The notes under the pieces: generated by a model | The model's database searches: none | What the model saw: only the letters and a program-made list of their open reading frames with translations | Told to the model about the DNA's origin: nothing | Assembly: GCF_058153355.1 (NCBI RefSeq) | Contig: NZ_CM177019.1 | Reading direction: 5' to 3' (one strand) | DNA length: 64,000 nucleotides | Translations under genes and position numbers: made by a program | Shown: piece after piece, positions 1 through 64,000 of the stretch | Layout: each line of letters begins with the position of its first letter | How positions within the stretch are numbered: the stretch's first letter is position 1

Positions 1-790
1 TCAGGAACTGCACCGCTTCACGTACTTCAACCGCGTTACCGGCACTGGAGGCCAGCACCTGATTCATGTCGGTGAGTAGCGCGGTGGTGCGCACGCCAGC
101 GCCGTTAGCCACGCCAACAATCGCTTCGGCAAGGGCTTCAGAGAGTTCGTAGGTCGGCATAAATGCACCGCTACCGACTTTCACGTCCATCACCAGTGCA
201 TCCAGACCTTCCGCCAGTTTCTTCGCCAGGATCGAGGCAGTGATCAGCGGGATGGAATCCACGGTTGCGGTAATATCGCGGGTCGCATAGAAACGTTTAT
301 CCGCCGGAGCCAGTGAACTGGTCTGGCCAATAATCGCCACGCCGACGTCTTTAATAATTTCGCGGAAACGGTTGTCATCTGGGAAGATGTCGAAGCCAGG
401 GATGGATTCCAGTTTGTCGAGCGTACCACCAGTATGGCCGAGGCCGCGACCGGAGATCATCGGAATATAGCCGCCGCAGGCAGCGACCATTGGCCCCAAC
501 ATCAGCGAAGTCACATCGCCGACGCCGCCGGTCGAGTGTTTATCAACAATCGGGCCATTCAGATGCAGGCTTTTCCAGTCGAGAACGGTTCCTGAATCTC
601 GCATCGCCATCGTCAGCGAGACACGCTCCGGCATTGTCATATCGTGGAAGAAAATGGTCATCGCGAGGGCGGCAATCTGCCCTTCGGAGATAGTGTTGTC
701 GCGAATGCCGTTGATAAAGAAGCGAATTTCTTCATCGCTCAGCGCATGACCATCACGTTTTTTACGAATAATTTCTTGTGCGAGAAACAA
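1..790 (-). CDS. deoA: thymidine phosphorylase, N-terminal ~263 codons (3' end beyond window start)
   Basis: Minus-strand translation from TTG 790..788 (GGAGG 5 nt upstream) reads [23 protein letters not shown], the DeoA N-terminus. It follows deoC as in deoCABD. Absent from the ORF track because there is no stop inside the window. Confidence 0.9.
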
Positions 791-849
791 GGTAACCTCC
801 CGTGGAATAAGTTTGAAGGCGTTGTTGCCAGATGGCGGATGTTGTTATT

Positions 850-932
850 GCCTGATGCGATGCTGACGCATCTTACAAGGCCTACACGGCACTCGACCCG
901 TAGGCCGGATAAGGCGTTCGCGCCGCATCCGG
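850..932. repeat. REP/BIME pair between deoC and deoA
   Basis: Two inverted REP-type palindromes: GCCTGATGCGATGCTGACGCATCTTACAAGGCCTAC and GTAGGCCGGATAAGGCGTTCGCGCCGCATCCGG. Confidence 0.85.
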
Positions 933-957
933 AATCCACCCTCTGGCAAAAGGCAGC

Positions 958-1737
958 TTAGTAGCTGCTGGCGCTCTTACCGTCGCCGTGGCCCAGCGCT
1001 TTCAGCAGGCTTGCCAGCAGGCTGGAAGCACCAAAGCGGTAGTGACGCGCATCTGCCCAGTCAGCACCGAACAGTTCATCTGCAATCGCGAGATATTTCT
1101 GCGCATCTTCCGCAGTACGCACGCCGCCCGCCGGTTTGAAACCAACGGTTTTCTCTACGCCCATATCACGGATCACTTCCATCATGATGCGCGCGCTTTC
1201 CGGCGTCGCGTTCACTGCTACTTTACCGGTAGAGGTTTTGATGAAATCAGCACCCGCTTTGATGGAGATTTCAGACGCTTTGCGGATCAGCGCTTCGTCT
1301 TTCAGTTCGCCGGTTTCAATAATCACTTTCAGCAGTACGTTCGCTGCTGCGCAAGCCTCTTTACAGGCTTTCACCAGATCAAAACCAACCTGCTCGTTAC
1401 CCGCCATCAGCGCACGGTACGGGAACACCACATCAACTTCATCGGCACCGTAGGCGATTGCCGCGCGGGTTTCGGCCAGCGCGATTTCGATATCGTCGTT
1501 ACCGTGTGGGAAGTTGGTTACCGTAGCGATACGGATTTCCGGGGTACCCTGCTCTTTCAGCGTTTTGCGAGCAATCGGGATAAAGCGAGGATAGATACAG
1601 ATAGCGGCGGTATTACCTACCGGAGTTTTGGCCTGATGACACAGGGCGATCACTTTCTCGTCGGTATCGTCGTCATTCAGGGTGGTCAGGTCCATCAATT
1701 TCAGTGCACGCAGGCTGCTTGCTTTCAGATCAGTCAT
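958..1737 (-). CDS. deoC: deoxyribose-phosphate aldolase
   Basis: ORF track 958..1761. The 259-aa form from the internal ATG ([29 protein letters not shown]...) matches DeoC as I remember it. Confidence 0.95.
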
Positions 1738-1781
1738 TTCATTCTCCTGGCTTGTCGCCAATAAAATTCACCTTGCGAGTT

Positions 1782-1797
1782 TGTTAGTATTCTAACA
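1782..1797. promoter_or_regulatory. DeoR operator (deoP2-proximal)
   Basis: TGTTAGTATTCTAACA, a near-perfect copy of the 16-bp DeoR palindrome TGTTAGAATTCTAACA. It lies 45 bp upstream of the deoC ATG. Confidence 0.8.
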
Positions 1798-1995
1798 TCG
1801 ACTCCGCAACACACTTCGATATACATCACAATTAAGGAAATCTACTTACAAAATTGCATTACTGTAATGCGATCTGGTTCAAATAATTCACTTTCAAATG
1901 AATGCGTCAGTGGTGGCAAACGCATCAGGATCAAAGTGAACATCACGAAACTTCTTACAATGGCGCATCACCTTCGGCATAAAAAGGAACAGAAG

Positions 1996-3546
1996 ATGCC
2001 CACTTCTCATGAAAATGCACTGCAACAACGTTGCCAGCAAATTGTCACCAGTCCGGTACTTAGCCCGGAGCAGAAGCGCCATTTTCTGGCGCTGGAAGCA
2101 GAAAACAATCTGCCTTACCCACAGCTTCCTGCCGAAGCCCGCCGCGCGCTGGATGAAGGTGTAATCTGCGATATGTTTGAAGGTCATGCGCCGTATAAAC
2201 CGCGCTATGTCTTACCCGATTACGCCCGTTTTTTGGCCAACGGTTCCGAATGGCTGGAGCTGGAAGGCGCAAAAGATCTTGATGACGCACTCTCTCTGCT
2301 GACCATTCTTTACCACCACGTTCCTTCGGTCACATCGATGCCGGTCTACCTGGGGCAACTGGATGCGTTGTTGCAACCGTATGTTAGAATTCTAACACAA
2401 AACGAGATCGATATTCGAATAAAACGTTTCTGGCGTTACCTCGACAGAACCCTGCCAGACGCCTTTATGCACGCCAATATTGGCCCATCTGATTCACCCA
2501 TTACCCGTGCGATTTTACGCGCAGACGCAGAGCTGAAGCAGGTTTCACCGAACCTGACTTTTATCTACGATCCTGAAATCACCCCTGATGACCTGCTGCT
2601 GGAAGTGGCGAAAAACATCTGTGAATGTAGCAAACCGCACATCGCCAACGGTCCCGTGCATGATAAAATTTTCACAAAAGGGGGCTACGGGATTGTGAGC
2701 TGTTACAACTCACTGCCGTTAGCGGGTGGTGGCAGTACGCTGGTACGCCTTAACCTGAAAGCCATTGCCGAGCGCAGTGAATCGCTGGATGATTTCTTTA
2801 CGCGCACTCTACCGCACTACTGCCAGCAGCAAATCGCCATCATCGATGCGCGGTGTGAATTCCTCTATCAACAATCACACTTCTTTGAGAATAGCTTCCT
2901 GGTGAAAGAAGGGCTGATTAACCCTGAACGTTTTGTGCCAATGTTTGGCATGTACGGACTGGCAGAAGCGGTTAACTTGTTGTGTGAGAAAGAAGGAATT
3001 GCCGCACGTTACGGTAAAGAAGCCGCTGCGAATGAAGTGGGTTATCGCATTAGCGCGCAACTGGCGGAGTTTGTCGCCAATACCCCCGTGAAATATGGCT
3101 GGCAAAATCGCGCCATGCTACACGCACAGTCGGGGATAAGTTCCGATATCGGCACCACGCCGGGCGCGCGTTTGCCGTATGGCGATGAGCCAGATCCGAT
3201 CACCCATCTGCAAACTGTCGCCCCGCATCATGCTTATTATTATTCCGGCATCAGCGACATTTTGACGCTCGACGAAACCATCAAACGTAATCCGCAGGCG
3301 CTGGTACAGCTTTGCCTCGGTGCCTTTAAAGCCGGAATGCGTGAATTTACCGCCAATGTCAGCGGTAACGATCTGGTTCGCGTTACCGGTTATATGGTGC
3401 GTTTGTCGGATTTAGAAAAATATCGTGCCGAAGGTTCACGTACCAATACCACCTGGCTGGGAGAAGAAGCCGCACGCAACACTCGTATTCTGGAACGCCA
3501 GCCGCGCGTGATAAGCCATGAACAGCAGATGCGCTTTAGTCAGTAA
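1996..3546 (+). CDS. yjjI: glycyl-radical-enzyme-like protein YjjI (DUF3029), function unknown
   Basis: 516-aa form from ATG 1996 ([15 protein letters not shown]...). C-terminal RVTGY motif ([10 protein letters not shown]) of glycyl-radical type. Followed by an overlapping activase gene. Confidence 0.9.
2382..2397. promoter_or_regulatory. DeoR operator (deoP1 region) inside the yjjI coding sequence
   Basis: Perfect palindrome TGTTAGAATTCTAACA exactly 600 bp from the 1782..1797 copy. This matches the known ~600-bp spacing of the deo O1/O2 operators. Confidence 0.8.
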
Positions 3547-4381
3547 GATTATCCCCTTCTCCTGCGTTGACGGGCCAGGCAGTCGTCTGGCTCTGTTTTT
3601 ACAGGGCTGTAATCTGCGCTGCAAAAACTGTCACAATCCGTGGACAATGGGGCGCTGTAATGATTGCGGGGAGTGCGTGCCACAGTGTCCGCATCAGGCG
3701 TTGCAGATTGTTAACAGCAAAGTAGTGTGGAACGCAGCCGTCTGCGAGCAGTGTGATACCTGCCTGAAGATGTGTCCACAACACGCTACGCCGATGGCGC
3801 AATCCATGAACGTGGACGAGGTGCTTAGTCACGTCCGCAAAGCGGTGCTGTTTATTGAAGGGATAACGGTAAGCGGCGGTGAAGCCACGACCCAGTTGCC
3901 GTTTGTGGTGGCGCTGTTTACTGCTATCAAAAATGATCCACAACTGTGTCATCTCACCTGTCTGGTGGACAGTAACGGCATGTTGAGCGAAACCGGCTGG
4001 GAAAAATTACTCCCAGTGTGCGACGGCGCGATGCTCGACCTCAAAGCGTGGGGTGGCGCGTGTCATCAACAGCTAACCGGACGCGATAATCAGCAGATCA
4101 AGCGCAGCATTAGTCTGCTTGCCGAGCGCGGCAAACTGGCAGAACTGCGTTTGCTGGTAATCCCAGGCCACGTGGATTATTTGCAGCATATCGATGAGCT
4201 GGCGGCGTTTATCAAGGGACTTGGCGATGTTCCGGTACGCCTGAACGCGTTTCATGCCCACGGCGTGTATGGCGAGGCGCAAAGCTGGGCGAGCGCCACG
4301 CCGCAAGACGTTGAGCAATTGGCTGATGCGTTACGGGAGCGCGGGGTGAGCCGGTTGATATTTCCGGCGCTGTATTTGTGA
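3518..4381 (+). CDS. yjjW: radical-SAM glycyl-radical activating enzyme
   Basis: CNLRCKNC (CxxxCxxC) radical-SAM motif plus two ferredoxin-like Cys clusters. Overlaps the yjjI stop by 29 nt. Confidence 0.9.
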
Positions 4382-4384
4382 CAT

Positions 4385-4500
4385 GCCGGATGTGGCCTAC
4401 GGTTCGGCACAGACCTGTAGGCATGATAAGACGCGTCAGCGTCGCATCAGGCATTGTGCGCCAACTGCCGGATGCGGCGTGAACGCCTTATCCGGCCTAC
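4385..4500. repeat. REP/BIME cluster between yjjW and yjjV
   Basis: Three REP-like units, e.g. CTGTAGGCATGATAAGACGCGTCAGCGTCGCATCAGGC and TGCCGGATGCGGCGTGAACGCCTTATCCGGCCTAC. Confidence 0.85.
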
Positions 4501-4510
4501 GAAGGGCAGA

Positions 4511-5293
4511 CTACCCACGAACGTTAAACACCGCATACGTGTTATTAAGCAACACTTCGGCAATCTCATCCGCGGGTTCCGGGCGTAACTCGCACAGCAC
4601 GGCAAACACACGGGCGGCCTGTTCAGGGCGATTAGGCTGCCCCTGAAAACCATTGAGCGGCATATCTGGTGCGTCGGTCTCCAGCAACAACGATGCCAGC
4701 GGCAGCTTTGCGATGACATCGCGGGTTTTACTGGCGCGTGGATAGGTGATAGTACCGCCTACGCCAATTTTGTAGCCCAGCTGCACAAACCGTTCGGCCT
4801 GTTGCAGGCTGCCAGAAAAACCATGAACCACACCAGTGCGTGGCAAATTTTGGCGTTTAAGATGCATCGCCAGTTTGTCGTGCGTGCGCCGTGAATGAAG
4901 GATCACCGGCAGATCGTAGCGTTTCGCCAGTTTCAGTTGTTCATCAAGCAACCACTGCTGCCTCTCAAATTGCGGATCGTCACCAAAGAGATCCAGGCCG
5001 ATCTCCCCCACCGCCACCACCTTCGTCGGACGTCTTCCCAACGCCTGCTGTAACTGATCCAGCGATGCATCGTTATGTTTTTCCAACATCCCCGGATGCA
5101 ACCCTAAAGCGGCATACAGCGGTTGATAATTTTCCGCTAACGCCTGCACGCGGGCAAAATTTGCCGCCTCGGTGGCCGGAACAATGATCTTGCCTACGCC
5201 CGCTTGTGCCGCGCGTTGCAGGCTGGCCTCTTCATCGCCACTAAACGGCGGGAAATCAAAATGGCAGTGGGTGTCGATAAAACGGCAAATCAA
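4511..5293 (-). CDS. yjjV: TatD-family metal-dependent hydrolase/DNase
   Basis: N-terminal FIDTHCHFDF motif and TatD-like length. Overlaps the yjjU stop by 4 nt. Confidence 0.9.
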   Translation of the reverse strand: MICRFIDTHCHFDFPPFSGDEEASLQRAAQAGVGKIIVPATEAANFARVQALAENYQPLYAALGLHPGMLEKHNDASLDQLQQALGRRPTKVVAVGEIGLDLFGDDPQFERQQWLLDEQLKLAKRYDLPVILHSRRTHDKLAMHLKRQNLPRTGVVHGFSGSLQQAERFVQLGYKIGVGGTITYPRASKTRDVIAKLPLASLLLETDAPDMPLNGFQGQPNRPEQAARVFAVLCELRPEPADEIAEVLLNNTYAVFNVRG

Positions 5294-6363
5294 GCCAAAT
5301 CCTCATTGTTAAATGTCGGGTCGTTCGCCTGTGGAGCGTCTATCACCTCGGTAACCAGCGTATCGTTGGCGACGGGTGCAGGCGGAATAACGATCGACTC
5401 CGGCGTCACCACCGGCACCAGATGGCGGCTCAGCGGCGCTTTTTCAGTCAATAACTTACCGACCGTTGCCAGAAAATAACGCCCGCATAAACGCCCAAGT
5501 TTATAGTCTTCACGCAGCGCCGGAATCCGACTGCCGAGCGCGATACTATGTAATGGCTTCGGCGGATAAATTTCGAATATCCTCAACTGGCCCGGTGGTT
5601 TCTCAATAAATTGCTGAATCTCACGATAGCTGGTTTCATGATGCTGCACCAGATTGACCAGCGGCTGCAGGCTACTGTCACCCAGCCAGCGTTCCATGCG
5701 TTTGAACCACTGCGGCGTGTAGTACATTTGTGACGGCACAGTGCGGATGACGACTAACGTTTTTGCGCCCTGCCTTGCTGCCTCTTTAACCGGGATCGCA
5801 TCACTGATCCCGCCATCCAGGTAATTAATGCCTTCCAGCGACACTCCGCTACGATAAAAGCCCGGTATCGCACTGGAGGCGCGAATCACATCCAGCCAGT
5901 TCTGTTTGTTTGGCAAAAAGTAATTCGGCGCATAGTCATCCTGACGACAAGCGCACATATAAAACGATTTGCCGCTGTCAAATAGCCGCGCTGCGGTGTC
6001 CATTTGCAACGGCATCTGGCTTGCGGTGGCCTCCACCAGCCAGTCGAGATCGATAAGATTTCCTCCACGGACAAAGCGCAATGGATCGAAAAATTCGCGT
6101 TTTGTGGTATAGCGCATGATGACTTTGCGCGCGTAACCGGGCTGATTGCAGATATACGCCGAGAGGTTCTGCGCCCCGGCAGATGTGCCGAGATAAAGAT
6201 CGAAAGGATTAAACTGCGCGCGCATAAACTCATCCAGCACGCCAGCTGTGAAAATTCCACGCTGTCCGCCGCCTTCGCACACCAGAGCAATCCGTCCAGG
6301 CTGGAACGGCCTTAGCGACAACGGCGCAATATTACCAAGCGTTACAGGTATTCGCTGCCCCAC
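5290..6363 (-). CDS. yjjU: patatin-like phospholipase
   Basis: CEGGGQRG oxyanion motif and GTSAG nucleophile elbow. The 357-aa form from GTG 6363 (VGQRIPVTLGN) fits K-12 YjjU. The track ORF extends to 6399. Confidence 0.85.
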   Translation of the reverse strand: MGQRIPVTLGNIAPLSLRPFQPGRIALVCEGGGQRGIFTAGVLDEFMRAQFNPFDLYLGTSAGAQNLSAYICNQPGYARKVIMRYTTKREFFDPLRFVRGGNLIDLDWLVEATASQMPLQMDTAARLFDSGKSFYMCACRQDDYAPNYFLPNKQNWLDVIRASSAIPGFYRSGVSLEGINYLDGGISDAIPVKEAARQGAKTLVVIRTVPSQMYYTPQWFKRMERWLGDSSLQPLVNLVQHHETSYREIQQFIEKPPGQLRIFEIYPPKPLHSIALGSRIPALREDYKLGRLCGRYFLATVGKLLTEKAPLSRHLVPVVTPESIVIPPAPVANDTLVTEVIDAPQANDPTFNNEDLA

Positions 6364-6426
6364 CTCTGCCTTCCTGTTTTTGTTGTGAAAGAATGACAAA
6401 GTAACGCAATTTATTATTCGCTAAAA

Positions 6427-6455
6427 CCACAAAAGCCAGTCCGTTGGACTGGCTT
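6427..6455 (-). terminator. rho-independent terminator after ytjA
   Basis: Minus strand: AGCCAGTCC-AACG-GGACTGGCT followed by TTTTGTGG. Confidence 0.7.
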
Positions 6456-6484
6456 TGGATAAAATTTTCTTAATGGTCTGAAAT

Positions 6485-6646
6485 CTAGGGTCGTTTTCGG
6501 CCCATGAACAAACTCACCAGGAACAGAATAATCCCGACGACAAAGACAATTTTAGCTGCGCCTGCAGCAGTACCGGCCAGACCACCAAACCCAAGTGCGG
6601 CGGCAATTAACGCGATAACCAGAAATATGATGCCCCAACGAAACAT
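6485..6646 (-). CDS. ytjA: small membrane protein (53 aa)
   Basis: [53 protein letters not shown], two hydrophobic helices. Internal ATG of track ORF 6485..6676. Confidence 0.85.
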
Positions 6647-6772
6647 AAGCGTCTCCTTTACCATAGTTAATGTCACCGCTTGATATGAGCGTGAAAATCA
6701 CTCAATGCGATATTTTTAGTGTGGTGCACATCGCGCCTCCCGACAAAGTTCGGGAGGTCGAATTACGACGAA

Positions 6773-7378
6773 TTACTTAGTTTTCAGATCATTTTTAACG
6801 CTTTTCACACCATCTACCGCTTTGGCGATACTTTCAGCACGGTCGCTCTGTGCCTGAGAATCTACGGTACCGGAGAGCTGAACCACACCATCGGTGGTTT
6901 CAACTTTCACTTTACGTGAAGGGACGATATCGTCCGCCAGCAGCTTGGCTTTGATTTCACTGGTGGTGGCGGTGTCACCCGCGTAGCCCTTCACAGAGCC
7001 TTCTTTAGCGTCGCGAACGTGCAGTTTGTCGCTGACAGAGGTCACGCCTTCAACGCCTTTCGCCACTTTCACTGCCTCTTCGGCCTGGGCCTGGCTTTCA
7101 ACGAAACCGCTCAGGGTCACGACTTTTTGATCGGTTTTGACAGAGATATCGGTGCTCTTGATGTTGTCATGATCCACCAGGGCCGCCTTCACTTTCGCGG
7201 TGATAGCGCTGTCATCCATGAAATTACCGACTTTATTCATAGAGCTATCGACTTTTTGCCCTGCACTTTCATTGGTTGTCTGCGCGTTGTTTTCTGCGTA
7301 GGCAGAGCCGGTCGCGACGGCAGAGGTCAACATTACAGCCAGCAGAGTTTTCGAAATCTTCAGTCTTGTCATAGTCAT
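6773..7378 (-). CDS. osmY: periplasmic osmotically inducible protein (two BON domains)
   Basis: 201-aa form [28 protein letters not shown] (signal peptide) followed by a duplicated BON-like repeat (..[12 protein letters not shown].. / ..[12 protein letters not shown]..). Confidence 0.95.
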
Positions 7379-7770
7379 CGATTTATTCCTGTATGTTTGC
7401 TCGTAATTTGAGCCTGGCAACACGAGGTTGCATTGCTGAATAGGGAGAGGCTTCACCCTCTACAGAAGTCAATGGTCGCTATCACAAAAGCGATGGCTGA
7501 TGAATAACGACCATTACAGCCTCTGAATCAGTTATTAATATCGGTAGAATGACAATCGACGGCTTTAGATACTGATATCTACGCATTGAACGGTATTTAA
7601 CGCCGTCAGAAATGTCATTACTTTGTTAAATATAGATCACAATTTTGAAACCGCTCGGGATATCCCCTAAAACATAAGCAAAAGTGAATGTTTTAAGAAC
7701 ATTCCGTAAGCGGCTAATAAGGAAGGGAAATTGACAGGGCGCAGCGGCTACCGCGCCCTGGAGGCAAGAA

Positions 7771-9357
7771 TTAATGCTCGCGAGTCTGGTGGAACTGAAC
7801 GTCCGGATAACGTTCCTGCGCCAGGCGCAGGTTGACCATGCTGGTAGCGATGTAAGCGAGGTTATCGCCGCCATCAAGCGCCAGTTGGCTTTCGTTCTTA
7901 CGCTTGAACTCTTCGAATTTCTTCGCGTCCGCACATTCTACCCAGCGTGCAGTGGCAACGTTGACTGACTCATACACTGCTTCAACGTTGTATTCGCTCT
8001 TCAGGCGCGCTACCACCACATCAAACTGCAGCACACCAACCGCACCAACGATCAGGTCGTTGTTGGAGATCGGACGGAACACCTGCACCGCGCCCTCTTC
8101 GGAAAGCTGTACCAGCCCTTTGAGCAGCTGTTTTTGCTTCAGCGGATCTTTCAGGCGGATACGACGGAACAGTTCCGGCGCAAAGTTCGGAATACCGGTG
8201 AACTTCATCATCTCCCCCTGGGTAAAGGTGTCGCCGATCTGAATAGTGCCGTGGTTGTGCAGACCAAGGATGTCGCCCGGATACGCTTCCTCAACATGCG
8301 AACGGTCGCCCGCCATAAAGGTCAGCGCGTCGGAGATCACCACATCTTTCGCGGTGCGCACCTGGCGCAGCTTCATGCCTTTTTCATATTTACCGGATAC
8401 CACGCGCATAAACGCCACGCGGTCGCGGTGTTTCGGGTCCATGTTGGCCTGAATTTTAAATACGAAGCCGGTAAATTTATCTTCGCTCGCCTCTACGGTA
8501 CGGGTATCAGTCTGACGCGGCATCGGCGCAGGTGCCCACTCTACCAGGCCATCCAGCATATGATCGACGCCGAAGTTACCCAGCGCAGTACCAAAGAACA
8601 CTGGAGTAATTTCGCCCGCAAGGAACAATTCTTTGTCGAACTCGTTAGACGCGCCTTTCACCAGTTCCAGTTCGTCACGCAGCTGCTGTGCCAGATCTTC
8701 ACCAACCGCAGCATCGAGATCCGGGTTATTCAGCCCTTTAACAATACGGACTTCCTGAATGGTGTGACCTTTACCGCTCTGATAGAGATAGGTTTCGTCT
8801 TTATAAAGGTGGTAAACGCCTTTAAACAGCTTGCCGCAGCCAATCGGCCAGGTGATCGGCGCACAGCCGATTTTCAGCTCGTTCTCAACTTCATCGAGCA
8901 GCTCCATCGGGTCGCGGATATCACGGTCAAGTTTGTTCATAAAGGTGAGGATCGGCGTGTCGCGCAGACGGGTAACTTCCATCAGCTTGCGGGTACGATC
9001 TTCAACACCTTTTGCGGCGTCGATAACCATCAGGCAGCAGTCCACCGCCGTCAGAGTACGATAGGTATCTTCCGAGAAGTCTTCGTGCCCCGGGGTGTCG
9101 AGCAGGTTAACCAGGCAGTCGTGATACGGAAACTGCATCACAGACGTAGTAATGGAGATCCCACGCTGCTTTTCCATCTCCATCCAGTCCGACTTAGCGT
9201 GCTGGTTGGAACCACGGCCTTTTACTGTACCGGCAGTCTGAATGGCCTGTCCGAACAGCAGCACCTTCTCGGTGATGGTCGTTTTACCGGCGTCCGGGTG
9301 AGAAATAATTGCAAAGGTTCTTCTTTTCGCTACCTCTGCGGCCAAAAGGCTTGTCAT
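7771..9357 (-). CDS. prfC: peptide chain release factor 3; the first ~21 codons are prophage-derived
   Basis: GTPase motifs [12 protein letters not shown] and DTPGH. ATG at 9357..9355 gives [21 protein letters not shown]. The alternative native 5' end is at 48849..48913 (see findings). Confidence 0.95.
9296..9309. repeat. attL core
   Basis: GGGTGAGAAATAAT, identical to 48849..48862. Imperfect extension ([T/G]GCAAA[G/A]G). Lies in prfC codons for AIISHP. Confidence 0.8.
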
Positions 9358-9377
9358 AATTGTTGTCTCTTTGATTA

Positions 9378-9423
9378 TGTACAATCATATGTACAAAGAA
9401 AAATTCATGCCGCTGATTGTACA
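9378..9423. repeat. TGTACA arm-type repeats (P' arm candidate)
   Basis: TGTACA at 9378, 9390 and 9418, within (A/T)TGTACA(A/T) contexts. The same motif recurs four times next to int at 48628..48684. Confidence 0.6.
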
Positions 9424-9511
9424 TTTTGGAGGTATCAGAGCATAGCAGAACATGATCAGTAGGTGTATTTGTAGCCAAAGAACATTTGTATATGCAGCAA
9501 TCTTTGCTCTA

Positions 9512-9563
9512 TTGACACTGTTTATTCATACAGTTAAAAATAATACTGTATAAAAACGCAGTA
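9512..9563 (+). promoter_or_regulatory. SOS promoter with two LexA boxes
   Basis: TTGACA (9512..9517), 17-nt spacer, TAAAAA. Box 1 is CACTGTTTATTCATACAGTT (9516..9535) and box 2 is TACTGTATAAAAACGCAGTA (9544..9563). Both fit CTG-N10-CAG. Confidence 0.8.
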
Positions 9564-9577
9564 GAGAGGGGTTTTTT

Positions 9578-9826
9578 ATGCGTATTGAGATCTGCATAGC
9601 CAAAGAGAAAATGACTAAAATGCCAAACGGTGCTGTGGATGCGTTAAAGGAAGAATTAACTCGGCGCATCAGTAAGCGTTATGACGATGTAGAAGTGATC
9701 GTAAAAGCCACCAGCAATGATGGGCTTTCTGTTACACGCACCGCAGATAAGGATTCTGCAAAAACATTTGTTCAGGAGACTCTGAAAGATACCTGGGAGT
9801 CTGCTGACGAGTGGTTTGTTCACTAA
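9578..9826 (+). CDS. DinI-like DNA-damage-inducible protein
   Basis: 82 aa. MRIEICIAK...[16 protein letters not shown] parallels DinI (MRIEVTIAK...ILQETWESADDWFV). Preceded by LexA boxes. Confidence 0.85.
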
Positions 9827-9856
9827 TTAACACGTAAAATCTGTAACGGCTGGAAA

Positions 9857-10060
9857 TCATTCAATACTCGCACTATCGAAAGTTCGCCAGCCAACCGCAG
9901 CACGTTCTTGCATACGACGTGTCTGCGGTTTTATATAATCCCAGCCGGTCCAGTTTCCAGACAACCAGCGTGTCACCTGCCGATAATGTCCTGTCAACGC
10001 ATTACGTTGTAGATCGATTTTCTGGTCATTTGTTGATACGCAAACATAGCCAATAAGCAT
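9857..10060 (-). pseudogene. Pin/Gin/Hin-family serine invertase remnant
   Basis: MLIGYVCVSTNDQKIDLQRNAL matches the Pin N-terminus. The conserved AGDTLVVWKLDRLG block is then encoded out of frame and the whole C-terminal half (HTH) is missing. About 204 bp remain versus about 560 bp for intact homologues. Confidence 0.8.
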
Positions 10061-10114
10061 GGTAGCTCCCTCTGACAAAAGCAGGAATGATGCCATTTAC
10101 TCGTTATTTCTGCA

Positions 10115-10140
10115 TTTTCATAAACATTGGTTTACAGGAA
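10115..10140 (-). promoter_or_regulatory. Din-type inversion crossover site (left)
   Basis: The reverse complement TTCCTGTAAACCAATGTTTATGAAAA shares its first 14 nt and the central AA with the site at 13190..13215. Resembles gix/hix. Confidence 0.8.
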
Positions 10141-11085
10141 GCGGTAAATCAGGCTTCTGGCGCATTACAGAAAAACCAGAACGGTGCAGATATTCCAGGA
10201 AAAGATACCTTCACCAAAAATATTGGTGCCTGTCGCGCATATAGCGCATGGGTGGATATTGGTGGCGATAGTCAGGTCTGGACAACTGCGCAATTTATTT
10301 CGTGGCTGGAGAGTCAGGGAGCATTTAACCATCCTTACTGGATGTGCAAAGGCTCATGGGCTTATGCAAATAATAAGGTCATTACAGATACAGGTTGCGG
10401 AAATATTTGTCTTGCAGGTGCTGTGGTGGAAGTTATTGGCACCCGCGGCGCAATGACCATACGCGTTACCACGCCGGGCACGTCCAGCGGCGGCGGAATC
10501 ACTAACGCTCAATTCACTTATATTAATCATGGTGATGCTTACGCTCCTGGCTGGCGACGAGACTACAACACGAAAAACCAGCAGCCTGCATTTGCTTTAG
10601 GGCAAACAGGAAATACCGTCGGAAACGACAAAGCCGTTGGCTGGAACTGGAATAGCGGGGTCTATAACGCAAATATTGGTGGCGCAACAACATTAATCCT
10701 CCACTTCAATATGAATACGGGGAGTTGCCCTGCCGTACAGTTCCGTGTGAATTACAGGAACGGCGGTATTTTTTATCGTTCAGCGCGTGATGGTTATGGA
10801 TTTGAGGCTGGCTGGTCAGAGTTTTACACCACAACACGCAAGCCATCAGCGAGAGATGTTGGCGCATATACGCAGGCAGAATGTAACTCAAGGTTTATTA
10901 CAGGTATTCGCCTTGGTGGTCTGTCATCTGTTCAGACATGGAATGGTCCCGGCTGGTCTGACAGGTCAGGTTATGTTGTTACCGGTTCCGTTAACTCAAA
11001 CAGAGATGAACTAATTGATACAACTCAGGCAAGGCCAGTTCAGTATTGCATTAATGGGACGTGGTATAACGCGGGGAGTATTTAA
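10141..11085 (+). CDS. silent alternative tail-fibre C-terminal cassette (no own start in this orientation)
   Basis: The track ORF 10087..11085 reads ...IGLQEAVNQASGALQKNQNG..., parallel to [19 protein letters not shown] of the expressed fibre. The C-terminus ...YCINGTWYNAGSI compares with ...[12 protein letters not shown]. Confidence 0.75.
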   Translation, partial: AVNQASGALQKNQNGADIPGKDTFTKNIGACRAYSAWVDIGGDSQVWTTAQFISWLESQGAFNHPYWMCKGSWAYANNKVITDTGCGNICLAGAVVEVIGTRGAMTIRVTTPGTSSGGGITNAQFTYINHGDAYAPGWRRDYNTKNQQPAFALGQTGNTVGNDKAVGWNWNSGVYNANIGGATTLILHFNMNTGSCPAVQFRVNYRNGGIFYRSARDGYGFEAGWSEFYTTTRKPSARDVGAYTQAECNSRFITGIRLGGLSSVQTWNGPGWSDRSGYVVTGSVNSNRDELIDTTQARPVQYCINGTWYNAGSI

Positions 11086-11087
11086 CG

Positions 11088-11621
11088 ATGATGCACTTAA
11101 AAAACATTTCTGCTGGTAATCCTGAAACAAAAGAGCAATACCAGCTAACAAAGCAATTTAACATCAAATGGCTTTATACAGAGGATGGGAAAAACTGGTA
11201 TGAGGAACAAAAGAACTTTCAGCCTGATACGTTGAAAATGGTCTATGACCACAACGGCGTTATTATTTGTATTGAAAAGGATGTTTCAGCAATTAATCCG
11301 GAAGGCGCAAGCGTCGTTGAGGTTCCTGATATTACAGCAAATCGCCGGGCTGATATTTCAGGTAAATGGATGTTCAAAGATGGCGTAGTGATAAAGCGAA
11401 CTTATACCGGGGAAGAGCAGAGGCAACAAGCGGAAAATGAAAAGCAAAGCCTGCTACAGCTCGTCAGGGATAAAACCCAGCTGTGGGACTCACAGCTACG
11501 GCTGGGCATTATTTCCGACGAGAATAAACAAAAATTAACCGAGTGGATGCTCTATGCGCAGAAGGTCGAATCCACAGACACCTCCAGCCTGCCAGTAACG
11601 TTTCCCGAACAACCAGAATGA
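11088..11621 (+). CDS. tail fibre assembly protein (Tfa), silent orientation
   Basis: MMHLKNISAGNPETKEQYQLTK...[17 protein letters not shown]. Paralogous to 11650..12177 and typical of the Tfa/gpU family. Confidence 0.85.
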   Translation: MMHLKNISAGNPETKEQYQLTKQFNIKWLYTEDGKNWYEEQKNFQPDTLKMVYDHNGVIICIEKDVSAINPEGASVVEVPDITANRRADISGKWMFKDGVVIKRTYTGEEQRQQAENEKQSLLQLVRDKTQLWDSQLRLGIISDENKQKLTEWMLYAQKVESTDTSSLPVTFPEQPE

Positions 11622-11624
11622 GAG

Positions 11625-11651
11625 AAGGCCCGATATCGGGCCTTAATTTTT
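11625..11651. terminator. palindromic hairpin between convergent tfa genes
   Basis: AAGGCCCGATATCGGGCCTT, a perfect 20-nt palindrome, followed by AATTTTT on the plus strand. Confidence 0.65.
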
Positions 11652-12177
11652 ACTCAGGTTTTTGTGGCCATTCGGGCTTTGCCGTATCCACACGGCTGAT
11701 CAGAACACTGTAGCGTTCCCATGCTTCCAGTCGTGTGCGTTCCTCGTCTGTTGCCATATTCAGCCTGACAGCGCGTTCCAGCGGCTGGATGACTGATTCA
11801 GCTTCGGAAAGTAACTCGGCCTTTTGTGATTCGGCCTGTTGCTGCTGTTCGTCTGCTGTATAAGTCCTCCTGACCACCGCTCCGTCCTTAAACATCCACT
11901 TCCCTGAATCATCGGCACGACGGTTAGCTGTTATATCGGGGATTTCAACGACGCTAAAACCTTCAGGATTAAGCGTGGAGGCATCTTTAGTGACGGCGAC
12001 AATAATATTATTTTCGTCGTAAACAATCTTTATTGTATCCGGCTGAAAGTTCTTCACTTCCTCATACCAGTTTTTTCCGTCCTCAGAGTAAAGCCAGATA
12101 ACTCCGTGTTTCTTTGTTAACTCATACTGTTCTGGTGTTTTAGCATTACCCGCTTTTATGTTCTTTAAGTGCATCAT
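11650..12177 (-). CDS. tail fibre assembly protein (Tfa), expressed orientation
   Basis: Start at [11 protein letters not shown] (12177), 2 nt after the fibre stop. The track ORF extends to 12210. Confidence 0.85.
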
Positions 12178-12178
12178 A

Positions 12179-13492
12179 TTAAATACTCGCCACATTATAC
12201 CAGGTGCCATTTATATACTTTTGCACTGGCCTGTAATGAACGCCTGCAATATTATCGGCAGAGTTTTTTCCGGTATCCTGTACGTTAATCCCCGTCAGTA
12301 CATAGCCTGACGGGCACTGGAAATTCCATGTTTGCCAGTTATTCACACCATAATATTGCTGTGAGCCAAGCCGGACATCTTTCACATATCTGGAGTCAAA
12401 ATTGCCATAATTGCCGGGAATAACTTGCGCACCACAAAGCCAGTTACCGTTATTATCCATGTACGCCTGACCATCGGTGCCATTGGCTGTCCTTGAGTTA
12501 TTAATCATGTAGATGCCAAATTGCTTATTCCCCAGCCCACCAATTACGAATTTACGGTCGGTATGGTCCTGGCGAAGCAATGCCTGCGCACCATCGTTGG
12601 ATACCGCATTACGGCCCAGAATAACATTCTGGTCACGCATATGAATCCACATGCCGGTACTACTGTTAATTGCAAAACGGTTTGCAAATATATCCCCTGT
12701 AACATCAAGACCATGCCCCATGCTTATCCGGCCAGTTCTGAGATTAAGCGTAAAGGGGCGTAGTGGCCCTATATCACCATTTTCCCCCTCATTCTCTCGT
12801 GTAGGGATGATATGCAGGCATTCTTCAGAACGACGAAAAATGGCACCAAAAGATGAATTAAATATCCTCAGTGCATTGACTGTCGATATTTTCACTTCAC
12901 TGCTGAAAAGGGCTTTCACAAGAACATACAGAGCATCCCATTTAAGATTCATCAGGTCTTTAACCCGGCCGCCAGTGAGGTGGTGTCTCCATTTGAAATA
13001 TTCATTACCGTTATCCGCCGTTTCAAACCACATGTAGGAATCGGTGTCTGCATCCGAATCATTTTTAAATCCAATCTTCGCCCAGTCAGTATTCCGAATC
13101 CAGGCAAGGATTGAGTCGTTTTCAAAAGTAAGTCCACCGGACAAGGTATCGCCATTTTTTTGCACAGCGTTCCTGGCCCGGTTTACCGTTTCCTGTAAAC
13201 CAAGGTTTTCGAGAGCCGTTTTCACCGTGCCATCCAATTTGATATCGCCAAACGGATTCTTGCGGCTTAACAGCAGCGCGCGAAGTGCGGTAATCAACTG
13301 ATCGTGCTGCCCTTTCTCCAGGCTGGCACCGGATGCCTCCACCACGCTGCAGAGTTCTTCCTGCAACATATCAAAGTAGTCATCATCCAGATCGGTGGCA
13401 GGTGTGCCGGTCTGGGGGTTACCACGGGTAAAACCGTTCTTACCCGCGCCGAACTTATCCTTCTGCGCGGTTTTAGTGTCTATGCGATGCAT
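12179..13492 (-). CDS. tail fibre protein (constant N-terminus plus currently fused variable C-terminus)
   Basis: 437 aa. The crossover site lies about 93-100 codons in. Immediately downstream of the baseplate genes. Confidence 0.85.
13190..13215 (+). promoter_or_regulatory. Din-type inversion crossover site (right), inside the fibre gene
   Basis: TTCCTGTAAACCAAGGTTTTCGAGAG, close to my recollection of gix (TTCCTGTAAACCGAGGTTTTGGATAA). Encodes ALENLGLQE on the minus strand. Confidence 0.8.
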
Positions 13493-13495
13493 GGA

Positions 13496-14080
13496 TTACT
13501 CCGGATATTTAAAAATTACGTAGGTATGCGACGGGCAGAGTTTGTTAAGCACACACTCGACAACGGTGTCGCCCCATATACGCAGCGCGGAATCACAGGG
13601 ATCGCCACATGTCATCCAGGTGGTGTTGGTGGTGGCTGGCATGTTGACCTGCCAGTAATACCGCCATTCCAGCGCATTCACCGCGTCAGTACAGGCTGAT
13701 GAGCAGGTGAACGTGCTTTTGTCGTATCGCGTGATGGTGGCATCTGGTCTGCCCAGGGCAGCAAGCTGTGCAAGATAAAAATCCTCGTTGATGCCGCCCG
13801 CCAGGTTAACCTTCGCATCCAGCCGTTGCTGACGCTGGCGAAGGGTCTGCGTTCCCGCCGGAATACATTCATCCGGCAGACCGCACAGACGCTCCCAGCG
13901 GTTTATCAGTTCGGTGGTGGTGCGCGGATCCAGCTCCCGCATCAGGGCATCCGCACGCTGATGAACACGGGTTAATGACGGTGCCGCACCGGCAATCGCC
14001 GGATCGCTGGCTGACCACGCCGGACCGGGCGGCAACAGTGCCGATAACAGGCGGATGTAATCATCGTTTGTCACGTCCAT
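13496..14080 (-). CDS. baseplate/tail protein, Mu gp48 / e14 YmfQ-like (DUF2313)
   Basis: 194 aa. Position between the baseplate J-like gene and the fibre gene. Resembles e14 YmfQ in size and context (from memory). Confidence 0.65.
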
Positions 14081-15129
14081 GAAATCGTCCCCAGCACCGC
14101 CAGTTCATTTTTTGCAATGGAGATATTGTCCGCCGGTGCAAGCAATTGATGGCTGTATTCCCCGTTCGCACCGGAAATCGCTTCACTGATACGCGACACC
14201 TTCAGTTCTCCCTGCGGATAACCATCACGCAGCAGGAACGAACGCAACTCCGCAGTAATGGCGGTTCGTATTTCCGGTGTGTCCGGCGTCACGCGGATAT
14301 GAAAATCCACCGTATGTGCCACCGGCCTGAACACATACAAATCAGAGCCTGCCACCGGGGCCAGTGGCCCGATATGTTGTCTTGCCGCCGTTTCCGTTGA
14401 TTCTTCCGGAATGGGATTAATCAGGTCACTGCTGGCAATCATCACACCGACAGTTCCCGTTCCCATCCAGTGACGGTATGTCCATGCGCGGGTAATGCCG
14501 GGCACTTCTTTAGCCCAGACGACATAGTCCCCGTCAGCCCCGCCCTGCGGCGTCCAGTAATACCGCTCAATGACGCGGGCGCGCCACGTTTCCAGCTCTT
14601 CAGTATCAAATCCGCCTGTCAGGGTGTCAGCCACACCGGAAGACGGCAGACCATTCACCGGCGTGACCAGGATTAATGCCGTACCGTCGTCAGCGTTACC
14701 GACCGCGCCTGCATTTGAGCAGGCGATCGGCACGCGCAGGACACCACCGGAGCTGGTTGCATCGGCAGTTGCAGTATACTGAACCAGGTCATCGCGCTGA
14801 ATAACACTCCCGGCGGTCACCTTCAGGCCATCGCTGACACCTTCCCAGCGCATATACCCGCTGGCAGCCGTGGCCCCCTTGCGCGGACACCGTTTCATCG
14901 CAGCATGTCGCGCCAGCCAGGACTCATCGCACAGGTCAGGCAGCATGTTCATTGCCAGATAATCGATGTACCCGTAAACCGTATGCAGCGCCGCCGCATA
15001 CACCTTTGCCCGCACGTCTTCATCCATGCGCCGGAGCGTGTCGCTGACGTCCAGCCTGGCGAATAAATCGTTACGGAGCATACTGATATTTTCTGCCAGC
15101 GTCGGGCGCTGAAATTCACTGTCTGCCAT
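14071..15129 (-). CDS. baseplate J-like protein (Mu gp47 / JayE-like)
   Basis: 352 aa. Overlapping gene junctions within the Mu-order tail cluster. Confidence 0.7.
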
Positions 15130-15544
15130 GCGTTATCGCACTCCACAGATCATCAAAAGAAATCATTACCGGTCCGTCACGACGCCAGAGAGTGATACTG
15201 TTACCCAGTTCATTAATCCCGGTGCGGCGGATATCCAGATCAATACGGGACACCACGCCGTCATCAATCATCCATTGCAGGCATTCGCGGATATACCCCC
15301 TTACCGTCTGCACCAGCTGATTGGTCAGTTTGCTGCGCTGAAGCAGCCACAGTCGGGAGCCGTAACGGTCATTCTGTACCGCAGGCCAGGTATCCCCCCA
15401 CCATCCCATCGGGACGTCGGCGTTGTCATCAGGCTCCGCCCGCCGCCAGGTAAACAGGGAAATCACCACGGCGCGGGTCAGCGGATCCAGCGGTGCGCTG
15501 GCGCAGGTGCGTTTACCGTTCACCGTCAGCCACAGTTCCATCAT
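15116..15544 (-). CDS. baseplate protein, Mu gp46-like
   Basis: 142 aa. Synteny gp45-gp46-gp47. Confidence 0.6.
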   Translation of the reverse strand: MMELWLTVNGKRTCASAPLDPLTRAVVISLFTWRRAEPDDNADVPMGWWGDTWPAVQNDRYGSRLWLLQRSKLTNQLVQTVRGYIRECLQWMIDDGVVSRIDLDIRRTGINELGNSITLWRRDGPVMISFDDLWSAITHGRQ

Positions 15545-16089
15545 GCCTCCATCGCTTTATCAGGTTTGTCGGTGTTACTGCCCTGACCGTTCTCTCTGTG
15601 ACGATGCCCGTTATAGGCAAGCCGCATCGCTGACATGGTGGTGCCGCCGGAGTCGCACAGGTCTTTCACCTGTCCTGTCACTTCCAGATCCATTTCAAAA
15701 CGTGCTTTAGGTGAATTGCGAAACGTGATCGTTTTACCTGCACCGTCCACCACGATCCCCTCCCGGGTCAGCGTCACGGACTGCCCCTGATCGTCATAGA
15801 CAGCCACCTCACCCGTCTGCAGCCCTTTCAGGCGGTAACGCCGGTCCGACACCGTAACAACCACCGCATGAGAACGGTCACCATCCGGAAACAACACCAC
15901 CGCTTCCGCACCGCTGTTTGCCCTTGCGGTAAAACCGTAAGGTTCAAGATGTTCAACCCCGGCTTTGGGTTCACCGGCAATCAGGGACACATCCACGGTC
16001 TGACATTTCGTGGCGGCACTGATGCTTTTCACCACGGCCCGCCCAATCAGCCCGAGGAGTTGTCGCTGTATGGTTTCAATCGCCCTCAT
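15541..16089 (-). CDS. baseplate assembly/spike protein, Mu gp45-like
   Basis: 182 aa. Synteny. 4-nt overlaps with neighbouring genes. Confidence 0.6.
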   Translation of the reverse strand: MRAIETIQRQLLGLIGRAVVKSISAATKCQTVDVSLIAGEPKAGVEHLEPYGFTARANSGAEAVVLFPDGDRSHAVVVTVSDRRYRLKGLQTGEVAVYDDQGQSVTLTREGIVVDGAGKTITFRNSPKARFEMDLEVTGQVKDLCDSGGTTMSAMRLAYNGHRHRENGQGSNTDKPDKAMEA

Positions 16090-17168
16090 CAGAACGGGTC
16101 CTCCTGTACTCTGGCTTTTTTCTTTTTCCGCGCGCCGGGATCTTCGGGTTCAGGCAGATAAGCATCAGGCGGGCCGACACGGATTTCCGTCAGGGTGCCG
16201 TTCTGGTCCTGAGTAAACGTGACTTCCGAAACAAGCAGTTCGGTATTGTCGAAACCACAGACCGGATCAAAGACAATCACCCGCTGGTTGGGCTGCCACA
16301 GCGTACCGTTACCCTGTCGCCAGCCCTGCACCACATAGGTGGTTTCATCCGTCCGCGCCGCCCGTTGTCGGGCTTCAAAGTCAGCACGCGCAATACAGCC
16401 TGCCCCCGTGGCCTGCCCTGTCTGCCTGATATACATCGGACGGTAACGGGCAATAAATGCGTCCTCTGTGCGGGCCCGCAGCGCGGTGGTGGTGGCCTCA
16501 CCGAAATCATCGTCGTTTCCGGCACGCTGCCCCGCCACCTGGTAAACTGAAAACCGCTCCCGGATACTCTTCTCCGTATCACAGGAAAGGATGTTTTCCC
16601 CAAGTACCAGCGCGGTATGTGCCCGCGTTGAGCCAATACCGCCAATCACCAGCCTGCCGTGCGGGTCGTCGTAAGCCAGTGCCTGCTGCTGACCGAGTAT
16701 TTTGTTGATTACCTCAATCACCGTTTCACCGTGATCAGGCTGGACATCAGGAATAACACCCGACGGCGCACCGTTGTTCACCACCTCAATGCCGAAAGGC
16801 GCAGCAAGCGCCTGCGCAATCTGTACCAGCGATCGTCCGTTAAACTGTGTCGGTTCGGCTGCACAGTCAATCAGGTCAGCGGTCAGACTGCGTCCGGCAA
16901 TGCCGGTGCTGACCGAACGGGCATCGTAACGAACGGGCGTCGCCTCCACCCAGCCGGTGATCACCAGCTCATCACCAATCAGCACCTCCACTTTTGAACC
17001 GTTTTTAATGCGCGGCTGAAGCGTGGTAATACCCTCATCTCCCGGCCACTGGCGGGTGATCTCCACACTGAAATCCCGCGCCAGCCGTTCAATACCGGCA
17101 CCGATGCGCACCGATGTCCAGCCATTCCACTCCCGGCCATTTACCCGTAGCGTGACATTGTCGTTCAT
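16089..17168 (-). CDS. baseplate hub protein, Mu gp44 (P)-like
   Basis: 359 aa. Synteny downstream of the DNA-circulation-like gene. Confidence 0.6.
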   Translation of the reverse strand: MNDNVTLRVNGREWNGWTSVRIGAGIERLARDFSVEITRQWPGDEGITTLQPRIKNGSKVEVLIGDELVITGWVEATPVRYDARSVSTGIAGRSLTADLIDCAAEPTQFNGRSLVQIAQALAAPFGIEVVNNGAPSGVIPDVQPDHGETVIEVINKILGQQQALAYDDPHGRLVIGGIGSTRAHTALVLGENILSCDTEKSIRERFSVYQVAGQRAGNDDDFGEATTTALRARTEDAFIARYRPMYIRQTGQATGAGCIARADFEARQRAARTDETTYVVQGWRQGNGTLWQPNQRVIVFDPVCGFDNTELLVSEVTFTQDQNGTLTEIRVGPPDAYLPEPEDPGARKKKKARVQEDPF

Positions 17169-18541
17169 TGCACTGGCACCTTCAGAGGGATCACCGGCAC
17201 AAAGCCGGGATGCGTAATGGCATTACGCCGGATAATGTCCGCGTCACGCGCCGCGTTATCAAACCAGGTCGCCGCCAGCACCAGCGCGGGTAAAACCTCA
17301 TCCGGCGGGCGCTGAATGATCCGAGCAGACTGTTCAAGGCGCGTGTTGATATCCGCATTCAGATCTGCTTTCACCCGGCGCAGCGCCAGAAACAGCGCAT
17401 CACTGGTTGTACGGGACAACTCCTTATCAATTGCCGTATTCAGTGTGTCGCGAATGTCAGTCAGTTCTTCCCACGTCGGCAGGTCAACCGTGTTTTTCAC
17501 CGCCGGTGCATTGTTCAGTGCCGGATGCGTGACGGAAGGCCAGCCAGTGCTCTGCGCAGGTGTTGTTGCCTGCCCCACTGCGGAATTCTGCATCACCGAG
17601 GAAGTTGTTGGCGCAGGCAATCGGGTGACGGCATACGCCGCTTCGCTGATTGCGGTCGTACGAAGGGTGCTGGCAACCACATTACGCTGCTGCGTAGCCG
17701 CGGCGGTGGTTTTACTGTCCGTTTTCCAGACGCCGCGCGGTTGCAGATCGCTGCCGAGGCTGACACCGGAAAGCGTTTTGATCATGGTGACCAAGTCGCT
17801 GGCGTTACCACAAAGGCGTTTCCCGGTACGCCACATTTTCTGCACCTGCTCAACGAAATTTTTGCCTGACGATGGTGGCGGCAGAAGTACCGAGATATCC
17901 CCCTGCAACAGCCTGGCAGCATCCGATACGGCAGAATCCACCACTTTCATCGCATCAGAAACATACCCAAGCATTGTGCTGGCATTACCAACGACGTCGT
18001 TCTGCACAAAATCCGCCACGCCATCGATACTGAAACCGCTGAAGCTGTCACTGATGCAGTCATCCAGTGCAGAACAGGATGACATCAGCGTCTGCGCCGT
18101 CGCCGCACCTGATGTGGGGTAAGAGAGTTCTCCTGCTTCGACAAACTTCAGGTCAAAGCGGACAATACGCCCTTCACTTTTCGATGTGCTGACCCGAACT
18201 TCCCCGTCAACACAGACCTTCAGCTCACCGTATGTCGGATGGACAAGCATGCCGGGACCGGGTTTATTCAGCGCGTCAATCAGGCGATCGCGCTGGTCAA
18301 AGCAGTCATCGCCCACCACATAAGCCGTGATAGACGGGCGGAAAGTGACTTTTCCCAGATCTTCGGTATAGGGCTTATCGCGGTTCGGATATTCGTGTGT
18401 TTCCACACGGCGACCGGTTCCCGCACTTTCTTCTTCAACCTTAAACGGCACGCCGCGAAATGACGCGTCCTGAAGTCTGTCACGCCAGCCTGAAGACGAC
18501 GAAAGTAATGAAGGTCGGGAGGGAAATGAGGATAAATCCAT
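17165..18541 (-). CDS. Mu gp43 (N, DNA circulation)-like tail protein
   Basis: 458 aa. Directly follows the tape measure gene as in Mu-like tails. Confidence 0.6.
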   Translation of the reverse strand: MDLSSFPSRPSLLSSSSGWRDRLQDASFRGVPFKVEEESAGTGRRVETHEYPNRDKPYTEDLGKVTFRPSITAYVVGDDCFDQRDRLIDALNKPGPGMLVHPTYGELKVCVDGEVRVSTSKSEGRIVRFDLKFVEAGELSYPTSGAATAQTLMSSCSALDDCISDSFSGFSIDGVADFVQNDVVGNASTMLGYVSDAMKVVDSAVSDAARLLQGDISVLLPPPSSGKNFVEQVQKMWRTGKRLCGNASDLVTMIKTLSGVSLGSDLQPRGVWKTDSKTTAAATQQRNVVASTLRTTAISEAAYAVTRLPAPTTSSVMQNSAVGQATTPAQSTGWPSVTHPALNNAPAVKNTVDLPTWEELTDIRDTLNTAIDKELSRTTSDALFLALRRVKADLNADINTRLEQSARIIQRPPDEVLPALVLAATWFDNAARDADIIRRNAITHPGFVPVIPLKVPVQ

Positions 18542-18565
18542 AGACTGACCTCAAAAAGGACTGCG

Positions 18566-20473
18566 TTATCGTGGAAAACGAAAAGGGGAATACCCCACAT
18601 CGTGCGTGATTTTCATCAGGGGATCGGCTTTGCCCGGTACATCAATTATCTTCATACCTGGCGGAGCATTCTCGAACGTGACTTTCAGCTCGCTGTGCTG
18701 TGTCATGGAAGAAGATGGATTCAACAGCGGAACATTGGGTTTGTACTGACTCAGGCTGGCCTGATACTGCTCGTACTCTTTACGATCAAAAAAAGGCGTC
18801 CAGTCTGAAGCCAGAAACAGCCCTTTATTATCCAGCCAGTTAACCGTATCTTCAGGAACAACACTTTCCAGAGTATCTTTAACCGGCTCATACATCAGGG
18901 TTCCCCAAAAACCATATACCCCGGTCTTCCCGATAAAGCCGCGGCCTTTCCCCATCAATCCCGTTTCTGCCGATACCTTCCCCAGCGTACGCATCTCTCT
19001 GGTCACTGCGGTAATGGATTTGGTAACGTCAGCAACCCATTTGGTTGCCATAAACAGGGCAATCGCTTTCAGAACAGTTTCCCATCCCCCCATCACCTGC
19101 GCCGTTTCATCCACCACGTGCCAGACTTTTTTTATGACAGGACCTACGGTTTCCCAGTTATCAATAATGAGGTAAGCGCCACCAACCAGAAGAGCAATCA
19201 GCCCCTTAGCAGGCGTCATATTCATCACACCGCCGAGAACTTTCATGATTCTGGACAAAGAGCCTGCAGCGGCCCCCACTGTCAGTAAAGCCAGACCGAT
19301 TTTAGCAATGGTCTTAACGAGCTCCGGGTTTTCACGGACAAACGTTCTCACTTCCTCAAGGAGCGGTTTTACCGCTTCAAGACCATCATTAACCTCAGGA
19401 AGAAACGTTTCCCCCAGAGTGGAAGAAATGGCATCAAGTTGATTTTGCAGAAGTAAAAGCTGGTTTTCCGTCGTCGCTGCCCTCGAAGCATATTCCTTCT
19501 GCATCGAACTGCCATACTGCTGGGAATCCGCAACCCGCCTGAAGTTGGTACGCAACAAATCAAGGTTAGTCAGCAGAGGTGCTATCGCGCCCAGAGACTC
19601 TTTCCCGAACAGGGCATTCAGCACAGCTGCCTGTTTTTCTTTAGGCACTTTAGCCATCGCATCCAGTACAGACAGCATGGTTCCCCGGGCATCTTTCTGC
19701 ATATCAGCAGCTAATTTCTTCGGATTGATCCGCAGAAAACGTAATGCCTGTTTCTGCGATTTTGTCGCGGAATTTCCCGCGGTCAGGGAAAGCATGAAGT
19801 TCTTGATCCCTGTGGCGGCAATTTCTGACTCCACGCCCATCCCGGCAATGGTTGCCCCCATTGCCGCGATTTCGCCGGAAGCCACACCTGCAACACCACC
19901 TAAAGGACCAATACGCGTAACAATATCGGAGATTTTCTTCGCATTCGCCGGGCCGGTATTACCAAGGTAGTTGATTTTGTCAGCCAGCCCGGCCACTTCA
20001 TCCTGCGTCATATTAAACGCAGTACGCCACTGGGCCATCATCTGCCCGGACTCTTCAGCCGTGGTATCAAAGGCCACGCCCATCTTCACCGCATCAGTGG
20101 CAAACTGCATCAGTTCATCACGTGCAATCCCGGCCTGACCGCCAGCCGCCACAATTTCCGCGATCCCGTCTGCAGACATGGGAAGCTCAGTAGACAAAGC
20201 GCGTACCTGCTCCGTCATGGCCTTAAACGCATCCGGCGTATCCAGACCGTCCACCACTTTGCGGACATCAGCCATCTTCGATTCAAGGGTGATGGCTGAT
20301 TTTACAGGGAGTGCCAGTGCCCCCATTATTGCAGTACCCGCCCCGGCAGCGCCCAGAGCAAGGCTGGAGACTTCTTTCTGAAACCCCTTAAGCTGACGCT
20401 GCATACCTTTAAGCGGGCCGGACAGCCTGTCAACGGCGGTGATGATGGCTTTCAGCTGAAAATTATCAGCCAT
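18566..20473 (-). CDS. tail tape measure protein
   Basis: 635 aa. Ala/Gly-rich helical protein with hydrophobic stretches. Preceded by the frameshifted chaperone pair. Confidence 0.85.
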   Translation of the reverse strand: MADNFQLKAIITAVDRLSGPLKGMQRQLKGFQKEVSSLALGAAGAGTAIMGALALPVKSAITLESKMADVRKVVDGLDTPDAFKAMTEQVRALSTELPMSADGIAEIVAAGGQAGIARDELMQFATDAVKMGVAFDTTAEESGQMMAQWRTAFNMTQDEVAGLADKINYLGNTGPANAKKISDIVTRIGPLGGVAGVASGEIAAMGATIAGMGVESEIAATGIKNFMLSLTAGNSATKSQKQALRFLRINPKKLAADMQKDARGTMLSVLDAMAKVPKEKQAAVLNALFGKESLGAIAPLLTNLDLLRTNFRRVADSQQYGSSMQKEYASRAATTENQLLLLQNQLDAISSTLGETFLPEVNDGLEAVKPLLEEVRTFVRENPELVKTIAKIGLALLTVGAAAGSLSRIMKVLGGVMNMTPAKGLIALLVGGAYLIIDNWETVGPVIKKVWHVVDETAQVMGGWETVLKAIALFMATKWVADVTKSITAVTREMRTLGKVSAETGLMGKGRGFIGKTGVYGFWGTLMYEPVKDTLESVVPEDTVNWLDNKGLFLASDWTPFFDRKEYEQYQASLSQYKPNVPLLNPSSSMTQHSELKVTFENAPPGMKIIDVPGKADPLMKITHDVGYSPFRFPR

Positions 20474-20881
20474 GCTTCATCTCCTCATTTATACGGACGG
20501 CCTCTGCCTCCAGATCAGCAAAGTGGGAAATAGCCGTCCGGCGAAGTTCAAGGGGGTTTAATTTCCAGAACCACGCGACATTGTAGAATCGCTTCCGGAG
20601 GTCTCTTCCGTCTCCAAGCCGGTAAAAAAACGCATTACAATCATGCCTGCCTTGAAAATATCCAGCTTCGTCATCTGCGCTGCAGACGAGCGCGGGATCC
20701 CGGCCAGAAGCGGGATATATTTCAGCGCCACCTGACTGTCCATTTTCATACCACCATCAGGCGAAACAGAGAAAGGGAACCCCAGCGCCTCAATCTCGTC
20801 ATACGTAGGCTCACGTATTTCCAGCACATGCAGTGTTTCTTTGTGGGCGATGATCGGTTTTTTAAGTACAAGCTCAATCAC
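20466..20881 (-). CDS. tail assembly chaperone pair (107-aa frame-0 product ends at 20558; -1 frameshift product ends at 20466)
   Basis: T_TTT_TTT heptamer (plus-strand A7 at 20624..20630) lies in X_XXY_YYZ register in codons R-F-F. The -1 frame stays open for 56 more codons and stops at a TGA overlapping the tape-measure ATG. Confidence 0.75.
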
Positions 20882-21234
20882 TGGTAATCCCCTTCTTCAC
20901 CGTGGAACTCAAGATCAACCGTGCCTTCTTCGGCATTATGGTTCGCTTCACCGTGCAGCCAGGCGGACGACAATACATAGACCTGACCGTTCGCCAGCTC
21001 GGCAGTGATGGTCATCTCATCAGAAGAGGTGATTTTGCTCACCGGAAAATTCTTCGGCACCTTGAAGGTCCCTTTGACATAAGGTGCACGGTGAGTTTCC
21101 TTGCGGTCCACTGAACCGTCCAGGCCGATGATGTCATCATTAACCGTCCTGTTCATGGGCACCTCAATGCCGCCGGTCAGCGATAGCTGCTGACCGTCAA
21201 TTTTGAAATAACAGGTTCCCCCGATACGGGCCAT
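20878..21234 (-). CDS. tail tube protein
   Basis: 118 aa. Lies between the sheath and chaperone genes. Confidence 0.7.
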   Translation of the reverse strand: MARIGGTCYFKIDGQQLSLTGGIEVPMNRTVNDDIIGLDGSVDRKETHRAPYVKGTFKVPKNFPVSKITSSDEMTITAELANGQVYVLSSAWLHGEANHNAEEGTVDLEFHGEEGDYQ

Positions 21235-21254
21235 TATGCAGACTCCTCTGAATA

Positions 21255-22730
21255 CTAAAGACGGAACTGGTTAACCACGGCAAAGACACGCAACTGGTTA
21301 ACATAGTCAGGCGGGAACAGCGTGTTCAGGCGGTTCGGATCGCTGGCATCACGCTCCACAACCAGGTACTGCTTAAACAGTTCGTAGTTTTCCACGATCC
21401 CCGCACGCTCAAGCTGACGGTAGGTTGCCAGCAGTTCCCCTTTGATCACCGCCGGGGTGACAATCGCCTGACCGGGACCAAAGCGGGTACCGTCACTGGC
21501 AAGCTTGTGACGCCCGTACTTACTGGTAATGACGGATTTCAGTTTGCGCAGTACATACGCGCTGGTATGCAGCGTCTCACTGTCGAGGTAGCTGTTATCC
21601 GCAACCCCGTAAGCGTTTTTCCTGTACGTGGTGACATCACGCTGAATGCGCAGTACCCCACTTTCGACATACGCCGTTGCCACGCCATGAGACAGCAGGG
21701 TCTGTTGCTCGGTCATCGTGAACCGTTTCCCCTTCGGTGCAGGCAGCATACCCACCAGCTCACCGGTCTGCGTGGGACGTGCCGGATCGTTGCGAATAAA
21801 CACCGCTGCGCGGGCGGTACGGCTTGCCGCCAGCTCGTCGGCTGGCGTCTGAGTGTCTTTTTCGTATCCCGCCAGGGTAATGTGCTGCTGGTTAAACTGG
21901 TCACCTGCGGTCACCAGTTCTGACAGCGTGCCGATCTTTGCCGTATACACATGACCATACAGCTGACGCGCATAGCTCCAGCGACCGCTGGTATCGTTCA
22001 TCTCGGTCACCAGCGTGTTAACGGAGGCCGTGTCGTTGAACGGCAAGCCAATATAATCAAACGGCTCATCCGCCATTGCAGCCACCGCGCCGGTGAGAAC
22101 CGGAGCGCCCGTTCCGGCGCTCCCCGTCGCCACGGCAATCTGTACGCCCGCTGGCAGCACTTCGCCCCCACCAAAGCCGTAGTAATTGAGGCTGACAGGA
22201 ATTTCATTCCCGCAAAGCCCCTTATGACGCGCGGTCAGTGTGACCACGCCTGCCGAAGATGAGGCCGTAAACGGCAGGGCCGGAACGGCATTGATGGCAT
22301 CTTTGATACTGCTGGCAATCGTCGTGACGTTATCGCCGTTGGTCACCGGTGCCTGCACGCGGGTACGTCCCACATAAACATTCACCGTGCCGGTTTCGGT
22401 TGCTGCTCCGGTCACCGTCAGCGTAACCGTTGCCGCCGCGCCTGTGGCTTCCGGAACGGCAATCACATACAGCTCGCCAAACGGGTCGGTCTGGCGATAA
22501 GCCTCGACCATACGCGCCAGCTGACTTCCCACACCACAAATCTGGCGTGCATAGTCTGCCGACGGCATCAGCACCAGACTGTTGGCAACAATCTCTGCAC
22601 CGTTATTGGCGTGACCAATCAGCAACGATGCCCCGCTGTCCTGTGCAGTATTCGCCGCCGAGTTATCCATTTCCGCATAAAACAGCGGAACCAGCGTATT
22701 CGACGGAATGGTGTTAAAGCTTATCGTCAT
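21255..22730 (-). CDS. contractile tail sheath protein
   Basis: 491 aa. Size and position typical of Mu gpL / P2 FI-type sheath. Confidence 0.8.
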   Translation of the reverse strand: MTISFNTIPSNTLVPLFYAEMDNSAANTAQDSGASLLIGHANNGAEIVANSLVLMPSADYARQICGVGSQLARMVEAYRQTDPFGELYVIAVPEATGAAATVTLTVTGAATETGTVNVYVGRTRVQAPVTNGDNVTTIASSIKDAINAVPALPFTASSSAGVVTLTARHKGLCGNEIPVSLNYYGFGGGEVLPAGVQIAVATGSAGTGAPVLTGAVAAMADEPFDYIGLPFNDTASVNTLVTEMNDTSGRWSYARQLYGHVYTAKIGTLSELVTAGDQFNQQHITLAGYEKDTQTPADELAASRTARAAVFIRNDPARPTQTGELVGMLPAPKGKRFTMTEQQTLLSHGVATAYVESGVLRIQRDVTTYRKNAYGVADNSYLDSETLHTSAYVLRKLKSVITSKYGRHKLASDGTRFGPGQAIVTPAVIKGELLATYRQLERAGIVENYELFKQYLVVERDASDPNRLNTLFPPDYVNQLRVFAVVNQFRL

Positions 22731-22884
22731 CGGTGTTCACCTTTTTATTCACGCGCCGGATATCACCCGCTGCTTCACGGCGCAGCCAGTAGTTGTTCTC
22801 GTCAACATTTCGCCCTTCGGTGGGCAAAAGGTCACCGCGGGCAGGGTCAGGCACTGACCGCCCTTTAACAGGTTTCACAAACAT
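22714..22884 (-). CDS. small tail-module protein (56 aa, DUF2635-like)
   Basis: ATG 22884. MFVKPVKGRSVPDPARGDLLPTEGRNVDENNYWLRREAAGDIRRV... Overlaps the sheath start. Below the ORF-track length cutoff. Confidence 0.5.
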   Translation of the reverse strand: MFVKPVKGRSVPDPARGDLLPTEGRNVDENNYWLRREAAGDIRRVNKKVNTDDDKL

Positions 22885-22892
22885 GAAGATTC

Positions 22893-23453
22893 TCAGGAAG
22901 GAAGGGTTATTTCGGTGTGATGTTCGATATCGCCGTCAGGCCCGTTACCGGGATCGAGATAATCAACATCAATCGCCAGCGTTCGCAGTTCATCCAGACT
23001 GTTCAGCTCATCCTGCTGGCGGGTATCGTCTTCGGTCAGCTCGCTGATGACCGAAAAATCGAACTGATAAATCAGCTCATGACGATTCAGATCCAGCAGC
23101 GTGCCGCCGTCATAGGTAATCGGGTTACCGCACGCTTCCGGGTTCCAGCCCAGCAGGGCCTTAAAGAGCATCTGCCGGACATCGTCCACCACATCATACG
23201 AGGCAAACTGACCGCGCTCATCACGCCCGTTACTCAGTATGACAACCACGGAGAAGCCCTCTTTCAGCTCCTGCCAGTAGTCGGTCTGGCTTTTGTTTTC
23301 TCCCGGAGAATCATCCCCCGGTACCACATATGCCGCCGGGAGTTTCAGCTTTCCGACCTCCGGCAGATTTTTGAACTGGGCCGCGCCTGCCACCCGGTTT
23401 TCAAAATACGGGCAGCGGGCACGCAGCGCAGCAATAACAGGCGTCAGTTTCAT
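22893..23453 (-). CDS. tail completion/terminator-like protein (Mu gp37/DUF1834-like)
   Basis: 186 aa. Position between the head-tail joining genes and the sheath. Confidence 0.5.
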   Translation of the reverse strand: MKLTPVIAALRARCPYFENRVAGAAQFKNLPEVGKLKLPAAYVVPGDDSPGENKSQTDYWQELKEGFSVVVILSNGRDERGQFASYDVVDDVRQMLFKALLGWNPEACGNPITYDGGTLLDLNRHELIYQFDFSVISELTEDDTRQQDELNSLDELRTLAIDVDYLDPGNGPDGDIEHHTEITLPS

Positions 23454-24001
23454 GTTTTTTTCCTTCTTACAGGACGTAATGACCGCTGTAACTCACGGGA
23501 CAGTAACTTTTGTGTCCAGTAACGACGCTGGTCGATGACATCAGCCATAAAGTTATTACGTGGTGCCAGCCGCCAGCGGGATGAATGCTGCTTTTTCTGG
23601 CGCTTATCCTTTTTGCTCATCCCGTATGCGGCATGACGCACACCGTAATACAGAAACGCCGGATAATACGCAGAACCTTCAGGAAAACGCCGGTTACCCT
23701 GCCCGTTTTTCTGGTTAGGGGAAATCCTGACCATCAGGCCAGAACGACGGGAGCTTTTACGGGGGACGTAATAACCTATAGAACGCGCAAGTCGTCCGGT
23801 CTGATAGCCGGGGTTTTCACCTGGAGCAGACCGACCACGTCGCATCACCAGCCGCCGGGCATCACGCATATAGACACGCCCGATTTGAACAAATGCCCTT
23901 CGGAGCCTGGCACGATTAAACTCCATCTCCTCCGGTTGTTTGAAATCAACGTGTAAAAATGCTGTCTGCTCCACTGCGTCCTCCCATTTGTTCTTCGGCA
24001 C
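23450..24001 (-). CDS. HK97 gp10-family head-tail joining protein (start uncertain)
   Basis: 183 aa, basic. Overlaps the upstream gene by 56 nt, so the internal start M26 (23926) is possible. Confidence 0.55.
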   Translation of the reverse strand: MPKNKWEDAVEQTAFLHVDFKQPEEMEFNRARLRRAFVQIGRVYMRDARRLVMRRGRSAPGENPGYQTGRLARSIGYYVPRKSSRRSGLMVRISPNQKNGQGNRRFPEGSAYYPAFLYYGVRHAAYGMSKKDKRQKKQHSSRWRLAPRNNFMADVIDQRRYWTQKLLSRELQRSLRPVRRKKT

Positions 24002-24356
24002 CCAGTTCCGTACACTCCAGCAGCAGAAAGCGCCGCGCCCCGTTCAGATCACGCTGACGTTTCACCCGGTACACACTGTCATCACAGACCACCTCATAAT
24101 CAGCAGTGATCCCCCGGCGGTAGCGAATGGTGATGTAATGGGTGATGGCGTCTCCGATCTGCGCGGTTTCCTGCCAGGTGGTGGCACTGGTCTGGATAAC
24201 CTTCGCCCATGCCCGGAACGCAACCGGGTATTGAGGCTCCACGCCAAAGTTATCCGCGGGCATATCCACCCGCTGGCGGATCAGGACGCGTTTATTCAGC
24301 TCGCCTGGGTCAGGCAGAATGTAGGTTGCGCTGGTCTGCGCCTGACGAATTTTCAT
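23946..24356 (-). CDS. head closure / head-tail adaptor protein
   Basis: 136 aa. Position after the gp6-like connector. Confidence 0.6.
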   Translation of the reverse strand: MKIRQAQTSATYILPDPGELNKRVLIRQRVDMPADNFGVEPQYPVAFRAWAKVIQTSATTWQETAQIGDAITHYITIRYRRGITADYEVVCDDSVYRVKRQRDLNGARRFLLLECTELGAEEQMGGRSGADSIFTR

Positions 24357-24676
24357 AGTGGTATAAGGCGATAAGGAGCAACCAACCAGTTAAAGCTCAT
24401 TGGCAACTCCATTTTCTCAACGTCTGTAACCGTTGAGCGGTTTTCGTAGAAATGGCTGACAAGTAGCAGGAGCGCCAGCTTCACATCATCAGATATCACA
24501 AGCCCATCAGGATCATCCGCAGGCCTGTCATCTGCGGTTGCATACAACGTACGGTTAAGGAAGTTTTCCGTCCGACTCTGAGCGGCCTTCCCAAGTAGTT
24601 CAAGCAACTCATCTTCATCAGAGAAATCATCATCCAGACGAAGCTGAAGCTTAATCTCTTCCATTTTTAACAGCAT
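24353..24676 (-). CDS. head-tail connector (gp6-like) protein
   Basis: Start MLLKMEEIKLQLRLDDDF at 24676 with AGGAGG upstream. The track ORF extends to 24721. Confidence 0.65.
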   Translation of the reverse strand: MLLKMEEIKLQLRLDDDFSDEDELLELLGKAAQSRTENFLNRTLYATADDRPADDPDGLVISDDVKLALLLLVSHFYENRSTVTDVEKMELPMSFNWLVAPYRLIPL

Positions 24677-24754
24677 AAAACCTCCTGTGCCCGCCAGAAC
24701 GCGGGCACAAAAAAACCGCATTACGCGGCGTGCTGTATTACGTAAAAAGACTAA

Positions 24755-25984
24755 TCAACCACCAACGCTACCTTTCCCCACCAGCGCTTTAATGGCAGAG
24801 GTGTCTTCCAGGATACAGTCAAAACGATGGAAGGCCAGAAAACCGGTCTGATCATATTCCGCGTAACGCTCAACCAGACGTTTAAGAATCATGTATCGCA
24901 CACGACGGATAATGAAGCGATCAAAGTCACCACAGAACATGAATTTTTTACCCGCCCCGATATCATCAATTTCCTGATCAATGACATACGGTACATTCAA
25001 CACTGAAGCAGGTGCCACACCAACAATATCCGGCAACCATAAAGGGCGTCCCTGACCGTCTTCCATCTCACTGATCAGTTTCAGCGTATTATCGTTAAAC
25101 GCCAGGCGGAATTTCGGTCCGCGACGATATGCAGGATCAATGCTGTGTTTCAGAGCCAGAATTTCCTGCCACTTCACCGCATTTGCCGCGGCAGTCTGTG
25201 TTGTGCCGGTCACTGATGCTGCCAGCCCTTTGGGTTGTTTAGGCGTACCAGCACCAGTCCCCTGAATCAGATAACGGGCTTCACCACGACCAATACGTTC
25301 AGCAATGCGACGGGCAAGATAAGCTTCCATATCGATCGCGCTGTCCTGCAGCAACTCATTAGACACACGAATGATTTTCGATGTCATTTTGAGCGCCCCA
25401 AGGCTTCCCATACCGAAATCGGTGTCTTCTTCACCGGCTTCTTCATTTTCGCCCAGCAGAACACCAACTTCGGAAGTACCATCAGCTGTTGCCCACTCCA
25501 TAGTGCGACCGTCAGAAGTGGTAAGAATCTGCGCCACACTGGCGATGCCACCGTAGGATTTCATCTTCTCAACAACTTTCGCCAGGAATGTTTCTGGTAC
25601 GGTATATCCGCCCTTTTCATCCTGAGCTACGCCCTGGGCACGAAGTTCACGCAACGCCTTTCGTTCTTCTGATGTCAGCTCACTGGCACCGTGACGCATC
25701 CACTTATCAAAAACCTGAGCTCGTTTCTCATCCTGTTGCGGATTGTTTTCCGGCTCAAGATTCTGACGCTGCTCTTCCTCATTGCTTTCAATGTACGCCT
25801 GATCCTGACGACGCAGTTCTTCTTCGCGTGCAATTCGTTCATCAAGCGCTTCCAGTTCGGATTTTGCTTTGTTCCACTCAGTGCGCTGCTCTTCCGTCCA
25901 TGCGTTATCACCAATTTTTTCATTCAGGGCGCGCATGTCAGTTGCGATAGTATTACGTTTCTGTTTCAGTTCATGCAGTTTCAT
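24755..25984 (-). CDS. major capsid protein, HK97 family
   Basis: 409 aa with an N-terminal coiled-coil delta-domain-like region (MKLHELKQKRNTIATDMRALNEK...). Follows the prohead protease. Confidence 0.85.
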   Translation of the reverse strand: MKLHELKQKRNTIATDMRALNEKIGDNAWTEEQRTEWNKAKSELEALDERIAREEELRRQDQAYIESNEEEQRQNLEPENNPQQDEKRAQVFDKWMRHGASELTSEERKALRELRAQGVAQDEKGGYTVPETFLAKVVEKMKSYGGIASVAQILTTSDGRTMEWATADGTSEVGVLLGENEEAGEEDTDFGMGSLGALKMTSKIIRVSNELLQDSAIDMEAYLARRIAERIGRGEARYLIQGTGAGTPKQPKGLAASVTGTTQTAAANAVKWQEILALKHSIDPAYRRGPKFRLAFNDNTLKLISEMEDGQGRPLWLPDIVGVAPASVLNVPYVIDQEIDDIGAGKKFMFCGDFDRFIIRRVRYMILKRLVERYAEYDQTGFLAFHRFDCILEDTSAIKALVGKGSVGG

Positions 25985-25994
25985 GATGTTTCCT

Positions 25995-26597
25995 TTACGC
26001 GTTAAGAAGGGTCAGGACGCGTTCACGCGCCATACGTTGATTAATGGCTTTCTGTAGCGCGCCGCTGTTGCGCGCCTCCTGCCATGCTTTCATGGAGCGA
26101 ACAGCCGAGTCAGCCTCCTGATAGGCAGGATATGTCACAGGACTGACATCCAGCAGACGGGAAAAGCGGGTTATCTCGCGAATAACAACCCCGTCCTCAT
26201 CCTGATACCACTCCTCGCCGTCACGGGCGACACGGAAAGCAAAAGATGACTGGTTAATATCTCCACGTTGCATCGGGGCCAGCACCAGATCACGAATGGT
26301 CTGTGTCTCCGGAGCCTGGATGTCATAGCGTAATCCGCGCTCATCAACTGAAAGATTCAGCGTGCCTGCTGCACTACGCCCAAGAATAAAATTAGGATCG
26401 TGGTTAAACAGTGCGCGTACATCATCACCAAGCACATCGTCAAAAGCGCCGGGCCGGATGATTTCGCGGAATGAACCAAATATCAGCTCAGAACGACAGT
26501 CAAACACCGATCCATAACCGATAATGTGCGCAGGGTTATCGTCATGCCGCTCAGCACGCACCTCACCGCTGTAACAACGGATTTCACGGTCATTCAT
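25995..26597 (-). CDS. prohead protease, HK97 (S78) family
   Basis: Start MNDREIRCYSGEV at 26597 (GAGGGAAAAACC upstream), just after the portal stop. The track ORF extends to 26654. Confidence 0.8.
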   Translation of the reverse strand: MNDREIRCYSGEVRAERHDDNPAHIIGYGSVFDCRSELIFGSFREIIRPGAFDDVLGDDVRALFNHDPNFILGRSAAGTLNLSVDERGLRYDIQAPETQTIRDLVLAPMQRGDINQSSFAFRVARDGEEWYQDEDGVVIREITRFSRLLDVSPVTYPAYQEADSAVRSMKAWQEARNSGALQKAINQRMARERVLTLLNA

Positions 26598-27846
26598 TGG
26601 TTTTTCCCTCATCATTTTTTGGGGGCTTAAAATCTCCTGCCGGGTTAGCAGCATTCACGCTTACCAGCATCTCATCCAGCCCTTCAACCGGATTCATATC
26701 CTCGAATGCGCGGGCCTCATTACGGCTCATCCATCCATCGGTAATAGCGAAGTGATAGAATTGCGCGCGCTCCTGCGGAGTTCCGCGTAAAAGCCCCGTC
26801 AGATTGAACCTGACGTAATACCCGGCGGCTAACTCAGCGCGGGTAAACAAGCGACGGTTAAGCTCCTGCTCCCAGTTCGTCACCCACGGCATCATCGTGT
26901 AGCGGACAAACTGAATCGCCTGCGCAGAAATATTGGAGAAGGTGGCTTTTTCGAGGTCATTAATCATGTGCGCAGGAATATTGAAAATACCGGCAATCAT
27001 TGAACGGTTCAGTTTCATCATGTCAATGATCTGAGCGTCAACTGGCGACACAGTCAGTGCCTTGTAATCCAGATCGGCTGGCAACAGCATGGTTTTGTTT
27101 TCCTGGCTGCGTAACGCCTGCGATGCCTTCTGCCACTGATCTTTAAGCCAGCCCCAGCTGTCCTTATTGAGTCCGCTTTTAACGGATACTATCCCCGCCG
27201 GACGGGCATTACCGCTGAAGAAGCTTTCTGTGTATTTCTGACCGCTCATCCCCATGCCTATTGTTTCGGCATGTTGCATAATCGGACTCAGCCCCATCTT
27301 CTGATTATTACCCAGCGCACGAATGTGGATCATATCGTCGGGGCTGATCGCAAACGCCCCATATTCGTTGTACAAACCGTAGGTGTATCGGCCACCAGTA
27401 TTCATCAGCGTCGTTTCCCACGGCATACAGCAATCCAGGGATATGACTTCACCGCGACGATTACGTTTCACCCAGGTATACCCATTCCCCCAGCCAAGGA
27501 TGTGACGTTGCTTCAGTTCGCGCCATTTGTAACTGGTTTGCCAGGTATTGGGCTCATCATGAACCAGATAAAACGCCGGATGATCGCGTGCGGGCTCAAC
27601 CTTCCCATTGTGCCTGCGCATAACATGCAACGGCATCTGGGCAAGGCTGGAAGACAGGACATAGATACAGGAATACACCGCAGCCAGTTTCATCGCAGTT
27701 TCAGGACTGACATAAACGTCTGCCCGGAACAGCCCATCAGTATCAACGGCATCCCCGGTTATCGGGGTGGAAGGATTCTCCAGTGCTTTACTTCTGAACA
27801 GAGCATCAAGCAGCACGCGTCCCCCTTCTGGCCATAGCCAGTGCAC
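26590..27846 (-). CDS. portal protein, HK97 family (start uncertain)
   Basis: 418 aa. Lies between the large terminase and the protease. GTG start in the track. Confidence 0.8.
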   Translation of the reverse strand: MHWLWPEGGRVLLDALFRSKALENPSTPITGDAVDTDGLFRADVYVSPETAMKLAAVYSCIYVLSSSLAQMPLHVMRRHNGKVEPARDHPAFYLVHDEPNTWQTSYKWRELKQRHILGWGNGYTWVKRNRRGEVISLDCCMPWETTLMNTGGRYTYGLYNEYGAFAISPDDMIHIRALGNNQKMGLSPIMQHAETIGMGMSGQKYTESFFSGNARPAGIVSVKSGLNKDSWGWLKDQWQKASQALRSQENKTMLLPADLDYKALTVSPVDAQIIDMMKLNRSMIAGIFNIPAHMINDLEKATFSNISAQAIQFVRYTMMPWVTNWEQELNRRLFTRAELAAGYYVRFNLTGLLRGTPQERAQFYHFAITDGWMSRNEARAFEDMNPVEGLDEMLVSVNAANPAGDFKPPKNDEGKTNE

Positions 27847-27967
27847 CCACCAGCAGTAAACCGCCGGACAGCATCAGAGCCGGAGCCATACCAAACTGCA
27901 GGTAAAACCCGCACGCAAGCAGGCCAAAACCAGCCAGCCCGATAACATCAGCAATTAGTGATTTCAT
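27806..27967 (-). CDS. small hydrophobic protein (53 aa) between terminase and portal
   Basis: ATG 27967 overlaps the terminase TGA (ATGA). [49 protein letters not shown]. Two predicted TM helices. Confidence 0.45.
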
Positions 27968-29697
27968 AGAATTAAGAGAGCATCGTCCGGATCAAGAGAT
28001 GAGAGGAAATCGTCGGGTTCTTTGAGCATTGCCCGACCGATCGCCATAATCAGTGCAACCGCACCATCGATTTTGTTTTCCGCCTGCTCCTTGACAGGCT
28101 TCACCACATCATCGTTACCCGGAATAGTTTTGCCGACCACGTTGCCGATACACCAGGTCATGATGGGATTGCCGTCATGATGAAAGCGCCCCGATTCAAT
28201 CGCCGCTTCCAGCTCTTTCATCGGATCGGACATGTTGGTGTAGTTCTGAATGATGGTGATGGGGTTCAGGTCTTCATCAGCAAGGTCATGCGACAGCCCG
28301 GTCGCCCCGAAGGGGTCGATGGGTGACTCACTGACCGGGCTGATTTTGTTCGCCGCTTTGGCCTCCTCGAGGATGTAGCGATAATCCACCTCCGCACCAG
28401 CGGTAACAGTCAGAACGCCCATTTCCACCCATTTCTGAAAGCGTTCGGCTGTCCGGCGATCTTCATTTTTCTCGACGCTGTACACCGTGTCATACGGTAC
28501 CCAGAAACGCGGAGCCACACTGTAGTAATGCGTTTTACCGTCAATCTCGCGGGTATAAAGTCGCGCCATGCTGTTCATATCCAGCTTACGCGCCAGGTCA
28601 AAGGCCAGAATGCACGGCTGCCCCTCGAACTGCTCAAGGGACAGTGATTTATCCTCGCAGCTCTGCCAGCTCACCAGGTTGAAATACGCCGAACGCGCCG
28701 ACACCCAGATATTGAGGTGTTTTGTTTTAAAGACGTTTGCCAGACGGGCGTTATTTTTCGCACGCTGCTGCTGACTTAACAAAAATTCGCGATAAACCGA
28801 CACGCCAATATTCGGGTTAGCTTTTTCCAGCACCTGCGGGTCGGTCCAGTCATCGCCTTCGTCAACGGTATAGATGATCCCGAACAATTCATCGTTGGGT
28901 ACCGACCCGTTGAGCATCTCGATAACTTCCCGCCGCTTGTCGTAGCACGGCCCCTCAATGTTGTACCCGGCGGTGGTGATGGCCCACATCAGTGGCTGAC
29001 GTCGCGCCCCCATCCCGGTAAGCATCGTGGTATAAAGCGCATCGGTGGCGTGCTCGTGATATTCATCCACGACGGCACAGTGGGGTGATGAACCATCACC
29101 GGGGTTACCGATCAGCGGTTCAAACCGCGCGCCATCCTCCGGACGGTTCATGTTTGAGGCGTTAACCTCAATCCCGAACGCTTCCGTCAGCATGGGTGTG
29201 CGTTTACACATCAGTCGAGCCGGGCGAAAGACTTCCCACGCCTGTTTCTCTGTCGTGGCACCGGAATACACTTCCGCGCCAAACTCGTTATCACAGGCAA
29301 AACAATACAGGGCAACACCGGCAGAGATTGCCGATTTGCCGTTCTTACGGGGGATTTCGGTATACACCTCCCTGAAGCGGCGCAGCCGGGAGCCTTTATT
29401 GACCCAGCCAAACGCACAGCAGATCACAAAGAGCTGCCACGGTTCCAGCGTGATGGGCATCCTCTTGAATGCCCACTCCCCCTTGGTGTGTGGCAACAGC
29501 TGAATAAATTTCGCGGCCCGTTCAGCCAGGTCCTTGTCGAAGCGGTAACGAAACGACTTACTTTTTTCCGCCATCAGGTCATCAAGATGGCGCTGGCAGG
29601 CCTGAATCACAAACTGGCAGGCCACAATCTTTCCGCGCACGACATCACGGGCATACTGATTGGCAGCATTTACGTTGGGGTAAGATTTCCGGCTCAT
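27964..29697 (-). CDS. terminase large subunit
   Basis: 577 aa. Walker-A-like IPRKNGKS. Follows the small subunit with a 4-nt overlap. Confidence 0.9.
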
Positions 29698-30197
29698 GAT
29701 TCGATGATTTTCAGAAACGGGTTAGTGGCTTTCTTCTGCCCCGCCAGGCCAATCAGACGCTGGCGGCTGCTGGGGTCGAGTCCGAGCATTGCCCCCGTGC
29801 TGCTCATCTCGGACTCCTGTTCTTTTTTGGCTGTCAGCTCCGGATTTTTGACCCTGCCGCCCATTGCGCCGGTGATGGTGTTGCCCTGTATGGCAATATT
29901 TTTCACGGCACGTCGCCAGAACTCATAGGCCACGCACCACCGCTCAAGCACCGCGAGGTCAGTCACGCACAGCAGGCCCTGACCGCAGAGTTCTTTGGTT
30001 GTCAGTTGCCACATGATCGTGGCGAGAGTGAGATCTTCTTCAGCGAACCACTCCGGTGGCTCAACACCTTTGATGGGCGTAAAAACAGGTTCATCTTTGT
30101 TCAGGGCTCGCTTGCCGGGGTTTCCGGCCAGCGCCTTGCGCGCCGTTGGCTTGGGGCGACGCCCGGAACGCCCCGCCGTTCCAGCCATATGCGGCAC
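29694..30197 (-). CDS. terminase small subunit (P27 family)
   Basis: 167 aa. [34 protein letters not shown] is typical of P27-family TerS. Confidence 0.8.
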
Positions 30198-30238
30198 TCC
30201 TGGTTAAATTTCATTTTTCGCGGGTATAAAAAAACGAT

Positions 30239-30287
30239 GGGGCGGGCAGTCCGGAAGACGTCAGGTCACAGAGATTTGACCCGCCCC
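30239..30287. other. candidate cos/packaging-site region
   Basis: 8-bp inverted repeat GGGGCGGG (30239..30246) / CCCGCCCC (30280..30287) in the 116-bp gap between HNH and terS. Confidence 0.3.
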
Positions 30288-30313
30288 TCCCCTCAGACAG
30301 TTGAGAATTATTA

Positions 30314-30664
30314 TCACTTAAGTCGTTCACGGGCCGTCTTCGCCTTATGACACGGCCAGCACAGACTCTGCAGATTACAGTCGGCATCAGTGCCGCCATG
30401 CGCTTTAGGGATGATGTGGTCAACGGTTTTCGCCTCACGCACCACACCAGCACGCAGACATAACTGACACAGGCCTTTGTCACGCTTCAGGACACGCGCG
30501 CGGATACTGTCCCACTTCGAACCATAGCCGCGCTGATGACGGGACTGACCTGGCTTGTATTGCTTCCAGCCTTCACTTTTGTGGCTTTCGCAATAGCCTG
30601 ACGGGTCAGTGGTTGTAGAGCTGCAGCCGCGAATACGGCAGGCCTTTGGGATTCGTGGTGGCAT
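30314..30664 (-). CDS. HNH endonuclease (terminase-associated)
   Basis: 116 aa. VDHIIPKAHGGTDADCNLQSLCWPCHKAKT H-N-H motif with flanking Cys pairs. Immediately upstream of terS/terL in an HK97-type module. Confidence 0.85.
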   Translation of the reverse strand: MPPRIPKACRIRGCSSTTTDPSGYCESHKSEGWKQYKPGQSRHQRGYGSKWDSIRARVLKRDKGLCQLCLRAGVVREAKTVDHIIPKAHGGTDADCNLQSLCWPCHKAKTARERLK

Positions 30665-30689
30665 TTATCAATCTCCACTCAATTCCTTT

Positions 30690-31214
30690 CTACTTCGTCA
30701 TCATTTTACTAAGTTCCTGAGGAGTCAATTCCCATGTAATAAACCGAGAAGACTCCAAAACATCATCTTCTCCGAGCAAGTATTTACGTATATTCTTCAT
30801 GAAGACCCTATAATCTGGGGCATCATTCTTGTGCGACAGAATTTTAGACAATTCCGTTGCTAGATCAGCTGGTAACCATAAAAAAGCCTCATTTGTTAAT
30901 TGTCTTAATCTTTTTCTGTCATAGGGATTTGTCATCCATTCAGACATAAGCTCGGCAATTAATGCCGACTTCATTCTTATCTCATGTTGCCTTTTTTGCT
31001 TATCCAGAATAACAGTGTTTGCTGTTTTTATTGTTTCAAGCATAACATCGTATTCATGCTTGACTGCATTCTGCACAGTGCTTTGTAGCCAAGTTCTCCC
31101 AATAAAAAACATTAAAGGGAGTATTACAACCCAAGCGATTACATTTGCTATCCAACCAGCGTCCATATCTATCCTCATGAAAATAAAAATGATTAACACA
31201 CAAGCTGTTAGCAT
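30690..31214 (-). CDS. AT-rich moron: membrane-anchored protein of unknown function
   Basis: 174-aa ORF (start may be M13/M17). N-terminal hydrophobic helix AGWIANVIAWVVILPLMFFIG, then a helical soluble domain. 22 G/C in the 60 nt at 30901..30960 versus about 50% in neighbours. Confidence 0.6.
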   Translation of the reverse strand: MLTACVLIIFIFMRIDMDAGWIANVIAWVVILPLMFFIGRTWLQSTVQNAVKHEYDVMLETIKTANTVILDKQKRQHEIRMKSALIAELMSEWMTNPYDRKRLRQLTNEAFLWLPADLATELSKILSHKNDAPDYRVFMKNIRKYLLGEDDVLESSRFITWELTPQELSKMMTK

Positions 31215-31225
31215 ATAACATTATT

Positions 31226-31483
31226 TCAATGATTACTTCTTTTGCTTTCTATTTTGCGGATTGCAACTTTATCTTGATTACATTGATTTAATGCTGATAA
31301 CAAATTCACATTCAAATCAAGACTTGCACCATACGTCAGTGGGTTGGGTATAAACGGTACAGGAGTATCAGAAGTCAAGCTGACTGGTAGTGGTGTCTTC
31401 GGAATGCTCACGTAAACTGTTCGCGTACTTCCGCAACCTGTCAGCAGCGGCAGCAGGTACAGGACGGGCAGCACAATCATCAT
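31226..31483 (-). CDS. o-spanin (Rz1-like lipoprotein), overlapping Rz
   Basis: MMIVLPVLYLLPLLTGC lipobox, then a Pro-rich mature region. Starts inside Rz in another frame and extends beyond it. Part of track ORF 31226..31711. Confidence 0.7.
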   Translation of the reverse strand: MMIVLPVLYLLPLLTGCGSTRTVYVSIPKTPLPVSLTSDTPVPFIPNPLTYGASLDLNVNLLSALNQCNQDKVAIRKIESKRSNH

Positions 31484-31760
31484 CCGCAACAGCCACTTTA
31501 ATATCTTCCTGGGTTCTCTGTGACTCCAGTGCGATCTGCTGTTTTGCATGCTGGTTAGCCTCCAGAACTGTATTGACGATTTGCATTGATTGCAGGACGT
31601 TATTGGTAATGGCAGTTGCTGATTCAGCATTTTGTACAGCCTCATCAGCACGTTTCTTTTCGTACTGATATTTGCTGTAGTAGTAGTTGGCTGACCAGAT
31701 GAAAGAACCAATGGCAGTAACGAAAAAAGCAGCGATAATCAGCTTATAACTCAACTTCAT
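31368..31760 (-). CDS. i-spanin (Rz-like)
   Basis: 130 aa. N-terminal TM (LIIAAFFVTAIGSFIW) and a coiled-coil periplasmic part. Follows the endolysin. Confidence 0.8.
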   Translation of the reverse strand: MKLSYKLIIAAFFVTAIGSFIWSANYYYSKYQYEKKRADEAVQNAESATAITNNVLQSMQIVNTVLEANQHAKQQIALESQRTQEDIKVAVADDDCAARPVPAAAADRLRKYANSLREHSEDTTTSQLDF

Positions 31761-32220
31761 TTACCACCCCACCAGCCTCTTTAAATCGGGCAATCAGGTC
31801 ACCGATTTTATGTTCATACTGACCGTAACCTGCGCCCGGCAGTGAAGCCCAGATATTGCTGCAACGATCGATAGCCTGACGGATATCACCGCGATCAATC
31901 ATCGGTAAAGCGCCACGCTCTTTAATCTGCTGCAATGCCACTGCGTCCTGGCTTTTGGGGGAGAAGTCTTTCAGACCAAGCTGTTTACGGTAAGCATCCC
32001 ACCATCGGGAAAGAATCTGGTAGCGTCCAGCAGCCGTTGATTTAAGTTTTGGGTTTAGCGTGACAAGTTTGCGAGGGTGGTCGGAGTAATCAGTGAAGAG
32101 TTCACCACCGACAATAACGTCATAACCGTGGTTACATGTCGGTTGCCGTCCATTATCCGTTCCTTCTGACCATGCCACCATATCGAGGAAAGCTTTACGC
32201 TGGGAATTTAGTACCTGCAT
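31744..32220 (-). CDS. endolysin, lambda R-type lytic transglycosylase
   Basis: QRKAFLDMVAWSEGTDNGRQ...GYDVIVGGELFTDYSDHPRKLVTLNPKL is nearly identical to lambda R as I remember it. Confidence 0.9.
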   Translation of the reverse strand: MQVLNSQRKAFLDMVAWSEGTDNGRQPTCNHGYDVIVGGELFTDYSDHPRKLVTLNPKLKSTAAGRYQILSRWWDAYRKQLGLKDFSPKSQDAVALQQIKERGALPMIDRGDIRQAIDRCSNIWASLPGAGYGQYEHKIGDLIARFKEAGGVVNEVEL

Positions 32221-32223
32221 AAA

Positions 32224-32559
32224 TTACTCCTTAGAGCCACCAAACTTGTTACCGATTACTCTCATTGCAGCCCCACGAATTGCATCGACCCCAATCAGCC
32301 CCACCCCACCACCAATGGCAACAGAAAGCGATTTAGGCCATCCGACATACTCAAGCGCGGATGCAAAGGTCAGCGTCAGAGCGCCACAGAGCAAAATTTC
32401 GAGTGTTTTTCGTTTCCAGCCGCCACCACCACCAAAATAGGCAATACGCAAACCAGCCATAACAATCGACATAATCACTGCGCCCAGCGGCGTATCTCCA
32501 CGCCACCAGCTCTGGAACAACTCCAGCCAGTCCGGCCAGGTATTTGGGTTATGAGGCAT
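32224..32559 (-). CDS. holin
   Basis: 111 aa with 2-3 hydrophobic helices and a charged C-terminus. Immediately upstream of the endolysin. Confidence 0.75.
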   Translation of the reverse strand: MPHNPNTWPDWLELFQSWWRGDTPLGAVIMSIVMAGLRIAYFGGGGGWKRKTLEILLCGALTLTFASALEYVGWPKSLSVAIGGGVGLIGVDAIRGAAMRVIGNKFGGSKE

Positions 32560-32636
32560 TTAGTCATCTCTCACCTCGCGATTATTTGCGGGTGCTGTGT
32601 TGGAAATAAAAAGGCCAAGCAACGTGGCCACCAGAA

Positions 32637-33689
32637 TTATTTCCCCACCAGTTCACTTACCTCTTTCACCGTCTGGTTAAACCGATCTGACTCAAACTCA
32701 ACACCTAACGCCCGACGCCCCAGCGCCATTGCTGCTTTTATTGTGGAACCGGATCCCATAAAGAAATCAGCAACCAGATCGCCTGGTCGACTACTGGCAT
32801 TGATTATTTGCCGGAGCATATCCGCAGGCTTCTCACACGGATGTTTACCCGGGTAGAACTGAACGGGTTTATGCGTCCAGACGTCGGTATAAGGCACGGA
32901 AACTGATACGGAGAAATAGCGCCGGAGAGTTTTAAACTCATCCAGCAATTCAGAATATTTGCGATTCAGTGAATCATAAGATGCCACCAGCTGGTGGTGT
33001 GTGTGTTCCAGTTGTTGTTCCTGAAACTTCTCTGCCGCTATACGGGAAAACAGTGCCTGCAACTTTCGGTAGTCAGCCTCGTTCGGCAACTGCCACTGAC
33101 TGGCACCAAACCAGTGGGAAACCATATTTTTCTTACCAGTGGCTTCGGCAATCTGTTTTGCCGTTATCCCCAGTTCGGCACGAGCATCCCTGAAATACGA
33201 AATCAGCGGTGCCATTATGTGCTGTTTGAGTTCCCTTTCTTTTGCCGCATAGCCGTCACTTTTGCCGCGATATGGCCCCTGGTAATGTTCAGCAAACAGA
33301 ACGCGCTCTGTTGCGGGAAAATATGCGCGCAGACTTTCTTTATTACACCCGTTCCATCGTCCGGACGGCTTCGCCCAGATGATATGGTTAAGCACGTTGA
33401 AACGTTCACGCATCATGATCTCGATATCAGATGCGAGGCGATGTCCACAGAACAGGTAAAGGCTTCCGGCAGGTTTCAACACCCGCCAGAACTGGGCCAG
33501 ACAATGGTCCAGCCACTTAAGGTAATCTTCGTCCCCTTTCCACTGATTGTCCCAGCCGTTGGGTTTCACCTTGAAGTACGGCGGATCGGTAACAATCAGG
33601 TCAATGGAATCATCAGGCAGGGACTGAATAAAATACAGGCAATCAGCGTTGATTAAATCAGCACTGTTTATTTTTACAGTATTTTTCAT
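32637..33689 (-). CDS. orphan DNA methyltransferase (beta-class N6A/N4C; DPPY then FxGxG)
   Basis: IVTDPPYF near the N-terminus and DFFMGSGST near the C-terminus. No adjacent restriction gene. Confidence 0.8.
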   Translation of the reverse strand: MKNTVKINSADLINADCLYFIQSLPDDSIDLIVTDPPYFKVKPNGWDNQWKGDEDYLKWLDHCLAQFWRVLKPAGSLYLFCGHRLASDIEIMMRERFNVLNHIIWAKPSGRWNGCNKESLRAYFPATERVLFAEHYQGPYRGKSDGYAAKERELKQHIMAPLISYFRDARAELGITAKQIAEATGKKNMVSHWFGASQWQLPNEADYRKLQALFSRIAAEKFQEQQLEHTHHQLVASYDSLNRKYSELLDEFKTLRRYFSVSVSVPYTDVWTHKPVQFYPGKHPCEKPADMLRQIINASSRPGDLVADFFMGSGSTIKAAMALGRRALGVEFESDRFNQTVKEVSELVGK

Positions 33690-33838
33690 GGATCAGTAAG
33701 CGTAACTCTGGTAGGCTCACTCTGCTTTTGCGCTAAAGCAGTGGGCCGAGGTTCGCTTGTGACCAGTAAGCATGAGCGAATGGCTGGCAGGTGCTACCAA
33801 CACCCACCAGCCGCCCATTTTCACAAATTAAAAGCCCT

Positions 33839-34057
33839 TCATTGCTGAAGGCGTCTGTAACAGCCGAACTGGTAATCTGCCAGCCCCGCCATAACCAGCT
33901 GGGTCAGTATTAACTGACAGCGTTCGCGTGAAAGGTATGTGTTTTGTGCTATCTCCCCGACTGTTGCCGGTTCGACGCTTAATTCATTAAAAACAACTTT
34001 CGCCGTTTCTGTCATATCTAGCTGTTTTAGCATGTCTTTTTTCCTTCTGGTTAACAT
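33839..34057 (-). CDS. small hypothetical protein (72 aa)
   Basis: ORF directly downstream of the late terminator. Helical, possibly wHTH-like. No family recognised. Confidence 0.4.
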   Translation of the reverse strand: MLTRRKKDMLKQLDMTETAKVVFNELSVEPATVGEIAQNTYLSRERCQLILTQLVMAGLADYQFGCYRRLQQ

Positions 34058-34152
34058 GACATACCAATAACTCTTGTCTAAAAAGCCAGCAAGATAAAAA
34101 GTCAGTATTCACGACCACCAGCGTGTTTACCGTACTGCCAACATCAAGGCAC

Positions 34153-34177
34153 AAAAAAACCCGCTCAGCGGCGGGTT
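34153..34177 (-). terminator. late-operon terminator (tR'-like) downstream of the late promoter
   Basis: Minus strand: AACCCGC-CGCTGA-GCGGGTT followed by TTTTTTT, about 50 nt downstream of the predicted late promoter. Confidence 0.75.
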
Positions 34178-34223
34178 CTTAAATCTTATCAACGGTAGAC
34201 ATACAAAGCCCATCGTTGGGACA

Positions 34224-34252
34224 ATCTTATCCATATTTTTTGAAAAATGCAA
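34224..34252 (-). promoter_or_regulatory. late promoter (PR'-like) downstream of Q
   Basis: Minus strand: TTGCAT - 17 nt - TAAGAT, located 32 nt after the Q stop and ahead of the terminator. This is the lambda Q/PR'/tR' arrangement. Confidence 0.65.
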
Positions 34253-34283
34253 GAATTATGTCGTCATCTTCGGCGAAAATCAT

Positions 34284-35036
34284 TTATCTCGTCACTTTTC
34301 TTAATTGCGTCTCAGCATATGCTTCTTCCTGCCAGCACTTTGTCACCAGTTTATCAATGACATCTGCATATCCTTTGTACCACTGATAATCCGTCAAATC
34401 TGGTACCAGTTTCTGTACATGACACCGCGCCAGTGTCGTTGGTAAACGGCTAAACCGGTTTCCATTGCAACGTCCACAAATCTTATAAACAGGCCTGCCA
34501 TGAAGCCGGGTCCTTTTTTCATCCAGGACAATACCTTTACCCTTACACCCTCTGCACGCTGTGCTGACTTCTCCCTTACCATGGCAATGCTGACACAGTT
34601 CCTTTACCCACTCTTCCTTGATAACAGATTCCCCGCTTCTGGAGTGTTTCACCACTTCGCGCAATACATTATGAAATCCAGTACCAGCACAATGCTCACA
34701 GCAAGCCTTACTTGCCGCAGACCTGGAATAATCAGCAAAGGCAAAATTCACAAGGTAAGGAATGATCTGTAGCCGGGTTTCTTCACTCAATTTGTTCAAT
34801 GTCGGGTTATCCAGTGCCATCGCGTAATTGAGCAGACCTTCAATCGCAAACTGAGGATCCTGAATACCAAGTTTTGCCAGGAATAAGGCAAACCCAAGCG
34901 GTGCTTTCGACTGCACCATCCCCTGCGCAGCCATTACATCCGTAATTGTTAAACCACCAGAGCCTGTCGCCGGTGCGTCATCGCTCAATATTGGAGATTT
35001 TGGGGAGTAATATTTCGGTAAGGCTTCAAGGTTCAT
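34284..35036 (-). CDS. antitermination protein Q (QuuQ/YdfT-like, DnaJ-type zinc-finger repeats)
   Basis: 250 aa. CEHCAGTG, CQHCHGKG, CRGCKGKG and CGRCNGNR repeats, as in the Qin prophage Q homologue. Confidence 0.75.
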   Translation of the reverse strand: MNLEALPKYYSPKSPILSDDAPATGSGGLTITDVMAAQGMVQSKAPLGFALFLAKLGIQDPQFAIEGLLNYAMALDNPTLNKLSEETRLQIIPYLVNFAFADYSRSAASKACCEHCAGTGFHNVLREVVKHSRSGESVIKEEWVKELCQHCHGKGEVSTACRGCKGKGIVLDEKRTRLHGRPVYKICGRCNGNRFSRLPTTLARCHVQKLVPDLTDYQWYKGYADVIDKLVTKCWQEEAYAETQLRKVTR

Positions 35037-35049
35037 GCTCGTTCTCCAC

Positions 35050-36045
35050 TTACGCCAGTACGCCTATTGCCAGCGCACGATCGATAAAACGAAATATCAG
35101 CTCCAGCTGGGAGCCATACTTCTCTTCAAATGCCGCGGTATCCGCATGCAACTCGTCGTGATGCTTTCTGCACAAAGGCAACACAAAGAGGTCATGCGCT
35201 TTTGTACCCATTCCGCCCTGACCGTGGCCTATCAGGTGGTGGGGATCATCAGCAGGCTTTCCACAACATGCACACGGCTGTGTCTTAACCCAGCGCGTGT
35301 ACTTTTCGTTAACCCAGCGGCGACGTTTTGGGCGTAACATAAAAGACTCCGGCGACTCCGGATCCACTTTCAGCGCCAGCACCTTTTTCACTTTATCCTG
35401 GATGATGCTGGTGGCAGGAACCGAAGGAACAAGGTCACTTTCCCGGGTGACAGACGGCACAACAGGCTTCGGTAATCTCAGTGCCTTACGGGCTGCACTT
35501 TCCGGCAAGGCACCCGCCAGGTCATTACGAACCAGCCACCAGCACAGTTCCGGCATTGTCACAACGTGACTATCATCAAAACCGAGATCCCGACGCACGA
35601 CAGACAACACCCAGCGGGCACAGTTATCCGTTGCCATTGATTCCAGCCGTTCCGTGAACTGATCGCGCAGCTGGTTATCGCAGTGCCAGCACAGACGGAT
35701 TGCGCCCGGCGCGTGTCGCATTGTGGTCATGTTCTCGCTGTGCCAGTCGGAATGAGGCCACTGACAGCCATTTTCACGAAGTAACCAGCTTTCAAGACAT
35801 TCCACGCCACCAGCACGACGGATCACTGCCTCATTGCGGAACACGCCCCGAACGGCAGGATCATCCGCCAGCGGTTGTGATACCGCCGGAACGGCACCAC
35901 TGGCGAAAGATGAATAACGTTCCGGCTCAGGCTCCAGCAGGACACGCCCCTGCATAAACAGGGGCATCAGCTCTGAACCTGGTCTGAACAATACGATCCC
36001 CATACGCGGGGCAATTTCAGGGGTCAGTAATGCTCTCACGGTCAC
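35050..36045 (-). CDS. DUF968-family protein (YdfU/YfdN-like) with C-terminal HNH-like motif
   Basis: 331 aa. C-terminal CACCGKPADDPHHLIGHGQGGMGTKAHDLFVLPLCRKHHDELH. Confidence 0.6.
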   Translation of the reverse strand: MTVRALLTPEIAPRMGIVLFRPGSELMPLFMQGRVLLEPEPERYSSFASGAVPAVSQPLADDPAVRGVFRNEAVIRRAGGVECLESWLLRENGCQWPHSDWHSENMTTMRHAPGAIRLCWHCDNQLRDQFTERLESMATDNCARWVLSVVRRDLGFDDSHVVTMPELCWWLVRNDLAGALPESAARKALRLPKPVVPSVTRESDLVPSVPATSIIQDKVKKVLALKVDPESPESFMLRPKRRRWVNEKYTRWVKTQPCACCGKPADDPHHLIGHGQGGMGTKAHDLFVLPLCRKHHDELHADTAAFEEKYGSQLELIFRFIDRALAIGVLA

Positions 36046-36046
36046 C

Positions 36047-36862
36047 TCAATGAACGGTATCGAGCAGCTTTAACAGCTCAGGGAATCGGGATTCGAAGAA
36101 ATGCGGCTGCGTCTCGCGCGGATTTGCGGGACTGGTGATGTTCTTGCCGAACATGCAGCCTTTCGCTGTCAGCGACCAGAATTTTTTGATGTTGTTAATC
36201 GCGGTACGGCTGTATCGTTCGCGTTGTTCGACGATCCCCAGCTTCGCCATCTGGTGATATGCCTGATTAGCCGTCAGGCGGATACCATACTGTTTCAGCA
36301 GTGCACTCAGCGACAGCGTAGGGCGGCTTGAACCATCTGGCGCATCAGCAGGGGCATCAATGGCATAGATCGGCATAAGTTCAGGAAGACCAGCTACCTT
36401 TGATAATTTCTGGTATGCACCAAGTTTCGAGGAGTTTGACAGATTTAGAGTCTTTGCTGCTGATTCAAGCAGAATGACCCCGGATTTGATTTTGTCGGAT
36501 ATGGTTTCTTCTGGTGATGAATTATGAAGCGCATCAAAAGTACGTATCACTTTTAAGCTGAATGCCGGGCTGATCCACATTGCATATGCATAGACCAGCT
36601 CTTTACAGACATACGTCCCACCATTGCGCCCCTGAATGGTGATGACAGGAATACTACGGGAATCTCCCGTAGTTTCTTCTTCCAATAATTCCACAAGAGC
36701 CTTCGTTTCAGGACGACGCATAAACTCGTGAACTTCCAGCGAACGGGAGGAGCGATTCTCACCAGCAGCAAGAAGAGCAGCTTTCTGAAGGTCGTTAAGA
36801 CAGTAGTTAGATTCGAAGTACTGGCGCACAGAAACGCCATCAATTACAAGCAACTGATTCAT
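36047..36862 (-). CDS. KilA-N domain / antirepressor-like protein
   Basis: ATG 36862 with GGAGA 5 nt upstream (the track starts at GTG 36874). The N-terminal half resembles KilA-N (…IQGRNGGTYVCKELVYAYAMWISPAFSLKVI…). The C-terminal half is Ant-like. Confidence 0.65.
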   Translation of the reverse strand: MNQLLVIDGVSVRQYFESNYCLNDLQKAALLAAGENRSSRSLEVHEFMRRPETKALVELLEEETTGDSRSIPVITIQGRNGGTYVCKELVYAYAMWISPAFSLKVIRTFDALHNSSPEETISDKIKSGVILLESAAKTLNLSNSSKLGAYQKLSKVAGLPELMPIYAIDAPADAPDGSSRPTLSLSALLKQYGIRLTANQAYHQMAKLGIVEQRERYSRTAINNIKKFWSLTAKGCMFGKNITSPANPRETQPHFFESRFPELLKLLDTVH

Positions 36863-36959
36863 TGGTTTCTCCACAAATTTTTATCCACGAGCGGGACTGC
36901 ACTCCCTTTTCGTTGATGCAGGATGCACTTACTGCGATTTTTAATAGTTATCAAGGGCA

Positions 36960-36979
36960 TACTGTTCATAAATACAGTA
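36960..36979. promoter_or_regulatory. LexA box upstream of the KilA-N/Ant gene
   Basis: TACTGTTCATAAATACAGTA (CTGT-N8-ACAG), 98 nt upstream of the ATG in the 162-nt rusA-kilA gap. Confidence 0.8.
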
Positions 36980-37024
36980 TCTTTAACGAGGTAATACCCA
37001 AATTTAGGGTGTTGCTCAATTCCG

Positions 37025-37420
37025 TTACCGAGTTGCTAATTTGCAACTCGCTTTTTCGTACTTACTGATAGTGATCTCGACCTTCCCTTCCGGGATAACC
37101 GGTCCCCACTCCACCAGCATTCTTTTCACCTGACTGTCGTCTTCCCACACACCCGCGTGGGTCAGAGCGTCAAACAGCGCCTTGTTATAGTTGTCCAGAT
37201 CGCGGATCCGGTTATCCGGAGGAAACAACACGATCTCCACTGAAGCAGGTGCCGACGTTGGTTTCGGCAGACGACGTAACTGCTCAACTATTGCTGCGCA
37301 CGCCGCGCTCTGGAATTTGCGCCCCGCCGCGCTTATCAGGCTTTTACCAGCAAACGCCCCTTTGTTAGGGTGTCGCCAGTACGTATTCACGCTGGGCGGG
37401 AAAGGCAGGATCAGTTTCAT
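37025..37420 (-). CDS. rusA: RusA-family Holliday junction resolvase
   Basis: 131 aa. LPFPPSVNTYW...RDLDNYNKALFDALTHAGVWEDDSQV, typical of RusA. Confidence 0.85.
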   Translation of the reverse strand: MKLILPFPPSVNTYWRHPNKGAFAGKSLISAAGRKFQSAACAAIVEQLRRLPKPTSAPASVEIVLFPPDNRIRDLDNYNKALFDALTHAGVWEDDSQVKRMLVEWGPVIPEGKVEITISKYEKASCKLATR

Positions 37421-37743
37421 ACTTTCAGGCCTCTCTCATGTAACCAGTGGGTTGCACGCAGCCTTGCGTTTTCCTCACCGGCAAGCAGTGAGCGGATAAT
37501 CCCGACAGCCTCGCTGTCGTCGTCCTTCACCGCGGTATGAAGCGTTATCCCCCGGGCCACGCCACGCTTTATCGTGATGACGCCTTTTTTCTCCAGTGCG
37601 CGAAGATGCTCCACCGCTGCATTCACTGAACGGTATCCCAGCATGGTTGCCACCTCCTGATTGGTTGGCGGGAAGCCACGTTCTTTCTGGTAAGAAATCA
37701 GCATATCCAGCACCTGCTGCTGGCATTGAGTTAATGTCGTCAT
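37417..37743 (-). CDS. LexA N-terminal DNA-binding-domain protein lacking the S24 peptidase domain
   Basis: 108 aa. LTQCQQQVLDMLISYQKERGFPPTNQEVATMLGYRSVNAAVEHLRALEKKGVITIKRGVARGITL aligns with LexA residues ~4-69. The 40-aa tail is unrelated. Confidence 0.8.
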   Translation of the reverse strand: MTTLTQCQQQVLDMLISYQKERGFPPTNQEVATMLGYRSVNAAVEHLRALEKKGVITIKRGVARGITLHTAVKDDDSEAVGIIRSLLAGEENARLRATHWLHERGLKV

Positions 37744-38393
37744 GCCGCCATCTCCCTGACCAGTTTTTCCGCCTGCTGGCGAACCTGCGCCAGAAAGGCC
37801 TCACCACATGCCTCAAGTTCATCGCGCCCGATGTAGCTGATTGCCGGTCCCTTCCAGGTCTTGTCGAAAACAACAATAGCACCAGCGAAGAAAGCGCCTG
37901 TCGGCACCTGCTTCTCGTCCTTCGGTATAAACCAGGCAGGCAGTTCAAAACCAATACGCCCGCGAATAAAAGCAATATGATCTGCATCTTCCGGCCACCA
38001 CACTTCGCTGGTGGCAGCTTTGATCAGGAAAACATAGCGCCCGCCTTTATCACGCATGGCACTGGCATGTTTCATGATGTAACGCATGCCGGTGATGTAT
38101 TGCCCCTCATGCTGACTGGCGCGGCTGTATGGGGGATTACCAAAGGCAGCACCTTTAAGCTCCGCAAGACGTTCTGACCAGTCATGCGCCAGCGCGTTGT
38201 CTTCCGCCGTGTAATACGCGGCACATTTGGCGTTATCACCGTCAGTGAACAGATCCAGAACAAACGGACCAAACAAGGTGTTAATTCCCCAGAAAATGTT
38301 GTCCGGCGTGCGCCACTGATCGCCCACTTCCTTCAGTTCATGGGCTGGTTTGTTCCGCAGTTCTACCAGCGCCTGGCAATATTTATTACTCAT
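37740..38393 (-). CDS. phage Dam-type N6-adenine DNA methyltransferase
   Basis: 217 aa. FGNPPYS catalytic motif. Size and N-terminus (WRTPDNIF) typical of the phage N6A-MTase family. Confidence 0.75.
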   Translation of the reverse strand: MSNKYCQALVELRNKPAHELKEVGDQWRTPDNIFWGINTLFGPFVLDLFTDGDNAKCAAYYTAEDNALAHDWSERLAELKGAAFGNPPYSRASQHEGQYITGMRYIMKHASAMRDKGGRYVFLIKAATSEVWWPEDADHIAFIRGRIGFELPAWFIPKDEKQVPTGAFFAGAIVVFDKTWKGPAISYIGRDELEACGEAFLAQVRQQAEKLVREMAA

Positions 38394-38485
38394 TAAGCCC
38401 CCACGTAAAAAGCATCCGCAATGTCTCCGGAAGTACAGCCCGGATGGGCTTCAATGAATTTCTGAACGTCATTTAACAGACTCAT
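38393..38485 (-). CDS. 30-aa ORF translationally coupled between the O-like and Dam genes
   Basis: ATG 2 nt after the O-like TGA, and its TAA overlaps the Dam ATG (TAATG). MSLLNDVQKFIEAHPGCTSGDIADAFYVGA. Confidence 0.4.
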   Translation of the reverse strand: MSLLNDVQKFIEAHPGCTSGDIADAFYVGA

Positions 38486-38487
38486 GA

Positions 38488-39480
38488 TCACCCCCTGAAT
38501 CCTGCCGGGATCTGGCTGTAGTCCACGTTGTCGTAACTGGCTTTGAAGTACGGGTCTTCACGTTTTTCTGTGTGCGTGCTGACGGACGGCGATAAGCGCA
38601 GGGAAAGCTCATCCCATTTTTCCCGCAACTTCGACGGGCTGAGCACGTTACGGCACCAGAACGGATCGCGGCTGACGCGGCTGTACATCTCGCAGATTTG
38701 TTTGTGAGTACGACCATCCTGCACACACATCAGGCGAATTTCGTTTGCCCATGCTGTCCAGTTCGGTTCTTTGGGACGAACCACCTCGCCGTCACATTCG
38801 GCGGCCTGCTCGTACAGGGCGATGATTTTTTTCCAGAGCCACTGTGCGCAGGTCAAATCATCCTGCGTTCCCCACTGGCGCTTTTTAGGGCTGAATACAA
38901 CCGCATCAGGATGGCGAGTTAAAAACTCCTGTTCAGCCGTTTGCGTGTCCGGTTGCGAAGCGTCCGGACGAGAAGAGGTTTTATTCTCTGTAGTAATCTC
39001 TGTTGTATTCTCTGTAAGATCATTGGGCCATTTTGACCCGATGACAGCGTGTCGTTTTGAACCAATGGATCGTGTCATTTTGCGCCCATCCATCAGGTCA
39101 CTTTGACCCGATGGAGAAGTGCATTTTGACCTGATGGATTCGTTCACTTTGACCTCTTCTAAAAGCTCACTTTCATAGTTGATCGTGTAGAAGTTGGTCA
39201 TGTCACGCTTCGATTTATTGAGTTGCTCGCGACGCAAAACCCCAAGTGATTTCAAGCTTGCAAATGTGCGTTTCAGAGTGGACTCTGACCAGAACGGAAA
39301 CTGCTCCAGCCACTGTTCTGTCGTGTTATAAACCCAGCGAATTCCGCCATGCTCTGTGCCTGAATTCGTTTCATTCAGCCAGTAATGAAGCTGCTGCAAC
39401 ACAATTGCCTCATTCAGACCAATACGGCATGCAAGATCACGATTTATCACAATGGGCTGGGATGTCATTAACAGGCTCAT
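38488..39480 (-). CDS. replication initiation protein (O-like) containing the origin iterons
   Basis: 330 aa. N-terminal wHTH-like region, an internal repeat-encoded linker and a conserved C-terminal domain. Position after the CII-like genes. Confidence 0.75.
   Translation of the reverse strand: MSLLMTSQPIVINRDLACRIGLNEAIVLQQLHYWLNETNSGTEHGGIRWVYNTTEQWLEQFPFWSESTLKRTFASLKSLGVLRREQLNKSKRDMTNFYTINYESELLEEVKVNESIRSKCTSPSGQSDLMDGRKMTRSIGSKRHAVIGSKWPNDLTENTTEITTENKTSSRPDASQPDTQTAEQEFLTRHPDAVVFSPKKRQWGTQDDLTCAQWLWKKIIALYEQAAECDGEVVRPKEPNWTAWANEIRLMCVQDGRTHKQICEMYSRVSRDPFWCRNVLSPSKLREKWDELSLRLSPSVSTHTEKREDPYFKASYDNVDYSQIPAGFRG
39028..39160. repeat. origin iterons inside the O-like gene
   Basis: Five to six copies of CA(T/C)TTTGACC(C/T)GATGG-like units at about 23-bp spacing (39028, 39053, 39076, 39098, 39121, 39144), followed by an AT-rich stretch. 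Confidence 0.75.
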
Positions 39481-39649
39481 GACCGACCTCTATTTCCCTG
39501 AATTTACGACGAAACTGTTCGAGCGGACTGAAGCATTCATGTTCATAGCCTTCACGGAGGTAGATAACCCGTTGTGTTTCCGGCTCCCAACGAATGACTC
39601 TGACGGGCACTCCGTAGTGATCTTTGAACCAGCGGTTAACTTGTCGCAA
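39437..39649 (-). CDS. small protein (70 aa, DUF4222-like)
   Basis: [40 protein letters not shown]... Overlaps the 39490..39828 ORF in another frame. Confidence 0.5.
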
Positions 39650-39828
39650 AGGACTGTCTCCTTCTGCCGGTTGAAATCACCCACAGCCCACTCTGCAAAG
39701 CTGTGGGTTACAATTTCCCTGTCACCTGGTACATTCACTGCATAGCAATACTCCACCTTCGCTTTTCCACCCGGTACAGGAAGCGCAATCAGTTGCGAGC
39801 GACGGTAGTGTGTTGTTAAACTGTTCAT
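39490..39828 (-). CDS. YmfM-like hypothetical protein (112 aa; 3' part doubtful)
   Basis: Same size and position as e14 ymfM (after the ymfL-like gene). The 3' 160 nt overlap another plausible ORF. Confidence 0.45.
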
Positions 39829-40409
39829 GCGTTAGTTTCTCCACAGACACAAAACGCCACGACGCCCGGAGCTGCACACTCGCGGGCGTCACTCTTTTCT
39901 GGAGCGCAAAAGATTTTGTAGACCAGTGCTGCATGCTCCTGGAGCTTCGAAATTGACAGATACAACTCATCATTAATTACTGTCTGCTCGTGTGGCTCCA
40001 CTACCCCATCTTCGATTGCCGAACGAATCTGCTTTGAGTAACTCCCGATCTGTTCGATGACTTCCAGCAGACGCTGGTTTATATCGGCGTTCTCTACTTC
40101 CTCAATTTCAGGAAGCGATACAAACACCCCACCAGCAGACTGTGCGACAGCATCCGCAATGTAGTGAGTGCCAGCCGCGCGCTGTAAAATCATTGCCCAT
40201 CCCAGCGGGAAAATCTGATCGCCATCTGCACGAAGGCGGTTGAATAAAGCGTTCTCTGTTACATCCAGCCACTCAGCAGCTTCAGCGTAACCTCCCGGCA
40301 ACGCCGCGATAGTTTTTCTGACAGCTTTCACGTACCACTCAGGCTGTTTTTCTACTTTCCAGTGATGCTTACCCACGGCTATCTCCTTAAAACTGTGGTT
40401 ACTTTCCAT
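39825..40409 (-). CDS. CII-like / YmfL-family phage regulatory protein
   Basis: 194 aa. Second gene of the rightward early operon, after cro. Resembles e14 YmfL (from memory). Confidence 0.55.
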
Positions 40410-40647
40410 CAGATAAGTCTTTAATCTTTTGAAAAATATCTGGACGTAATTTTTCTTTTGATACGCCAGTGGTCATTTCAATGAATATCGAGAGCTTTGC
40501 AGGGGGACGCTTTTCTCTGTTCAACCAGTTCCAGACATGTTGTTGCTTTACTAAACGACCACTGCTGGCTGTGAGCTTCCGAGCCAATTCTGATTGACCA
40601 CCAGCCAGAGCGATTGCCTCTGATAAGGCTAATTGCTCAGGTGTCAT
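40399..40647 (-). CDS. Cro-like HTH repressor
   Basis: 82 aa. HTH ...GGQSELARKLTASSGRLVKQQHVWNW... Divergent from cI across the operator region. Confidence 0.75.
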   Translation of the reverse strand: MTPEQLALSEAIALAGGQSELARKLTASSGRLVKQQHVWNWLNREKRPPAKLSIFIEMTTGVSKEKLRPDIFQKIKDLSDGK

Positions 40648-40659
40648 AGCTTTCTCCTA

Positions 40660-40770
40660 TCTGTAAGTAGTAAAGTTGTTGATAACTTCGATTATACAAC
40701 TACAACAACTTTTATTACAACTTTTAGATGTTGGAAAGCTAAAACATAAAGTTGTAACCTCAATAAAAAC
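40660..40770. promoter_or_regulatory. OR-like operator/promoter region (PR toward cro, PRM toward cI)
   Basis: Repeated AAGTTGT/ACAACTT half-sites. Minus-strand TTGTAA-N18-TATAAT (TATAAT = revcomp of 40691..40696). Shares the blocks ACATAAAGTTGT and ATTACAACTT(T/A)(T/A)AGATGTTG with 41655..41710. Confidence 0.7.
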
Positions 40771-40784
40771 GAGGGGGATATGTT

Positions 40785-41471
40785 GTGAAAACATTGGCAG
40801 AAAGACTAAAAAGCGAAAGAGAAAAAGCAGGAATGAGTCAGGCGCAACTAGCTGAAAAAATTGGACTTTCACAACAATCCGTAGCGAAAATCGAGAATGG
40901 AGAAACTCAACAGCCTCGGAAAATTAAAGAGATTGCTAAAGTGTTAGGGGTTTCTCAAAAGTGGTTGCAATTGGGCATTGAGGATAACGCGTCTTTCCCA
41001 AACCTTGTTGTAAAGGAGGCTGAAAGTACAACATTAGATCCTGACATTTTTGCAAACATTCCTGTCCTAGATGTCGAATTATCAGCGGGTAATGGATGTT
41101 TGGCTGAAATAGTTGAATCAACTGTAGACTGGTTCCCGCTAAGAAGGATTGATTTAAGGAAAGCTGGTGTATGTGTCTCCAATGCAAAGATCGTAAAAAT
41201 TTGGGGTAATAGTTTACTACCTGTACTTAACAATGGAGATTTTGTTGCTGTTGATGTTTCCCAAACAGTTCCTATTCGTGATGGGGATCTTTATGCTATA
41301 CGTGATGGCGTATTACTTAGAGTTAAAATATTGATCAATTTACCTGACGGTGGTCTGATTCTAAGAAGTTTCAATAAAGATGAGTATCCAGATGAAATAC
41401 TCACCTTCGAAGATAGGCGTTCCAGAATTCACGTTATAGGTAGAGTATTCTGGTCATCGCGCACTTGGTAA
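40785..41471 (+). CDS. CI-type repressor (XRE HTH plus S24 LexA-like peptidase domain)
   Basis: GTG start with GAGGGGG upstream. HTH MSQAQLAEKIGLSQQSVAKIENG. C-terminal GNSLLPVL and LRVKIL (Ser/Lys dyad context). Confidence 0.85.
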   Translation: MKTLAERLKSEREKAGMSQAQLAEKIGLSQQSVAKIENGETQQPRKIKEIAKVLGVSQKWLQLGIEDNASFPNLVVKEAESTTLDPDIFANIPVLDVELSAGNGCLAEIVESTVDWFPLRRIDLRKAGVCVSNAKIVKIWGNSLLPVLNNGDFVAVDVSQTVPIRDGDLYAIRDGVLLRVKILINLPDGGLILRSFNKDEYPDEILTFEDRRSRIHVIGRVFWSSRTW

Positions 41472-41654
41472 TGCATCAAAAACATTCCTTCAGAAATTTA
41501 GTTACCATTATTACCCGCCTTTTCAATCTTCCTCCCGTGATTTGAGAGTTTCCAATCACGGAAGGAAAGTGTCCATTGTGTAATTAAAAGCGCATCGTCC
41601 ATACAACCTCCTTTTTTGATAACCCTAGCCCCCATTTAACATCCGTCAAAACCA

Positions 41655-41712
41655 CATAAAGTTGTTGACAACAACCAAAACAACAACTAGATTACAACTT
41701 AAAGATGTTGCA
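41655..41712 (+). promoter_or_regulatory. OL/PL-like operator-promoter
   Basis: TTGACA (41665..41670) - 17 nt - TAGATT (41688..41693). Perfect 15-bp palindrome GTTGTTGACAACAAC (41661..41675) over the -35. Operator blocks shared with OR. Confidence 0.7.
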
Positions 41713-41803
41713 GTAACGAACAGGCAGGACGCCCACGAAGTAGCCGCCGGTGGCGTATGAATGACCGGATGATTCGTTAAATACTATGTGTAAGAGAGCG
41801 CAA

Positions 41804-42006
41804 ATGAACCGTTATTTCACATGCTCGTTTTGTGGCGCAAACGAGCTGCAGGCAAAAAAATCATCGCCAAAGGCGGAAAAGATGAAGTTGCTATCTGCTC
41901 TGAGTGCGTAGTCTTGTGTGTTGGGGCATTAATCAATATCAGCACAACTATTCAGTTCACACCAAATGAGAATGCGCCTTTAGATGCGCGGAAATCTGGA
42001 GGTTAA
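41804..42006 (+). CDS. ClpX-type zinc-ribbon protein split over two frames at an A7 run (67 aa if -1 shifted)
   Basis: Frame 0 from ATG 41804 reads MNRYFTCSFCGANELQAKK then stops after 35 aa. The -1 frame (track ORF 41821..42006) continues IIAKGGKDEVAICSECVVLC. Together they give CSFCG...ICSECV, as in the ClpX N-terminal domain. Confidence 0.55.
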
Positions 42007-42095
42007 AGAACAAAATGAAAGTCCAGATTTTAAACAATAACTGTGAAGTCGTTTGGGCGTAAAACATGACCGCGCGTAGACCAAGGGAGGAAAAA

Positions 42096-42272
42096 GTGGG
42101 AATAGTTAGAAATCAAGCAGATATATTGAAAATCAGCTCTGAATTGCTTGGAGTTTTGAAAAGTGAGCTCACCGCACATGGCATCGAGCCCACTGACGAA
42201 AATTTAAGTTGGGTTTTGTCGATTATTCAACAATCACTCAAGCCCAGCCTCAGCAAACTTTTTATCGAGTAG
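42096..42272 (+). CDS. small hypothetical protein (58 aa)
   Basis: GTG 42096 with GGGAGG 5 nt upstream. In frame with track ORF 42066..42272. Confidence 0.45.
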   Translation: MGIVRNQADILKISSELLGVLKSELTAHGIEPTDENLSWVLSIIQQSLKPSLSKLFIE

Positions 42273-42424
42273 TGCTTCGAACTTATCGTAAAGCTTGCTT
42301 ATGTCGTCTATCGGGTTTTCTGACGTACTGTAATTTTTATCTGATGTCATGGCAGCAGTCTGATATGCAGTGTGAGTCTTAACCGATAGTTGGAATAAAT
42401 AAAGAATTTTTTCTTCTTTGGTCA
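42234..42424 (-). CDS. small acidic hypothetical protein (63 aa), antisense to the early-left operon
   Basis: ATG 42424 with GAAGGAAA 7 nt upstream. MTKEEKILYLFQLSVKTHTAYQ... Its 3' end overlaps the 42096..42272 ORF by 39 nt. Confidence 0.5.
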
Positions 42425-42680
42425 TAACTATTTCCTTCTTGGCTATATGAAAACACCAAGATACCACCGAGCCTGAAGTGGTGAAAAGACAGGCACATAA
42501 CAGCTAAGTATTTTCAACCAGAGAGAATCCTTAGCGTTGTGGTGAATGCGGCTCAGCGCACGCGGGTTAAGGTTGAGGTTGACAGTCGACCTTCTGTGGA
42601 TACCCACCCGCCTGGTGTGCAACCTTCGCCAGGCACCGGGAGGCACCCGGCACCACAACTTTATGCTGTGTGTAGTCCTC

Positions 42681-42727
42681 GCGGTACCAGTTTGTACACT
42701 TGCTTCCGGCTGGTACCGCTCTTTTTA
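42681..42727 (+). terminator. intrinsic terminator within the early-left operon
   Basis: GCGGTACCAG (42681..42690) / CTGGTACCGC (42710..42719), a perfect 10-bp stem with a 19-nt loop, followed by TCTTTTTAC. Confidence 0.7.
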
Positions 42728-42815
42728 CAAAACAGAGAAGGGCATCACCGGACGACGGGCTCATAACCCAATCCATCCGGGCGGCTGCCACCGCAGGTGT
42801 TCTTCTCTGTTTTGT
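42727..42815 (+). ncRNA. candidate structured RNA element (14-bp long-range stem enclosing sub-hairpins)
   Basis: ACAAAACAGAGAAG (42727..42740) is the exact reverse complement of CTTCTCTGTTTTGT (42802..42815). Internal CCGGA/TCCGG and GCGG/CCGC stems. No credible ORF. Confidence 0.35.
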
Positions 42816-42863
42816 GGAGAAACCAACCGACCTTGCAGGGTCGATATGATGAGGAGCAGCAAA

Positions 42864-43226
42864 ATGGCTAGCGAACGCAGTACTGATGTGCAGGCATTTA
42901 TCGGGGAGCTGGACGGCGGCGTATTTGAAACCAAAATCGGCGCAGTTCTCAGTGAAGTCGCTTCCGGTGTGATGAACACGAAAACCAAAGGTAAGGTCTC
43001 GCTCAACCTGGAAATCGAACCATTTGATGAGAACCGTGTGAAAATCAAACACAAACTCTCATATGTTCGCCCGACTAACCGCGGGAAAATTTCCGAAGAA
43101 GACACCACCGAAACACCGATGTATGTCAATCGCGGTGGTCGCCTGACTATTCTGCAGGAAGACCAGGGACAATTACTGACTCTTGCCGGTGAACCTGACG
43201 GAAAACTACGCGCAGCAGGTCATTAA
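42864..43226 (+). CDS. YfdP-like hypothetical protein (120 aa)
   Basis: ATG 42864 with GAGGAG 7 nt upstream. The track ORF 42546..43226 is an implausible N-terminal extension through the structured region. Confidence 0.65.
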   Translation: MASERSTDVQAFIGELDGGVFETKIGAVLSEVASGVMNTKTKGKVSLNLEIEPFDENRVKIKHKLSYVRPTNRGKISEEDTTETPMYVNRGGRLTILQEDQGQLLTLAGEPDGKLRAAGH

Positions 43227-43291
43227 TATCGTTCTTAATTAACTGATTATTTATCTCATCACTGAATATCTTTATATAGTGAGGACTTATT

Positions 43292-44116
43292 ATGTCTCAG
43301 AACTTAGACGCAACCGCAATTAATCAAATCCATGCCCTTATTTCTGCTCAGGGTGTTAATGAAATTATTAGTAAGATTGGTGCCGATGCTGTGGCATTGC
43401 CTGAGAATTTCCGCATTCATGATCTGGAAAAATTTAATTTAAATCGCTTCCGTTTCCGTGGTGCGCTTTCCACTGCCAGCATCGATGACTTTACCCGTTA
43501 TTCTAAAGATCTTGCAGATGAAGGCACCCGCTGCTTTATCGATGCCGATAATATGCGTGCCGTCAGTGTGCTTAACCTGGGTACTATTGATGAACCAGGT
43601 CACGCAGATAACACCGCCACTCTCAAACTGAAAAAGACAGCACCGTTCTCTGCTCTGTTGTCTGTTAATGGCGAGCGTAACTCCCAAAAGTCACTGGCAG
43701 AATGGATTGAAGACTGGGCCGACTACCTTGTGGGCTTTGATGCTAATGGTGACGCCATTCAGGCAACCAAAGCGGCTGCGGCGATCCGTAAAATCACAAT
43801 TGAAGCGAACCAGACCGCTGATTTTGAAGACAATGACTTCAGCGGCAAACGCTCCCTGATGGAGTCTGTCGAAGCGAAGACCAAAGACATTATGCCAGTG
43901 GCATTTGAATTTAAATGCGTTCCGTTTGAAGGCCTGAAAGAACGTCCGTTTAAATTACGCCTCAGCATTATCACTGGCGATCGTCCTGTACTGGTTCTGC
44001 GCATTATTCAGCTGGAAGCGGTGCAGGAAGAAATGGCTAACGAATTTCGTGATCTGCTTGTTGAGAAATTTAAAGACAGCAAAGTAGAAACCTTTATTGG
44101 TACTTTCACCGCCTGA
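43292..44116 (+). CDS. DUF2303 / YfdQ-like protein
   Basis: 274 aa. Gene order P-Q-R-S as in the CPS-53 yfdPQRS cluster (from memory). Confidence 0.65.
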
Positions 44117-44128
44117 TTTCATTACTGC

Positions 44129-44152
44129 AAATGCCCCTGCGGGGGCATTTAT
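44129..44152 (+). terminator. hairpin after the yfdQ-like gene
   Basis: AATGCCCC-TGCG-GGGGCATT followed by TATGG. The U-tract is weak. Confidence 0.4.
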
Positions 44153-44243
44153 GGAAACATAATTTACTCAATAATCGCCGGATGGTGAGGGCTTCCTTTT
44201 ACCAGAATTCAGCGCGGTGCAGCGCATATACGTGGAGAACAAA

Positions 44244-44780
44244 ATGTCATTTATTAAAACTTTTTCCGGGAAGCATTTTTATTATGACAAGATAAATAAA
44301 GACGACATCGTTATTAACGATATCGCGGTTTCCCTTTCAAATATCTGTCGCTTTGCAGGGCATCTTTCACACTTCTACAGCGTCGCCCAACATGCGGTGC
44401 TTTGCAGCCAGCTGGTACCGCAGGAATTTGCTTTTGAAGCGTTAATGCATGATGCAACAGAAGCATATTGCCAGGACATCCCCGCACCACTGAAACGACT
44501 TCTTCCTGACTATAAACGGATGGAAGAAAAAATAGACGCCGCAATCCGTGAGAAATACGGGTTACCCCCAGTTGTGAGTACGCCCGTGAAATATGCCGAT
44601 CTCATCATGCTGGCAACCGAACGCCGCGATCTCGGGCTTGATGATGGCTCTTTCTGGCCTGTACTGGAAGGCATCCCGGCAACAGAGATGTTCAACGTGA
44701 TTCCACTGGCACCGGGTCATGCCTACGGGATGTTTATGGAACGTTTTAACGATTTATCGGAGTTACGCAAATGCGCATGA
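44244..44780 (+). CDS. HD-domain 5'-deoxynucleotidase (YfdR-like)
   Basis: Start MSFIKTFSGKHFYY. HD motif residues (...VAQHAV..., ...ALMHDATEAY...). The track ORF starts at 44217. Confidence 0.7.
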   Translation: MSFIKTFSGKHFYYDKINKDDIVINDIAVSLSNICRFAGHLSHFYSVAQHAVLCSQLVPQEFAFEALMHDATEAYCQDIPAPLKRLLPDYKRMEEKIDAAIREKYGLPPVVSTPVKYADLIMLATERRDLGLDDGSFWPVLEGIPATEMFNVIPLAPGHAYGMFMERFNDLSELRKCA

Positions 44781-45133
44781 ATGTTTTCGAAATGGAAGGG
44801 TTTCTTCGCGGGAAATGTGTACCGCGAGATCTGAAAGTGAACGAAACAAATGCTGAGTACCTGGTACGTAAATTCGACGCGCTTGAAGCTAAATGTGCGG
44901 CACTGGAAAACAAAATAATACCAGTGTCAGCTGAACTGCCACCAGCAAATGAAAGTGTTCTGTTATTTGATGCTAATGGAGAAGGCTGGCTGATTGGCTG
45001 GCGTTCTCTCTGGTACACCTGGGGACAAAAAGAAACCGGAGAATGGCAGTGGACATTTCAGGTCGGGGACCTTGAAAACGTCAATATCACTCACTGGGCA
45101 GTAATGCCAAAAGCACCGGAGGCTGGAGCATAA
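44771..45133 (+). CDS. YfdS-like protein with DUF551-like C-terminus
   Basis: 120 aa. The C-terminal ...ITHWAVMPKAP resembles DUF551 endings. Confidence 0.55.
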   Translation: MRMNVFEMEGFLRGKCVPRDLKVNETNAEYLVRKFDALEAKCAALENKIIPVSAELPPANESVLLFDANGEGWLIGWRSLWYTWGQKETGEWQWTFQVGDLENVNITHWAVMPKAPEAGA

Positions 45134-45912
45134 TGACCACATTTACCAATAAAGAACTGATTAAAGAAATCAAAGAACGAATCAGCAGCCTAGAGGTTCG
45201 AGACGATATTGAGCGCCGTGCTTATGAAATTGCTCTGGCATCGCTAGAAGAGGAGCCGGTGGCATGGCTGCATTCAGAAAATGGCTTAGGTATTCCGGCA
45301 ATAACGAGGTGTAAAAACATTGCTGACAGTTGGTTATCAAAGGGCTGGTATGTTCAGCCGCTATATATAGCCAAGCCAGTGCCGGTAGTGCCAGATGCTC
45401 GTCCGTCTTTAAATAATGGCATAGTCGGTTTTGATGAAGGCTGGAACGCCTGCCGCGCCGCCATGCTTCATGGTGCCGAACCTGTAAACCAAACTTACAA
45501 GTCACCACACACGCAGTTTGAACAAGTTGCTGACCTCTACGAAATGCAATTTGATGACGGTCGCACTTGTGCCTTTCACACTGATGCGCAAAAGGCTGCG
45601 CAATGGCTTCAGGTGTGCGACGGAAACAGGGTTCAGGAATACGTTAAGCTGGAACGGCTGCAGAACGCGCTGTCTGGCAACTCTCCGGTAAGTCCGGGTG
45701 GTTGGATAAGCTGTAGTGAGCGAATGCCGAATGATAAACAGTATGTTTGGTGTTGGGGGAAGTCTTACGGCTGGACTGAGTGCGATACCTTCGAAGGGTA
45801 TTATGATTGGTCGAGAAACAAATGGTGGGCAGTTACTGACAATGAGGAAGAACAGGCATCGAAAGTAACCCACTGGATGCCACTACCGGAGCCGCCGCAG
45901 GAGGTGAAGTAA
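45133..45912 (+). CDS. hypothetical protein with C-terminal DUF551 domain
   Basis: 259 aa. GGWISCSERMPNDKQYVWCW...VTHWMPLPEPP. Confidence 0.6.
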   Translation: MTTFTNKELIKEIKERISSLEVRDDIERRAYEIALASLEEEPVAWLHSENGLGIPAITRCKNIADSWLSKGWYVQPLYIAKPVPVVPDARPSLNNGIVGFDEGWNACRAAMLHGAEPVNQTYKSPHTQFEQVADLYEMQFDDGRTCAFHTDAQKAAQWLQVCDGNRVQEYVKLERLQNALSGNSPVSPGGWISCSERMPNDKQYVWCWGKSYGWTECDTFEGYYDWSRNKWWAVTDNEEEQASKVTHWMPLPEPPQEVK

Positions 45913-46106
45913 TGAACAACTTAATGACAACTAAACAAGTCGCCGATTTCTGTGGTGTTTCAGTATCGACAGTTCTTCGCTGGAACAGCGTAAACAGGAG
46001 AACTGGTCAGAAATATAGGCCTGACTTTCCAGATCCTGATATTAAATCCTGCCCAAATAAATGGGCATCACACAAGATTTACAGATTTGCGGGAGTGATT
46101 GAGTAA
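45912..46106 (+). CDS. AlpA/excisionase-type HTH protein
   Basis: 64 aa. MTTKQVADFCGVSVSTVLRWN, typical of AlpA/Xis (HTH_17). Last gene of the early-left operon. Confidence 0.75.
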   Translation: MNNLMTTKQVADFCGVSVSTVLRWNSVNRRTGQKYRPDFPDPDIKSCPNKWASHKIYRFAGVIE

Positions 46107-46388
46107 TATGTATTAGCTTAGATGTGAGCTGACACATCTATGCTTAGATGCCAAACCTAATCTGAGCGTCCACTCTTTACCAAGAGCGGACGTTACCAAT
46201 GACCATATGACATGAATCGATAAGATCAAAACATTATCACCAAGAAATGTCATACCATTGATACAAATAAAATTGATTACCCCCTTACTCTTGTTGAAAA
46301 GTTAGTCGTAGAGTACCTATCGCAATGTAATCAGCTTTAATCATCTTAAAATTACTCCTTAAAAATTAGCTTTTATATACTGAACAAA

Positions 46389-47108
46389 TTAAATCTCTGT
46401 TTCTTTTCCTGCTCGGCTCAACCAATACTCCATTGTTTGAGTATGAATCTTTTCAGCGTATATTTTATCAATTAATTTATCTTGTTTTTCTTTAATGACT
46501 TCACGCAGTGAATCATATAACATAAAAAAACGTTCATCATCTTCCTCATTATTACCGTAATTTATTTGATTGAGCTCTGAAAAAATATGATAGTACCTTT
46601 TCTTCTTGGTCCCCGGCAATATTAAAACCAAGCCACATTGATCATATTCGAATTCACCTTTATGGGCAGCAAAGTTATGTCTAACATTCATAATAGAATC
46701 ATGTAAATCTCTGTATTTTTCTGGCACATGCTTTCTCTGCAATGTGAATCGACGCCCTTTCGCCTCTGTAAAACACTTACCGTAAGTAACAACTTTTGAT
46801 ATAAATAAAGACTTTAATATTAGATTCTTTTCTAAATCCGGATAAATAAAGTGTTGTTCTTTATTAATGTTATTACAAATGTTTTTTATTATATTCTCCC
46901 AACCAATAACATTCCGAAGATCTTTATCAAGCAACTGTAAGGCCACATATTGTTCTACAAAGCGGCCTTTTAAAGGTATTCGTGGTAATATTACACCTTT
47001 CTGCTTATAAATTCTTTCTATCGTATTATCTGGATATTGGATCTTCCTTATTTCTATTCCGTCTTCTTCTGATACCCTTACTAATGGTTCATTTTTTAAC
47101 TTTGACAT
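46389..47108 (-). CDS. AT-rich orphan gene, 239-aa protein with RHNFAAH (Rx5H) motif; candidate HEPN-like defence/Abi protein
   Basis: Single ORF with AAGAGGG 6 nt upstream. 14 G/C in the 60 nt at 46861..46920, versus 32/60 at 45601..45660. Motif at residues 143-149 (46682..46662). Confidence 0.6.
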   Translation of the reverse strand: MSKLKNEPLVRVSEEDGIEIRKIQYPDNTIERIYKQKGVILPRIPLKGRFVEQYVALQLLDKDLRNVIGWENIIKNICNNINKEQHFIYPDLEKNLILKSLFISKVVTYGKCFTEAKGRRFTLQRKHVPEKYRDLHDSIMNVRHNFAAHKGEFEYDQCGLVLILPGTKKKRYYHIFSELNQINYGNNEEDDERFFMLYDSLREVIKEKQDKLIDKIYAEKIHTQTMEYWLSRAGKETEI

Positions 47109-47394
47109 GTTAACCCTCTTAAATAAAAAACTAACTTTATCCAGATAGTGTCCGTTAAGAAGTTTTCGTTACAACTAAGTTTCTAGGTAAATCATGAATC
47201 GACCTATAGTATCAAAAACATTTGGTGGTAAACATCTGCATTTATCAAATGGCAGGAGCGATTTAGGGGCATAGGGATAGTGATGATATCGATACTCGCC
47301 CCCCTCTTATGTCAACACAATGGCGTAAACTTAACGCTCACATCTCGCTCAAAGTGTGCTAGGAGATTTGGTTATGTTCAGGTGATACAAACCG

Positions 47395-48618
47395 TCAGTT
47401 TGAATCAGAGATAGTACAATTAACAATCGATTCAACCCTCTTCCACCATGCCAGGTAAGCTTTACGCTGTTCTTCTAGATAATCGCTCTTATCATAAACT
47501 TGCCATACCCCTGGCAGCTTATGACCAAGCATAATTTCTGCGATATGAGGCGCAGTAAGATCAGAAAAATTTGTTCGAGCTGTACGTCTCAAGTCATGAA
47601 GAGACCAATGAGGGAATTGATATCCTAAACACCGCCATGCGTACTGCATTAAATTGTAAGGCAGCGACTGCAATGATGTCCGACCAACGGGTTCCCTGCT
47701 TCCTTCCTTAGTAAAAAGCATATCGGAACCATTGTTCATAGAGATAGCGTACTTTATAAGCTCTTCAACCGGTTCAATAATGGGCCGCTTTAGCGGTTCG
47801 CCTGTTATCTCCCCTGTCTTATGTCGTTCTGGTGGTACAGTCCATACTTTATTAATGAAATCAAAATCGTCCACCCGGGCGGTAATTAGCTCTGAACTAC
47901 GGCAACCAAAATGCAGCAATAGTTTAATGAAGGCCCGGTATTTAGGAACCATTCGAGAACCATCGATCGCAGCATAAAGGATTTTAATTTCATCATGTGT
48001 CAGAAACCGTTTCTTCTGACCTTTACGGATATCCATATCTTTACCCGTGATATCCGACAGCGGGCGAGTTTCAATGAGCTTTCTCTTATACGCCCAGACA
48101 TGGGCCTGCTTTGCGTTAATTAGCAATCGGTCTGCTATTGCTGGAGTCTTAGTGCTAAGAGGCTCCAGGACTTCTAACCAATCATGCAATGTAGCTGCAT
48201 CGTGAGGGATATTCCCGATTTTAGAGAACAGGTGCAGCTCAAACGAGCGAAGTATCTGTTCAGAACCTTTTTTATTTTTTACACAATATGCTTCATACCA
48301 AGCACGGATCACAGACTCTACCGTCATGGCTTCAGTAGCTTTTCGTTTTTCAGCCTGCTTGACCAATCGTGGATTACGGTTTGACTCGAGTTCACCACGA
48401 AGACGGATAACTTCTTCTCTGGCCTCTTTTAATCCAGTTGCCGGGTAAGTTCCGATATCAAGACGCTCACCTTTCCCTGCCCATTGATAACGATATTGGA
48501 ACACTACGCGACCTTTCGGTGATACTCTGACAGACAGACCATCACGATCGGATTTAACCAAAACCTTATCACGTTCCTTTCCAACGACTGAACGCAACCA
48601 CGCATCAGACAGCGCCAT
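47395..48618 (-). CDS. tyrosine integrase, P4/IntS-type
   Basis: 407 aa. N-terminal DUF4102-like region (LSDAWLRSVVGKERDK..LSVRVSPKG). C-terminal HDLRRTARTN, LGH and Y (VYDKSDY) catalytic residues. Confidence 0.9.
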   Translation of the reverse strand: MALSDAWLRSVVGKERDKVLVKSDRDGLSVRVSPKGRVVFQYRYQWAGKGERLDIGTYPATGLKEAREEVIRLRGELESNRNPRLVKQAEKRKATEAMTVESVIRAWYEAYCVKNKKGSEQILRSFELHLFSKIGNIPHDAATLHDWLEVLEPLSTKTPAIADRLLINAKQAHVWAYKRKLIETRPLSDITGKDMDIRKGQKKRFLTHDEIKILYAAIDGSRMVPKYRAFIKLLLHFGCRSSELITARVDDFDFINKVWTVPPERHKTGEITGEPLKRPIIEPVEELIKYAISMNNGSDMLFTKEGSREPVGRTSLQSLPYNLMQYAWRCLGYQFPHWSLHDLRRTARTNFSDLTAPHIAEIMLGHKLPGVWQVYDKSDYLEEQRKAYLAWWKRVESIVNCTISDSN

Positions 48619-48627
48619 TACTCACCT

Positions 48628-48684
48628 TGTACAAATCGCAAAACACCTCTGCTGTTTTGTACATTATGTACAAGCATATGTACA
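48628..48684. repeat. TGTACA arm-type repeats (P arm candidate)
   Basis: TGTACA at 48628, 48658, 48667 and 48679, immediately upstream of the int start. Confidence 0.6.
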
Positions 48685-48848
48685 GATTTTTGATGAAAGC
48701 AAGCTGATCGATTTAAAGTTACATGAAAGAGTTTTCAATTAAAGAAGCTACATAAGCAAATGTATTTAAATGAGTTATATAGCTCAACTTCAATTAACTG
48801 AAAGGATTTTGAAAGAGTAAAAGAGCTTTAATTTGGACTTAATTATTG

Positions 48849-48862
48849 GGGTGAGAAATAAT
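48849..48862. repeat. attR core
   Basis: GGGTGAGAAATAAT, identical to 9296..9309. Confidence 0.8.
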
Positions 48863-48913
48863 GGCAAAAGTGCGGCGCTTCGCCACCTCTTGCAAATAAG
48901 GAGACAACGTCAT
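48849..48913 (-). pseudogene. prfC: orphaned native 5' end of prfC (22 codons)
   Basis: The minus strand from ATG 48913 reads [22 protein letters not shown], then NN-stop in phage DNA. Confidence 0.85.
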
Positions 48914-49003
48914 AATTCTTTCTTCTTGAGTAAGCGGCATCGCGCCGCGCTTGTTGAAAACGAAAAATTGCGGCTATTTTACCCATCAACGGGGGGGAGG
49001 CAA

Positions 49004-49681
49004 TCAGTGTTTACACAGGAGCTGCTCCAGTTCGTGCAACGAAGAAACGGTCCAGGTAGGCGCGATGCCTTCTGGTTGCTCGCGATTGTGCGCATTCAGC
49101 CAGCAGGTCGCAAGCCCGGCGTTGATGCCACCGAGAATATCGGACTCGGCAGTGTCGCCAACCATCAGCACGCGTGAACGGTCAGGATTGCCCGCCTGTT
49201 CCAGCGCATAATCGAAAATTTTCTTATTCGGTTTGGCTACGCCAACTTCTTCGGAAATCACCAACAAATCGAAATAATCACGCAGGCCCGTGCGTTCCAG
49301 ACGCACTTGCTGCAAGGCGCTAAAGCCGTTGGTGATGATGCCGATTTTGGCGTTGCCGCGAATGGCATTAAGCAGGGAAACCGCGCCCGGCAGCGGTGTG
49401 CAAATTTCCGCCATCGCATTAATGAAGGCCTCGTTGAGTTTACCTGGCTCGACGTTCAGCCGTTCGGCCCAGCTCTCAAAACGCCCGTGCTGAAGCTGTA
49501 ATGAAGTGATCGCACCGTTTTGATAATCTACCCACAGGGGCTTGTTAACGGCCTGATAGTCCTGAAAATCTTCAGCGGTAAAAGTGACGCTGTAATCAAG
49601 AAACATCCGCTGCAGGCCGGTGAATGAGTCAAAGGTAAACAGCGTTTCATCGGCATCAAAGAAAATCCAGTCCCACTTCAT
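49004..49681 (-). CDS. yjjG: HAD-family pyrimidine 5'-nucleotidase
   Basis: 225 aa. HAD motif [10 protein letters not shown]. Confidence 0.9.
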
Positions 49682-49695
49682 TATTCCACCTTGTC

Positions 49696-50142
49696 TTACA
49701 TACTGATTGGCAACGCCATGATGATGGCGTCTTCGCGACCGTCCTTGGTGGGGTAGTAATTGCGGCGAATCGTCGCCTCGTTAAAGCCTAAACTTTCGTA
49801 CAGGGCAATGGCGGCAGCGTTTGAGGCACGGACTTCCAGCCATAGCGTCGCCACGCCGCGTTTTTCCAGTTCGTCGATCAGATGTTCCAGCAGCGCCCTT
49901 CCCAGTCCCTGACGCTGATAGTCAGGATCGACCGCAATATTGAACAATGTAGCTTCATCCAGCACCACTTGCGTAATCGCAAACGCCGCCATTTTGCCGT
50001 TTTGCGTTAACTGAAAGTTGAGATAACGCTCGCCCTGATTACTGGCAAAGGTTTTTTCACTCCACGGAAAGGCGTGGGCGCGTTGTTCAATGTGGAAAGC
50101 CGTTGGTAAATCAGTCGTTTCGAGGGAAGAAATCGTGTTCAT
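49696..50142 (-). CDS. rimI: ribosomal protein S18 alanine N-acetyltransferase
   Basis: 148 aa. GNAT motif [10 protein letters not shown]. Confidence 0.9.
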
Positions 50143-50524
50143 ATGTGCAAATTTGTTGCCATAACGCGGCGCGTGCCGTTGGGTTTGCCCGTAATTCGGT
50201 GAGCGCCGGTGATGCCACCTGAGCGCCTTCCAGTGATAGCGGTTCGTCAGTACCCAACCGCCAGCTGTTGCAGCGACTGCCTTGCGGCAGCATCGCGATT
50301 TTTTCTGGCGTCAGTTGCAGCACTTGATCGGGGCTGACGGTTAATGCACGCAGAACATCGCTCACCAGAGGATCGGTCAGGGCGGGAAGATCGTTTGCCA
50401 CCATCACCAGACGGACGTGTGCCGGGATCGCAATGGCAATCTCCCCCTGCAACGCGCCAGGGCGACGCAGCGACCACTGGGTAATGCCCAGTTGCTGTAA
50501 CTGCCAGTCTCGTCGGGATGTCAT
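50111..50524 (-). CDS. holD: DNA polymerase III psi subunit
   Basis: 137 aa. MTSRRDWQLQQLGITQWSLRRP. Overlaps the rimI start as in E. coli. Confidence 0.9.
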   Translation of the reverse strand: MTSRRDWQLQQLGITQWSLRRPGALQGEIAIAIPAHVRLVMVANDLPALTDPLVSDVLRALTVSPDQVLQLTPEKIAMLPQGSRCNSWRLGTDEPLSLEGAQVASPALTELRANPTARAALWQQICTYEHDFFPRND

Positions 50525-50626
50525 AGCGAATCGCTCCTGTTGTCAGGGGCGCAAATATAGCAAATTCGTCGATACCGCGCCAACATATGGCTATAATCGC
50601 CGCCAGTATCAATTGAGGAGCATTCC

Positions 50627-51658
50627 ATGTCTGCATTTACCCCGGCAAGTGAAGTCTTGCTGCGTCACAGTGATGATTTCGAACAAAGCCGTATTCTTTT
50701 TGCCGGAGACTTACAGGATGACCTGCCCGCGCGTTTAGATACCGCGGCCAGCCGTGCTCATACCCAGCAGTTCCACCACTGGCAGGTATTAAGCCGCCAA
50801 ATGGGTGATAACGCCCGTTTTAGTCTGGTCGCCACGGCGGATGACGTCGCAGATTGCGATACGCTGATTTACTACTGGCCGAAGAACAAACCGGAAGCCC
50901 AGTTTCAGTTGATGAATTTACTTTCTCTGCTGCCGGTGGGAACGGATATTTTTGTCGTTGGCGAGAACCGAAGCGGCGTGCGCAGCGCCGAGCAGATGCT
51001 GGCAGATTATGCACCGTTGAATAAGGTGGACAGCGCCCGTCGCTGTGGCCTCTATTTTGGTCGTCTGGAAAAACAGCCGGTATTTGATGCCGATAAATTC
51101 TGGGGCGAATACAGCGTCGATGGCCTGACGGTCAAAACGTTGCCGGGCGTGTTTAGCCGCGACGGTCTGGATGTCGGTAGCCAGTTGCTGCTTTCGACGT
51201 TAACCCCGCACACGAAAGGTAAAGTGCTGGATGTCGGCTGCGGTGCAGGCGTTCTTTCAGTTGCCTTTGCACGCCACTCACCGAAGATTCGTCTCACGTT
51301 GTGCGATGTTTCTGCGCCAGCAGTTGAAGCCAGCCGTGCAACACTTGCGGCCAACGGTATTGAAGGTGAAGTCTTTGCCAGCAACGTCTTTTCTGAGGTG
51401 AAAGGTCGTTTTGATATGATCATCTCCAATCCGCCGTTCCACGATGGGATGCAAACCAGTCTGGATGCAGCACAAACGCTGATTCGCGGCGCGGTGCGTC
51501 ATCTTAACAGCGGCGGCGAGCTGCGAATTGTAGCGAACGCCTTCCTGCCTTACCCGGACGTGCTGGATGAGACATTTGGCTTCCACGAAGTGATCGCGCA
51601 AACCGGGCGCTTCAAGGTGTATCGCGCCATTATGACCCGCCAGGCGAAGAAAGGTTAA
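50627..51658 (+). CDS. rsmC: 16S rRNA m2G1207 methyltransferase
   Basis: 343 aa. SAM motif [11 protein letters not shown] and NPPFH. Confidence 0.9.
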
Positions 51659-51677
51659 GTATCCCGCCGCAAGCCTT

Positions 51678-51711
51678 GCCGGATGCGGCGTGCTTGCCTT
51701 ATACAACCTAC
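51678..51711. repeat. REP element flanking the intron 3' side
   Basis: GCCGGATGCGGCGTGCTTGCCTTATACAACCTAC. A diverged copy with the same downstream AAAACCTGCA(A/C)GTTAG lies at 54148..54196. Confidence 0.75.
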
Positions 51712-51772
51712 AAAACCTGCAAGTTAGCCCTGTCGGGTAGCAGCGATTCATTACTGTCTCGCCGCCCCCTAA

Positions 51773-51806
51773 GAACGGTACGTGCGAGTTTCCCCGCATA
51801 CCGCTC
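51773..51806 (-). ncRNA. group II intron domain V
   Basis: GAGCGGTATGCGGGGAAACTCGCACGTACCGTTC: AGC triad, GAAA tetraloop and a compensatory C>G/G>C swap relative to the canonical GAGCCGUAUGCG...CGCACGUACGGUUC. Confidence 0.85.
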
Positions 51807-51812
51807 AAGCCT

Positions 51813-53492
51813 TTATAAGCCTCCACCTTGTGGGAGACCAGCGTCATTACTATGTAGTTGTCGATGGCAGTTGGGATGGAGTAGGACTAAATTGCTCACA
51901 TCATCGCTACCGCCAAGAGATTTCTTGAGCAAATGATGAACATTCCATCCTGTATCGCGATTAATCGGTTGCTCACATAAAGGGCAGCGCGATCCTTGCC
52001 TTTTCCATATAGCGAGAATCCTTTTCTGCCCCTGTTGGGATTTCTTCCATGAGTAGTCCAGCCTTCTTTCGAAGTATGTTTCCCACTCGGGATCATATGG
52101 ATTTGCCGTTCCCTTTATTTTTATATAGCGATTAATATGGATGTCGCTGGCCCGGGACAGAACATATTTCCTACCCTCCGGATCGACTCCATAAAATCGA
52201 CCATGACACATTTTTATTGTCGTGTGGTACTTTCGGAAGATCCATCTCCGGCCTTTGCCGGGATGTCTCCTTCTGCACCACTGCCAGATTTTGCGCCAGA
52301 TTTGGTTGTCGACATAGTTAAATGTCTCTGCCGATGCTACATGTTGGTGATAGTTTGCCCACCCGGTGATGATTGGATTAAGCAGATTTATTAGCACCCA
52401 TGCAGGAACCGTTCGGTTACCTTCAATAGTCTCTCTGATCTTGCTAAGAAATTGTTTAACGTTTTTCTTGGCTGGTCTGATTATGAGTTTTCTACCGAAG
52501 CGTCGGACGTGCTGCCCAAGGAAATCAAATCCGTCAGTAATGTGAGTGATGACCGTTTTCTCTTCGGATAACGTCAGCCCTCTTTCTGCAAGAAATGATT
52601 TCACCAACGGAAGAACATTCTCCTCCAGAAGTTCTTTCGACTTTCCGGAAATGATGAAATCATCAGCATACCGGACGAAGTGAACCTGATGTTTCCTGAA
52701 TGTTTTTGAGCGTTTCGGACCAAAGCGATTTTGCAGCAGTCTTTCCAGTCCATCCAGGGCCATGTTTGCCAGAACTGGAGATATGATTCCTCCCTGGGGT
52801 GTACCCGAGAGAGTTTTGCTGAATATGCTTTTTTCGATGATCCCGGCTTTCAACCAATTACGGAGTATTTGCTTGTCCATAGGAATATTTTCAAGCAGCC
52901 ACTCGTGGCTAATGTGTTCAAAGCATCCTTTAATATCGCCTTCCAGAACCCATTTCGAGGCGTTCCGGGAACTATACATATTACATACCTGTTGAATGGC
53001 GTCAGCCGTACATCGCGCTGGTCTGAAACCATAACTGTTGTGATCTGCATTAGTTTCCGATACAGGCTCCAATCCCAGCAGATGCAGGGCCTGCATTGCC
53101 CTGTCAAGCATGACGGGGATTCCTAATGGTCTTTTCTTGCCATTAGATTTGGGTATAAAAACTCTTTTTAGCGGTAGGGGCTTGTACCCTTTTCGCCTGA
53201 GTTTGAATATCGCTTCCCATTTTGATTCTGGAGTACTCCAGATTTGACCATCAACTCCGGGGGTTTTACGCCCGCTATTTTCCGTAACTCGTTTCACCGC
53301 CAGTGCTCTGGCGCTGAATGAGCGAACCAGCAATCGTTGCAATCTACCGACTGTACGCCATTGCTGGTTACATGCCGCCTTTGCGATTCTTGTCTGTATG
53401 GTTTTAACGTGTTGATGGCATTTCTTCCAGTTAATGGAATGCCAACCTTTTCCGTTGATGACCGCAGTTACATTGTTAGATGTAATTTTCAT
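51813..53492 (-). CDS. group II intron-encoded protein (RT, maturase X, DNA-binding and HNH endonuclease domains)
   Basis: RT motifs incl. FVRYADDFII. C-terminal HHLLKKSLGGSDDVSNLVLLHPNCHRQLH. Probable start MKITSNNV at 53492 (the track ORF extends to 53555). Confidence 0.9.
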   Translation of the reverse strand: MKITSNNVTAVINGKGWHSINWKKCHQHVKTIQTRIAKAACNQQWRTVGRLQRLLVRSFSARALAVKRVTENSGRKTPGVDGQIWSTPESKWEAIFKLRRKGYKPLPLKRVFIPKSNGKKRPLGIPVMLDRAMQALHLLGLEPVSETNADHNSYGFRPARCTADAIQQVCNMYSSRNASKWVLEGDIKGCFEHISHEWLLENIPMDKQILRNWLKAGIIEKSIFSKTLSGTPQGGIISPVLANMALDGLERLLQNRFGPKRSKTFRKHQVHFVRYADDFIISGKSKELLEENVLPLVKSFLAERGLTLSEEKTVITHITDGFDFLGQHVRRFGRKLIIRPAKKNVKQFLSKIRETIEGNRTVPAWVLINLLNPIITGWANYHQHVASAETFNYVDNQIWRKIWQWCRRRHPGKGRRWIFRKYHTTIKMCHGRFYGVDPEGRKYVLSRASDIHINRYIKIKGTANPYDPEWETYFERRLDYSWKKSQQGQKRILAIWKRQGSRCPLCEQPINRDTGWNVHHLLKKSLGGSDDVSNLVLLHPNCHRQLHSNDAGLPQGGGL

Positions 53493-54092
53493 ACATGTCA
53501 TCCAAAGAAACCTTCGCAGATGTTTCGCAATTAAAGACCAGATGGAAGTCAGCACGGTTTCCCGTTAAGGCAAATATTGAACCTCTATCCGCACGATTAC
53601 AGTCCGGCTTTCGCTTTTTCCATCCTCCTTTACCCGCATTCTCATCAGTTTGCCTTACGGTGCCCCTGCCACTAGGGCGAGAATTCGGGCTTACCAAGTT
53701 CCGACCAACATACAAAGAACGGGTTAGGTTCTGTCTATCCGCCGGGGGAGTTATTGTCCATGTATTCCCACTACGAACAGGAATAGCCTTACCCCTTACC
53801 TTTTGGTGCAAGCCTATCAGCATCTTTGGCTCGTTCTCTGTTACGACGTTTAACGACAGTTCACTATGTTAACCATACCGCCCAGCCTAGCGCTCTCGCC
53901 GCATGATGCTTGTAGCGATCAGGTTTTCTCACGATTAACTGAAGCAATATTTGCTAAGCTACATTGTCCCAAGGGCTTCAGACAGAGCCGTTACCAGCTT
54001 TGCCTGCCTCAGTAGGCTACAACTAATGGAATAGTTGGTTTTATATAAATAATTTATCAAAACAATATGTTGGACGACTTCTTGTCGCACTC

Positions 54093-54180
54093 GTAGGCCA
54101 GATAAGACGCGCCCGCGTCGCATCTGGCATCTGCACCCAAATACCGTGTCGGATGCGGCATGAACGCCTTATCCGACCTA
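54093..54180. repeat. two REP elements flanking the intron 5' side
   Basis: GTAGGCCAGATAAGACGCGCCCGCGTCGCATCTGGC (54093..54128) and GTCGGATGCGGCATGAACGCCTTATCCGACCTA (54148..54180). Confidence 0.8.
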
Positions 54181-54248
54181 TAAAACCTGCACGTTAGTTT
54201 CCTGATGGACATTTTTCCAGCAATTACACCTCCGTCGATAATTAACTA

Positions 54249-54276
54249 TTGACGAAAAGCTGAAAACCACTAGAAT
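54249..54276 (+). promoter_or_regulatory. leuQPV tRNA operon promoter
   Basis: TTGACG - 16 nt - TAGAAT followed by the GC-rich discriminator GCGCCTCC, about 40 nt upstream of the first tRNA. Confidence 0.8.
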
Positions 54277-54317
54277 GCGCCTCCGTGGTAGCAATTCTTT
54301 TTAAGAATTGATGGTAT

Positions 54318-54404
54318 GCGAAGGTGGCGGAATTGGTAGACGCGCTAGCTTCAGGTGTTAGTGTCCTTACGGACGTGGGGGTTCAAGTCCCCCCCCTCGC
54401 ACCA
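54318..54404 (+). tRNA. leuQ: tRNA-Leu (CAG)
   Basis: 87 nt, GCGAAGGTGGCGGAATTGGTAGACGCG...GGTTCAAGTCCCCCCCTCGCACCA. Long variable arm, anticodon loop CTTCAGGTG, encoded CCA. Confidence 0.95.
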
Positions 54405-54432
54405 AAAACCACGTTGATATTGCTCGCACTGG

Positions 54433-54519
54433 GCGAAGGTGGCGGAATTGGTAGACGCGCTAGCTTCAGGTGTTAGTGTTCTTACGGACGTGGGGGTTCA
54501 AGTCCCCCCCCTCGCACCA
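54433..54519 (+). tRNA. leuP: tRNA-Leu (CAG)
   Basis: Same 87-nt sequence with one variable-arm difference (GTGTTC vs GTGTCC), which keeps pairing as G-U. Confidence 0.95.
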
Positions 54520-54552
54520 AACGAGGCGATATCAAAAAAGTAAGATGACTGT

Positions 54553-54639
54553 GCGAAGGTGGCGGAATTGGTAGACGCGCTAGCTTCAGGTGTTAGTGTC
54601 CTTACGGACGTGGGGGTTCAAGTCCCCCCCCTCGCACCA
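54553..54639 (+). tRNA. leuV: tRNA-Leu (CAG)
   Basis: Identical to the first copy. Third gene of the tandem array. Confidence 0.95.
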
Positions 54640-54677
54640 ATTATCTTTACTTCCTTTCTTGTTTCTTCCCTGTTTTG

Positions 54678-54914
54678 TCATCCCTGATTCAAATTCATTA
54701 TCATCAGCATGATGCCAGCAATAAGCGCCAGGCATGATGGTAGCAAAATGTAATGCCGTAACTGTTTGTGATACAACATCACTGGCGTCATCACCAATCC
54801 CATCAGAATGACAATCCGCCACTGATCCGGCGATAAATCCGCATACATCAGCCCTGCAATCAGCAATCCCGGCAGCAACACTCCCCAACCACTGCCCAGC
54901 ATACGTTGCAACAT
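54678..54914 (-). CDS. yjjZ: small inner-membrane protein
   Basis: 78-aa form MLQRMLGSGWGVLLPGLLIAGLMY... from ATG 54914. The track ORF extends to 55025. Confidence 0.8.
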   Translation of the reverse strand: MLQRMLGSGWGVLLPGLLIAGLMYADLSPDQWRIVILMGLVMTPVMLYHKQLRHYILLPSCLALIAGIMLMIMNLNQG

Positions 54915-54932
54915 GGTTTCATCTCTTTTATT

Positions 54933-54951
54933 GATAATGATAACTAATATC
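54933..54951. promoter_or_regulatory. Fur box in the yjjZ-fhuF divergent region
   Basis: GATAATGATAACTAATATC versus consensus GATAATGATAATCATTATC. A second partial box, GCAATCATTATCATT, is at 55032..55046. Confidence 0.75.
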
Positions 54952-55054
54952 ATATGATAATTTTTATCATTTGCAAGCCAGAGAAATCCCTTGCTATCGG
55001 GTAAACCTATCGTTAGGATTAGCAATCATTATCATTTAGATTACTATCACGATT

Positions 55055-55843
55055 ATGGCCTATCGTTCCGCACCGCTCTATGAAGATGTTATCTGGCGAA
55101 CGCATCTCCAGCCGCAGGATCCTGGACTTGCAGAAGCAGTACGGTCGACGATCGCAGAAAATCGTGAACATTTGCTGGAGTTTATCCGCCTGGATGAACC
55201 CGCCCCATTTAGTGCCCTGACGCTGGCGCAATGGTCATCACCGAATGCGTTAAGTTCTCTGTTAGCTGTTTATTCCGATCATATCTACCGCAATCAACCA
55301 ACGATGATCCGCGAGAATAAGCCGCTGATCTCCCTGTGGGCGCAATGGTACATCGGCCTGATGGTGCCGCCATTAATGCTGGCCCTGTTAACGCAGGAAA
55401 AAGCATTAGATGTGTCGCCGGAACATTTCCACGTTGAGTTTCACGAAACCGGACGCGCCGCCTGTTTCTGGGTCGATGTGTATGAAGATAAAAACGCAAC
55501 ACCACATTCACCGCAGCAGCGAATGGAAACGTTAATTAGCAAGGCGCTTGTTCCGGTTGTGCAAGCATTAGAAGCGACTGGAGAAATTAACGGTAAACTT
55601 ATCTGGAGTAATACCGGTTATTTGATCAACTGGTATCTGACTGAGATGAAACAGTTGCTCGGCGAGGCGACAGTTGAATCGCTGCGCCATGCCCTCTTTT
55701 TTGAGAAAACGCTCACTACCGGTGAAGATAATCCACTCTGGCGTACCGTGGTGCTGCGCGACGGCCTGCTGGTGCGCCGCACTTGCTGCCAGCGTTATCG
55801 CTTGCCGGATGTGCAGCAATGTGGTGACTGTACGCTGAAATAG
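55055..55843 (+). CDS. fhuF: ferric-siderophore reductase (2Fe-2S)
   Basis: 262 aa. C-terminal CCQRYRLPDVQQCGDC cluster motif. Confidence 0.9.
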   Translation: MAYRSAPLYEDVIWRTHLQPQDPGLAEAVRSTIAENREHLLEFIRLDEPAPFSALTLAQWSSPNALSSLLAVYSDHIYRNQPTMIRENKPLISLWAQWYIGLMVPPLMLALLTQEKALDVSPEHFHVEFHETGRAACFWVDVYEDKNATPHSPQQRMETLISKALVPVVQALEATGEINGKLIWSNTGYLINWYLTEMKQLLGEATVESLRHALFFEKTLTTGEDNPLWRTVVLRDGLLVRRTCCQRYRLPDVQQCGDCTLK

Positions 55844-55881
55844 AAAAATTTGCCGGGGAAGTAAACCCGGCATTAAGCGTA

Positions 55882-56559
55882 TTAATAGGGGTGCAACACG
55901 TTACTTGCTTCGCAATGACGCATACATAACAGAATGTCTGCGGCCTCCAACAACCCTGCATCAGAACTGACGCCCAGTTTCGACATTACATTAAATTTAT
56001 GCGCGCGGATCGTTTTGATATTGCGTTTAAGCTGCTCGGCAATTTGTGTCATTGAGTAGCCACGCGACATAAAGCGCAATATTTCTCTCTCCGTCGGGCT
56101 TAGCGTCCGGCTTTGGTTAATGTACCACTGATTGTTCAATCGGTCGGTCGCCTGACGCACACCATTTAATGACAAAAAGAGTTCCTGATGAAAAATCTCC
56201 AGCGTCGACGCTTTACTTAATACACCGTCCAGCGGTGATGGCGACAATGAACCAATCAGCCGAGCTTCAATATCATCATCCGCAATAACTAAACGGCGAG
56301 TACGCGGAAACTTAATCGCCAGTTCAGTCAGGCAAGATAATCCCTCTCTGCGTTTACTTCTCATGGCAGAAAAAGAAAAAATGACCGCCGCAAATGAGAT
56401 CCGCGACATGGCATCCTGAAATGACTCCTGACTGGTATAGATATGGAGCTTATAAGGGTTACCTGCAAACCTTCTGAATAAACTCTCAATACCGATACTG
56501 CTCATGACGCATTTTTCTATGAGTGCGACATTTCTCTTCTTAATTCGGCTGTGTTCCAT
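55882..56559 (-). CDS. bglJ: LuxR/FixJ-type transcriptional activator
   Basis: 225 aa. C-terminal Lux[40 protein letters not shown]. Confidence 0.9.
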
Positions 56560-57242
56560 TCTGCGGCATCTCCATAAACAGAAGGCAAGTTAAGTTCTCT
56601 TGCACCCTGCGCGCTATTTATCCATGCATACATTTCAGCGTTGCTGTGAATTGCCAGTCGACGCATCGCACTGTTTTTTTGGGCGCTGATAGTTTTATTA
56701 CTTTTCTTAAGCAATGAAGCTATCTGGTTGATGCCCCATCCTTTACCTAATAGCCGCAGCACTTTGCGCTCTGAAAGAGTGAGAATGACGGAGCGATAGC
56801 TAAAATCATGCGTTTCAGTCATTGCCGGAGAGGTCAGCATGGCGCTGATACGCTCTGCGTGCGTATTGCCAGAACGCACGGTCTTAACCAGATTCTCAAT
56901 GGGTTCAACATCAGACAATAATGTCGCCGTAGGGCACATGAGAAGTTCTACCGCCTGGGAATACCAGGAGCGTGACACCATGAAAACCCAGTGAATTTCC
57001 CGATATTGTGAGATTAAAGAATAATAATGTTCACAAACAAAACGTGGATCTTCACTTTCACCGGCTAAATCAGCAATGACTAATCCGGAACGACGTAATT
57101 GTAATAAAGTAAGGTCCTCCGCAGAGGCGCTGGATATTATTTTATATTCAGGGAAGTGAGTCCTCATGACCTCTTTTAACCCTGCTTGCATAACAGGTAT
57201 TTTACTGATAACAATTCCATTTTTGCAGCATCCTGGCAACAT
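56517..57242 (-). CDS. yjjQ: LuxR-type transcriptional regulator
   Basis: 241 aa. [34 protein letters not shown]. Overlaps the bglJ start. Confidence 0.9.
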
Positions 57243-57860
57243 ATTTCCTCCACATCCACTGTCTAAAAATCATGATGGTCTATTCAGGATATTCATTCCT
57301 TAAATGTTTCCAGCAAATTAATAGATTAAGCGAATAAATTATCCTTTGCATTCACTTTCATATCAGCATACTCCTGCTGCACAATAACTCCACTGCATGT
57401 GTCAGAAGGTTAGCATCAAATGATAACCTGGTGAAATAGCCTGGAGACATTTAAAATATCTACATTAAGTTGTTAGAAATACTTAATGAAAAACAGAATC
57501 TTCATTCATTTAATTTATAATTAACTGATATCCCTTCCCGCAGGATGCAAAATCACACAATCAATATTTATTCAATAAAATCTGATAGTTTTAACTTGTT
57601 AAAATTAAAAAACGCGCCCAGTTATCTTTTATCCTGATTCGTAAGGGCTAAACAATAAATTCATTATAGTGATAATATTCATGCGATAATTTGTTTGCGG
57701 CGAGAGATAATTCGCTTTTTAACACCGAGCTTCTCCCGATAACCAGGATTAATCAGCGCAATTTTGATCTTAACCTGCCGCAAAACAACCGCGCTTCATG
57801 ATACAAATGGATTCTCATTATCTGAACAATACGCAGCACGTCTATGACAAAGGGCGAATT

Positions 57861-59095
<1,235 letters not shown>

Positions 59096-59202
59096 AATTG
59101 CCTCACTTAAAGCACGCGGATGAGAGACAGCCTCCTCTCCTCCGTGTGTTACTATAAAAGTTATCTCCCTTCTCGTTCATCGTTCCATATTTGAGAAACA
59201 GT

Positions 59203-59742
59203 ATGTCTTCCAGAGTTTTGACCCCGGACGTCGTTGGTATTGACGCCCTGGTACACGATCACCAAACCGTTCTGGCAAAAGCTGAAGGCGGTGTGGTTGC
59301 CGTATTTGCTAACAATGCCCCGGCGTTTTATGCCGTCACGCCTGCGCGCCTGGCTGAACTGCTGGCGCTGGAAGAAAAGCTGGCGCGTCCAGGAAGCGAT
59401 GTCGCTCTGGACGATCAACTCTATCAGGAACCGCAAGCCGCTCCCGTTGCTGTACCCATGGGGAAATTCGCCATGTATCCGGACTGGCAACCCGATGCCG
59501 ACTTTATCCGCCTGGCGGCGCTATGGGGCGTGGCGCTAAAAGAGCCGGTGACCACCGAAGAACTGGCCTCATTCATTGCCTACTGGCAGGCGGAAGGTAA
59601 AGTCTTTCACCATGTACAGTGGCAACAAAAACTGGCGCGCAGCCTGCAAATCGGCCGTGCCAGCAACGGCGGACTGCCGAAACGAGATGTGAATACGGTC
59701 AGCGAACCTGACAGCCAAATTCCACCAGGATTCAGAGGGTAA
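59203..59742 (+). CDS. dnaT: primosomal protein DnaT
   Basis: 179-aa form [17 protein letters not shown]. Followed 2 nt later by dnaC. Confidence 0.9.
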
Positions 59743-59744
59743 CG

Positions 59745-60482
59745 ATGAAAAACGTTGGCGACCTGATGCAACGCCTGCAAAAAATGATGCCTGCCCATAT
59801 CAAACCCGCATTCAAAACGGGCGAAGAACTGCTGGCCTGGCAGAAAGAACAAGGGGCAATCCGCTCCGCCGCTCTCGAACGTGAAAACCGGGCGATGAAA
59901 ATGCAGCGCACCTTTAACCGCTCCGGTATTCGTCCACTGCATCAGAACTGCTCCTTTGAGAACTATCGCGTTGAGTGTGAAGGGCAGATGAATGCGTTAA
60001 GCAAAGCGCGCCAGTATGTCGAAGAGTTTGACGGCAACATCGCCAGCTTCATCTTTTCTGGCAAGCCAGGAACCGGCAAAAACCATCTGGCGGCGGCAAT
60101 CTGCAACGAGCTACTGCTACGCGGTAAATCCGTATTGATCATCACCGTGGCCGATATTATGTCGGCGATGAAAGATACCTTCAGGAATAGCGGTACCAGC
60201 GAAGAACAACTGCTTAACGATCTGAGCAACGTTGATCTGCTGGTGATCGATGAGATCGGTGTGCAGACCGAATCGAAATACGAAAAAGTGATCATCAACC
60301 AGATCGTCGATCGCCGCTCTTCTTCCAAACGCCCAACCGGAATGCTGACCAACAGTAATATGGAAGAGATGACCAAGTTGCTGGGCGAACGCGTGATGGA
60401 TCGTATGCGCCTGGGTAACAGTTTGTGGGTGATCTTCAACTGGGATAGCTACCGTAGCCGGGTAACGGGTAAAGAGTATTAA
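59745..60482 (+). CDS. dnaC: helicase loader DnaC
   Basis: 245 aa. Walker A GKPGTGKNHL and Walker B LLVIDEIG. Confidence 0.95.
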   Translation: MKNVGDLMQRLQKMMPAHIKPAFKTGEELLAWQKEQGAIRSAALERENRAMKMQRTFNRSGIRPLHQNCSFENYRVECEGQMNALSKARQYVEEFDGNIASFIFSGKPGTGKNHLAAAICNELLLRGKSVLIITVADIMSAMKDTFRNSGTSEEQLLNDLSNVDLLVIDEIGVQTESKYEKVIINQIVDRRSSSKRPTGMLTNSNMEEMTKLLGERVMDRMRLGNSLWVIFNWDSYRSRVTGKEY

Positions 60483-60520
60483 TCCCCGTTTCTGGCGGTA
60501 TACTGCGACACAATTCCACA

Positions 60521-61024
60521 TTGAGTAATAATGATAAAACTGTTAAACACCTTCTGTGCTGTGCCCTTGCCGCCAGCGCATTAATTTCCACCGGGGTGCA
60601 TGCTGCATCCTGGAAAGATGCGCTCTCCAGCGCCGCCAGCGAACTTGGCAACCAAAACAGCACGACACAAGAAGGCGGTTGGTCGCTCGCTTCATTAACT
60701 AGCTTGCTTAGCAGCGGGAACCAGGCCTTAAGCGCAGATAACATGAACAATGCCGCAGGCATACTGCAATACTGCGCCAAGCAAAAGCTAGCTTCGGTAA
60801 CCGATGCCGAAAACATCAAGAACCAGGTGCTGGAAAAGCTGGGCCTGAACAGTGAAGAGCAAAAAGAAGACACCAACTATCTGGATGGCATTCAGGGTTT
60901 GCTGAAAACCAAAGATGGTCAGCAACTCAATCTGGATAACATCGGAACGACTCCGCTGGCAGAAAAGGTGAAAACCAAAGCCTGCGATCTGGTGTTAAAG
61001 CAGGGGCTAAACTTCATTTCCTGA
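60521..61024 (+). CDS. yjjA: DUF2501 periplasmic protein (start uncertain)
   Basis: Signal-peptide-like LLCCALAASALISTGVHA. TTG start in the track. Confidence 0.75.
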   Translation: MSNNDKTVKHLLCCALAASALISTGVHAASWKDALSSAASELGNQNSTTQEGGWSLASLTSLLSSGNQALSADNMNNAAGILQYCAKQKLASVTDAENIKNQVLEKLGLNSEEQKEDTNYLDGIQGLLKTKDGQQLNLDNIGTTPLAEKVKTKACDLVLKQGLNFIS

Positions 61025-61277
61025 TCCGCGAAACGCCGCGTTTTAGCTGTTACCCGGCTGACGCGGCTCTCTCCTGCCCTTTTCCCTGCTCCTGGACGGT
61101 TTTCCCCCTGTTACACGGGAAGCGACCGTAATCAAAAAAGTCTGTTTATAAACTAATTCCTAACAACATCGCATTTTTTTGACACTAGAATTGCAGCAAT
61201 ATGGCGACGCCATTACATTGTGCTTCTCAAAAAGCTTAAACGTTGGCTAAACGGCCCGGTTTAGTGAGGATCGCCCG

Positions 61278-63569
61278 TTGTCAGAACTACTCTCTTTCGC
61301 CCTTTTTCTCGCCTCTGTGCTGATTTACGCATGGAAAGCGGGACGTAACACCTGGTGGTTTGCAGCCACGTTAACGGTGCTGGGGCTATTTGTCGTTTTA
61401 AATATCACCCTGTTTGCCAGCGACTATTTTACTGGTGATGGTATTAACGACGCGGTTCTCTATACCTTAACCAACAGCCTGACCGGTGCTGGCGTCAGCA
61501 AATACATCCTGCCGGGTATCGGCATTGTGCTGGGGCTGACGGCGGTGTTCGGTGCGCTGGGCTGGATCCTGCGCCGTCGTCGTCATCATCCGCACCATTT
61601 TGGTTACAGCCTGCTGGCGCTCTTACTGGCGCTGGGTTCGGTGGACGCCAGCCCGGCATTTCGTCAGATAACAGAACTGGTGAAATCCCAGTCACGCGAC
61701 GGCGACCCGGACTTCGCGGCTTATTATAAAGAGCCGTCGAAAACTATCCCTGACCCGAAACTCAACCTGGTTTATATCTACGGCGAAAGCCTCGAGCGGA
61801 CCTATTTTGATAACGAGGCTTTCCCGGATCTCACACCTGAACTGGGCGCGTTGAAAAATGAAGGACTGGATTTCAGCCATACGCAGCAGCTGCCGGGAAC
61901 GGATTACACGATTGCTGGCATGGTGGCTTCTCAGTGCGGCATTCCGCTGTTTGCTCCCTTTGAAGGCAACGCCTCCGCTTCTGTTTCCAGCTTCTTCCCA
62001 CAGAACATCTGTCTGGGCGATATCCTGAAAAACTCGGGTTATCAGAACTATTTCGTGCAGGGCGCGAATCTGCGTTTTGCCGGTAAAGATGTGTTCCTGA
62101 AGTCGCACGGCTTCGACCATTTATATGGCTCAGAAGAGCTGAAAAGCGTGGTGGCAGACCCACACTATCGCAACGACTGGGGATTCTACGACGATACCGT
62201 GCTGGATGAAGCGTGGAAAAAGTTTGAAGAGCTTTCCCGCTCTGGCCAGCGATTCTCACTGTTTACCCTGACGGTCGATACCCATCACCCGGATGGTTTT
62301 ATCTCGCGCACCTGTAACCGCAAAAAATATGATTTTGACGGTAAGCCAAATCAGTCATTCAGTGCGGTAAGTTGCAGCCAGGAGAACATCGCAACGTTTA
62401 TCAACAAAATCAAAGCGTCACCGTGGTTTAAAGATACCGTTATCGTCGTCTCGTCTGACCATTTAGCGATGAACAACACGGCGTGGAAATACCTCAATAA
62501 GCAAGATCGCAATAATCTGTTTTTCGTCATTCGTGGCGACAAGCCGCAGCAAGAAACGCTGGCGGTGAAGCGTAATACGATGGATAACGGCGCGACGGTG
62601 CTGGACATTCTCGGTGGCGATAACTATCTCGGACTTGGTCGTAGCAGTTTATCCGGGCAGTCAATGTCGGAAATCTTCCTCAATATCAAAGAGAAAACGT
62701 TGGCGTGGAAGCCGGATATCATCCGCCTGTGGAAATTCCCTAAAGAGATGAAAGAGTTCACCATCGACCAGCAGAAAAACATGATTGCCTTCTCAGGTAG
62801 CCATTTCCGTTTGCCGCTGCTGTTGCGGGTTTCAGACAAACGCGTGGAACCGCTGCCGGAAAGTGAATACTCAGCACCGCTGCGTTTCCAGTTGGCCGAT
62901 TTTGCTCCACGCGACAATTTCGTCTGGGTTGACCGTTGCTATAAGATGGCACAACTCTGGGCTCCGGAACTGGCACTTTCCACCGACTGGTGTGTCTCGC
63001 AAGGGCAGCTTGGCGGTCAGCAAATTGTCCAGCATGTTGATAAAACAACATGGAAGGGCAAAACGGCATTTAAAGATACGGTCATCGACATGGCGCGTTA
63101 CAAAGGCAATGTCGATACGCTGAAGATTATTGATAACGATATTCGCTACAAAGCCGACAGTTTCATCTTTAACGTCGCCGGTGCGCCAGAAGAGGTGAAA
63201 CAGTTTAGCGGGATTTCTCGTCCGGAGTCGTGGGGCCGCTGGTCCAACGCACAGCTGGGCGACGAAGTAAAAATCGAGTACAAGCATCCGCTGCCGAAGA
63301 AATTTGACCTGGTGATTACCGCCAAAGCATACGGCAATAACGCCAGCCGTCCTATTCCGGTACGCGTAGGCAATGAAGAACAAACCCTTGTGCTGGGCAA
63401 TGAAGTAACCACCACCACGCTGCATTTCGATAACCCAACCGATGCCAACACGCTGGTGATTGTGCCACCTGAACCCGTCTCAACCAACGAAGGGAATATC
63501 CTCGGACACTCGCCGCGTAAGCTTGGTATCGGCATGGTGGAAATTAAAGTGGTGGAACGTGAAGGGTAA
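61278..63569 (+). CDS. opgB: phosphoglycerol transferase I (OPG biosynthesis)
   Basis: 763 aa. N-terminal TM helices plus a sulfatase-type domain. TTG start. Confidence 0.9.
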
Positions 63570-63644
63570 TTCCTGACTGATTTGTAGGTCGCATAAGGTG
63601 CGACCTACACACCTTCTCCGGCTCACAACACATTATTAAGAAAC

Positions 63645-63679
63645 AAAAAAAACAGCGCCCAACACTTCCCCGGACGCTG
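63645..63679 (-). terminator. rho-independent terminator after lgoD
   Basis: Minus strand: CAGCGTCC-loop-GGGCGCTG (8 bp including one G-U) followed by TTTTTTTT. Confidence 0.8.
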
Positions 63680-63703
63680 CATGGCAACTTTAATAATCTC
63701 GCC

Positions 63704-64000
63704 TTATAAGAAAGTAATTACACCCTTAATCAACTCACGATTGTTAATCACATCGCGCTCATAGGTTTCTGCCAGCGTGGCGAACGGATAGCGATGGGTT
63801 AACATCATGTAGGCAGTGATTTTTCCTTCCGCCATCAGTCGACCGACTTTAGCGAAATCTTCCGGCGTGGCGTTGCGGCTGCCCATCATCGTCGTTTCTT
63901 TTTTATGGAATTCCGGATCGGAGAACTGCAACTCACCTTTAAACAGACCGACAAATACCACCGTGCCGCCGTGACGAATCAGATTCACGGTGTTATTCAT
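63704..64000 (-). CDS. lgoD: L-galactonate-5-dehydrogenase, C-terminal 98 codons (5' end beyond window)
   Basis: The Zn-dependent alcohol-dehydrogenase-family C-terminus ...GGTVVFVGLF...KGVITFL matches YjjN/LgoD in context. Confidence 0.8.
   Translation of the reverse strand: MNNTVNLIRHGGTVVFVGLFKGELQFSDPEFHKKETTMMGSRNATPEDFAKVGRLMAEGKITAYMMLTHRYPFATLAETYERDVINNRELIKGVITFL

Follow-up and report, generated by a model that had tools for sequence, protein, structure and literature searches.

In the window, a stretch of 64,000 nucleotides on contig NZ_CM177019.1 (RefSeq assembly GCF_058153355.1), the coding sequence of prfC is interrupted by a prophage, and the copy that continues into the body of RF3 begins with phage DNA. 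The best explanation, which we consider highly probable, is that a temperate phage integrated site-specifically in prfC and carries in its attP a prosthetic 5′ end that rebuilds the RF3 frame. Recombination of the phage into native prfC codons 18–22 would be the work of a tyrosine integrase that is homologous to IntSXT and has an arm-binding domain. The prosthetic end provides a start codon, seven unrelated codons, nine synonymously recoded ones (EVAKRRTFA) and then the 14-bp core, so that integration yields a complete RF3 frame of 528 residues at attR with changed first residues; the native promoter and the first 22 codons stay at attL as a dead-end stub before int. The coordinates of the features are given in Table 1.

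Table 1. Features of the prophage, its junctions and the flanking host genes in the window
Feature	Position	Strand	Description
Chimeric prfC (RF3, 528 aa + stop)	7771..9357	-	Host-derived through the core, phage-derived 9310-9357; stop at 7771-7773
attR core copy	9296..9309		Native prfC codons I18-P22; minus strand reads ATT ATT TCT CAC CC
Phage-supplied replacement 5′ coding end	9310..9357	-	ATG + 15 codons; the last 9 recode native ones synonymously, including tandem AGA-AGA
Prophage, 39,539 bp	9310..48848		SfV-like morphogenesis module and lambdoid early region
Phage P arm, surrogate prfC to dinI-like intergenic region	9358..9577		Repeats, LexA boxes, dinI promoter-like site
dinI promoter-like site, TTGACA-18-AAAAAT	9512-9541	+	Consensus match; LexA boxes overlap and follow
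LexA box, CACTGTTTATTCATACAGTT	9516-9535		Predicted; 15/20 to consensus (CTG-N10-CAG)
LexA box, TACTGTATAAAAACGCAGTA	9544-9563		Predicted; 16/20 to consensus (CTG-N10-CAG)
dinI-like gene	9578..9826	+	Divergent from prfC; PGAP 'DinI-like family protein' for the E. coli JNU orthologue
Excisionase (xis)	45912..46106	+	phrog_1553, E 4e-36; convergent with int
Tyrosine integrase (int), 407 aa	47395..48618	-	Arm DNA-binding domain; transcription directed away from attL
Phage P′ arm	48619..48848		TGTACA-type repeats 48627-48633, 48657-48663, 48665-48672, 48677-48684; promoter-like matches ahead of int
Orphaned native prfC 5′ end	48839..48913	-	22 native codons, 2 phage codons (NN), stop; native part matches prophage-free E. 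coli
attL core copy	48849..48862		Second copy of the 14-bp repeat
Native prfC promoter-like site, TTGCCT-16-TAAAAT	48976..49003	-	PWM score 11.8, best of the region; now faces the stub and int
yjjG	49004..49681	-	Host gene upstream of native prfC; from ORF list and annotation of syntenic loci

The junctions are marked by a 14-bp core (GGGTGAGAAATAAT) with two exact copies in the window, against 0.01 expected from shuffled sequences. An earlier note on this DNA had placed a prophage inside prfC between these two copies, and both the insertion and the core pair hold, as does everything else that it gave as seen in the sequence. The two prfC 5′ ends are identical across the core and diverged yet recognisable just 5′ of it; to judge by these junction sequences, the crossover falls inside the core, within native prfC codons 18–22. 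The record of a Stx2c phage (LC727876) annotates the identical 14 bp as 'duplication due to insertion', and in the neighbouring LC7278xx records of Stx1a and Stx2c phages the matching region carries the same feature.

When the window junctions were joined in silico as a virtual excision, the product aligned over 2,378 nt without gaps to the E. coli locus in which prfC is uninterrupted, and the virtual attP junction (±25 nt) has an exact copy in phage cdtI. Excision through the core thus restores both attB and attP exactly. In the prophage-free E. coli strain Ec-U10, yjjG is followed directly by prfC, which there starts with MTLSPYLQ instead of MTSLLAAE, the start found at attR in the window; the latter is present in the circular genome of phage cdtI, where it is followed by the core, about 230 bp and then int. 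Because the attP of cdtI carries the MTSLLAAE end, Ec-U10 has the native one and virtual excision restores both, the MTSLLAAE end is phage DNA, as the earlier note had supposed for the copy fused to the gene. Its view that two alternative prfC 5′ ends lie 39.5 kb apart, with the copy on the yjjG side orphaned, agrees with the core-to-core distance of 39,553 bp and with the synteny of Ec-U10. The repeat and the two 5′ ends could also be ascribed to coincidence, to faulty assembly or to a duplication in the host that has nothing to do with phage integration. For this, only the short length of the core speaks; with so low an expected number for a 14-mer, with the same junctions in about 690 independent complete genomes, and with an attP that exists in free phage genomes and is exactly restored, as attB is, by virtual excision, we regard such an origin as extremely improbable and in effect refuted.

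At attR, the minus strand from 9357 reads into RF3, as had been noted earlier, and does so as a single ORF of 528 codons. Its product scores 1089.6 bits against TIGR00503, the prfC equivalog model (cut-off 466.95), with residues 6–528 aligned to model positions 5–527. The N-terminus has seven residues substituted and is one residue shorter than the native one, eight rather than nine residues preceding VAKRR. The phage-supplied segment itself has an identical copy in the attP of cdtI. Over the 27 nucleotides that encode EVAKRRTFA, the native and the phage copy differ at 8 positions, all of them synonymous (GTG>GTA, AAG>AAA, CGC>AGA twice, ACT>ACC, GCC>GCA), which accounts for the many silent differences seen before. 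Not one of 200,000 simulations with 8 random substitutions in these 27 nucleotides kept the peptide.

PGAP calls the chimeric gene an intact prfC, and the exact chimeric RF3 is found in at least 1000 contigs of a public collection, with RF3_ECOK1 as its UniRef name. Some public annotations place the start of the protein at an upstream in-frame TTG (9384) inside a TGTACA repeat, which leads to lengths of 537–538 residues. This TTG has no preceding Shine-Dalgarno sequence, and the start chosen by PGAP is the ATG at 9357.

The arrangement is already known, from Stx phages (2007) and from the SXT element, and the present case is a rediscovery. Ogura et al. 2007 (PMC2323221) described a Stx1 phage in prfC of an O103:H2 EHEC, with a changed RF3 N-terminus and loss of the native RBS and promoter; prfC expression in such lysogens is stated there as unknown, and prfC is listed as non-essential. 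Stx1a and Stx2c phages were found at prfC in CC119 by Nakamura et al. 2023 (PMC10132054). Bobay et al. 2013 (PMC3603311) counted prfC among the prophage-disrupted genes and mention prfC, lepA, integrase and prophage together.

The prophage shares its int-attP module with these and other prfC phages (the Stx1-O103 type, the LC7278xx phages of CC119, cdtI (NC_009514) and 2H10). Its Int is 99.0% identical to that of phage 2H10 and 97.3% to those of the Stx1a/Stx2c prfC phages, and its P arm with the surrogate end and dinI has 94.5–96.2% identity to known prfC phages over positions 9296–9900. Further, its insertion site between yjjG and the body of prfC is the one used by cdtI, 2H10 and the Stx1-O103 type. 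The prophage differs from the known prfC phages in pairing the module with an SfV-like contractile-tail morphogenesis region, and the slot beside dinI, which holds cdtABC in cdtI, is filled here by a pin remnant and a tail-fibre cassette with mirrored genes. The prophage has neither stx nor cdt genes.

Among complete E. coli genomes, 691 of 5,426 have an attR-type junction (prfC joined to a dinI-like gene) and 699 of the same 5,426 an attL-type junction (yjjG, stub, int), so that lysogen junctions occur in about 13%. In roughly one of eight complete E. coli genomes, including lysogens of Stx and Cdt phages and the RF3_ECOK1 strain, a phage-supplied RF3 end therefore replaces the native one. 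The same chimeric prfC passes as an ordinary gene in databases, yet as disrupted in one comparative study.

The morphogenesis half of the prophage, with its SfV-like contractile tail, is encoded on the minus strand from about 33.7 to 11.6 kb, toward attR and prfC. The early half is similar to that of phage 2H10 and of the Stx prfC phages, and the prophage also encodes a CI-like repressor. Close homologues of Int match PF13356, PF22022 and PF00589. An alignment of 18 Int sequences has R240, K267, R344, H366 and Y375 in every member and H341 in nearly every one; these residues would correspond to the catalytic core pattern R..K..HxxR..H..Y of tyrosine recombinases. Between the early and late regions lies a DNA methyltransferase of 350 residues (32637–33689, minus strand; phrog_67 / phrog_6025).

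The tail-fibre cassette (9857–12232) comprises an alternative fibre C-terminus (10087–11085, plus strand) and mirrored tail-fibre assembly genes (11088–11621, plus strand, and 11650–12210, minus strand), which form long imperfect inverted repeats. It adjoins the remnant of a DNA invertase (pin) of 79 codons (9857–10096, minus strand). In this layout the cassette resembles an invertible segment of the Mu G / e14 P type that is probably frozen, since the invertase is truncated.

The int-attP-dinI module is common to very different phages, namely the long-tailed Stx1a/Stx2c phages, cdtI, 2H10 and the SfV-like contractile-tail prophage here, and in the complete genomes of cdtI and 2H10 int, attP and dinI follow each other uninterrupted. 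In the window, TGTACA-type repeats flank the core on both arms; those of the P arm (9376–9384, 9388–9396, 9417–9424) all lie within 70 bp upstream of the surrogate ATG. We consider the repeats on both arms candidate arm-type sites of Int, consistent with the arm-type repeats that had been noted beside the surrogate end. The product of the dinI-like gene matches the DinI model NF007893 with an E-value of 3e-20 and 72.5 bits, which is below the curated cut-off of 111.

Relatives of Int were searched for in one genome per species. At 19 loci, an Int relative lies about 230–260 nt downstream of a prfC 5′ end that is cut right after TFAIISHP. Identity to Int at these loci is 98% in E. coli, 83% in Pantoea stewartii and 47–61% in the others; the hosts include E. 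coli, Pantoea, Serratia, Pseudomonas, Marinobacterium, Kangiella, Methylomonas and Methylobacter, further Methylibium, Rheinheimera, Halomonas, Variovorax, Microbulbifer and Burkholderiaceae. At these loci the N-terminal tail of native RF3 differs freely in length and sequence, whereas the motif at the crossover does not change at all. The elements thus target the place where a dispensable tail joins an invariant motif. In the window, the crossover lies at the boundary between the hypervariable N-terminal tail of RF3 and the invariant segment of the P-loop region, a position that offers both a target conserved across Proteobacteria and a substitution that is tolerated.

Viral contigs were found with a degenerate DNA pattern for the peptide of the prfC P-loop region. 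With the Int alignment as query, the matches among viral contigs were all E. coli prophage ends that are cut at int, which say nothing about distant attP sites. Of 28 viral contigs that reach the P-loop region of prfC, 11 carry an in-frame ATG that leads into the conserved prfC segment and is preceded, at no more than 150 nt, by repeats of the GTACA type; their N-terminal tails differ (MSNEINRRR, MNEKFINEINDRR, MSNQEFLNEINRRR, MKDLSFAQQVASRR, MTNSSIADQVKRRR, MSDIQQAHEVGLRR and one 13-residue tail). Several further contigs, for example L172, L179, L180, L189 and L191 (MTNREEIERRR), were left out of this count because they have no TGTACA arms and may represent native prfC beside unrelated elements. 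Neither a prfC- nor a lepA-type fragment was found upstream of int at loci whose Int is 30–33% identical, nor in Xenorhabdus, Photorhabdus, Morganella and most Acinetobacter clades.

A sister clade of integrases, 40–46% identical to Int (loci L033, L034, L035, L037, L038, L039, L047, L056), is associated with lepA, the gene for EF4. In this clade, a lepA 5′ end, orphaned or surrogate, breaks off after MKNIRNFSIIAHID and is found about 228 nt ahead of int. The lepA cut (FSIIAHID|) is at the G1-motif position paralogous to the prfC crossover, with the DNA sequence ATCATTGCTCACATCGAT in lepA and ATTATTTCTCACCC in prfC. These elements differ from the prfC phages in their target and in a surrogate peptide that does not deviate from the native one. 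TGTCCA-type arm repeats are located just upstream of the surrogate ATG, and the surrogate is synonymously recoded, with an AGA codon included, as is the prfC surrogate here. In the attP of Salmonella phage KK-2013 (L196, ~1270–1320), for instance, the lepA start is synonymously recoded (AGA AAT TTC TCC). A neighbor-joining tree, computed without branch support, nests the lepA clade among the prfC-targeting integrases.

A comparable system outside phages is the SXT/R391 group of conjugative elements, represented by the ICE of E. coli XH1815. At its attL, the host sequence ATTATTTCTCACCC is followed by TGATGCC, and from its attL and attR sequences the crossover of this ICE therefore lies in CACCC, inside the phage core. 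The ICE supplies MANQDFLNEINKRR as surrogate tail, which differs from the tail of this phage, and has GTGTACAAA repeats just upstream of the surrogate ATG, in the same place as the arm repeats of the phage. The two integrases are homologous, with 39% identity over their full length (E-value 2e-91). Since the SXT/R391 family is defined by nearly identical Int proteins, of about 99% (PMC2791158), the identity of 39% to IntSXT is below the level of that family. In both elements xis and int are convergent, but their order differs: SXT/R391 has attL-xis-int with int pointing toward attL, whereas the prophage has attL-int-orf-xis with int pointing away. Further, SXT/R391 is a conjugative element, whereas the element here is built from phage modules (SfV-like head and tail, lambdoid early region, CI-like repressor, excisionase); no tra or set genes (conjugation, SetR/SetCD) were seen in the prophage, and XH1815 has them. 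By these sequence comparisons, the phage works like SXT, with a homologous enzyme, and stands outside that ICE family.

Phages that replace the end of the gene they interrupt are well known from phage 21 and e14 in icd and from phages in tRNA genes, for which Campbell formulated the rule that the interrupted end is duplicated: attP copies this end and the gene stays functional. These elements replace the 3′ end, so that the host promoter and RBS are kept, whereas here the 5′ end is replaced together with the expression signals. Comparable, too, are dusA-specific elements such as IMEVchUSA3 (PMC8409611), which supply a new promoter and restore the ORF with an altered N-terminus; they have another target gene, however, and are mobilisable islands, not phages. 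For SXT, a passage in the same publication (PMC8409611) reports that insertion in prfC supplies a promoter and an N-terminus.

Because prfC is non-essential, the intact ORF of the chimera is by itself no proof of expression. A consensus scan of the prfC strand of the phage arm returned no σ70-like site with 9 or more of 12 matches, and a PWM scan of this strand, over the 280 nt of phage DNA that precede the replacement ATG, reached at most 7.6, compared to a best score of 9.6 ± 1.6 in shuffled sequences. With the same PWM, the native prfC site stands out (Table 1), and sites ahead of int in the P′ arm reach 10.7 and 9.7. On the prfC strand of the phage arm, nothing rises above background in these scans. 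The earlier note had described RF3 in this lysogen as a chimera expressed from prophage-end DNA; the chimera stands, and for its expression from that DNA neither scan produced a suitable site. The Shine-Dalgarno match at the replacement start is weak (AGAGA), and the tandem rare codons AGA-AGA could lower translation.

Surrogate prfC starts often have rare arginine codons in place of the CGC CGC of native E. coli prfC, for example AGA-AGA here (9319–9324, minus strand), CGA-AGG in SXT (L085, ~5170–5176), AGA-AGG-CGA in L173 and AGG-CGA-AGG in L187. These codons may reflect only the A+T-rich composition of mobile elements, or they may lower the translation of RF3.

These observations bear on the possibility that integration effectively inactivates prfC, the ORF remaining intact but, without the native promoter and RBS, being expressed too little, so that lysogens would be RF3-deficient. 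The phage arm has no recognisable promoter and the native promoter-like site is orphaned at attL, prfC was scored as disrupted by Bobay et al. 2013 (PMC3603311), and Ogura et al. 2007 (PMC2323221) left the expression of this non-essential gene as unknown. Nonetheless we find inactivation quite unlikely. All 8 of the 8 differences in the recoded segment are synonymous, an in-frame ATG and the conserved motif are present in every distinct attR or attP that we examined, including those of the lepA sister clade, and the junction with an intact prfC ORF is carried by about 13% of complete E. coli genomes. The promoter and N-terminus that the homologous SXT insertion supplies, according to the passage cited above, point the same way. 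The case for selection on the surrogate end to make RF3 rests chiefly on the conserved design and the synonymous-only divergence, although the divergence could partly stem from a 5′ end captured from the prfC of another host, rather than from selection on the phage. We infer that the chimeric gene is expressed and functional; functional restoration of prfC is the most likely reading, and we hold it to be probable.

Expression could also depend on the state of the phage. Here RF3 would be made by minus-strand read-through from the late operon or the pin remnant, or would respond to occupancy of the arm by Int, IHF or LexA, and would shift with the SOS response. The whole morphogenesis operon is directed at attR and prfC, and no terminator-like site was detected between 9250 and 10150, that is, in the attR arm between the late genes and prfC, so that read-through is conceivable. 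The LexA boxes and the TGTACA repeats are no more than 205 bp away from the ATG. The earlier note had the prfC end abut a LexA-regulated promoter, and two predicted LexA boxes indeed lie 160–205 bp upstream of the ATG; its link to prfC is not supported, as the promoter faces away. Because the boxes overlap the promoter of the dinI-like gene, which is transcribed away from prfC, an effect of LexA on RF3 would be speculation. Moreover, a stable lysogen does not express its late operon; RF3 would then be missing most of the time, at odds with the signs that the surrogate end is under selection. Phage-conditional expression of RF3 thus seems unlikely to us as compared to functional restoration.

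At the other junction, the minus strand from 48913 was confirmed by translation to contain a short frame that ends in NN and a stop. The native prfC promoter-like site now faces this 24-codon stub and int, and a terminator scan between the two found none. Since no terminator is predicted there, the host promoter may add to the transcription of int in the prophage, and read-through from the native prfC promoter into int would be possible given this layout. A promoter swap, in which the int promoter of the phage would drive prfC once integrated, was also considered. It was rejected as the principal model, since the P′ arm, where the better promoter-like matches sit, stays with int whether or not the phage is integrated.

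RF3 has a part in the quality control of translation and recycles class-I release factors. Given the lack of a recognisable promoter, the weak RBS and the tandem rare AGA codons, the level of RF3 may differ in prfC lysogens. Extending this, one may speculate that RF3 level is altered or controlled by the element in about 13% of E. coli, the prfC lysogens, and that the integrase group moved between the paralogous P-loop-proximal sites of prfC and lepA, each time with a synonymously recoded prosthetic 5′ end; we consider this unlikely as it stands. If it were true, candidate controls of RF3 would be Int and IHF on the TGTACA arm sites, the SOS response and read-through from the late operon, and stop-codon fidelity would be a hidden trait of lysogenic conversion. 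The case of the prfC lysogens shows why such a site is favored: at the crossover, a dispensable N-terminal tail gives way to an invariant coding segment.

Follow-up and report, generated by a model that had tools for sequence, protein, structure and literature searches.

A predicted LexA site at the head of a mosaic KilA-N cassette upstream of the late antiterminator gene of an N-less lambdoid prophage

A high-quality predicted LexA (SOS) box lies between rusA and a gene for a KilA-N domain protein in the 64-kb stretch of DNA analysed here (64,000 nucleotides, hereafter the window). On balance, we favour the reading that this box is a functional operator for host LexA, at the head of a self-contained, horizontally exchanged cassette in which a sigma-70 promoter and a structured leader precede the KilA-N gene. 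This unit would have been inserted between rusA and the DUF968 gene of an N-less lambdoid prophage, at the position equivalent to the ninR region. During lysogeny, PR would be kept off by CI and the internal promoter by LexA; upon DNA damage, cleavage of LexA would open the internal promoter, and the KilA-N protein and the translationally coupled DUF968 protein would then be made independently of PR. Some Q would probably be made as well, because no terminator intervenes. The features concerned are:

33662-33681, no strand: second strong LexA box, TACTGTAAAAATAAACAGTG in minus-strand reading, 22.6 bits
34150-34252, minus strand: putative late promoter pR' and terminator tR' (sequence reading), the presumed target of Q
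34284-35036, minus strand: late antiterminator Q, 250 aa (PF03589, 1.1e-52, 176.5 bits; phrog_127)
35050-36045, minus strand: DUF968 protein of the YdfU family, 331 aa, with a C-terminal HNH motif (PF06147, 7e-81; HNHc_6; phrog_96)
36047-36862, minus strand: KilA-N domain protein, 271 aa (PF04383, 1.3e-15; phrog_129)
36863-37024: the 162-nt gap between rusA and the KilA-N gene, which holds the LexA box
36888-36912, minus strand: 5'-leader hairpin CGAAAAGGGA-GUGCAG-UCCCGCUCG, loop at 36897-36902 (covariation)
36926-36954, minus strand: putative sigma-70 promoter, homologous to the one conserved in relatives
36960-36979, no strand: LexA box TACTGTTCATAAATACAGTA with palindromic arms (motif match and PWM)
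36974-37019, minus strand: two alternative weak promoter candidates overlapped by the box (PWM scan)
37025-37420, minus strand: rusA (PF05866)
37029-37050, no strand: strong 3'-terminal rusA palindrome GAGTTGC-N6-GCAACTC, ~50 nt ahead of the box
37417-37743, minus strand: truncated LexA paralog, 108 aa, DNA-binding domain without S24 (PF01726, 2.9e-19; TIGR00498 positions 1-91)
40785-41471, plus strand: CI repressor with HTH_3 and a full-length Peptidase_S24 (autocleavage) domain (domain search)

The box is canonical, as the original prediction had it: its arms show no mismatch to TACTGT-N8-ACAGTA around an A/T-rich spacer, and it differs from the full 20-nt consensus TACTGTATATATATACAGTA at three positions. 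It also fits the operator pattern of Enterobacterales LexA, TACTG(TA)5CAGTA with an invariant CTG-N10-CAG. We scored it with a LexA PWM, a check proposed together with the prediction. The 26 E. coli SOS boxes on which the matrix was trained themselves score 12.8-26.4 bits with a median of 19.9. At 23.6 bits, the site is the top one of the 64-kb window. The chance expectation for a match to this motif in the window is zero, as estimated from 100 dinucleotide shuffles, and the box is intact in all carriers examined. The gap around it had been called the only sizeable one of the rightward early operon; it is indeed the largest, but a second gap of 94 nt lies at 38394-38487.

We then compared 48 homologous loci in which the KilA-N N-terminus is complete. 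No box is found where the upstream gap is 42 nt or shorter; among the 28 loci with longer or unresolved gaps, 13 hold a LexA-like site of at least 12 bits at -75 to -165 from the KilA-N start codon. The background rate of such sites is 0.55% of 1650 windows, an enrichment that counts related loci as independent. The box sequences differ among these homologs, whose hosts include Citrobacter, Enterobacter, Pantoea, Rosenbergiella, Serratia, Erwinia and Edwardsiella. Such recurrence in front of KilA-N supports a function for the predicted site. Since boxes are also present in loci that lack a phage LexA paralog gene, binding by host LexA is the simplest assumption. Copies of the window's cassette with at least 98.6% identity occur in SfIV, in PhiR49_1 and in 184-185 of 5426 E. 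coli genomes. In SfV and an Stx2k phage, only 19 nt without a box separate rusA from a 66%-identical KilA-N allele, and their homology to the window stops at a mosaic junction at the rusA 3' end (...AGTACGA(A/G)AAA). To judge from these comparisons, box, promoter, covarying leader hairpin and KilA-N gene make up a mosaic cassette, which SfV-type relatives lack. In a human STEC isolate, the cassette sits in an Stx-phage-like backbone, followed by Q, tRNAs and, after the usual stx position, a gene for a SASA-family esterase. The SfIV genome paper mentions neither LexA nor SOS, and we found no literature on a LexA-regulated KilA-N gene or Q.

An internal promoter under LexA control had been proposed for the gap. 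In a PWM scan of both strands, the best candidates in the window's gap reach 5.6-6.6 bits, none of them above background (median 5.2 bits per 200 nt), and a consensus promoter scan of the gap gave no match. On the sense strand, the box would lie at +5 to +24 of one weak candidate (TTGAGC-17-TATTAC, 5.6 bits) and at -12 to +7 of the other (TTGGGT-16-TACTGT, 5.5 bits). The candidate of the conserved type combines a -35 element TTGATA (36954-36949), a 17-nt spacer and a -10 element TAAGTG (36931-36926). It scores 4.1 bits because of the G at 36926, compared with 10.2 bits for the relatives' counterpart (TTGAAA-17-TAAGGT or TAATGT). SfIV, PhiR49_1 and CFSAN061762 have TAAGTT as the -10, from which the window departs by a T-to-G change at the last base, and promoter output in the window copy may therefore be low.

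Relative to this conserved-type candidate, the LexA box falls at about -60 to -41 and abuts the -35. The whole E. coli-like group has the box there, upstream of the -35; for a LexA operator this location is unusual, and it counts against the operator reading. In homologs from several genera, the box overlaps the -10/+1 region or the -35 of the best predicted sense-strand promoter, or abuts its -35, and that promoter points toward KilA-N. We infer that an SOS-controlled internal promoter is the best reading of the gap sequence, because a LexA-like palindrome is retained there in homologs from many genera, usually overlapping a predicted promoter that faces KilA-N.

The putative transcript would begin with a structured leader. 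The hairpin is followed on its 3' side by an A-rich tract and then by the Shine-Dalgarno sequence GGAG at 36869-36872. Compensatory changes occur at 7 of 7 pairs, the UGCAG loop is invariant across 22 loci, and 84% of cells pair versus 57% in shuffles, a value reached by 0 of 500 shuffles. Genuine matches of a covariance model were found solely upstream of KilA-N genes. A further match at 60238-60291 (E=0.01) was rejected as chance; it lies inside a long ORF that, by eye, we take to be dnaC. Rfam scans assigned neither the gap nor the leader hairpin nor the upstream element of the methyltransferase gene to a family (sub-threshold chance matches were returned), and gave terminator-like leader matches at tR'. 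The hairpin thus appears to be a conserved and new element. Two other identities were considered and rejected: an intrinsic terminator, as no sense-strand U-run follows the hairpin, and an N-type boxB, as the loop is unlike boxB loops and cro overlaps the cII-like gene, leaving no room for nutR.

The genes downstream are packed as described in the original prediction. One nucleotide separates the KilA-N and DUF968 genes, 13 nt separate DUF968 from Q, and hairpin energies and z-scores reveal no credible sense-strand terminator from KilA-N to Q. Three weak hairpins within the ORFs (-5 to -9 kcal/mol, z +0.1 to -1.6) compare with -13.5 kcal/mol (z -3.1) for tR', a hairpin with U7 at about 34153-34175. 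Q carries the antiterminator domain and lies upstream of a promoter candidate (TTGCAT-17-TAAGAT at 34252-34224), this terminator and a lysis cassette, in which holin and lysozyme ORFs homologous to the S and R genes of SfV follow 3' of Q/tR'. In relatives, KilA-N and DUF968 are adjacent in nearly all homologous loci, with Q, where identified, 17-64 nt further on. Given the tight packing and the kept adjacency, co-transcription of Q with KilA-N and DUF968 from the internal promoter is plausible. Much Q upon LexA derepression would switch on late genes and lysis before CI is inactivated, so that counter-selection would be expected. Read-through into Q may be small, or blocked in ways invisible to sequence.

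The same operon encodes, two genes upstream of KilA-N, a truncated LexA paralog that the original prediction had overlooked. The 108-aa protein is of the GIL01 gp6 type, a LexA winged helix-turn-helix without the S24 cleavage/dimerisation domain. It aligns one to one with residues 2-69 of E. coli LexA and keeps four of the five DNA-contact residues (S39, N41, A42 and E45; E44 is replaced by V; contacts taken from PMC3091678), and it could bind the box at 36960-36979. There is some chance, though we hold it the lesser one, that the box is mainly the operator of this paralog. Made from PR after induction and insensitive to RecA, the paralog would re-occupy the gap box, the boxes at the methyltransferase and dinI-like genes and host SOS boxes, and would either re-close the promoter or activate it from about -50 in the manner of GIL01 gp6, thereby timing Q. 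Such activation of a late promoter by a truncated LexA homolog is known from gp6 (PMC6182141). In paralog-carrying loci, the box takes an activator-like position, -60 to -41 of a promoter with a non-consensus -10, and several of these boxes contain a GTGGAT half-site, which is expected to be poor for host LexA; yet phylogeny confounds this apparent association of box type with the paralog. The window box itself is a perfect host-type site. Moreover, the two elements occur apart, the paralog in SfV-type phages without the box and boxes without a paralog within 5 kb. An isolated LexA N-terminal domain without the dimerisation domain binds DNA weakly, and the tail of the paralog is 40 residues long.

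Besides the gap box, the window holds three further strong LexA boxes. That at 33662-33681 covers codons 3-9 of a late-region DNA methyltransferase gene (32637-33689) and is conserved in position in SfV and in loci of Kluyvera, Rosenbergiella, Providencia and Lonsdalea; in Gilliamella, it precedes the aligned region by about 20 nt. A LexA box is also present at the dinI-like gene. Like the leader hairpin, these two boxes went unremarked in the original prediction.

Host LexA and paralog might even act in one timing circuit, although all its steps holding jointly is unlikely. In the lysogen, host LexA would silence not only the internal promoter ahead of KilA-N, DUF968 and Q but also the methyltransferase and dinI-like genes, and DNA damage would release a pulse of Q independent of PR and CI, which in Stx-type backbones would reach the toxin and lysis genes. 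The uncleavable paralog, made from PR, would then re-occupy the same boxes and host SOS boxes, closing or boosting the promoter, and the hairpin with its UGCAG loop would serve as a post-transcriptional check on KilA-N.

We consider quite unlikely the full model of the original prediction, in which KilA-N is a LexA-controlled antirepressor acting on CI and the Q of the same transcript suffices for PR-independent late gene expression, giving two SOS routes. Its attraction is plain: a LexA box precedes KilA-N, Q follows without a terminator, and KilA-N domains are found in some Ant/Bro-type phage proteins. LexA-controlled antirepressors of Gifsy phages even occupy a similar map position (PMC3121763). 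The antirepressor identity itself, however, found no backing. The KilA-N domain is secure (57.6 bits against a Pfam cut-off of 23.8, residues 10-114), but it is all that Pfam, PHROGs, NCBIfam and PADLOC detect in the protein, with no match to ANT/KilAC (PF03374), Tum or other antirepressor families. No ANT domain appears at E<=5 in 23 homologs including the window's protein, and a PDB fold search with the AlphaFold (AF2) model (pLDDT 75, pTM 0.42) gave nothing better than E=0.29. In nearly all loci, KilA-N is paired with DUF968, a protein of DNA metabolism whose family members are Orf-like with an HNH extension (PMC4118853).

Nor does the KilA-N allele follow immunity type. An allele 99% identical co-occurs with unrelated CI repressors, and SfIV and SfV, whose cI and cro are identical (PMC3851460), carry differing alleles, only one of which is preceded by the box. 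The two marks of an antirepressor module, product homology and association with immunity type, are therefore both missing here. A third, a repressor that does not cleave itself, is missing too: the full-length Peptidase_S24 match bears out the autocleavage domain that had been ascribed to CI, and SAGNG, GNS and RVK motifs are visible by eye, GNS aligning with GDS of the SfIV CI. In the four other carriers checked, from E. coli and Shigella, the repressor either bears a LexA-family, UmuD-like or cI annotation or equals the window's CI in length; the S24 domain test itself covered the window's CI alone, the others being judged by annotation or length. With such repressors, an antirepressor would be unnecessary for SOS induction. 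The weak promoter of the window copy speaks against the model as well. As no antirepressor family or fold was detected and the KilA-N allele is not tied to CI type, the claim that the phage combines both induction mechanisms has no basis. The products of the internal promoter most likely have DNA-metabolism or DNA-binding functions.

Two further readings are highly improbable. In the first, the symmetric box, which could act in either direction, controls a short plus-strand antisense RNA into the rusA 3' end that stops at the palindrome and U-run at 37029-37058. The palindrome (about -13 kcal/mol, z about -5, on both strands) has its U-run solely on the plus, antisense strand and is a good intrinsic terminator there alone; yet the plus-strand promoter candidates (5.8-6.6 bits) score at background level, Rfam gives no match, and other genera have rusA coding sequence upstream of the box, with no conserved plus-strand promoter or terminator but a conserved sense promoter and leader. 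In the second, the box regulates nothing in this prophage, being a palindrome that arose by chance or a decayed relic, which the lack of a clear promoter and the T-to-G change in the conserved -10 would suit, but not the zero matches expected by chance, the intact box of every carrier examined and the recurrence of a LexA-like site at the same place in many genera.

For the favoured reading, a host-LexA operator heading a KilA-N cassette, the closest known system is the LexA-controlled dinI-antirepressor module of the Gifsy-1/2/3 prophages of Salmonella (Lemire et al. 2011, PMC3121763). There too, a LexA box and its own promoter, a candidate one in the window, lie within the rightward early region, downstream of replication genes, and terminator-like palindromes precede the boxes (PMC3121763), as the palindrome at 37029-37050 does in the window. 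Gifsy repressors are not cleaved, and induction therefore requires the Gifsy units, which encode DinI and a small antirepressor (PMC3121763), whereas the window unit encodes KilA-N and DUF968, followed directly by Q, and its CI carries S24. Both would be SOS-inducible, PR-independent units, as predicted for the window. In coliphage 186, a P2-like phage whose repressor is not cleavable, p95-tum is a LexA-repressed antirepressor gene, and Tum is small and dedicated. Here again, a host LexA operator gates a prophage gene, as predicted for the window, and the SOS signal passes through LexA rather than repressor cleavage; Tum, however, is unrelated to KilA-N or DUF968 and is not connected with a late antiterminator.

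Bacillus phage GIL01 resembles the window in having host LexA boxes on phage promoters, putative ones in the window, and a truncated LexA homolog reduced to the DNA-binding domain (Fornelos et al. 2018, PMC6182141), and in late expression tied to the SOS state, predicted for the window. Yet GIL01 is a tectivirus without CI, whereas the window prophage has CI and expresses late genes via Q antitermination. Activation by gp6, whose binding site is a different palindrome with its centre at -43.5 of the late promoter, is demonstrated (PMC6182141), while for the window paralog such a role is a prediction. The arrangement of Q (PF03589) upstream of a promoter-terminator unit and lysis cassette is that of lambda Q/pR'/tR'. 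In lambda, however, Q is reached from PR only, by N-dependent antitermination; the window has an apparent extra, LexA-gated entry 1.8 kb upstream of Q, and its early operon leaves no space for nutR/tR1 from cro to the cII-like gene. Another prophage-encoded protein with an N-terminal, DNA-binding KilA-N domain is the abortive-infection protein BstA (Owen et al. 2021, PMC8585504), which differs in gene context and C-terminal domain. PADLOC gave a weak match of the window's KilA-N core to PDC-S22 and no membership in a defence family. To our knowledge, BstA is not LexA-controlled.

If the internal promoter is active, DNA damage would have two paths to the late antiterminator, one via LexA and one via CI cleavage. 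Cleavage of LexA sets in sooner, and with less damage, than that of lambda-type repressors, and the threshold and timing of lysis would change. As the cassette also sits in the Stx-phage-like backbone of a human STEC isolate, it could bear on toxin expression under SOS-inducing antibiotics. More broadly, the comparative data define a widespread candidate LexA-gated KilA-N/DUF968 module and a family of truncated LexA proteins in enterobacterial phages, whose sole studied analogue is in a Bacillus tectivirus.

The palindrome at 36960-36979, TACTGTTCATAAATACAGTA, has perfect LexA-box arms and departs from the 20-nt LexA consensus at no more than three positions, a match equalled in 0 of 100 shuffles. 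Scored with a position weight matrix (PWM) trained on 26 SOS boxes of E. coli, it reached 23.6 bits, above the training-site median of 19.9 bits and higher than any other site within the window, so the canonical LexA box of the original prediction holds. The box lies in the gap between rusA and the KilA-N gene; the KilA-N/DUF968/Q unit is encoded on the minus strand, and the surrounding features are as follows.

40785-41471, plus strand: cI, with HTH_3 and full Peptidase_S24
40399-40647, minus strand: cro-like gene
39825-40409, minus strand: CII/CP76-like gene
38488-39480, minus strand: replication gene
37740-38393, minus strand: Dam
37417-37743, minus strand: LexA_DNA_bind-only protein, 108 aa
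37025-37420, minus strand: rusA
36863-37024: rusA/KilA-N gap, 162 nt
36047-36862, minus strand: KilA-N protein
35050-36045, minus strand: DUF968, 1-nt gap to the preceding gene
34284-35036, minus strand: Q, 13-nt gap to the preceding gene
3' of Q: putative pR', strong tR', small ORF, DNA methyltransferase gene and lysis genes

These spacings agree with those first proposed, as does the S24 autocleavage domain of CI, found here at full length. The 162-nt gap is the largest of the operon, although not the only sizeable one as had been claimed, since a second gap of 94 nt lies at 38394-38487.

We then compared this arrangement across 71 loci, from Enterobacterales to Aeromonas and beyond, collected by a genome scan for KilA-N homologs. 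Loci in which KilA-N starts at most 42 nt behind the upstream gene have no LexA-like site. With gaps of about 64-155 nt, a CTGT/CTGG/GTGG-N8-ACAG/CCAG/TCAG palindrome is usual, 75-165 nt upstream of the start codon. Of 28 windows upstream of KilA-N, 13 contain a site of at least 12 bits; for 1650 background windows drawn from these loci the share is 0.55%. The corresponding binomial P of ~1e-22 is overstated, because related loci are counted as independent. The box sequence varies among loci, and so does its placement relative to the best predicted sense-strand sigma-70 promoter: over the -10/+1 in Erwinia, Serratia, Rahnella and one Pantoea locus (L011), over the -35 in Pantoea, Rosenbergiella, Buttiauxella and Edwardsiella, and at -60 to -41 in the E. 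coli-like group. A LexA-type palindrome kept while the promoter architecture shifts is what selection for LexA control would predict.

The promoter itself is conserved in the E. coli-like group as TTGAAA-17-TAAGGT or TAATGT, with a score of 10.2 bits that just 1.7% of 200-nt background windows reach. Its equivalent in the window, TTGATA-17-TAAGTG, scores 4.1 bits. The 81-nt core of the window has no exact match in any of the 184 element-carrying E. coli genomes; the best identity, 96.3%, corresponds to three substitutions also seen against SfIV, PhiR49_1 and CFSAN061762, and the three window-specific bases fall at 36926 and within 36955-36959, where the window reads TGCCC and SfIV reads TATCC. 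One of them converts the conserved -10 hexamer TAAGTT, present in SfIV, PhiR49_1 and CFSAN061762, into TAAGTG, with loss of the last T, the hexamer's most conserved base, and may weaken the promoter in this lysogen. Two other weak upstream promoter candidates, both of which the box would overlap, score at background level. From this comparison of the window with its relatives, an SOS-gated promoter has good support across the cassette family, but it may be attenuated in this prophage.

Which LexA would bind the box has two candidate answers, as the same operon encodes a 108-aa phage LexA paralog (37417-37743) two genes upstream of the box. The paralog aligns one-to-one with residues 2-69 of E. 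coli LexA and keeps four of the five DNA-contact residues (PMC3091678) of the recognition helix (Ser39, Asn41, Ala42 and Glu45, with Glu44 replaced by Val). Domain searches found the LexA DNA-binding domain only, without an S24 domain. Judged from its sequence, it would be expected to bind half-sites of the CTGT type and not to respond to RecA; GIL01 gp6, the one analogue studied so far, is a truncated LexA homolog and an activator of a late promoter (PMC6182141). Paralog-carrying loci have the box at -60 to -41, several with a GTGGAT half-site, which hints at a link. Members of the paralog family are frequent in phages of the SfV-like and Stx-like types, and the paralog also occurs in phages without this box. 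Since several box-bearing loci have no paralog gene within 5 kb, host LexA is the simplest predicted binder.

The cassette is a mosaic unit. The window, SfV and an Stx2k phage share flanks that are 94-97% identical (LexA paralog, rusA, DUF968 and Q), and homology stops exactly at the rusA 3' end. In SfV and the Stx2k phage the rusA-to-KilA-N spacing is just 19 nt, the box is absent and the KilA-N allele is 66% identical to that of the window. The window version is found at 98.6% identity or more in Shigella phage SfIV, in Escherichia phage PhiR49_1 and in 184-185 of 5426 complete E. coli genomes, and at least three different Q alleles are combined with it.

Additionally, the 5' leader of the KilA-N message carries a hairpin (36888-36912, minus strand), ~25-50 nt upstream of the start codon, that recurs in loci L004-L053 of the comparison. 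Its stems differ wholly between lineages around an invariant UGCAG loop, with compensatory changes in all seven consensus pairs. In the alignment 84% of the hairpin cells pair, against 57% in shuffles, a level reached by 0 of 500 shuffles, and slid registers pair far less. Covariance-model matches occur only in front of KilA-N genes, an unseeded Pantoea locus included; the SfV-type junction scores weakly (GGCGG-GTGCAG-CCGCC within the rusA coding end), and the hairpin is kept even where it overlaps the rusA end. An analogous hairpin, its loop being GUACG or AUACG, is found in Proteus and Morganella loci. An intrinsic terminator was considered and rejected. The hairpin, which matches no Rfam family, probably acts on the KilA-N message by controlling its translation or stability, and may represent a novel cis-regulatory RNA motif. 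At the rusA 3' end, a further palindrome (37029-37050; -13 kcal/mol, z ~-5) has a U-run on the antisense strand only and may stop antisense transcription; in the SfV-type allele another hairpin takes its place.

The KilA-N product had been called antirepressor-like, an identity that found no support. KilA-N is the only domain in the protein; searches for ANT/KilAC, Tum and further antirepressor families came up empty for it and for 22 homologs, and an AlphaFold model gave no informative match in the PDB. The window and SfIV have unrelated CI proteins but KilA-N alleles that are 99% identical; conversely, SfIV and SfV have identical cI and cro (PMC3851460) but different KilA-N alleles. The allele thus does not track immunity type. 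DUF968, described as a family that joins an HNH nuclease motif to an Orf/NinB-like domain (PMC4118853), follows 5-25 nt behind KilA-N in almost all loci, and the pair occupies the place of lambda's ninR recombination genes. On these grounds, we read the unit as a predicted DNA-binding and DNA-metabolism module rather than an antirepressor.

Given the tight gene packing and the lack of terminators, Q is likely co-transcribed with KilA-N and DUF968. Each of the three terminator-like matches from KilA-N to Q is a weak hairpin inside an ORF, in keeping with the terminator-free interval originally described; in relatives the KilA-N/DUF968 adjacency is kept, and Q, where identified, lies 17-64 nt behind. 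The overlapping cro-like and CII/CP76-like genes leave no space for a nutR/tR1 unit. N-type antitermination is not apparent, so PR transcripts may reach Q without it. A strong LexA-gated supply of Q would set off lysis before CI cleavage and without replication, and should be selected against, which argues for a weak promoter or extra control. We give a low probability to the proposal that two LexA-type proteins and an SOS bypass to Q operate here.

Three further strong LexA sites came from the PWM scan of the window. One (33662-33681, 22.6 bits) lies downstream of Q, pR' and tR', at codons 3-9 of the DNA methyltransferase gene in the late region. Its position is kept in SfV and in Kluyvera, Rosenbergiella, Providencia and Lonsdalea loci, with the Gilliamella palindrome ~20 nt upstream of the aligned region; this conservation across genera suggests SOS control of the methyltransferase gene. 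Upstream of that gene lies a conserved non-coding stretch of ~135 nt (33690-33826, minus strand) with predicted stems, compensatory changes in 11 of 26 pairs across 7 genera, no Rfam match and an internal short ORF not conserved as protein. The other two sites (9516-9535, 22.9 bits; 9544-9563, 18.1 bits) precede a DinI-family gene (9578-9826, plus strand) that adjoins tail-fibre-like ORFs and a long ORF reading, by eye, like prfC, and that resembles a typical dinI-like gene under SOS control, at an apparent prophage end. In related prophages of Shigella, Citrobacter and Rosenbergiella, near-perfect boxes (22-26 bits) lie within the linker part of cI-like repressor genes (L016:1371-1390, L012:1270-1289 and L021:548-567) and could mark a promoter, internal or antisense, under SOS control.

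Among known systems, the Gifsy dinI-antirepressor operon comes closest, with a LexA box, its own promoter and a palindrome before them (PMC3121763). As in Gifsy, the window has a LexA box in the corresponding part of a lambdoid prophage and a strong palindrome 50 nt upstream of it; unlike Gifsy, it has a different gene content, a predicted cleavable CI and direct adjacency to Q. Our literature search gave no account of LexA control for this KilA-N cassette, which we classify among LexA-gated prophage transcription units. In E. coli STEC2018-553 (L077, locus 9001-18301), the box-KilA-N-DUF968-Q cassette and immunity genes of the same length sit in an Stx-phage-like backbone, where Q is followed by tRNA-Ile/Arg/Arg, a pseudogene at the usual stx place and a SASA-family esterase gene. 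Given this locus, LexA control of Q could matter for toxin-phage relatives.

What the first reader, a model, noticed from the sequence alone, without database searches (positions are those of the whole stretch)
37417..37743. Phage-encoded LexA DNA-binding domain without the cleavable C-terminal domain
Seen:
- The 108-aa product aligns along its first ~70 residues with the LexA N-terminal winged-helix domain. The recognition-helix region is included: LGYRSVNAAVEHLRALEKKGVI versus LexA [22 protein letters not shown].
- It then continues with an unrelated 40-aa tail. There is no Ala-Gly cleavage site and no Ser/Lys peptidase domain.
- It lies in the early operon directly upstream of rusA and the LexA-boxed ant promoter. 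The same prophage carries three LexA boxes in total.

Inference: it may be a RecA-insensitive LexA mimic or competitor. It could hold SOS-box promoters (phage or host) repressed, or displace LexA, once the phage early operon is on. I do not know of a characterised function for such proteins.
Basis: partly seen in the sequence, partly recalled or inferred. Interest (0 to 1): 0.6.

Follow-up and report, generated by a model that had tools for sequence, protein, structure and literature searches.

The report
Truncated LexA paralogue in lambdoid prophage
A prophage gene found in about four in ten E. coli genomes encodes only the DNA-binding half of the SOS repressor LexA, joined to a small conserved helical tail. 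It probably binds LexA-type DNA sites without being destroyed by DNA-damage signalling, but I found no report that tests its function.

Summary
The ORF is real: 37417-37743, minus strand, 108 aa. Residues 1-69 are a genuine LexA winged-helix domain (Pfam PF01726, E 3e-19; about 50% identical to E. coli LexA; model rmsd 0.9 A to LexA on DNA). There is no S24 peptidase domain.

- An Ala-Gly (A88-G89) does align with LexA's cleavage site, but it is not conserved and sits in a predicted helix.
- The tail is a conserved helical hairpin under purifying selection, not unrelated filler.
- The prophage has four LexA boxes, not three.
- The "ant" gene is a KilA-N protein.

The gene is an annotated but apparently uncharacterised family (PHROG 362; PGAP "LexA family transcriptional regulator"). 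It occurs in 2232 of 5426 complete E. coli genomes and in SfV, mEp460, cdtI and Stx2 phages. It always lies just upstream of RusA-DUF968-Q.

One clade places it inside a LexA-boxed operon. Another clade has no LexA boxes nearby. LexA base-contact residues S39, N41 and A42 are fixed, E44 is always lost and E45 varies.

Best reading (confidence about 0.4): a RecA-insensitive dimeric stand-in for LexA at CTGT-type operators. Main rival: a regulator with its own operator, like GIL01 gp6, the one characterised truncated LexA.

The parts
37417..37743 (-). Gene for the 108-aa truncated LexA paralogue ('LexA-N'), stop codon included
   Evidence: ORF. PF01726 E 2.9e-19. PHROG 362 over its full length, E 1e-59. 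PGAP name 'LexA family transcriptional regulator' in a 97.7% identical prophage.
37537..37743 (-). Residues 1-69: LexA-type winged helix-turn-helix (helices 6-22, 28-35, 40-52; strands 56-58, 66-68)
   Evidence: AlphaFold model, block pLDDT about 78-88 over this domain. Foldseek best hit is the LexA-DNA complex 3jso: rmsd 0.9 A over 68 columns, 50% identity.
37588..37629 (-). Residues 39-52: recognition helix SVNAAVEHLRALEK (LexA: [14 protein letters not shown]). S39, N41, A42 and E45 are kept; E44 is replaced by V.
   Evidence: Alignments. Contact-residue list from PMC3091678 and PMC13416735. Family variation.
37516..37536 (-). Residues 70-76: acidic, disordered linker (TAVKDDD; LexA has QEEEEG at this position)
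   Evidence: pLDDT below 50 for residues 71-75. Alignment.
37420..37521 (-). Residues 75-108: conserved helical hairpin (helices 75-88 and 93-103), the inferred dimerisation module. It contains the vestigial A88-G89.
   Evidence: pLDDT about 90. Conserved in relatives of 40-50% identity. dN/dS 0.19 in the P0130 clade. The Ala-Gly is not conserved.
37751..37756 (-). Shine-Dalgarno GGGAGA, 7 nt upstream of the ATG, inside the 3' end of the methylase gene
   Evidence: Read directly from the sequence.
37740..38393 (-). Upstream gene: Dam-type N6-adenine methyltransferase. Its stop codon overlaps the LexA-N ATG (ATGA).
   Evidence: PF05869 E 7e-46. ORF coordinates.
37025..37420 (-). Downstream gene: RusA Holliday-junction resolvase. 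Its ATG overlaps the LexA-N stop codon.
   Evidence: ORF. PGAP annotation. RusA lies downstream of the LexA-N gene in all eight divergent loci inspected, directly or after one small ORF.
36960..36979 (.). LexA box TACTGTTCATAAATACAGTA (24.0 bits), 11 nt downstream of a weak sigma-70-like promoter (TTGAGC-17-TATTAC) between rusA and kilA-N
   Evidence: The promoter hexamers were read by eye and were not reported by the scan.
34284..36874 (-). Genes downstream of that box: KilA-N protein (36047..36862/36874), DUF968/HNH protein (35050..36045) and the Q-type antiterminator (34284..35036). They are tightly packed, with no strong terminator between them.
33662..33681 (.). LexA box (22.5 bits) within the first codons of an N6/N4 DNA methylase gene (32637..33689, minus strand). 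It lies downstream of a PR'-like promoter and a strong terminator (about 34250-34150).
9516..9563 (.). Two LexA boxes in tandem (22.7 and 19.0 bits) upstream of a dinI-like gene (9578..9826, plus strand) at the prophage end next to prfC
40399..41471 (.). Immunity region: Cro-like gene (40399..40647, minus strand) heading the operon that contains LexA-N, and a CI repressor with an S24 peptidase domain (40785..41471, plus strand)
   Evidence: A promoter-like site at 40720-40691 on the minus strand.

Best explanation
The protein is a phage descendant of LexA that kept the DNA-binding domain and lost the self-cleaving peptidase/dimerisation domain. A small helical hairpin replaced that domain.

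**Shown by computation**
- The fold.
- The absence of the cleavage machinery.
- Conservation of the tail.
- The gene's place in the rightward (Cro-side) lytic operon, translationally coupled to its neighbours. It should therefore be silent in the lysogen and made once CI is inactivated or on infection.

**Inferred**
- Two hairpins pair into a four-helix bundle, giving a dimer.
- The dimer presents two LexA-type recognition helices to CTGT-containing palindromes, that is, SOS boxes or close variants.
- RecA* cannot remove it, so it would re-occupy LexA operators after host LexA has been cleaved. In this prophage those operators are the kilA-N/DUF968/Q promoter, the dinI-like gene and the late-region methylase. 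In the host they are the SOS regulon and the LexA-controlled switches of co-resident prophages.
- In short, it would act as a damage-blind LexA stand-in that closes SOS-dependent promoters once the lytic programme is running.
For: - LexA domain match and fold.
- S39, N41, A42 and E45 are retained in this protein. S39, N41 and A42 are essentially fixed across the family (residue list). Cyanobacterial LexAs, which bind a different motif, differ at positions 41, 42, 44 and 45.
- There is no S24 domain, and the Ala-Gly is not conserved.
- The tail is conserved and under purifying selection.
- The window holds four strong LexA boxes. Shuffles gave 0-2 hits at 14 bits or more. CTGT..ACAG pairs are enriched only at the LexA spacing of 8.
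- Among 80 loci with the same protein there are 55 boxes, against 1 in shuffles.
- In the P0138 clade, 20 of 25 loci have a strong box within 1 kb upstream of the gene. In L086 and L088 the box sits on a promoter that follows a terminator.
- No alternative conserved palindrome and no gp6-type site turned up.
- The gene's linkage does not depend on the type of replication module.
- From background knowledge, not tested here: non-cleavable LexA blocks SOS, and N-terminal fragments of LexA-type repressors can still repress (compare S. aureus CI, PMC10584840, listed).
Against: - E44, a LexA base-contact residue, is replaced by a hydrophobic residue in every family member. E45 is A or L in many members of two clades, including phages whose own boxes are canonical. 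Specificity is therefore not held to LexA's.
- The P0130 clade (80 loci) shows no LexA-like boxes near the gene, even at 10 bits (44 hits against 51 in shuffles).
- 39 of the 80 loci with the identical protein have no strong box within 10 kb. Only 4 have the box after rusA.
- In the P0138 clade, binding its own operon's box would shut off Q. That is hard to rationalise.
- Dimerisation through the tail was not modelled.
- GIL01 gp6 shows that a LexA-derived domain about 44% identical to its host's LexA can recognise an unrelated site and activate transcription.
- No LexA-N-minus control set could be built.
Confidence: 0.4

Rival explanations
1. It is a phage-specific regulator with its own operator, the gp6 model. 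The LexA-derived domain would have drifted to recognise a different site. The protein would then switch particular phage promoters on or off, for example to time late genes or shut down early ones, without touching the SOS regulon.
For: - GIL01 gp6 is exactly such a case (PMC6182141).
- E44 is lost throughout the family, and E45 varies within clades in the way phage immunity specificities do.
- The P0130 clade has no LexA boxes.
- A different dimerisation module could impose a different half-site spacing.
- LexA-DBD-only proteins recur in many unrelated phages.
Against: - No alternative palindrome is shared by the loci. Apart from terminators and what look like immunity operators, nothing emerged. 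No CTGT/ACAG spacing other than 8 is enriched.
- There are no gp6-type sites.
- An identical protein is carried by mosaic phages whose immunity and late regions differ.
- S39, N41 and A42, the signature of the CTGT-binding LexA class, stay fixed.
Confidence: 0.3
2. It is a DNA-binding accessory of the RusA-DUF968 (HNH) recombination block rather than a transcription factor. It might target or tether those nucleases to particular DNA.
For: - LexA-N lies upstream of RusA, directly or after one small ORF, with DUF968 and Q further downstream. This holds in all eight divergent loci inspected (about 40-50% identity), whatever lies upstream.
- 64 of 67 loci with this Q type carry the gene.
- Start/stop overlap with rusA suggests coupled translation.
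Against: - The conserved order can simply reflect inheritance of a module.
- RusA-DUF968-Q blocks exist without this gene (3 of 67 loci; also E. coli K-12 cryptic prophages, from background knowledge).
- The domain is a sequence-specific repressor fold with its recognition-helix signature conserved.
- The link with LexA boxes in two clades is not explained.
Confidence: 0.12
3. It is a decaying remnant of a captured lexA gene with no function.
For: It is truncated relative to LexA and keeps a vestigial Ala-Gly.
Against: - dN/dS is about 0.2 in both domains across 68 distinct alleles.
- The full-length architecture is conserved at 40% identity.
- It is intact in 2222 of 5426 E. coli genomes, and the exact sequence occurs on at least 1000 contigs.
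- It has a good ribosome-binding site and translational coupling.
Confidence: 0.02

Closest known systems
LexA, the SOS repressor of E. coli and other Gammaproteobacteria (TIGR00498; PDB 1lea, 1jhh, 3jso)
   Same: - The N-terminal winged helix is about 50% identical and superposes at 0.9 A.
- The recognition helix keeps S39, N41, A42 and E45.
- An acidic linker follows the domain.
- Even the segment around the cleavage site still aligns (LLAGE against VAAGE).
   Different: - There is no S24 peptidase/dimerisation domain and no Ser119/Lys156.
- The Ala-Gly is not conserved and lies in a helix.
- E44 is replaced.
- A 30-residue helical hairpin stands where the C-terminal domain would be.
- It is encoded in a phage lytic operon.
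- It scores below the LexA equivalog cutoff.
GIL01 (Bacillus tectivirus) gp6, a phage-encoded truncated LexA homologue that activates late promoter P3 (PMC6182141)
   Same: It is a phage-encoded, LexA DNA-binding-domain-only protein in a phage whose life cycle is wired to host LexA. It is the only characterised example of this kind that I found.
   Different: - There is no detectable pairwise similarity (BLASTP finds nothing). The two are independent truncations of Gram-positive and gammaproteobacterial LexA.
- gp6 is 66 aa and has no tail.
- gp6 binds GaCACAnnTGTGaC, which is absent here beyond chance.
- gp6 is an activator. The activity of the present protein is unknown.
Non-cleavable LexA (Ind-) mutants and the LexA N-terminal cleavage fragment (background knowledge, not tested here)
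   Same: These are LexA DNA-binding activity that RecA* cannot remove. That is the functional analogy behind the best explanation.
   Different: - They are laboratory mutants or transient degradation intermediates.
- The fragment lacks a dimerisation module and is cleared by ClpXP.
- The phage protein carries its own conserved tail and ends in ...RGLKV.
Small dimeric winged-helix repressors with a C-terminal helical dimerisation element (BlaI/MecI, Rrf2, MarR types)
   Same: The overall architecture is a winged helix followed by C-terminal helices. Weak Foldseek and Pfam echoes were seen (2g9w, MepR; Rrf2 E 0.013).
   Different: There is no significant sequence or fold match beyond the generic winged helix. 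The DNA-binding domain is specifically LexA-type.
Tandem LexA-N-terminal-domain proteins from metagenomes (for example P0132, 222 aa)
   Same: They have LexA DNA-binding domains without a peptidase domain. They offer another way to provide two reading heads.
   Different: They have two domains in one chain and a different recognition helix (SSPNGVMCH). Context and function are unknown.

Membership tests
LexA SOS repressor (TIGR00498 equivalog) | N-terminal LexA-type winged-helix DNA-binding domain | tested here: met
   PF01726, full-length match, E 2.9e-19. 3jso rmsd 0.9 A.
LexA SOS repressor (TIGR00498 equivalog) | C-terminal S24 peptidase domain with the Ser/Lys dyad, which also provides dimerisation | tested here: not met
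   The protein ends at residue 108 and has no PF00717 hit. The alignment to LexA stops at residue 90.
LexA SOS repressor (TIGR00498 equivalog) | Conserved Ala-Gly self-cleavage site in a strand-loop | tested here: not met
   A88-G89 aligns with A84-G85. It is VG, AN, ER, RK, DQ and others in relatives and lies at a helix end in the model.
LexA SOS repressor (TIGR00498 equivalog) | Score above the curated equivalog cutoff | tested here: not met
   70.8 bits against a cutoff of 110.95.
LexA SOS repressor (TIGR00498 equivalog) | All five base-contact residues of helix 3 (S39, N41, A42, E44, E45) | tested here: not met
   Four of five are kept here (E44V). E44 is never kept in the family, and E45 is variable (residue list).
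LexA SOS repressor (TIGR00498 equivalog) | Binds CTGT-N8-ACAG operators | not testable with these tools
   Only indirect evidence is available: boxes are enriched near the gene in two of three clades.
PHROG 362 / PGAP 'LexA family transcriptional regulator' (phage LexA-N family) | Full-length match covering both the winged helix and the C-terminal tail | tested here: met
   phrog_362 E 1.1e-59, residues 1-108 on profile positions 1-106 of 106. Identical or near-identical proteins occur in SfV, SfII, SfIV, cdtI, mEp460 and Stx2 phages.
PHROG 362 / PGAP 'LexA family transcriptional regulator' (phage LexA-N family) | Position in the nin region upstream of RusA-DUF968-Q | tested here: met
   Window, plus eight divergent loci and 64 of 67 Q-anchored loci.
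gp6-type truncated LexA activators (Betatectivirus GIL01) | Phage-encoded LexA DNA-binding domain without a peptidase domain | tested here: met
gp6-type truncated LexA activators (Betatectivirus GIL01) | Sequence relationship to gp6 | tested here: not met
   BLASTP finds no alignment with E up to 100.
gp6-type truncated LexA activators (Betatectivirus GIL01) | Cognate site GaCACAnnTGTGaC at the late promoter | tested here: not met
   Two one-mismatch hits against 2.1 expected, neither near a promoter of the prophage late region.
gp6-type truncated LexA activators (Betatectivirus GIL01) | Activates transcription of late genes | not testable with these tools
   Needs reporter or in vitro transcription assays.

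The most novel reading that the evidence does not exclude
Lambdoid phages of enterobacteria, Stx2-converting phages among them, carry a damage-blind LexA surrogate. Once the lytic programme starts, it would re-impose repression on the host SOS regulon and on the LexA-controlled induction switches of rival prophages. That would make it a phage-encoded anti-SOS factor acting at the operator rather than on RecA, present in about 40% of E. coli genomes.
Probability: 0.3. Interest if true: 0.75.

Novelty: new variant of a known kind. Interest (0 to 1): 0.5.

Why it matters
SOS induction drives prophage induction, Shiga-toxin release, mutagenesis and persistence in E. coli. This gene sits in 41% of complete E. 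coli genomes, in up to four copies, and in Stx2a/Stx2c, cdt and Shigella serotype-converting phages. If its product can occupy LexA operators while ignoring RecA, it would be a widespread and unrecognised modulator of that response and of competition between co-resident prophages.

If it has instead acquired its own operator, it is a second, independent case after GIL01 gp6 of phages turning the LexA DNA-binding domain into a private regulator.

Either way the function is cheaply testable, and I found no published test.

Tried and rejected
- **Ala-Gly as a real cleavage site** (for example, cleaved in trans). Rejected: it is not conserved and lies in a helix.
- **Tail as random extension or frameshift product.** Rejected by conservation, pLDDT and dN/dS.
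- **Longer 'fusion' relatives** (methylase-LexA-N; P0175 and similar). They look like frameshifted or chimeric gene calls and are not informative.
- **Part of the replication module.** Rejected: the gene is present alongside three unrelated replication modules.
- **Obligatory pairing with a LexA-boxed antirepressor.** Rejected: 4 of 80 loci.
- **Alternative half-site spacings or orientations of CTGT.** Only N8 inverted pairs are enriched.
- **De novo palindrome search in intergenic DNA of three clades.** It found only terminators, what look like immunity operators and LexA boxes. Two candidates (CTGTA-N12-TACAG and ATGTATC-N5-GGTACAT) are absent from the window.
- **Conserved k-mers across full-flank loci.** Uninformative, because the flanks are homologous.
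- **gp6-type sites.** None beyond chance.
- **Weak LexA-like sites near PR, PR' and other promoters.** None beyond chance.
- **Anti-SOS plasmid context** (leading regions with psiB). Plasmid hits look like phage-plasmids or mislabelled chromosomes.
- **Control set of related phages lacking the gene.** It could not be built: 64 of 67 Q-anchored loci carry the gene. The genome-contig scan gave only 7 loci.
- **Alignment-based locus searches.** Failed for lack of a conserved 7-10-residue stretch.
- **Literature.** Seven searches found no study of this enterobacterial family. The SfV genome paper and the LexA-DNA structure paper are not held.

Full report
**The observation**

A GGGAGA ribosome-binding site lies 7 nt upstream of its ATG.

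Residues 1-65 match the whole Pfam LexA_DNA_bind model (E 2.9e-19, 69 bits). The closest solved structures are the E. coli LexA N-terminal domain and full-length LexA (E 7e-16 to 2e-15). An AlphaFold model (mean pLDDT 83.5) superposes on DNA-bound LexA at 0.9 A over 68 columns with 50% identity.

No peptidase S24 domain is present. The score against the LexA equivalog model (70.8 bits) is well under its cutoff of 110.95.

**Four details need correction**

First, an Ala-Gly is present. HMMER carries the alignment with LexA on to residue 90 and places A88-G89 (LLAGEE) on LexA's cleavage bond A84-G85 (VAAGEP). The dipeptide reads VG, AN, ER, RK, DQ and so on in relatives. It lies at the end of a confidently predicted helix. 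I read it as a vestige of descent from LexA, not a cleavage site.

Second, the tail is a real domain.
- Relatives only 40-50% identical share it.
- It is predicted as a helical hairpin (helices 75-88 and 93-103, pLDDT about 90) after a disordered acidic linker.
- Among 68 distinct alleles of one clade its dN/dS (0.19) equals that of the winged helix (0.20).

Third, the prophage spans about 9.45-48.9 kb between prfC and yjjG and has four strong LexA boxes:
- two in tandem upstream of a dinI-like gene (9516 and 9544);
- one in the first codons of a late-region N6/N4 methylase (33662);
- one between rusA and the next gene (36960).

Fourth, that next gene is a KilA-N protein, not a Pfam ANT protein.

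**What the gene is**

It belongs to an already annotated family: PHROG 362 'transcriptional repressor' (full-length match, E 1e-59) and PGAP 'LexA family transcriptional regulator'.
- Proteins 95-100% identical are encoded by SfV, SfII, SfIV, cdtI, mEp460, Stx2c- and Stx2a-converting phages and others.
- The gene occurs in 2232 of 5426 complete E. coli genomes, with up to four copies.
- The exact protein is on at least 1000 contigs.
- Seven literature searches found no functional study of it.

The searches did find a characterised analogue, GIL01 gp6. This 66-aa truncated LexA homologue binds its own palindrome and activates the late promoter (PMC6182141). gp6 and the present protein share no detectable pairwise similarity, so they are independent truncations. 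LexA-domain-only proteins also recur in many other phages.

**Context**

In the window the gene lies in the Cro-side operon, in this order:
1. cro
2. CII-like gene
3. DUF4222
4. O-like replication protein
5. Dam methylase
6. LexA-N
7. RusA
8. LexA-boxed promoter
9. KilA-N
10. DUF968/HNH
11. Q

LexA-N has 4-nt start/stop overlaps on both sides. The CI repressor has an S24 domain and is presumably RecA-cleavable. LexA-N should therefore be silent in the lysogen and made after derepression or on infection.

I inspected eight loci encoding relatives of 40-50% identity. In all of them the gene lies upstream of RusA, directly or after one small ORF, with DUF968 and Q further on. The replication module does not matter: O-like alone, DUF1376 plus lambda-P, or DnaT plus DnaC-like. 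The gene often follows DNA methylases. Of 67 loci anchored on this Q type, 64 carry the gene.

**Relation to LexA boxes**

I scanned with a weight matrix built from recalled E. coli SOS boxes. The three clades gave different answers.

| Clade | Loci | Loci with a box of 16 bits or more | Box within 1 kb upstream of the gene |
|---|---|---|---|
| Window-type (identical protein) | 80 | 41 (55 boxes, against 1 in shuffles) | 0 |
| P0138 | 25 | 24 | 20 |
| P0130 | 80 | 9 | 0 |

- **Window-type clade.** The box after rusA occurs in only 4 of the 80 loci.
- **P0138 clade.** The box upstream of the gene usually lies at -440 or -615. In L086 and L088 the box sits on a promoter just after a terminator. 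A conserved PHROG 1813 ORF follows, then LexA-N, RusA, DUF968 and Q. There the gene is itself predicted to be SOS-controlled.
- **P0130 clade.** There is no enrichment even at 10 bits (44 hits against 51 in shuffles).

Only the LexA spacing (N8) of CTGT/ACAG pairs is enriched. No other shared palindrome emerged.

**Recognition helix**

LexA's base-contact residues are S39, N41, A42, E44 and E45 (PMC3091678, PMC13416735). The window protein has S, N, A, V and E at those positions.

Across the family S39, N41 and A42 are essentially fixed. E44 is never kept (V, A, F, T, L or Y). E45 is A or L in many members of two clades, including phages whose own boxes are canonical.

This fits recognition of a CTGT-like core with altered or relaxed discrimination. 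It equally fits divergence to private operators.

**Mechanism**

With high confidence, this is a RecA-insensitive, probably dimeric, sequence-specific DNA-binding protein of the lytic programme.

With moderate confidence (0.4), it acts as a damage-blind stand-in for LexA at SOS-type operators, closing phage and host SOS promoters once the lytic programme is under way.

The main rival (0.3) is a gp6-like private regulator. A role as a DNA-binding accessory of the RusA/DUF968 block (0.12) rests only on gene order. A dead relic is excluded by the selection data.

Dimerisation, DNA specificity and the sign of regulation are all inferred. None could be tested with the tools available.

**Verdict**

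The protein is not a LexA orthologue: three defining features were tested and not met. It is not a gp6 family member either. It is best filed as a new variant of the known kind 'phage-encoded truncated LexA homologue'.

What sets it apart is its conserved helical tail, its near-LexA recognition helix, its fixed place upstream of RusA-DUF968-Q and its very high prevalence in E. coli. Interest is moderate at 0.5. It would rise to about 0.75 if the anti-SOS reading proves true.

Noticed in passing
window 34284-36979 (minus strand): The LexA-boxed promoter after rusA is followed by kilA-N, DUF968/HNH and the Q antiterminator. The genes are 1-13 nt apart and no strong terminator lies between them. 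LexA cleavage may therefore turn on Q, and hence late genes, directly and independently of CI.
   Followed up: partly
window 33662-33681 and 34150-34250; also L088 8739 and several P0138-type loci at +3.4 to +4.7 kb: A conserved LexA box (TACTGTAAAAATAWACAGTG type) lies at or just before the 5' end of an N6/N4 DNA methylase gene. The methylase follows the PR'-like promoter and a strong tR'-like terminator downstream of Q. This is a LexA operator inside the late-operon leader, the position that stx genes occupy in Stx phages.
   Followed up: partly
window 9516-9826: Two LexA boxes in tandem (22.7 and 19.0 bits) precede a dinI-like gene (PF06183) at the extreme end of the prophage next to prfC.
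   Followed up: partly
L086 5530-6010; L088 5500-6010; 20 of 25 P0138-type loci: The arrangement is a terminator, then a sigma-70-like promoter overlapped by a strong LexA box, then a conserved ORF of about 75 aa with unknown function (PHROG 1813), immediately upstream of LexA-N. The CI-like repressor in L086 is HTH-only with no S24 domain, so the small ORF may be a LexA-controlled antirepressor.
   Followed up: partly
L003 5547-5566 (inside cI, 5082..5774 minus strand); L089 836 (inside cI, 369..1064 minus strand): A strong LexA-type box (for example TACTGTTTTTACATACAGTA) lies inside the coding sequence of the S24-type CI repressor, in its linker region. This is seen in a set of related phages but not in the window.
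   Followed up: no
proteins P0132, P0133, P0149, P0152, P0153, P0155, P0156, P0159-P0163 and others: Metagenomic proteins carry two LexA DNA-binding domains in tandem and no peptidase domain (P0132: 222 aa, helix SSPNGVMCH twice). This would be a single-chain way to supply two reading heads.
   Followed up: no
L088 9794-11390: An AcrVA2-like gene and a solitary Cas1 gene sit next to the late-region methylase in a prophage that carries a LexA-N relative.
   Followed up: no
L086 3863-5232: A bacterial RNase A-like toxin gene with a CdiI_2-like immunity gene is inserted on the opposite strand, between the replication genes and the LexA-boxed nin operon.
   Followed up: no
E. coli genomes H41, H45-H50 and H54: In many related prophages a PerC-family regulator gene (yfdN) is annotated in the stretch between the replication/methylase genes and rusA; in H54 it lies immediately next to LexA-N. 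This part of the nin region seems to collect small regulators.
   Followed up: no

Follow-up and report, generated by a model that had tools for sequence, protein, structure and literature searches.

In bacteriophage lambda, the origin of replication is embedded in the gene of its own initiator, O, and lambda-type C-terminal domains normally act via P. The locus described here resembles lambda in having its origin inside the initiator gene with iterons 20-24 bp apart in the linker-coding part (four iterons at nucleotides 349-433 of lambda O; nucleotides 327-452 of the gene here), in an AT-rich block downstream of the iterons relative to transcription, in the order cro, cII, O, and in a homologous C-terminal domain. 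It differs in having six sites as opposed to four, in an initiator N-terminal domain that is not PF04492, in the lack of a P gene, and in the very end of the protein, which reads ..NTDWIYGVDL in lambda O and is DnaT-like here. The origin itself is ordinary, being another lambdoid ori within an O gene.

Of 314 Enterobacterales lambdoid phages, 34 have an O homologue but lack a helicase or loader gene; these phages have been termed 'O-only', and their replication 'is not yet understood' (Zheng et al. 2025, PMC12315714). The locus analysed here belongs to this class, its sole replication gene being an O homologue, and it has the same operon without helicase or loader gene as the O-only phages LLS, mEp460_4F5, SfII and SfIV (PMC12315714). 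New here are three features of which no mention was found in the literature searched, namely the sets of iterons, the way these vary together with the N-terminal domain, and the tail resembling that of DnaT; nothing usable was found there either on the origins of SfV and SfII or on 'initiator-solo' modules. Weigel and Seitz 2006 reportedly classify modules of this sort.

Modules of the Gifsy-2 and phi80 type, which combine O and DnaC homologues, share with this locus an iteron-like repetitive linker and a DnaT-like tail on the initiator. Both the N- and C-terminal domains of their initiators differ from those found here, and they possess a DnaC homologue of their own, 49% identical to that of the host, whereas this prophage would need host DnaC. 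A precedent for joined O and DnaT parts is DopC, a domesticated O-like protein of Cellvibrionales and Oceanospirillales whose HTH N-terminal domain is followed by a C-terminal element that stems from DnaT (Brezellec et al. 2017, PMC5509034). However, the DnaT part of DopC is reportedly a folded C-terminal domain (HHpred vs 2ru8), and DopC has no iterons and a P homologue as partner (PMC5509034), whereas here the tail only is present and P is absent.

In our reading, the repeats at 39029-39160 and the adjoining AT-rich block probably constitute the lambda-style origin of the prophage, situated in the linker-coding part of its only replication gene, and the tail of the initiator recruits host DnaB-DnaC. 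We put the probability of this combined reading at roughly 0.55. Transcription from a pR-like promoter would yield the initiator and traverse the origin, the N-terminal domain, a predicted winged helix, would occupy the six iterons in a complex resembling the lambda O-some, and the adjoining AT-rich block of 12-mers would melt open. Since genes for P, DnaC or a helicase are absent from the phage, the initiator itself is proposed to recruit host DnaB-DnaC through its flexible DnaT-like C-terminal tail. DnaC or the DnaC-DnaB complex would dock on this tail, and the initiator would take on, at an origin defined by sequence, the role that DnaT has at restarted forks.

The prophage and its initiator gene

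The element that bears the origin is an SfII/mEp460-like prophage of Escherichia of ~39.5 kb, located at about 9337-48849 of the window, that is, of the whole 64-kb stretch of DNA that was analysed. Its initiator gene (38488-39480, minus strand) is an ORF of 330 aa encoding a relative of lambda O, which falls into PHROG 391 'replication initiation O-like' (E 1e-101) and is 98% identical to 'Primosomal protein I' of mEp460_4F5. The operon reads cro, cII-like, DUF4222/ymfM-like and initiator from a pR-like promoter upstream of cro (40691-40720, minus strand), which matches the consensus at 10/12 positions. Since this promoter drives the operon including the initiator gene, transcription traverses the origin. 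The gene carries the RefSeq label 'hypothetical protein', and Pfam and NCBIfam models matched neither domain of its product, which constitutes an annotation gap.

A preliminary description of this DNA had named a 30-aa ORF and a Dam-type methyltransferase as the only nearby genes. The latter holds: the next intact gene downstream of the initiator encodes a phage Dam-type N6-adenine methyltransferase (37740-38393, minus strand; PF05869, E 7e-46). The ORF, in contrast, proved to be a 32-aa leftover of a gene for a PerC-like activator (38393-38491, minus strand; PHROG 1324/23071, matches at the N-terminus only), which in its intact form encodes 162 aa in mEp460_4F5 and SfII and here has lost 396 bp by deletion in comparison with mEp460_4F5 and locus L001. 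The same remnant is found in strain 13E0780, where it is annotated as an incomplete pseudogene. It has no part in the replication machinery.

The deletion adjoins the initiator gene, immediately downstream of it, and the prophage may therefore lack full function. This lends some weight to the view that the repeats are a relic origin in a decaying prophage, or that they are bound by O in autoregulation, copy control or exclusion, with the working origin, if any, elsewhere. Plasmid iterons also have a copy-control role, and partial copies of the gene are frequent, as matches to its C-terminal part occur in 3572 of the 5426 complete E. coli genomes, of which only 925 contain 80% or more of the gene at one place. 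Nevertheless, the gene is intact in this prophage, the AT-rich block is conserved, no second iteron cluster was seen within the gene, and the arrangement is shared by viable phages (SfII, mEp460_4F5, HannyBb and others), which makes a relic or a purely regulatory array very improbable.

Iterons and the AT-rich block

The iteron array (39029-39160) consists of six sites, 23-24 bp apart, of a 16-bp motif that reads CAYTTTGACCYGATGG on the plus strand and ccATCrGGTCAAArTG in gene orientation, with the core GGTCAAARTG. On the plus strand the sites start at 39029, 39053, 39076, 39099, 39122 and 39145 (spacing 24, 23, 23, 23 and 23 bp). Numbered in gene order, on the minus strand, iteron 1 (39145-39160) has the core GGTCAAAGTG at 39145-39154 and is degenerate in the half-site away from the core, while iterons 2 (39122-39137) and 3 (39099-39114) match the consensus perfectly. 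Iteron 4 (39076-39091), the other degenerate copy, has the core GCGCAAAATG, which is intact in phage HannyBb (GAGGTCAAAATG), and this iteron shares some of its positions with an inverted copy of the motif. Iteron 5 (39053-39068; GTTCAAAACG) shows three mismatches to the consensus, and iteron 6 (39029-39044) has a perfect core and one mismatch overall. An extra motif match on the minus strand (39090-39105) lies within a perfect 13-bp inverted repeat, in which 39088-39100 pairs with 39127-39139 (13/13).

Allowing up to three mismatches, the motif was matched eight times in the whole window, and five of the eight matches fell within the 133 bp of the array. Shuffled windows gave 2.0 matches per window, and none of 100 shuffles reached eight. 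TRF reported a period of 23 with 2.5 copies at 39098-39155 (score 74). The five to six repeats at about 23 bp that had been noticed inside 38488-39480 are thereby borne out as six sites, and the clustering of the motif goes far beyond chance.

Because 23 is not divisible by 3, the six cores fall in all three codon phases (2, 1, 0, 2, 1 and 1), and the linker peptide is therefore no true repeat. The repeats do lie in the linker-coding part, as stated in the preliminary description, but the notion that they translate into a repetitive linker did not survive the frame analysis. The 23-bp period and the use of all codon phases indicate that the repeat was selected as DNA and not as peptide. The converse explanation, in which the repeats arose incidentally from a repetitive protein linker and have no role as DNA, finds a parallel in the SfII-type repeats, whose period of 15 bp is a multiple of 3 and yields the repeated peptide SD(P/A)SK. 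At this locus the reading of the core in three frames comes near to refuting it, and among relatives the repeat sequence varies with the N-terminal domain and not with the neighbours of the linker. Also against it, the same core is found in Staphylococcus phage Sebago, where the linker peptide is unrelated. Sebago gp55 ('DnaD-like') has an N-terminal domain 43% identical to that of the initiator, directly followed inside the gene by TGTATCAAAATGATACGA repeats, with the core TCAAAATG, at 22-23 bp; its C-terminal half differs, however, and genes for a helicase loader and a DnaB-like helicase follow.

The AT-rich block (38975-39027) is a candidate DNA-unwinding element in which a 12-bp unit, TACAGAGAATAM in gene orientation, occurs three times; TRF detected this repeat at 38985-39016 with a period of 12 and 2.7 copies. 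Its GC content of 30% at 38980-39019 is the minimum of the region. About 47 bp of the block are near-invariant among the window, HannyBb and Klebsiella phage MC05, and the iteron cores and the exact 23-bp register are likewise kept in these three diverged phages. At locus L015 the block is retained beside a different iteron set. The AT-rich segment earlier reported to follow the repeats is thus real, repetitive and conserved.

Domains of the initiator and their relatives

The N-terminal domain (aa 1 to ~100; 39181-39480, minus strand) is presumed to bind the iterons. AF2 predicts a winged-helix-like pattern of helices and strands with a pLDDT of about 70, and with this model of only ~70 pLDDT the best Foldseek matches, weak at E 0.03 (prob 1.0, TM 0.56 on the target), were 4pql and 5kbj, the N-terminal domain of staphylococcal plasmid Rep alone and on DNA. 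In sequence, Staphylococcus and Bacillus phage proteins that carry the annotation 'DnaD-like helicase loader' share 41-45% identity with this domain in their N-terminal parts. PF04492 (Phage_rep_O) gave no match to the initiator in a Pfam scan even at E up to 10, whereas the control, Gifsy-2 O, matches. The linker whose coding sequence holds the putative origin (aa ~103-180) is predicted to be disordered (pLDDT 26-31, AF2). It leads to the C-terminal domain (aa 183-295; 38596-38934, minus strand), which is homologous to that of lambda O both by tblastn (38% identity, E 2e-17) and by a profile search against lambda O aa 176-274 (hmmsearch, E 1.8e-45). No solved structure was matched by sequence, with either the whole initiator or the C-terminal-domain profile as query.

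Among 80 loci that share the C-terminal domain, three cassettes of N-terminal domain plus repeats were found at the same position, and a different N-terminal domain was accompanied by different repeats in the same place. The likeness in design to lambda ori that had been asserted from the sequence is supported by this co-variation, together with the homology of the C-terminal domain, the matching position of the repeats and the AT-rich block after them. The lengths of the SfII-type proteins (308, 313, 318 and 323 aa), which differ by steps of one 15-bp repeat, also speak for the origin.

The resemblance to plasmid Rep, weak as the fold match is (E 0.03), bears on a further explanation, in which the same origin is loaded in the manner of the iteron plasmids pSC101, R6K and RK2. 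The C-terminal domain would then contact DnaB and/or cooperate with host DnaA, and the tail would be irrelevant to loading, e.g. an ssDNA-binding or regulatory appendage. Plasmid initiators commonly work without a loader gene of their own. The prophage also carries a YfdR gene, the K-12 homologue of which binds DnaA (PMC4776307), and removal of DnaT residues 154-179 alters ssDNA binding; an about twofold weakening is the one effect reported for this truncation (PMC4132743), which also weighs against the docking role proposed for the tail. On the other side, no consensus DnaA boxes were found within 9 kb of the origin. Loading without P would moreover depart from the usual mode of action of lambda-type C-terminal domains, and the strict partition between tail types and loader types described below would be a coincidence. 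We consider plasmid-type loading decidedly unlikely.

Helicase loading and the DnaT-like tail

With lambda P, DnaB and DnaC as tblastn queries (the loader searches as a whole also used a second P homologue), the window yielded only host dnaC (59745-60479), which lies directly downstream of dnaT in the host dnaT-dnaC operon (59203-60482, plus strand; by tblastn 99.4% identity to K-12 DnaT and 100% to K-12 DnaC). No P, DnaC or DnaB homologue was found in the whole SfII genome, and the PGAP annotation of a 99.8% identical copy contains no loader gene; as a positive control, the same search detects P in locus L091 and 60 other loci. The earlier remark that no P/DnaC-like or helicase gene follows is upheld by these searches and agrees with Zheng et al. 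(PMC12315714). The loading pathway had been called unclear, which matches the open problem stated for O-only phages (PMC12315714), but it is no longer without a lead, since the initiator bears the C-terminal tail of DnaT.

This tail (aa 299-330; 38491-38586, minus strand) is predicted to be flexible, and its last nine residues, SQIPAGFRG (38491-38517), are identical at 8/9 positions to the C-terminus of E. coli DnaT (primosomal protein i) by BLASTP. The agreement with DnaT extends to 14/20 in HannyBb-type relatives and to 13/19 in the Gifsy-2 type, and DnaT-like tails are also carried by initiators whose C-terminal domains are of three other kinds. Among 108 DnaT orthologues, six of the seven positions of IPxGFRG are at least 98% conserved, and the tail (..PD..IPxGFRG) is conserved as strongly as the core domain of DnaT. 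In other respects the two proteins differ. BLASTP against DnaT aligns the tail only, the N-terminal oligomerisation domain and the acidic PriB-binding linker being absent from the initiator, and no similarity to the three-helix ssDNA-binding domain (PF17948) was detected in it. The initiator is putatively targeted by sequence-specific DNA binding, DnaT by PriA and PriB. No description of the function of the DnaT tail was found in the literature searched.

The type of tail corresponds with the type of loader. In 176 distinct tail-bearing loci, no homologue of P, DnaC or DnaB turned up in the flanking DNA, which covered at least 2.5 kb downstream and up to 6-7 kb per side (SfII alone being examined as a whole genome); these loci represent about three lineages and are therefore far from independent. 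Among loci with other tails, a lambda P homologue was present in 61/73, as illustrated by L091, in which the C-terminal domain is 66% identical to that of the initiator, the tail reads HWNSAEAWENTL, and the next gene is lambda P (PF06992, E 3e-64). In Gifsy-2-type modules, the tail-bearing initiator, which comes with at least three types of N-terminal domain, is immediately upstream of a phage DnaC homologue in 71/74, the same position that dnaT takes immediately upstream of dnaC in the host. The tail is thus absent with a P loader and present with a DnaC loader, and this pattern offers a concrete peptide handle of 7-9 residues.

From this co-occurrence we infer that the DnaT-like tail docks host DnaC-DnaB, and the tail shared with DnaT suggests how O-only phages borrow these host proteins. 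More generally, and with somewhat less than even confidence, the near-invariant DnaT tail (..PD..IPxGFRG) may be regarded as a docking module for DnaC or DnaC-DnaB that different proteins can carry. If true, this peptide would work as part of host DnaT, of Gifsy-2-type initiators with a DnaC of their own and of O-only initiators, which would load the host helicase with it in place of P, and the C-terminal tails of O-type initiators in general would be loader-specific adaptors, those of the NTDW, WNSxEAW and DRSDWVDE kinds pairing with P. It must be noted that the N-terminal domain of DnaT has been suggested as the recruiter of DnaB/DnaC (2026 preprimosome paper, PMC13377028), which counts against the proposal for the tail because the initiator has no such domain. 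The tail could instead bind PriA, PriB, PriC or ssDNA.

Binding to restart proteins is the essence of another account of the same origin, by which the tail or the C-terminal domain recruits the PriA-PriB-DnaT restart primosome and does not contact DnaC-DnaB directly. Host DnaT would then deliver DnaB-DnaC to the opened origin, to an R-loop of pR transcription or to a recombination D-loop (cf. ColE1/pBR322 and phiX174). Such an R-loop is conceivable given that transcription traverses the origin, and in the preprimosome the C-terminal domain of DnaT docks on PriA and its linker on PriB (PMC13377028). The O-only phage LLS has no recombination genes of its own and was reported under a title on recombination-dependent growth (PMC12315714), so recombination intermediates could supply restart substrates. 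However, the contact with PriA is made by the folded C-terminal domain of DnaT, to which the initiator has no detectable similarity. Recruitment of the restart primosome would also leave unexplained both the tail upstream of phage DnaC in Gifsy-2-type modules and its absence alongside P homologues, and we judge it unlikely. With the shared tail as a handle, helicase loading by the O-only phages, which make up ~11% of Enterobacterales lambdoid phages, becomes directly testable. The same is true of the handover from DnaT to DnaB-DnaC in the restart primosome, which is still called unknown in recent structural papers.

The identified hosts of tail-bearing O-only phages are all Enterobacterales (Escherichia, Shigella and Klebsiella), and it is this order that acquired dnaC (PMC5109545). 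If the tail is indeed a docking peptide, the dnaT-dnaC operon may derive jointly from a phage module of initiator plus DnaC. An SfII-like protein with a lambda-like tail (P0128), used as a locus query, returned only SfII-type loci.

Repeats and AT-rich block within the initiator gene

The initiator ORF (38488-39480, minus strand) encodes 330 aa and contains six copies of CAYTTTGACCYGATGG on the plus strand, starting at 39029, 39053, 39076, 39099, 39122 and 39145. In gene orientation the core of these 16-bp repeats, GGTCAAARTG, starts at gene nt 327, 350, 373, 396, 419 and 443, corresponding to a spacing of 23, 23, 23, 23 and 24. With up to three mismatches permitted, the 16-mer has eight matches in the 64-kb window, both strands counted, five of these inside the array, compared with 2.0 matches in the whole shuffled window and with none of 100 shuffles reaching eight. 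The fourth site is degenerate and is overlapped by an inverted copy of the motif, with 39088-39100 pairing with 39127-39139 at 13 of 13 positions. Directly downstream of the repeats in the direction of the gene, 38980-39019 has a GC content of only 30% and is made up of 2.7 copies of a 12-bp unit. Both the repeats and the AT-rich segment following them had been noticed in a preliminary description, and both are borne out. The repetitive linker peptide described there is inexact: since a period of 23 bp is not divisible by 3, the six cores stand in differing codon phases (2, 1, 0, 2, 1 and 1). One DNA word is therefore preserved in three reading frames, which argues for selection on the DNA and not on the peptide.

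Six cores in exact 23-bp register, separated by variable spacers, are also present in E. coli phage HannyBb, whose protein is 71% identical to the window initiator, and in Klebsiella phage MC05, and about 47 bp of the AT-rich block is almost invariant across these phages. Eighty viral loci that share the C-terminal domain at 96-100% identity have N-terminal domains of three unrelated kinds, each with its own repeats in unchanged position: the window type, the SfII type with an HTH_36/DnaD_N-like domain and 15-bp TCTGACSCRTCAAAA repeats, and a type (locus L015) with GGGAAAMC-like repeats. SfII-type proteins of 308, 313, 318 and 323 aa (loci L081, L022, L025 and L057) differ by whole 15-bp units encoding SDASK/SDTSK, indicating that iteron copy number varies in natural populations. 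Staphylococcus phage Sebago gp55 (L412:1810-1885) shares 43% identity with the window initiator in its N-terminal domain, which is directly followed by TGTATCAAAATGATACGA repeats at 22-23 bp; genes for a helicase loader and a DnaB-like helicase come after that of gp55, a protein lacking the DnaT-like tail. The TCAAAATG core thus stays with the N-terminal domain across phyla while the linker peptides are unrelated. In lambda, the annotated iterons occupy nt 349-433 of O, a placement equal to that of the window repeats, and the earlier likening of this design to the lambda ori is supported by this placement and by the comparisons.

Taken together, the register, the cassette exchange, the copy number variation, the Sebago repeats and the lambda placement argue strongly that the repeats are candidate binding sites of the N-terminal domain. 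On the same comparative grounds we estimate a probability of about 0.9 that the repeats and the AT-rich block constitute the origin. We regard the locus as a genuine lambda-type origin in a module with an O homologue as its sole replication gene (O-only); it adds one more case to a known design, with a new pair of N-terminal domain and iteron.

Domains of the initiator protein

The gene is named 'hypothetical protein' by PGAP/RefSeq, and neither domain of its product has a match in Pfam or NCBIfam. The protein belongs to PHROGs family 391, 'replication initiation O-like' (E 1e-101). Residues 183-295 share 38% identity with the O proteins of phages lambda and 21 and of Stx phages (E 2e-17), and lambda O residues 176-274 are matched by a profile built from 128 representatives of the family (E 1.8e-45); judged from these alignments, this part is a genuine C-terminal domain of the lambda O type. 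The first ~100 residues do not belong to the N-terminal family of lambda O. These are modelled as a winged helix (AlphaFold2) at a pLDDT of about 70, and the best Foldseek matches, at E 0.03 and prob 1.0, are structures of a staphylococcal plasmid Rep N-terminal domain, free and on DNA (4pql/5kbj). Replication proteins of Staphylococcus and Bacillus phages also resemble it in their N-terminal parts, with 41-45% identity. The linker (residues about 103-180), which the repeats and AT-rich block encode, is predicted to be disordered (pLDDT 26-31). Of 5426 complete E. coli genomes, 3572 have the gene or at a minimum its C-terminal part; 80% or more of its length is found in 925 genomes, at up to seven places per genome.

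Loader genes and the DnaT-like tail

The preliminary description noted that no P/DnaC-like or helicase gene follows the initiator. In agreement with this, lambda P, another homologue of P, and the DnaC and DnaB proteins of E. coli, used as tblastn queries, matched nothing in the prophage, host dnaC being the sole match in the window, and nothing in the complete genome of SfII. Strain 13E0780 has a 99.8% identical copy, for which PGAP annotates no helicase, loader or primase, and no DnaA box lies within 9 kb of the putative origin. Phage LLS, a relative of mEp460_4F5, has likewise been described with an O homologue only, as have 34 of 314 Enterobacterales lambdoid phages in all, and their mode of replication 'is not yet understood' (Zheng et al. 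2025, PMC12315714).

The initiator ends in SQIPAGFRG, matching the C-terminus of E. coli DnaT (SQIPPGFRG) at 8 of 9 residues, and in HannyBb-type relatives the match lengthens to 14 of 20. The folded domains of DnaT and the window initiator show no detectable relationship. Across 108 DnaT orthologues of 71-98% identity, IPxGFRG is at least 98% conserved at six of seven positions, and the tail is as conserved as the folded domain. The structure of DnaT 154-179 and the manner in which DnaT recruits DnaB/DnaC are both described as unknown (PMC4132743, PMC13377028, PMC13220808). The tail occurs with four different C-terminal domains, those of the lambda-O, cdtI orf46, Klebsiella phage MC05 (called Phg_2220_C-like by eye) and Gifsy-2 types. 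Of 150 cluster representatives of the lambda-O-type family, about 20 have it; the remainder end in lambda-like NTDW, WNSxEAW or other tails. One family representative of 347 aa (P0184) has the motif twice, as ..DYSIPKGFRG.. and, at its end, ..ETEIPHGFRG. A Klebsiella-type initiator (L318:6959-8125) with no loader homologue nearby ends in a degenerate and extended ..DSIPRGFVGNKN, which may be a variant tolerating additional C-terminal residues.

Tail type was compared with loader type. No P, DnaC or DnaB homologue was found in the flanks of 176 distinct viral loci with the tail (2.5 kb or more downstream, up to 6-7 kb per side; whole genome for SfII only), although these loci belong to few lineages and are not independent events. 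They comprise 96 loci of SfII type, 13 of window type and 67 of Klebsiella phage type, the last with yet another N-terminal domain. Among loci with other tails, 61 of 73 have a lambda P homologue. Locus L091 comes close to a natural experiment: its initiator shares 66% identity with the window initiator in the C-terminal domain but has the tail HWNSAEAWENTL, and the gene that comes next is Phage_lambda_P (E 3e-64). The Gifsy-2 O homologue, with a PF04492 N-terminal domain, ends in RDVNHISAPDKTIPTGFRG, identical to DnaT at 13 of 19 positions (E 3e-6), and is directly followed by a DnaC homologue with 49% identity to host DnaC. The 80 loci with this DnaC type include 74 upstream initiators; the tail is present in 71 of these, combined with three or more types of N-terminal domain. 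In a Stx2d phage, included as a negative control, the O gene is followed by a distant DnaC-like ATPase (32% identity) and the phage's own DnaB-like helicase, and the tail is absent. Host dnaT lies directly upstream of dnaC, and Enterobacterales dnaC is considered a domesticated phage gene (PMC5109545).

The simplest reading of these associations is that the tails of O-type initiators act as loader-specific adaptors, the DnaT-type tail pairing with DnaC. O-only phages would then borrow host DnaC-DnaB through this tail. That the tail contacts DnaC is a tentative proposal, which we put at slightly under even odds; PriA, PriB, PriC or ssDNA is a possible partner instead, and one recent paper favours the N-terminal domain of DnaT as the recruiter of DnaB/DnaC. 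The value of the finding as a whole lies in the loader question, which is open in the literature and which the DnaT-like tail makes testable.

Prophage and genomic surroundings

Host DNA from deoA to prfC (1-9337) is followed by a prophage of about 39.5 kb (about 9337-48849), whose head and tail genes are 97% identical to those of Shigella phage SfII. Its ends show a ~41-bp overlap of K-12 coordinates at the prfC/yjjG junction, which looks like an att duplication. Host DNA resumes at 48849 and includes dnaT-dnaC (59203-60479), about 20 kb from the tail-sharing prophage initiator; this nearness is probably due to chance, because a 99.8% identical prophage gene lies near a dusA remnant in another strain. 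The host parts are only 95-96.5% identical to K-12, which we take to be low for E. coli and which may indicate a divergent Escherichia lineage. About 2.4 kb between rsmC and the leuQPV tRNA genes (51735-54183) is missing in K-12.

In the leftward early operon the initiator is preceded by a pR-like promoter (40720-40691), cro, a cII-like gene and a DUF4222/ymfM-like gene; downstream follow a 32-aa remnant, Dam, a protein with only a LexA DNA-binding domain, RusA, KilA-N, DUF968 and Q. The gene order is identical in the viable phages mEp460_4F5, SfII, SfIV and others. Of the neighbours named previously, Dam stands, and the supposed 30-aa ORF is a 32-aa ORF (38393-38491) corresponding to the N-terminal end of a PerC-like activator gene (162 aa), the rest of which has been lost in a 396-bp deletion; this gene is whole in mEp460_4F5 (L001:4094-4582) and SfII. 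Two minus-strand ORFs overlap in different frames, 39437-39649 (DUF4222, E 1.5e-18; annotated by PGAP) and 39490-39828 (PHROG 1170, E 1e-69, full length; annotated in the SfII record). A frameshift or fusion could account for the pair, as could misannotation of one ORF.

The leftward early region also holds yfdP/yfdQ/yfdR-like genes (42681-44763, e.g. 43292-44116), homologues of CPS-53 genes. K-12 YfdR reportedly binds DnaA and, when overexpressed, inhibits initiation at oriC (PMC4776307), which hints at an interplay with host initiation. The 108-aa protein encoded at 37417-37743 consists of the LexA DNA-binding domain alone (PF01726, E 3e-19), without the peptidase domain; SfII, mEp460 and cdtI keep it in this operon, and competition with it at SOS boxes is conceivable.
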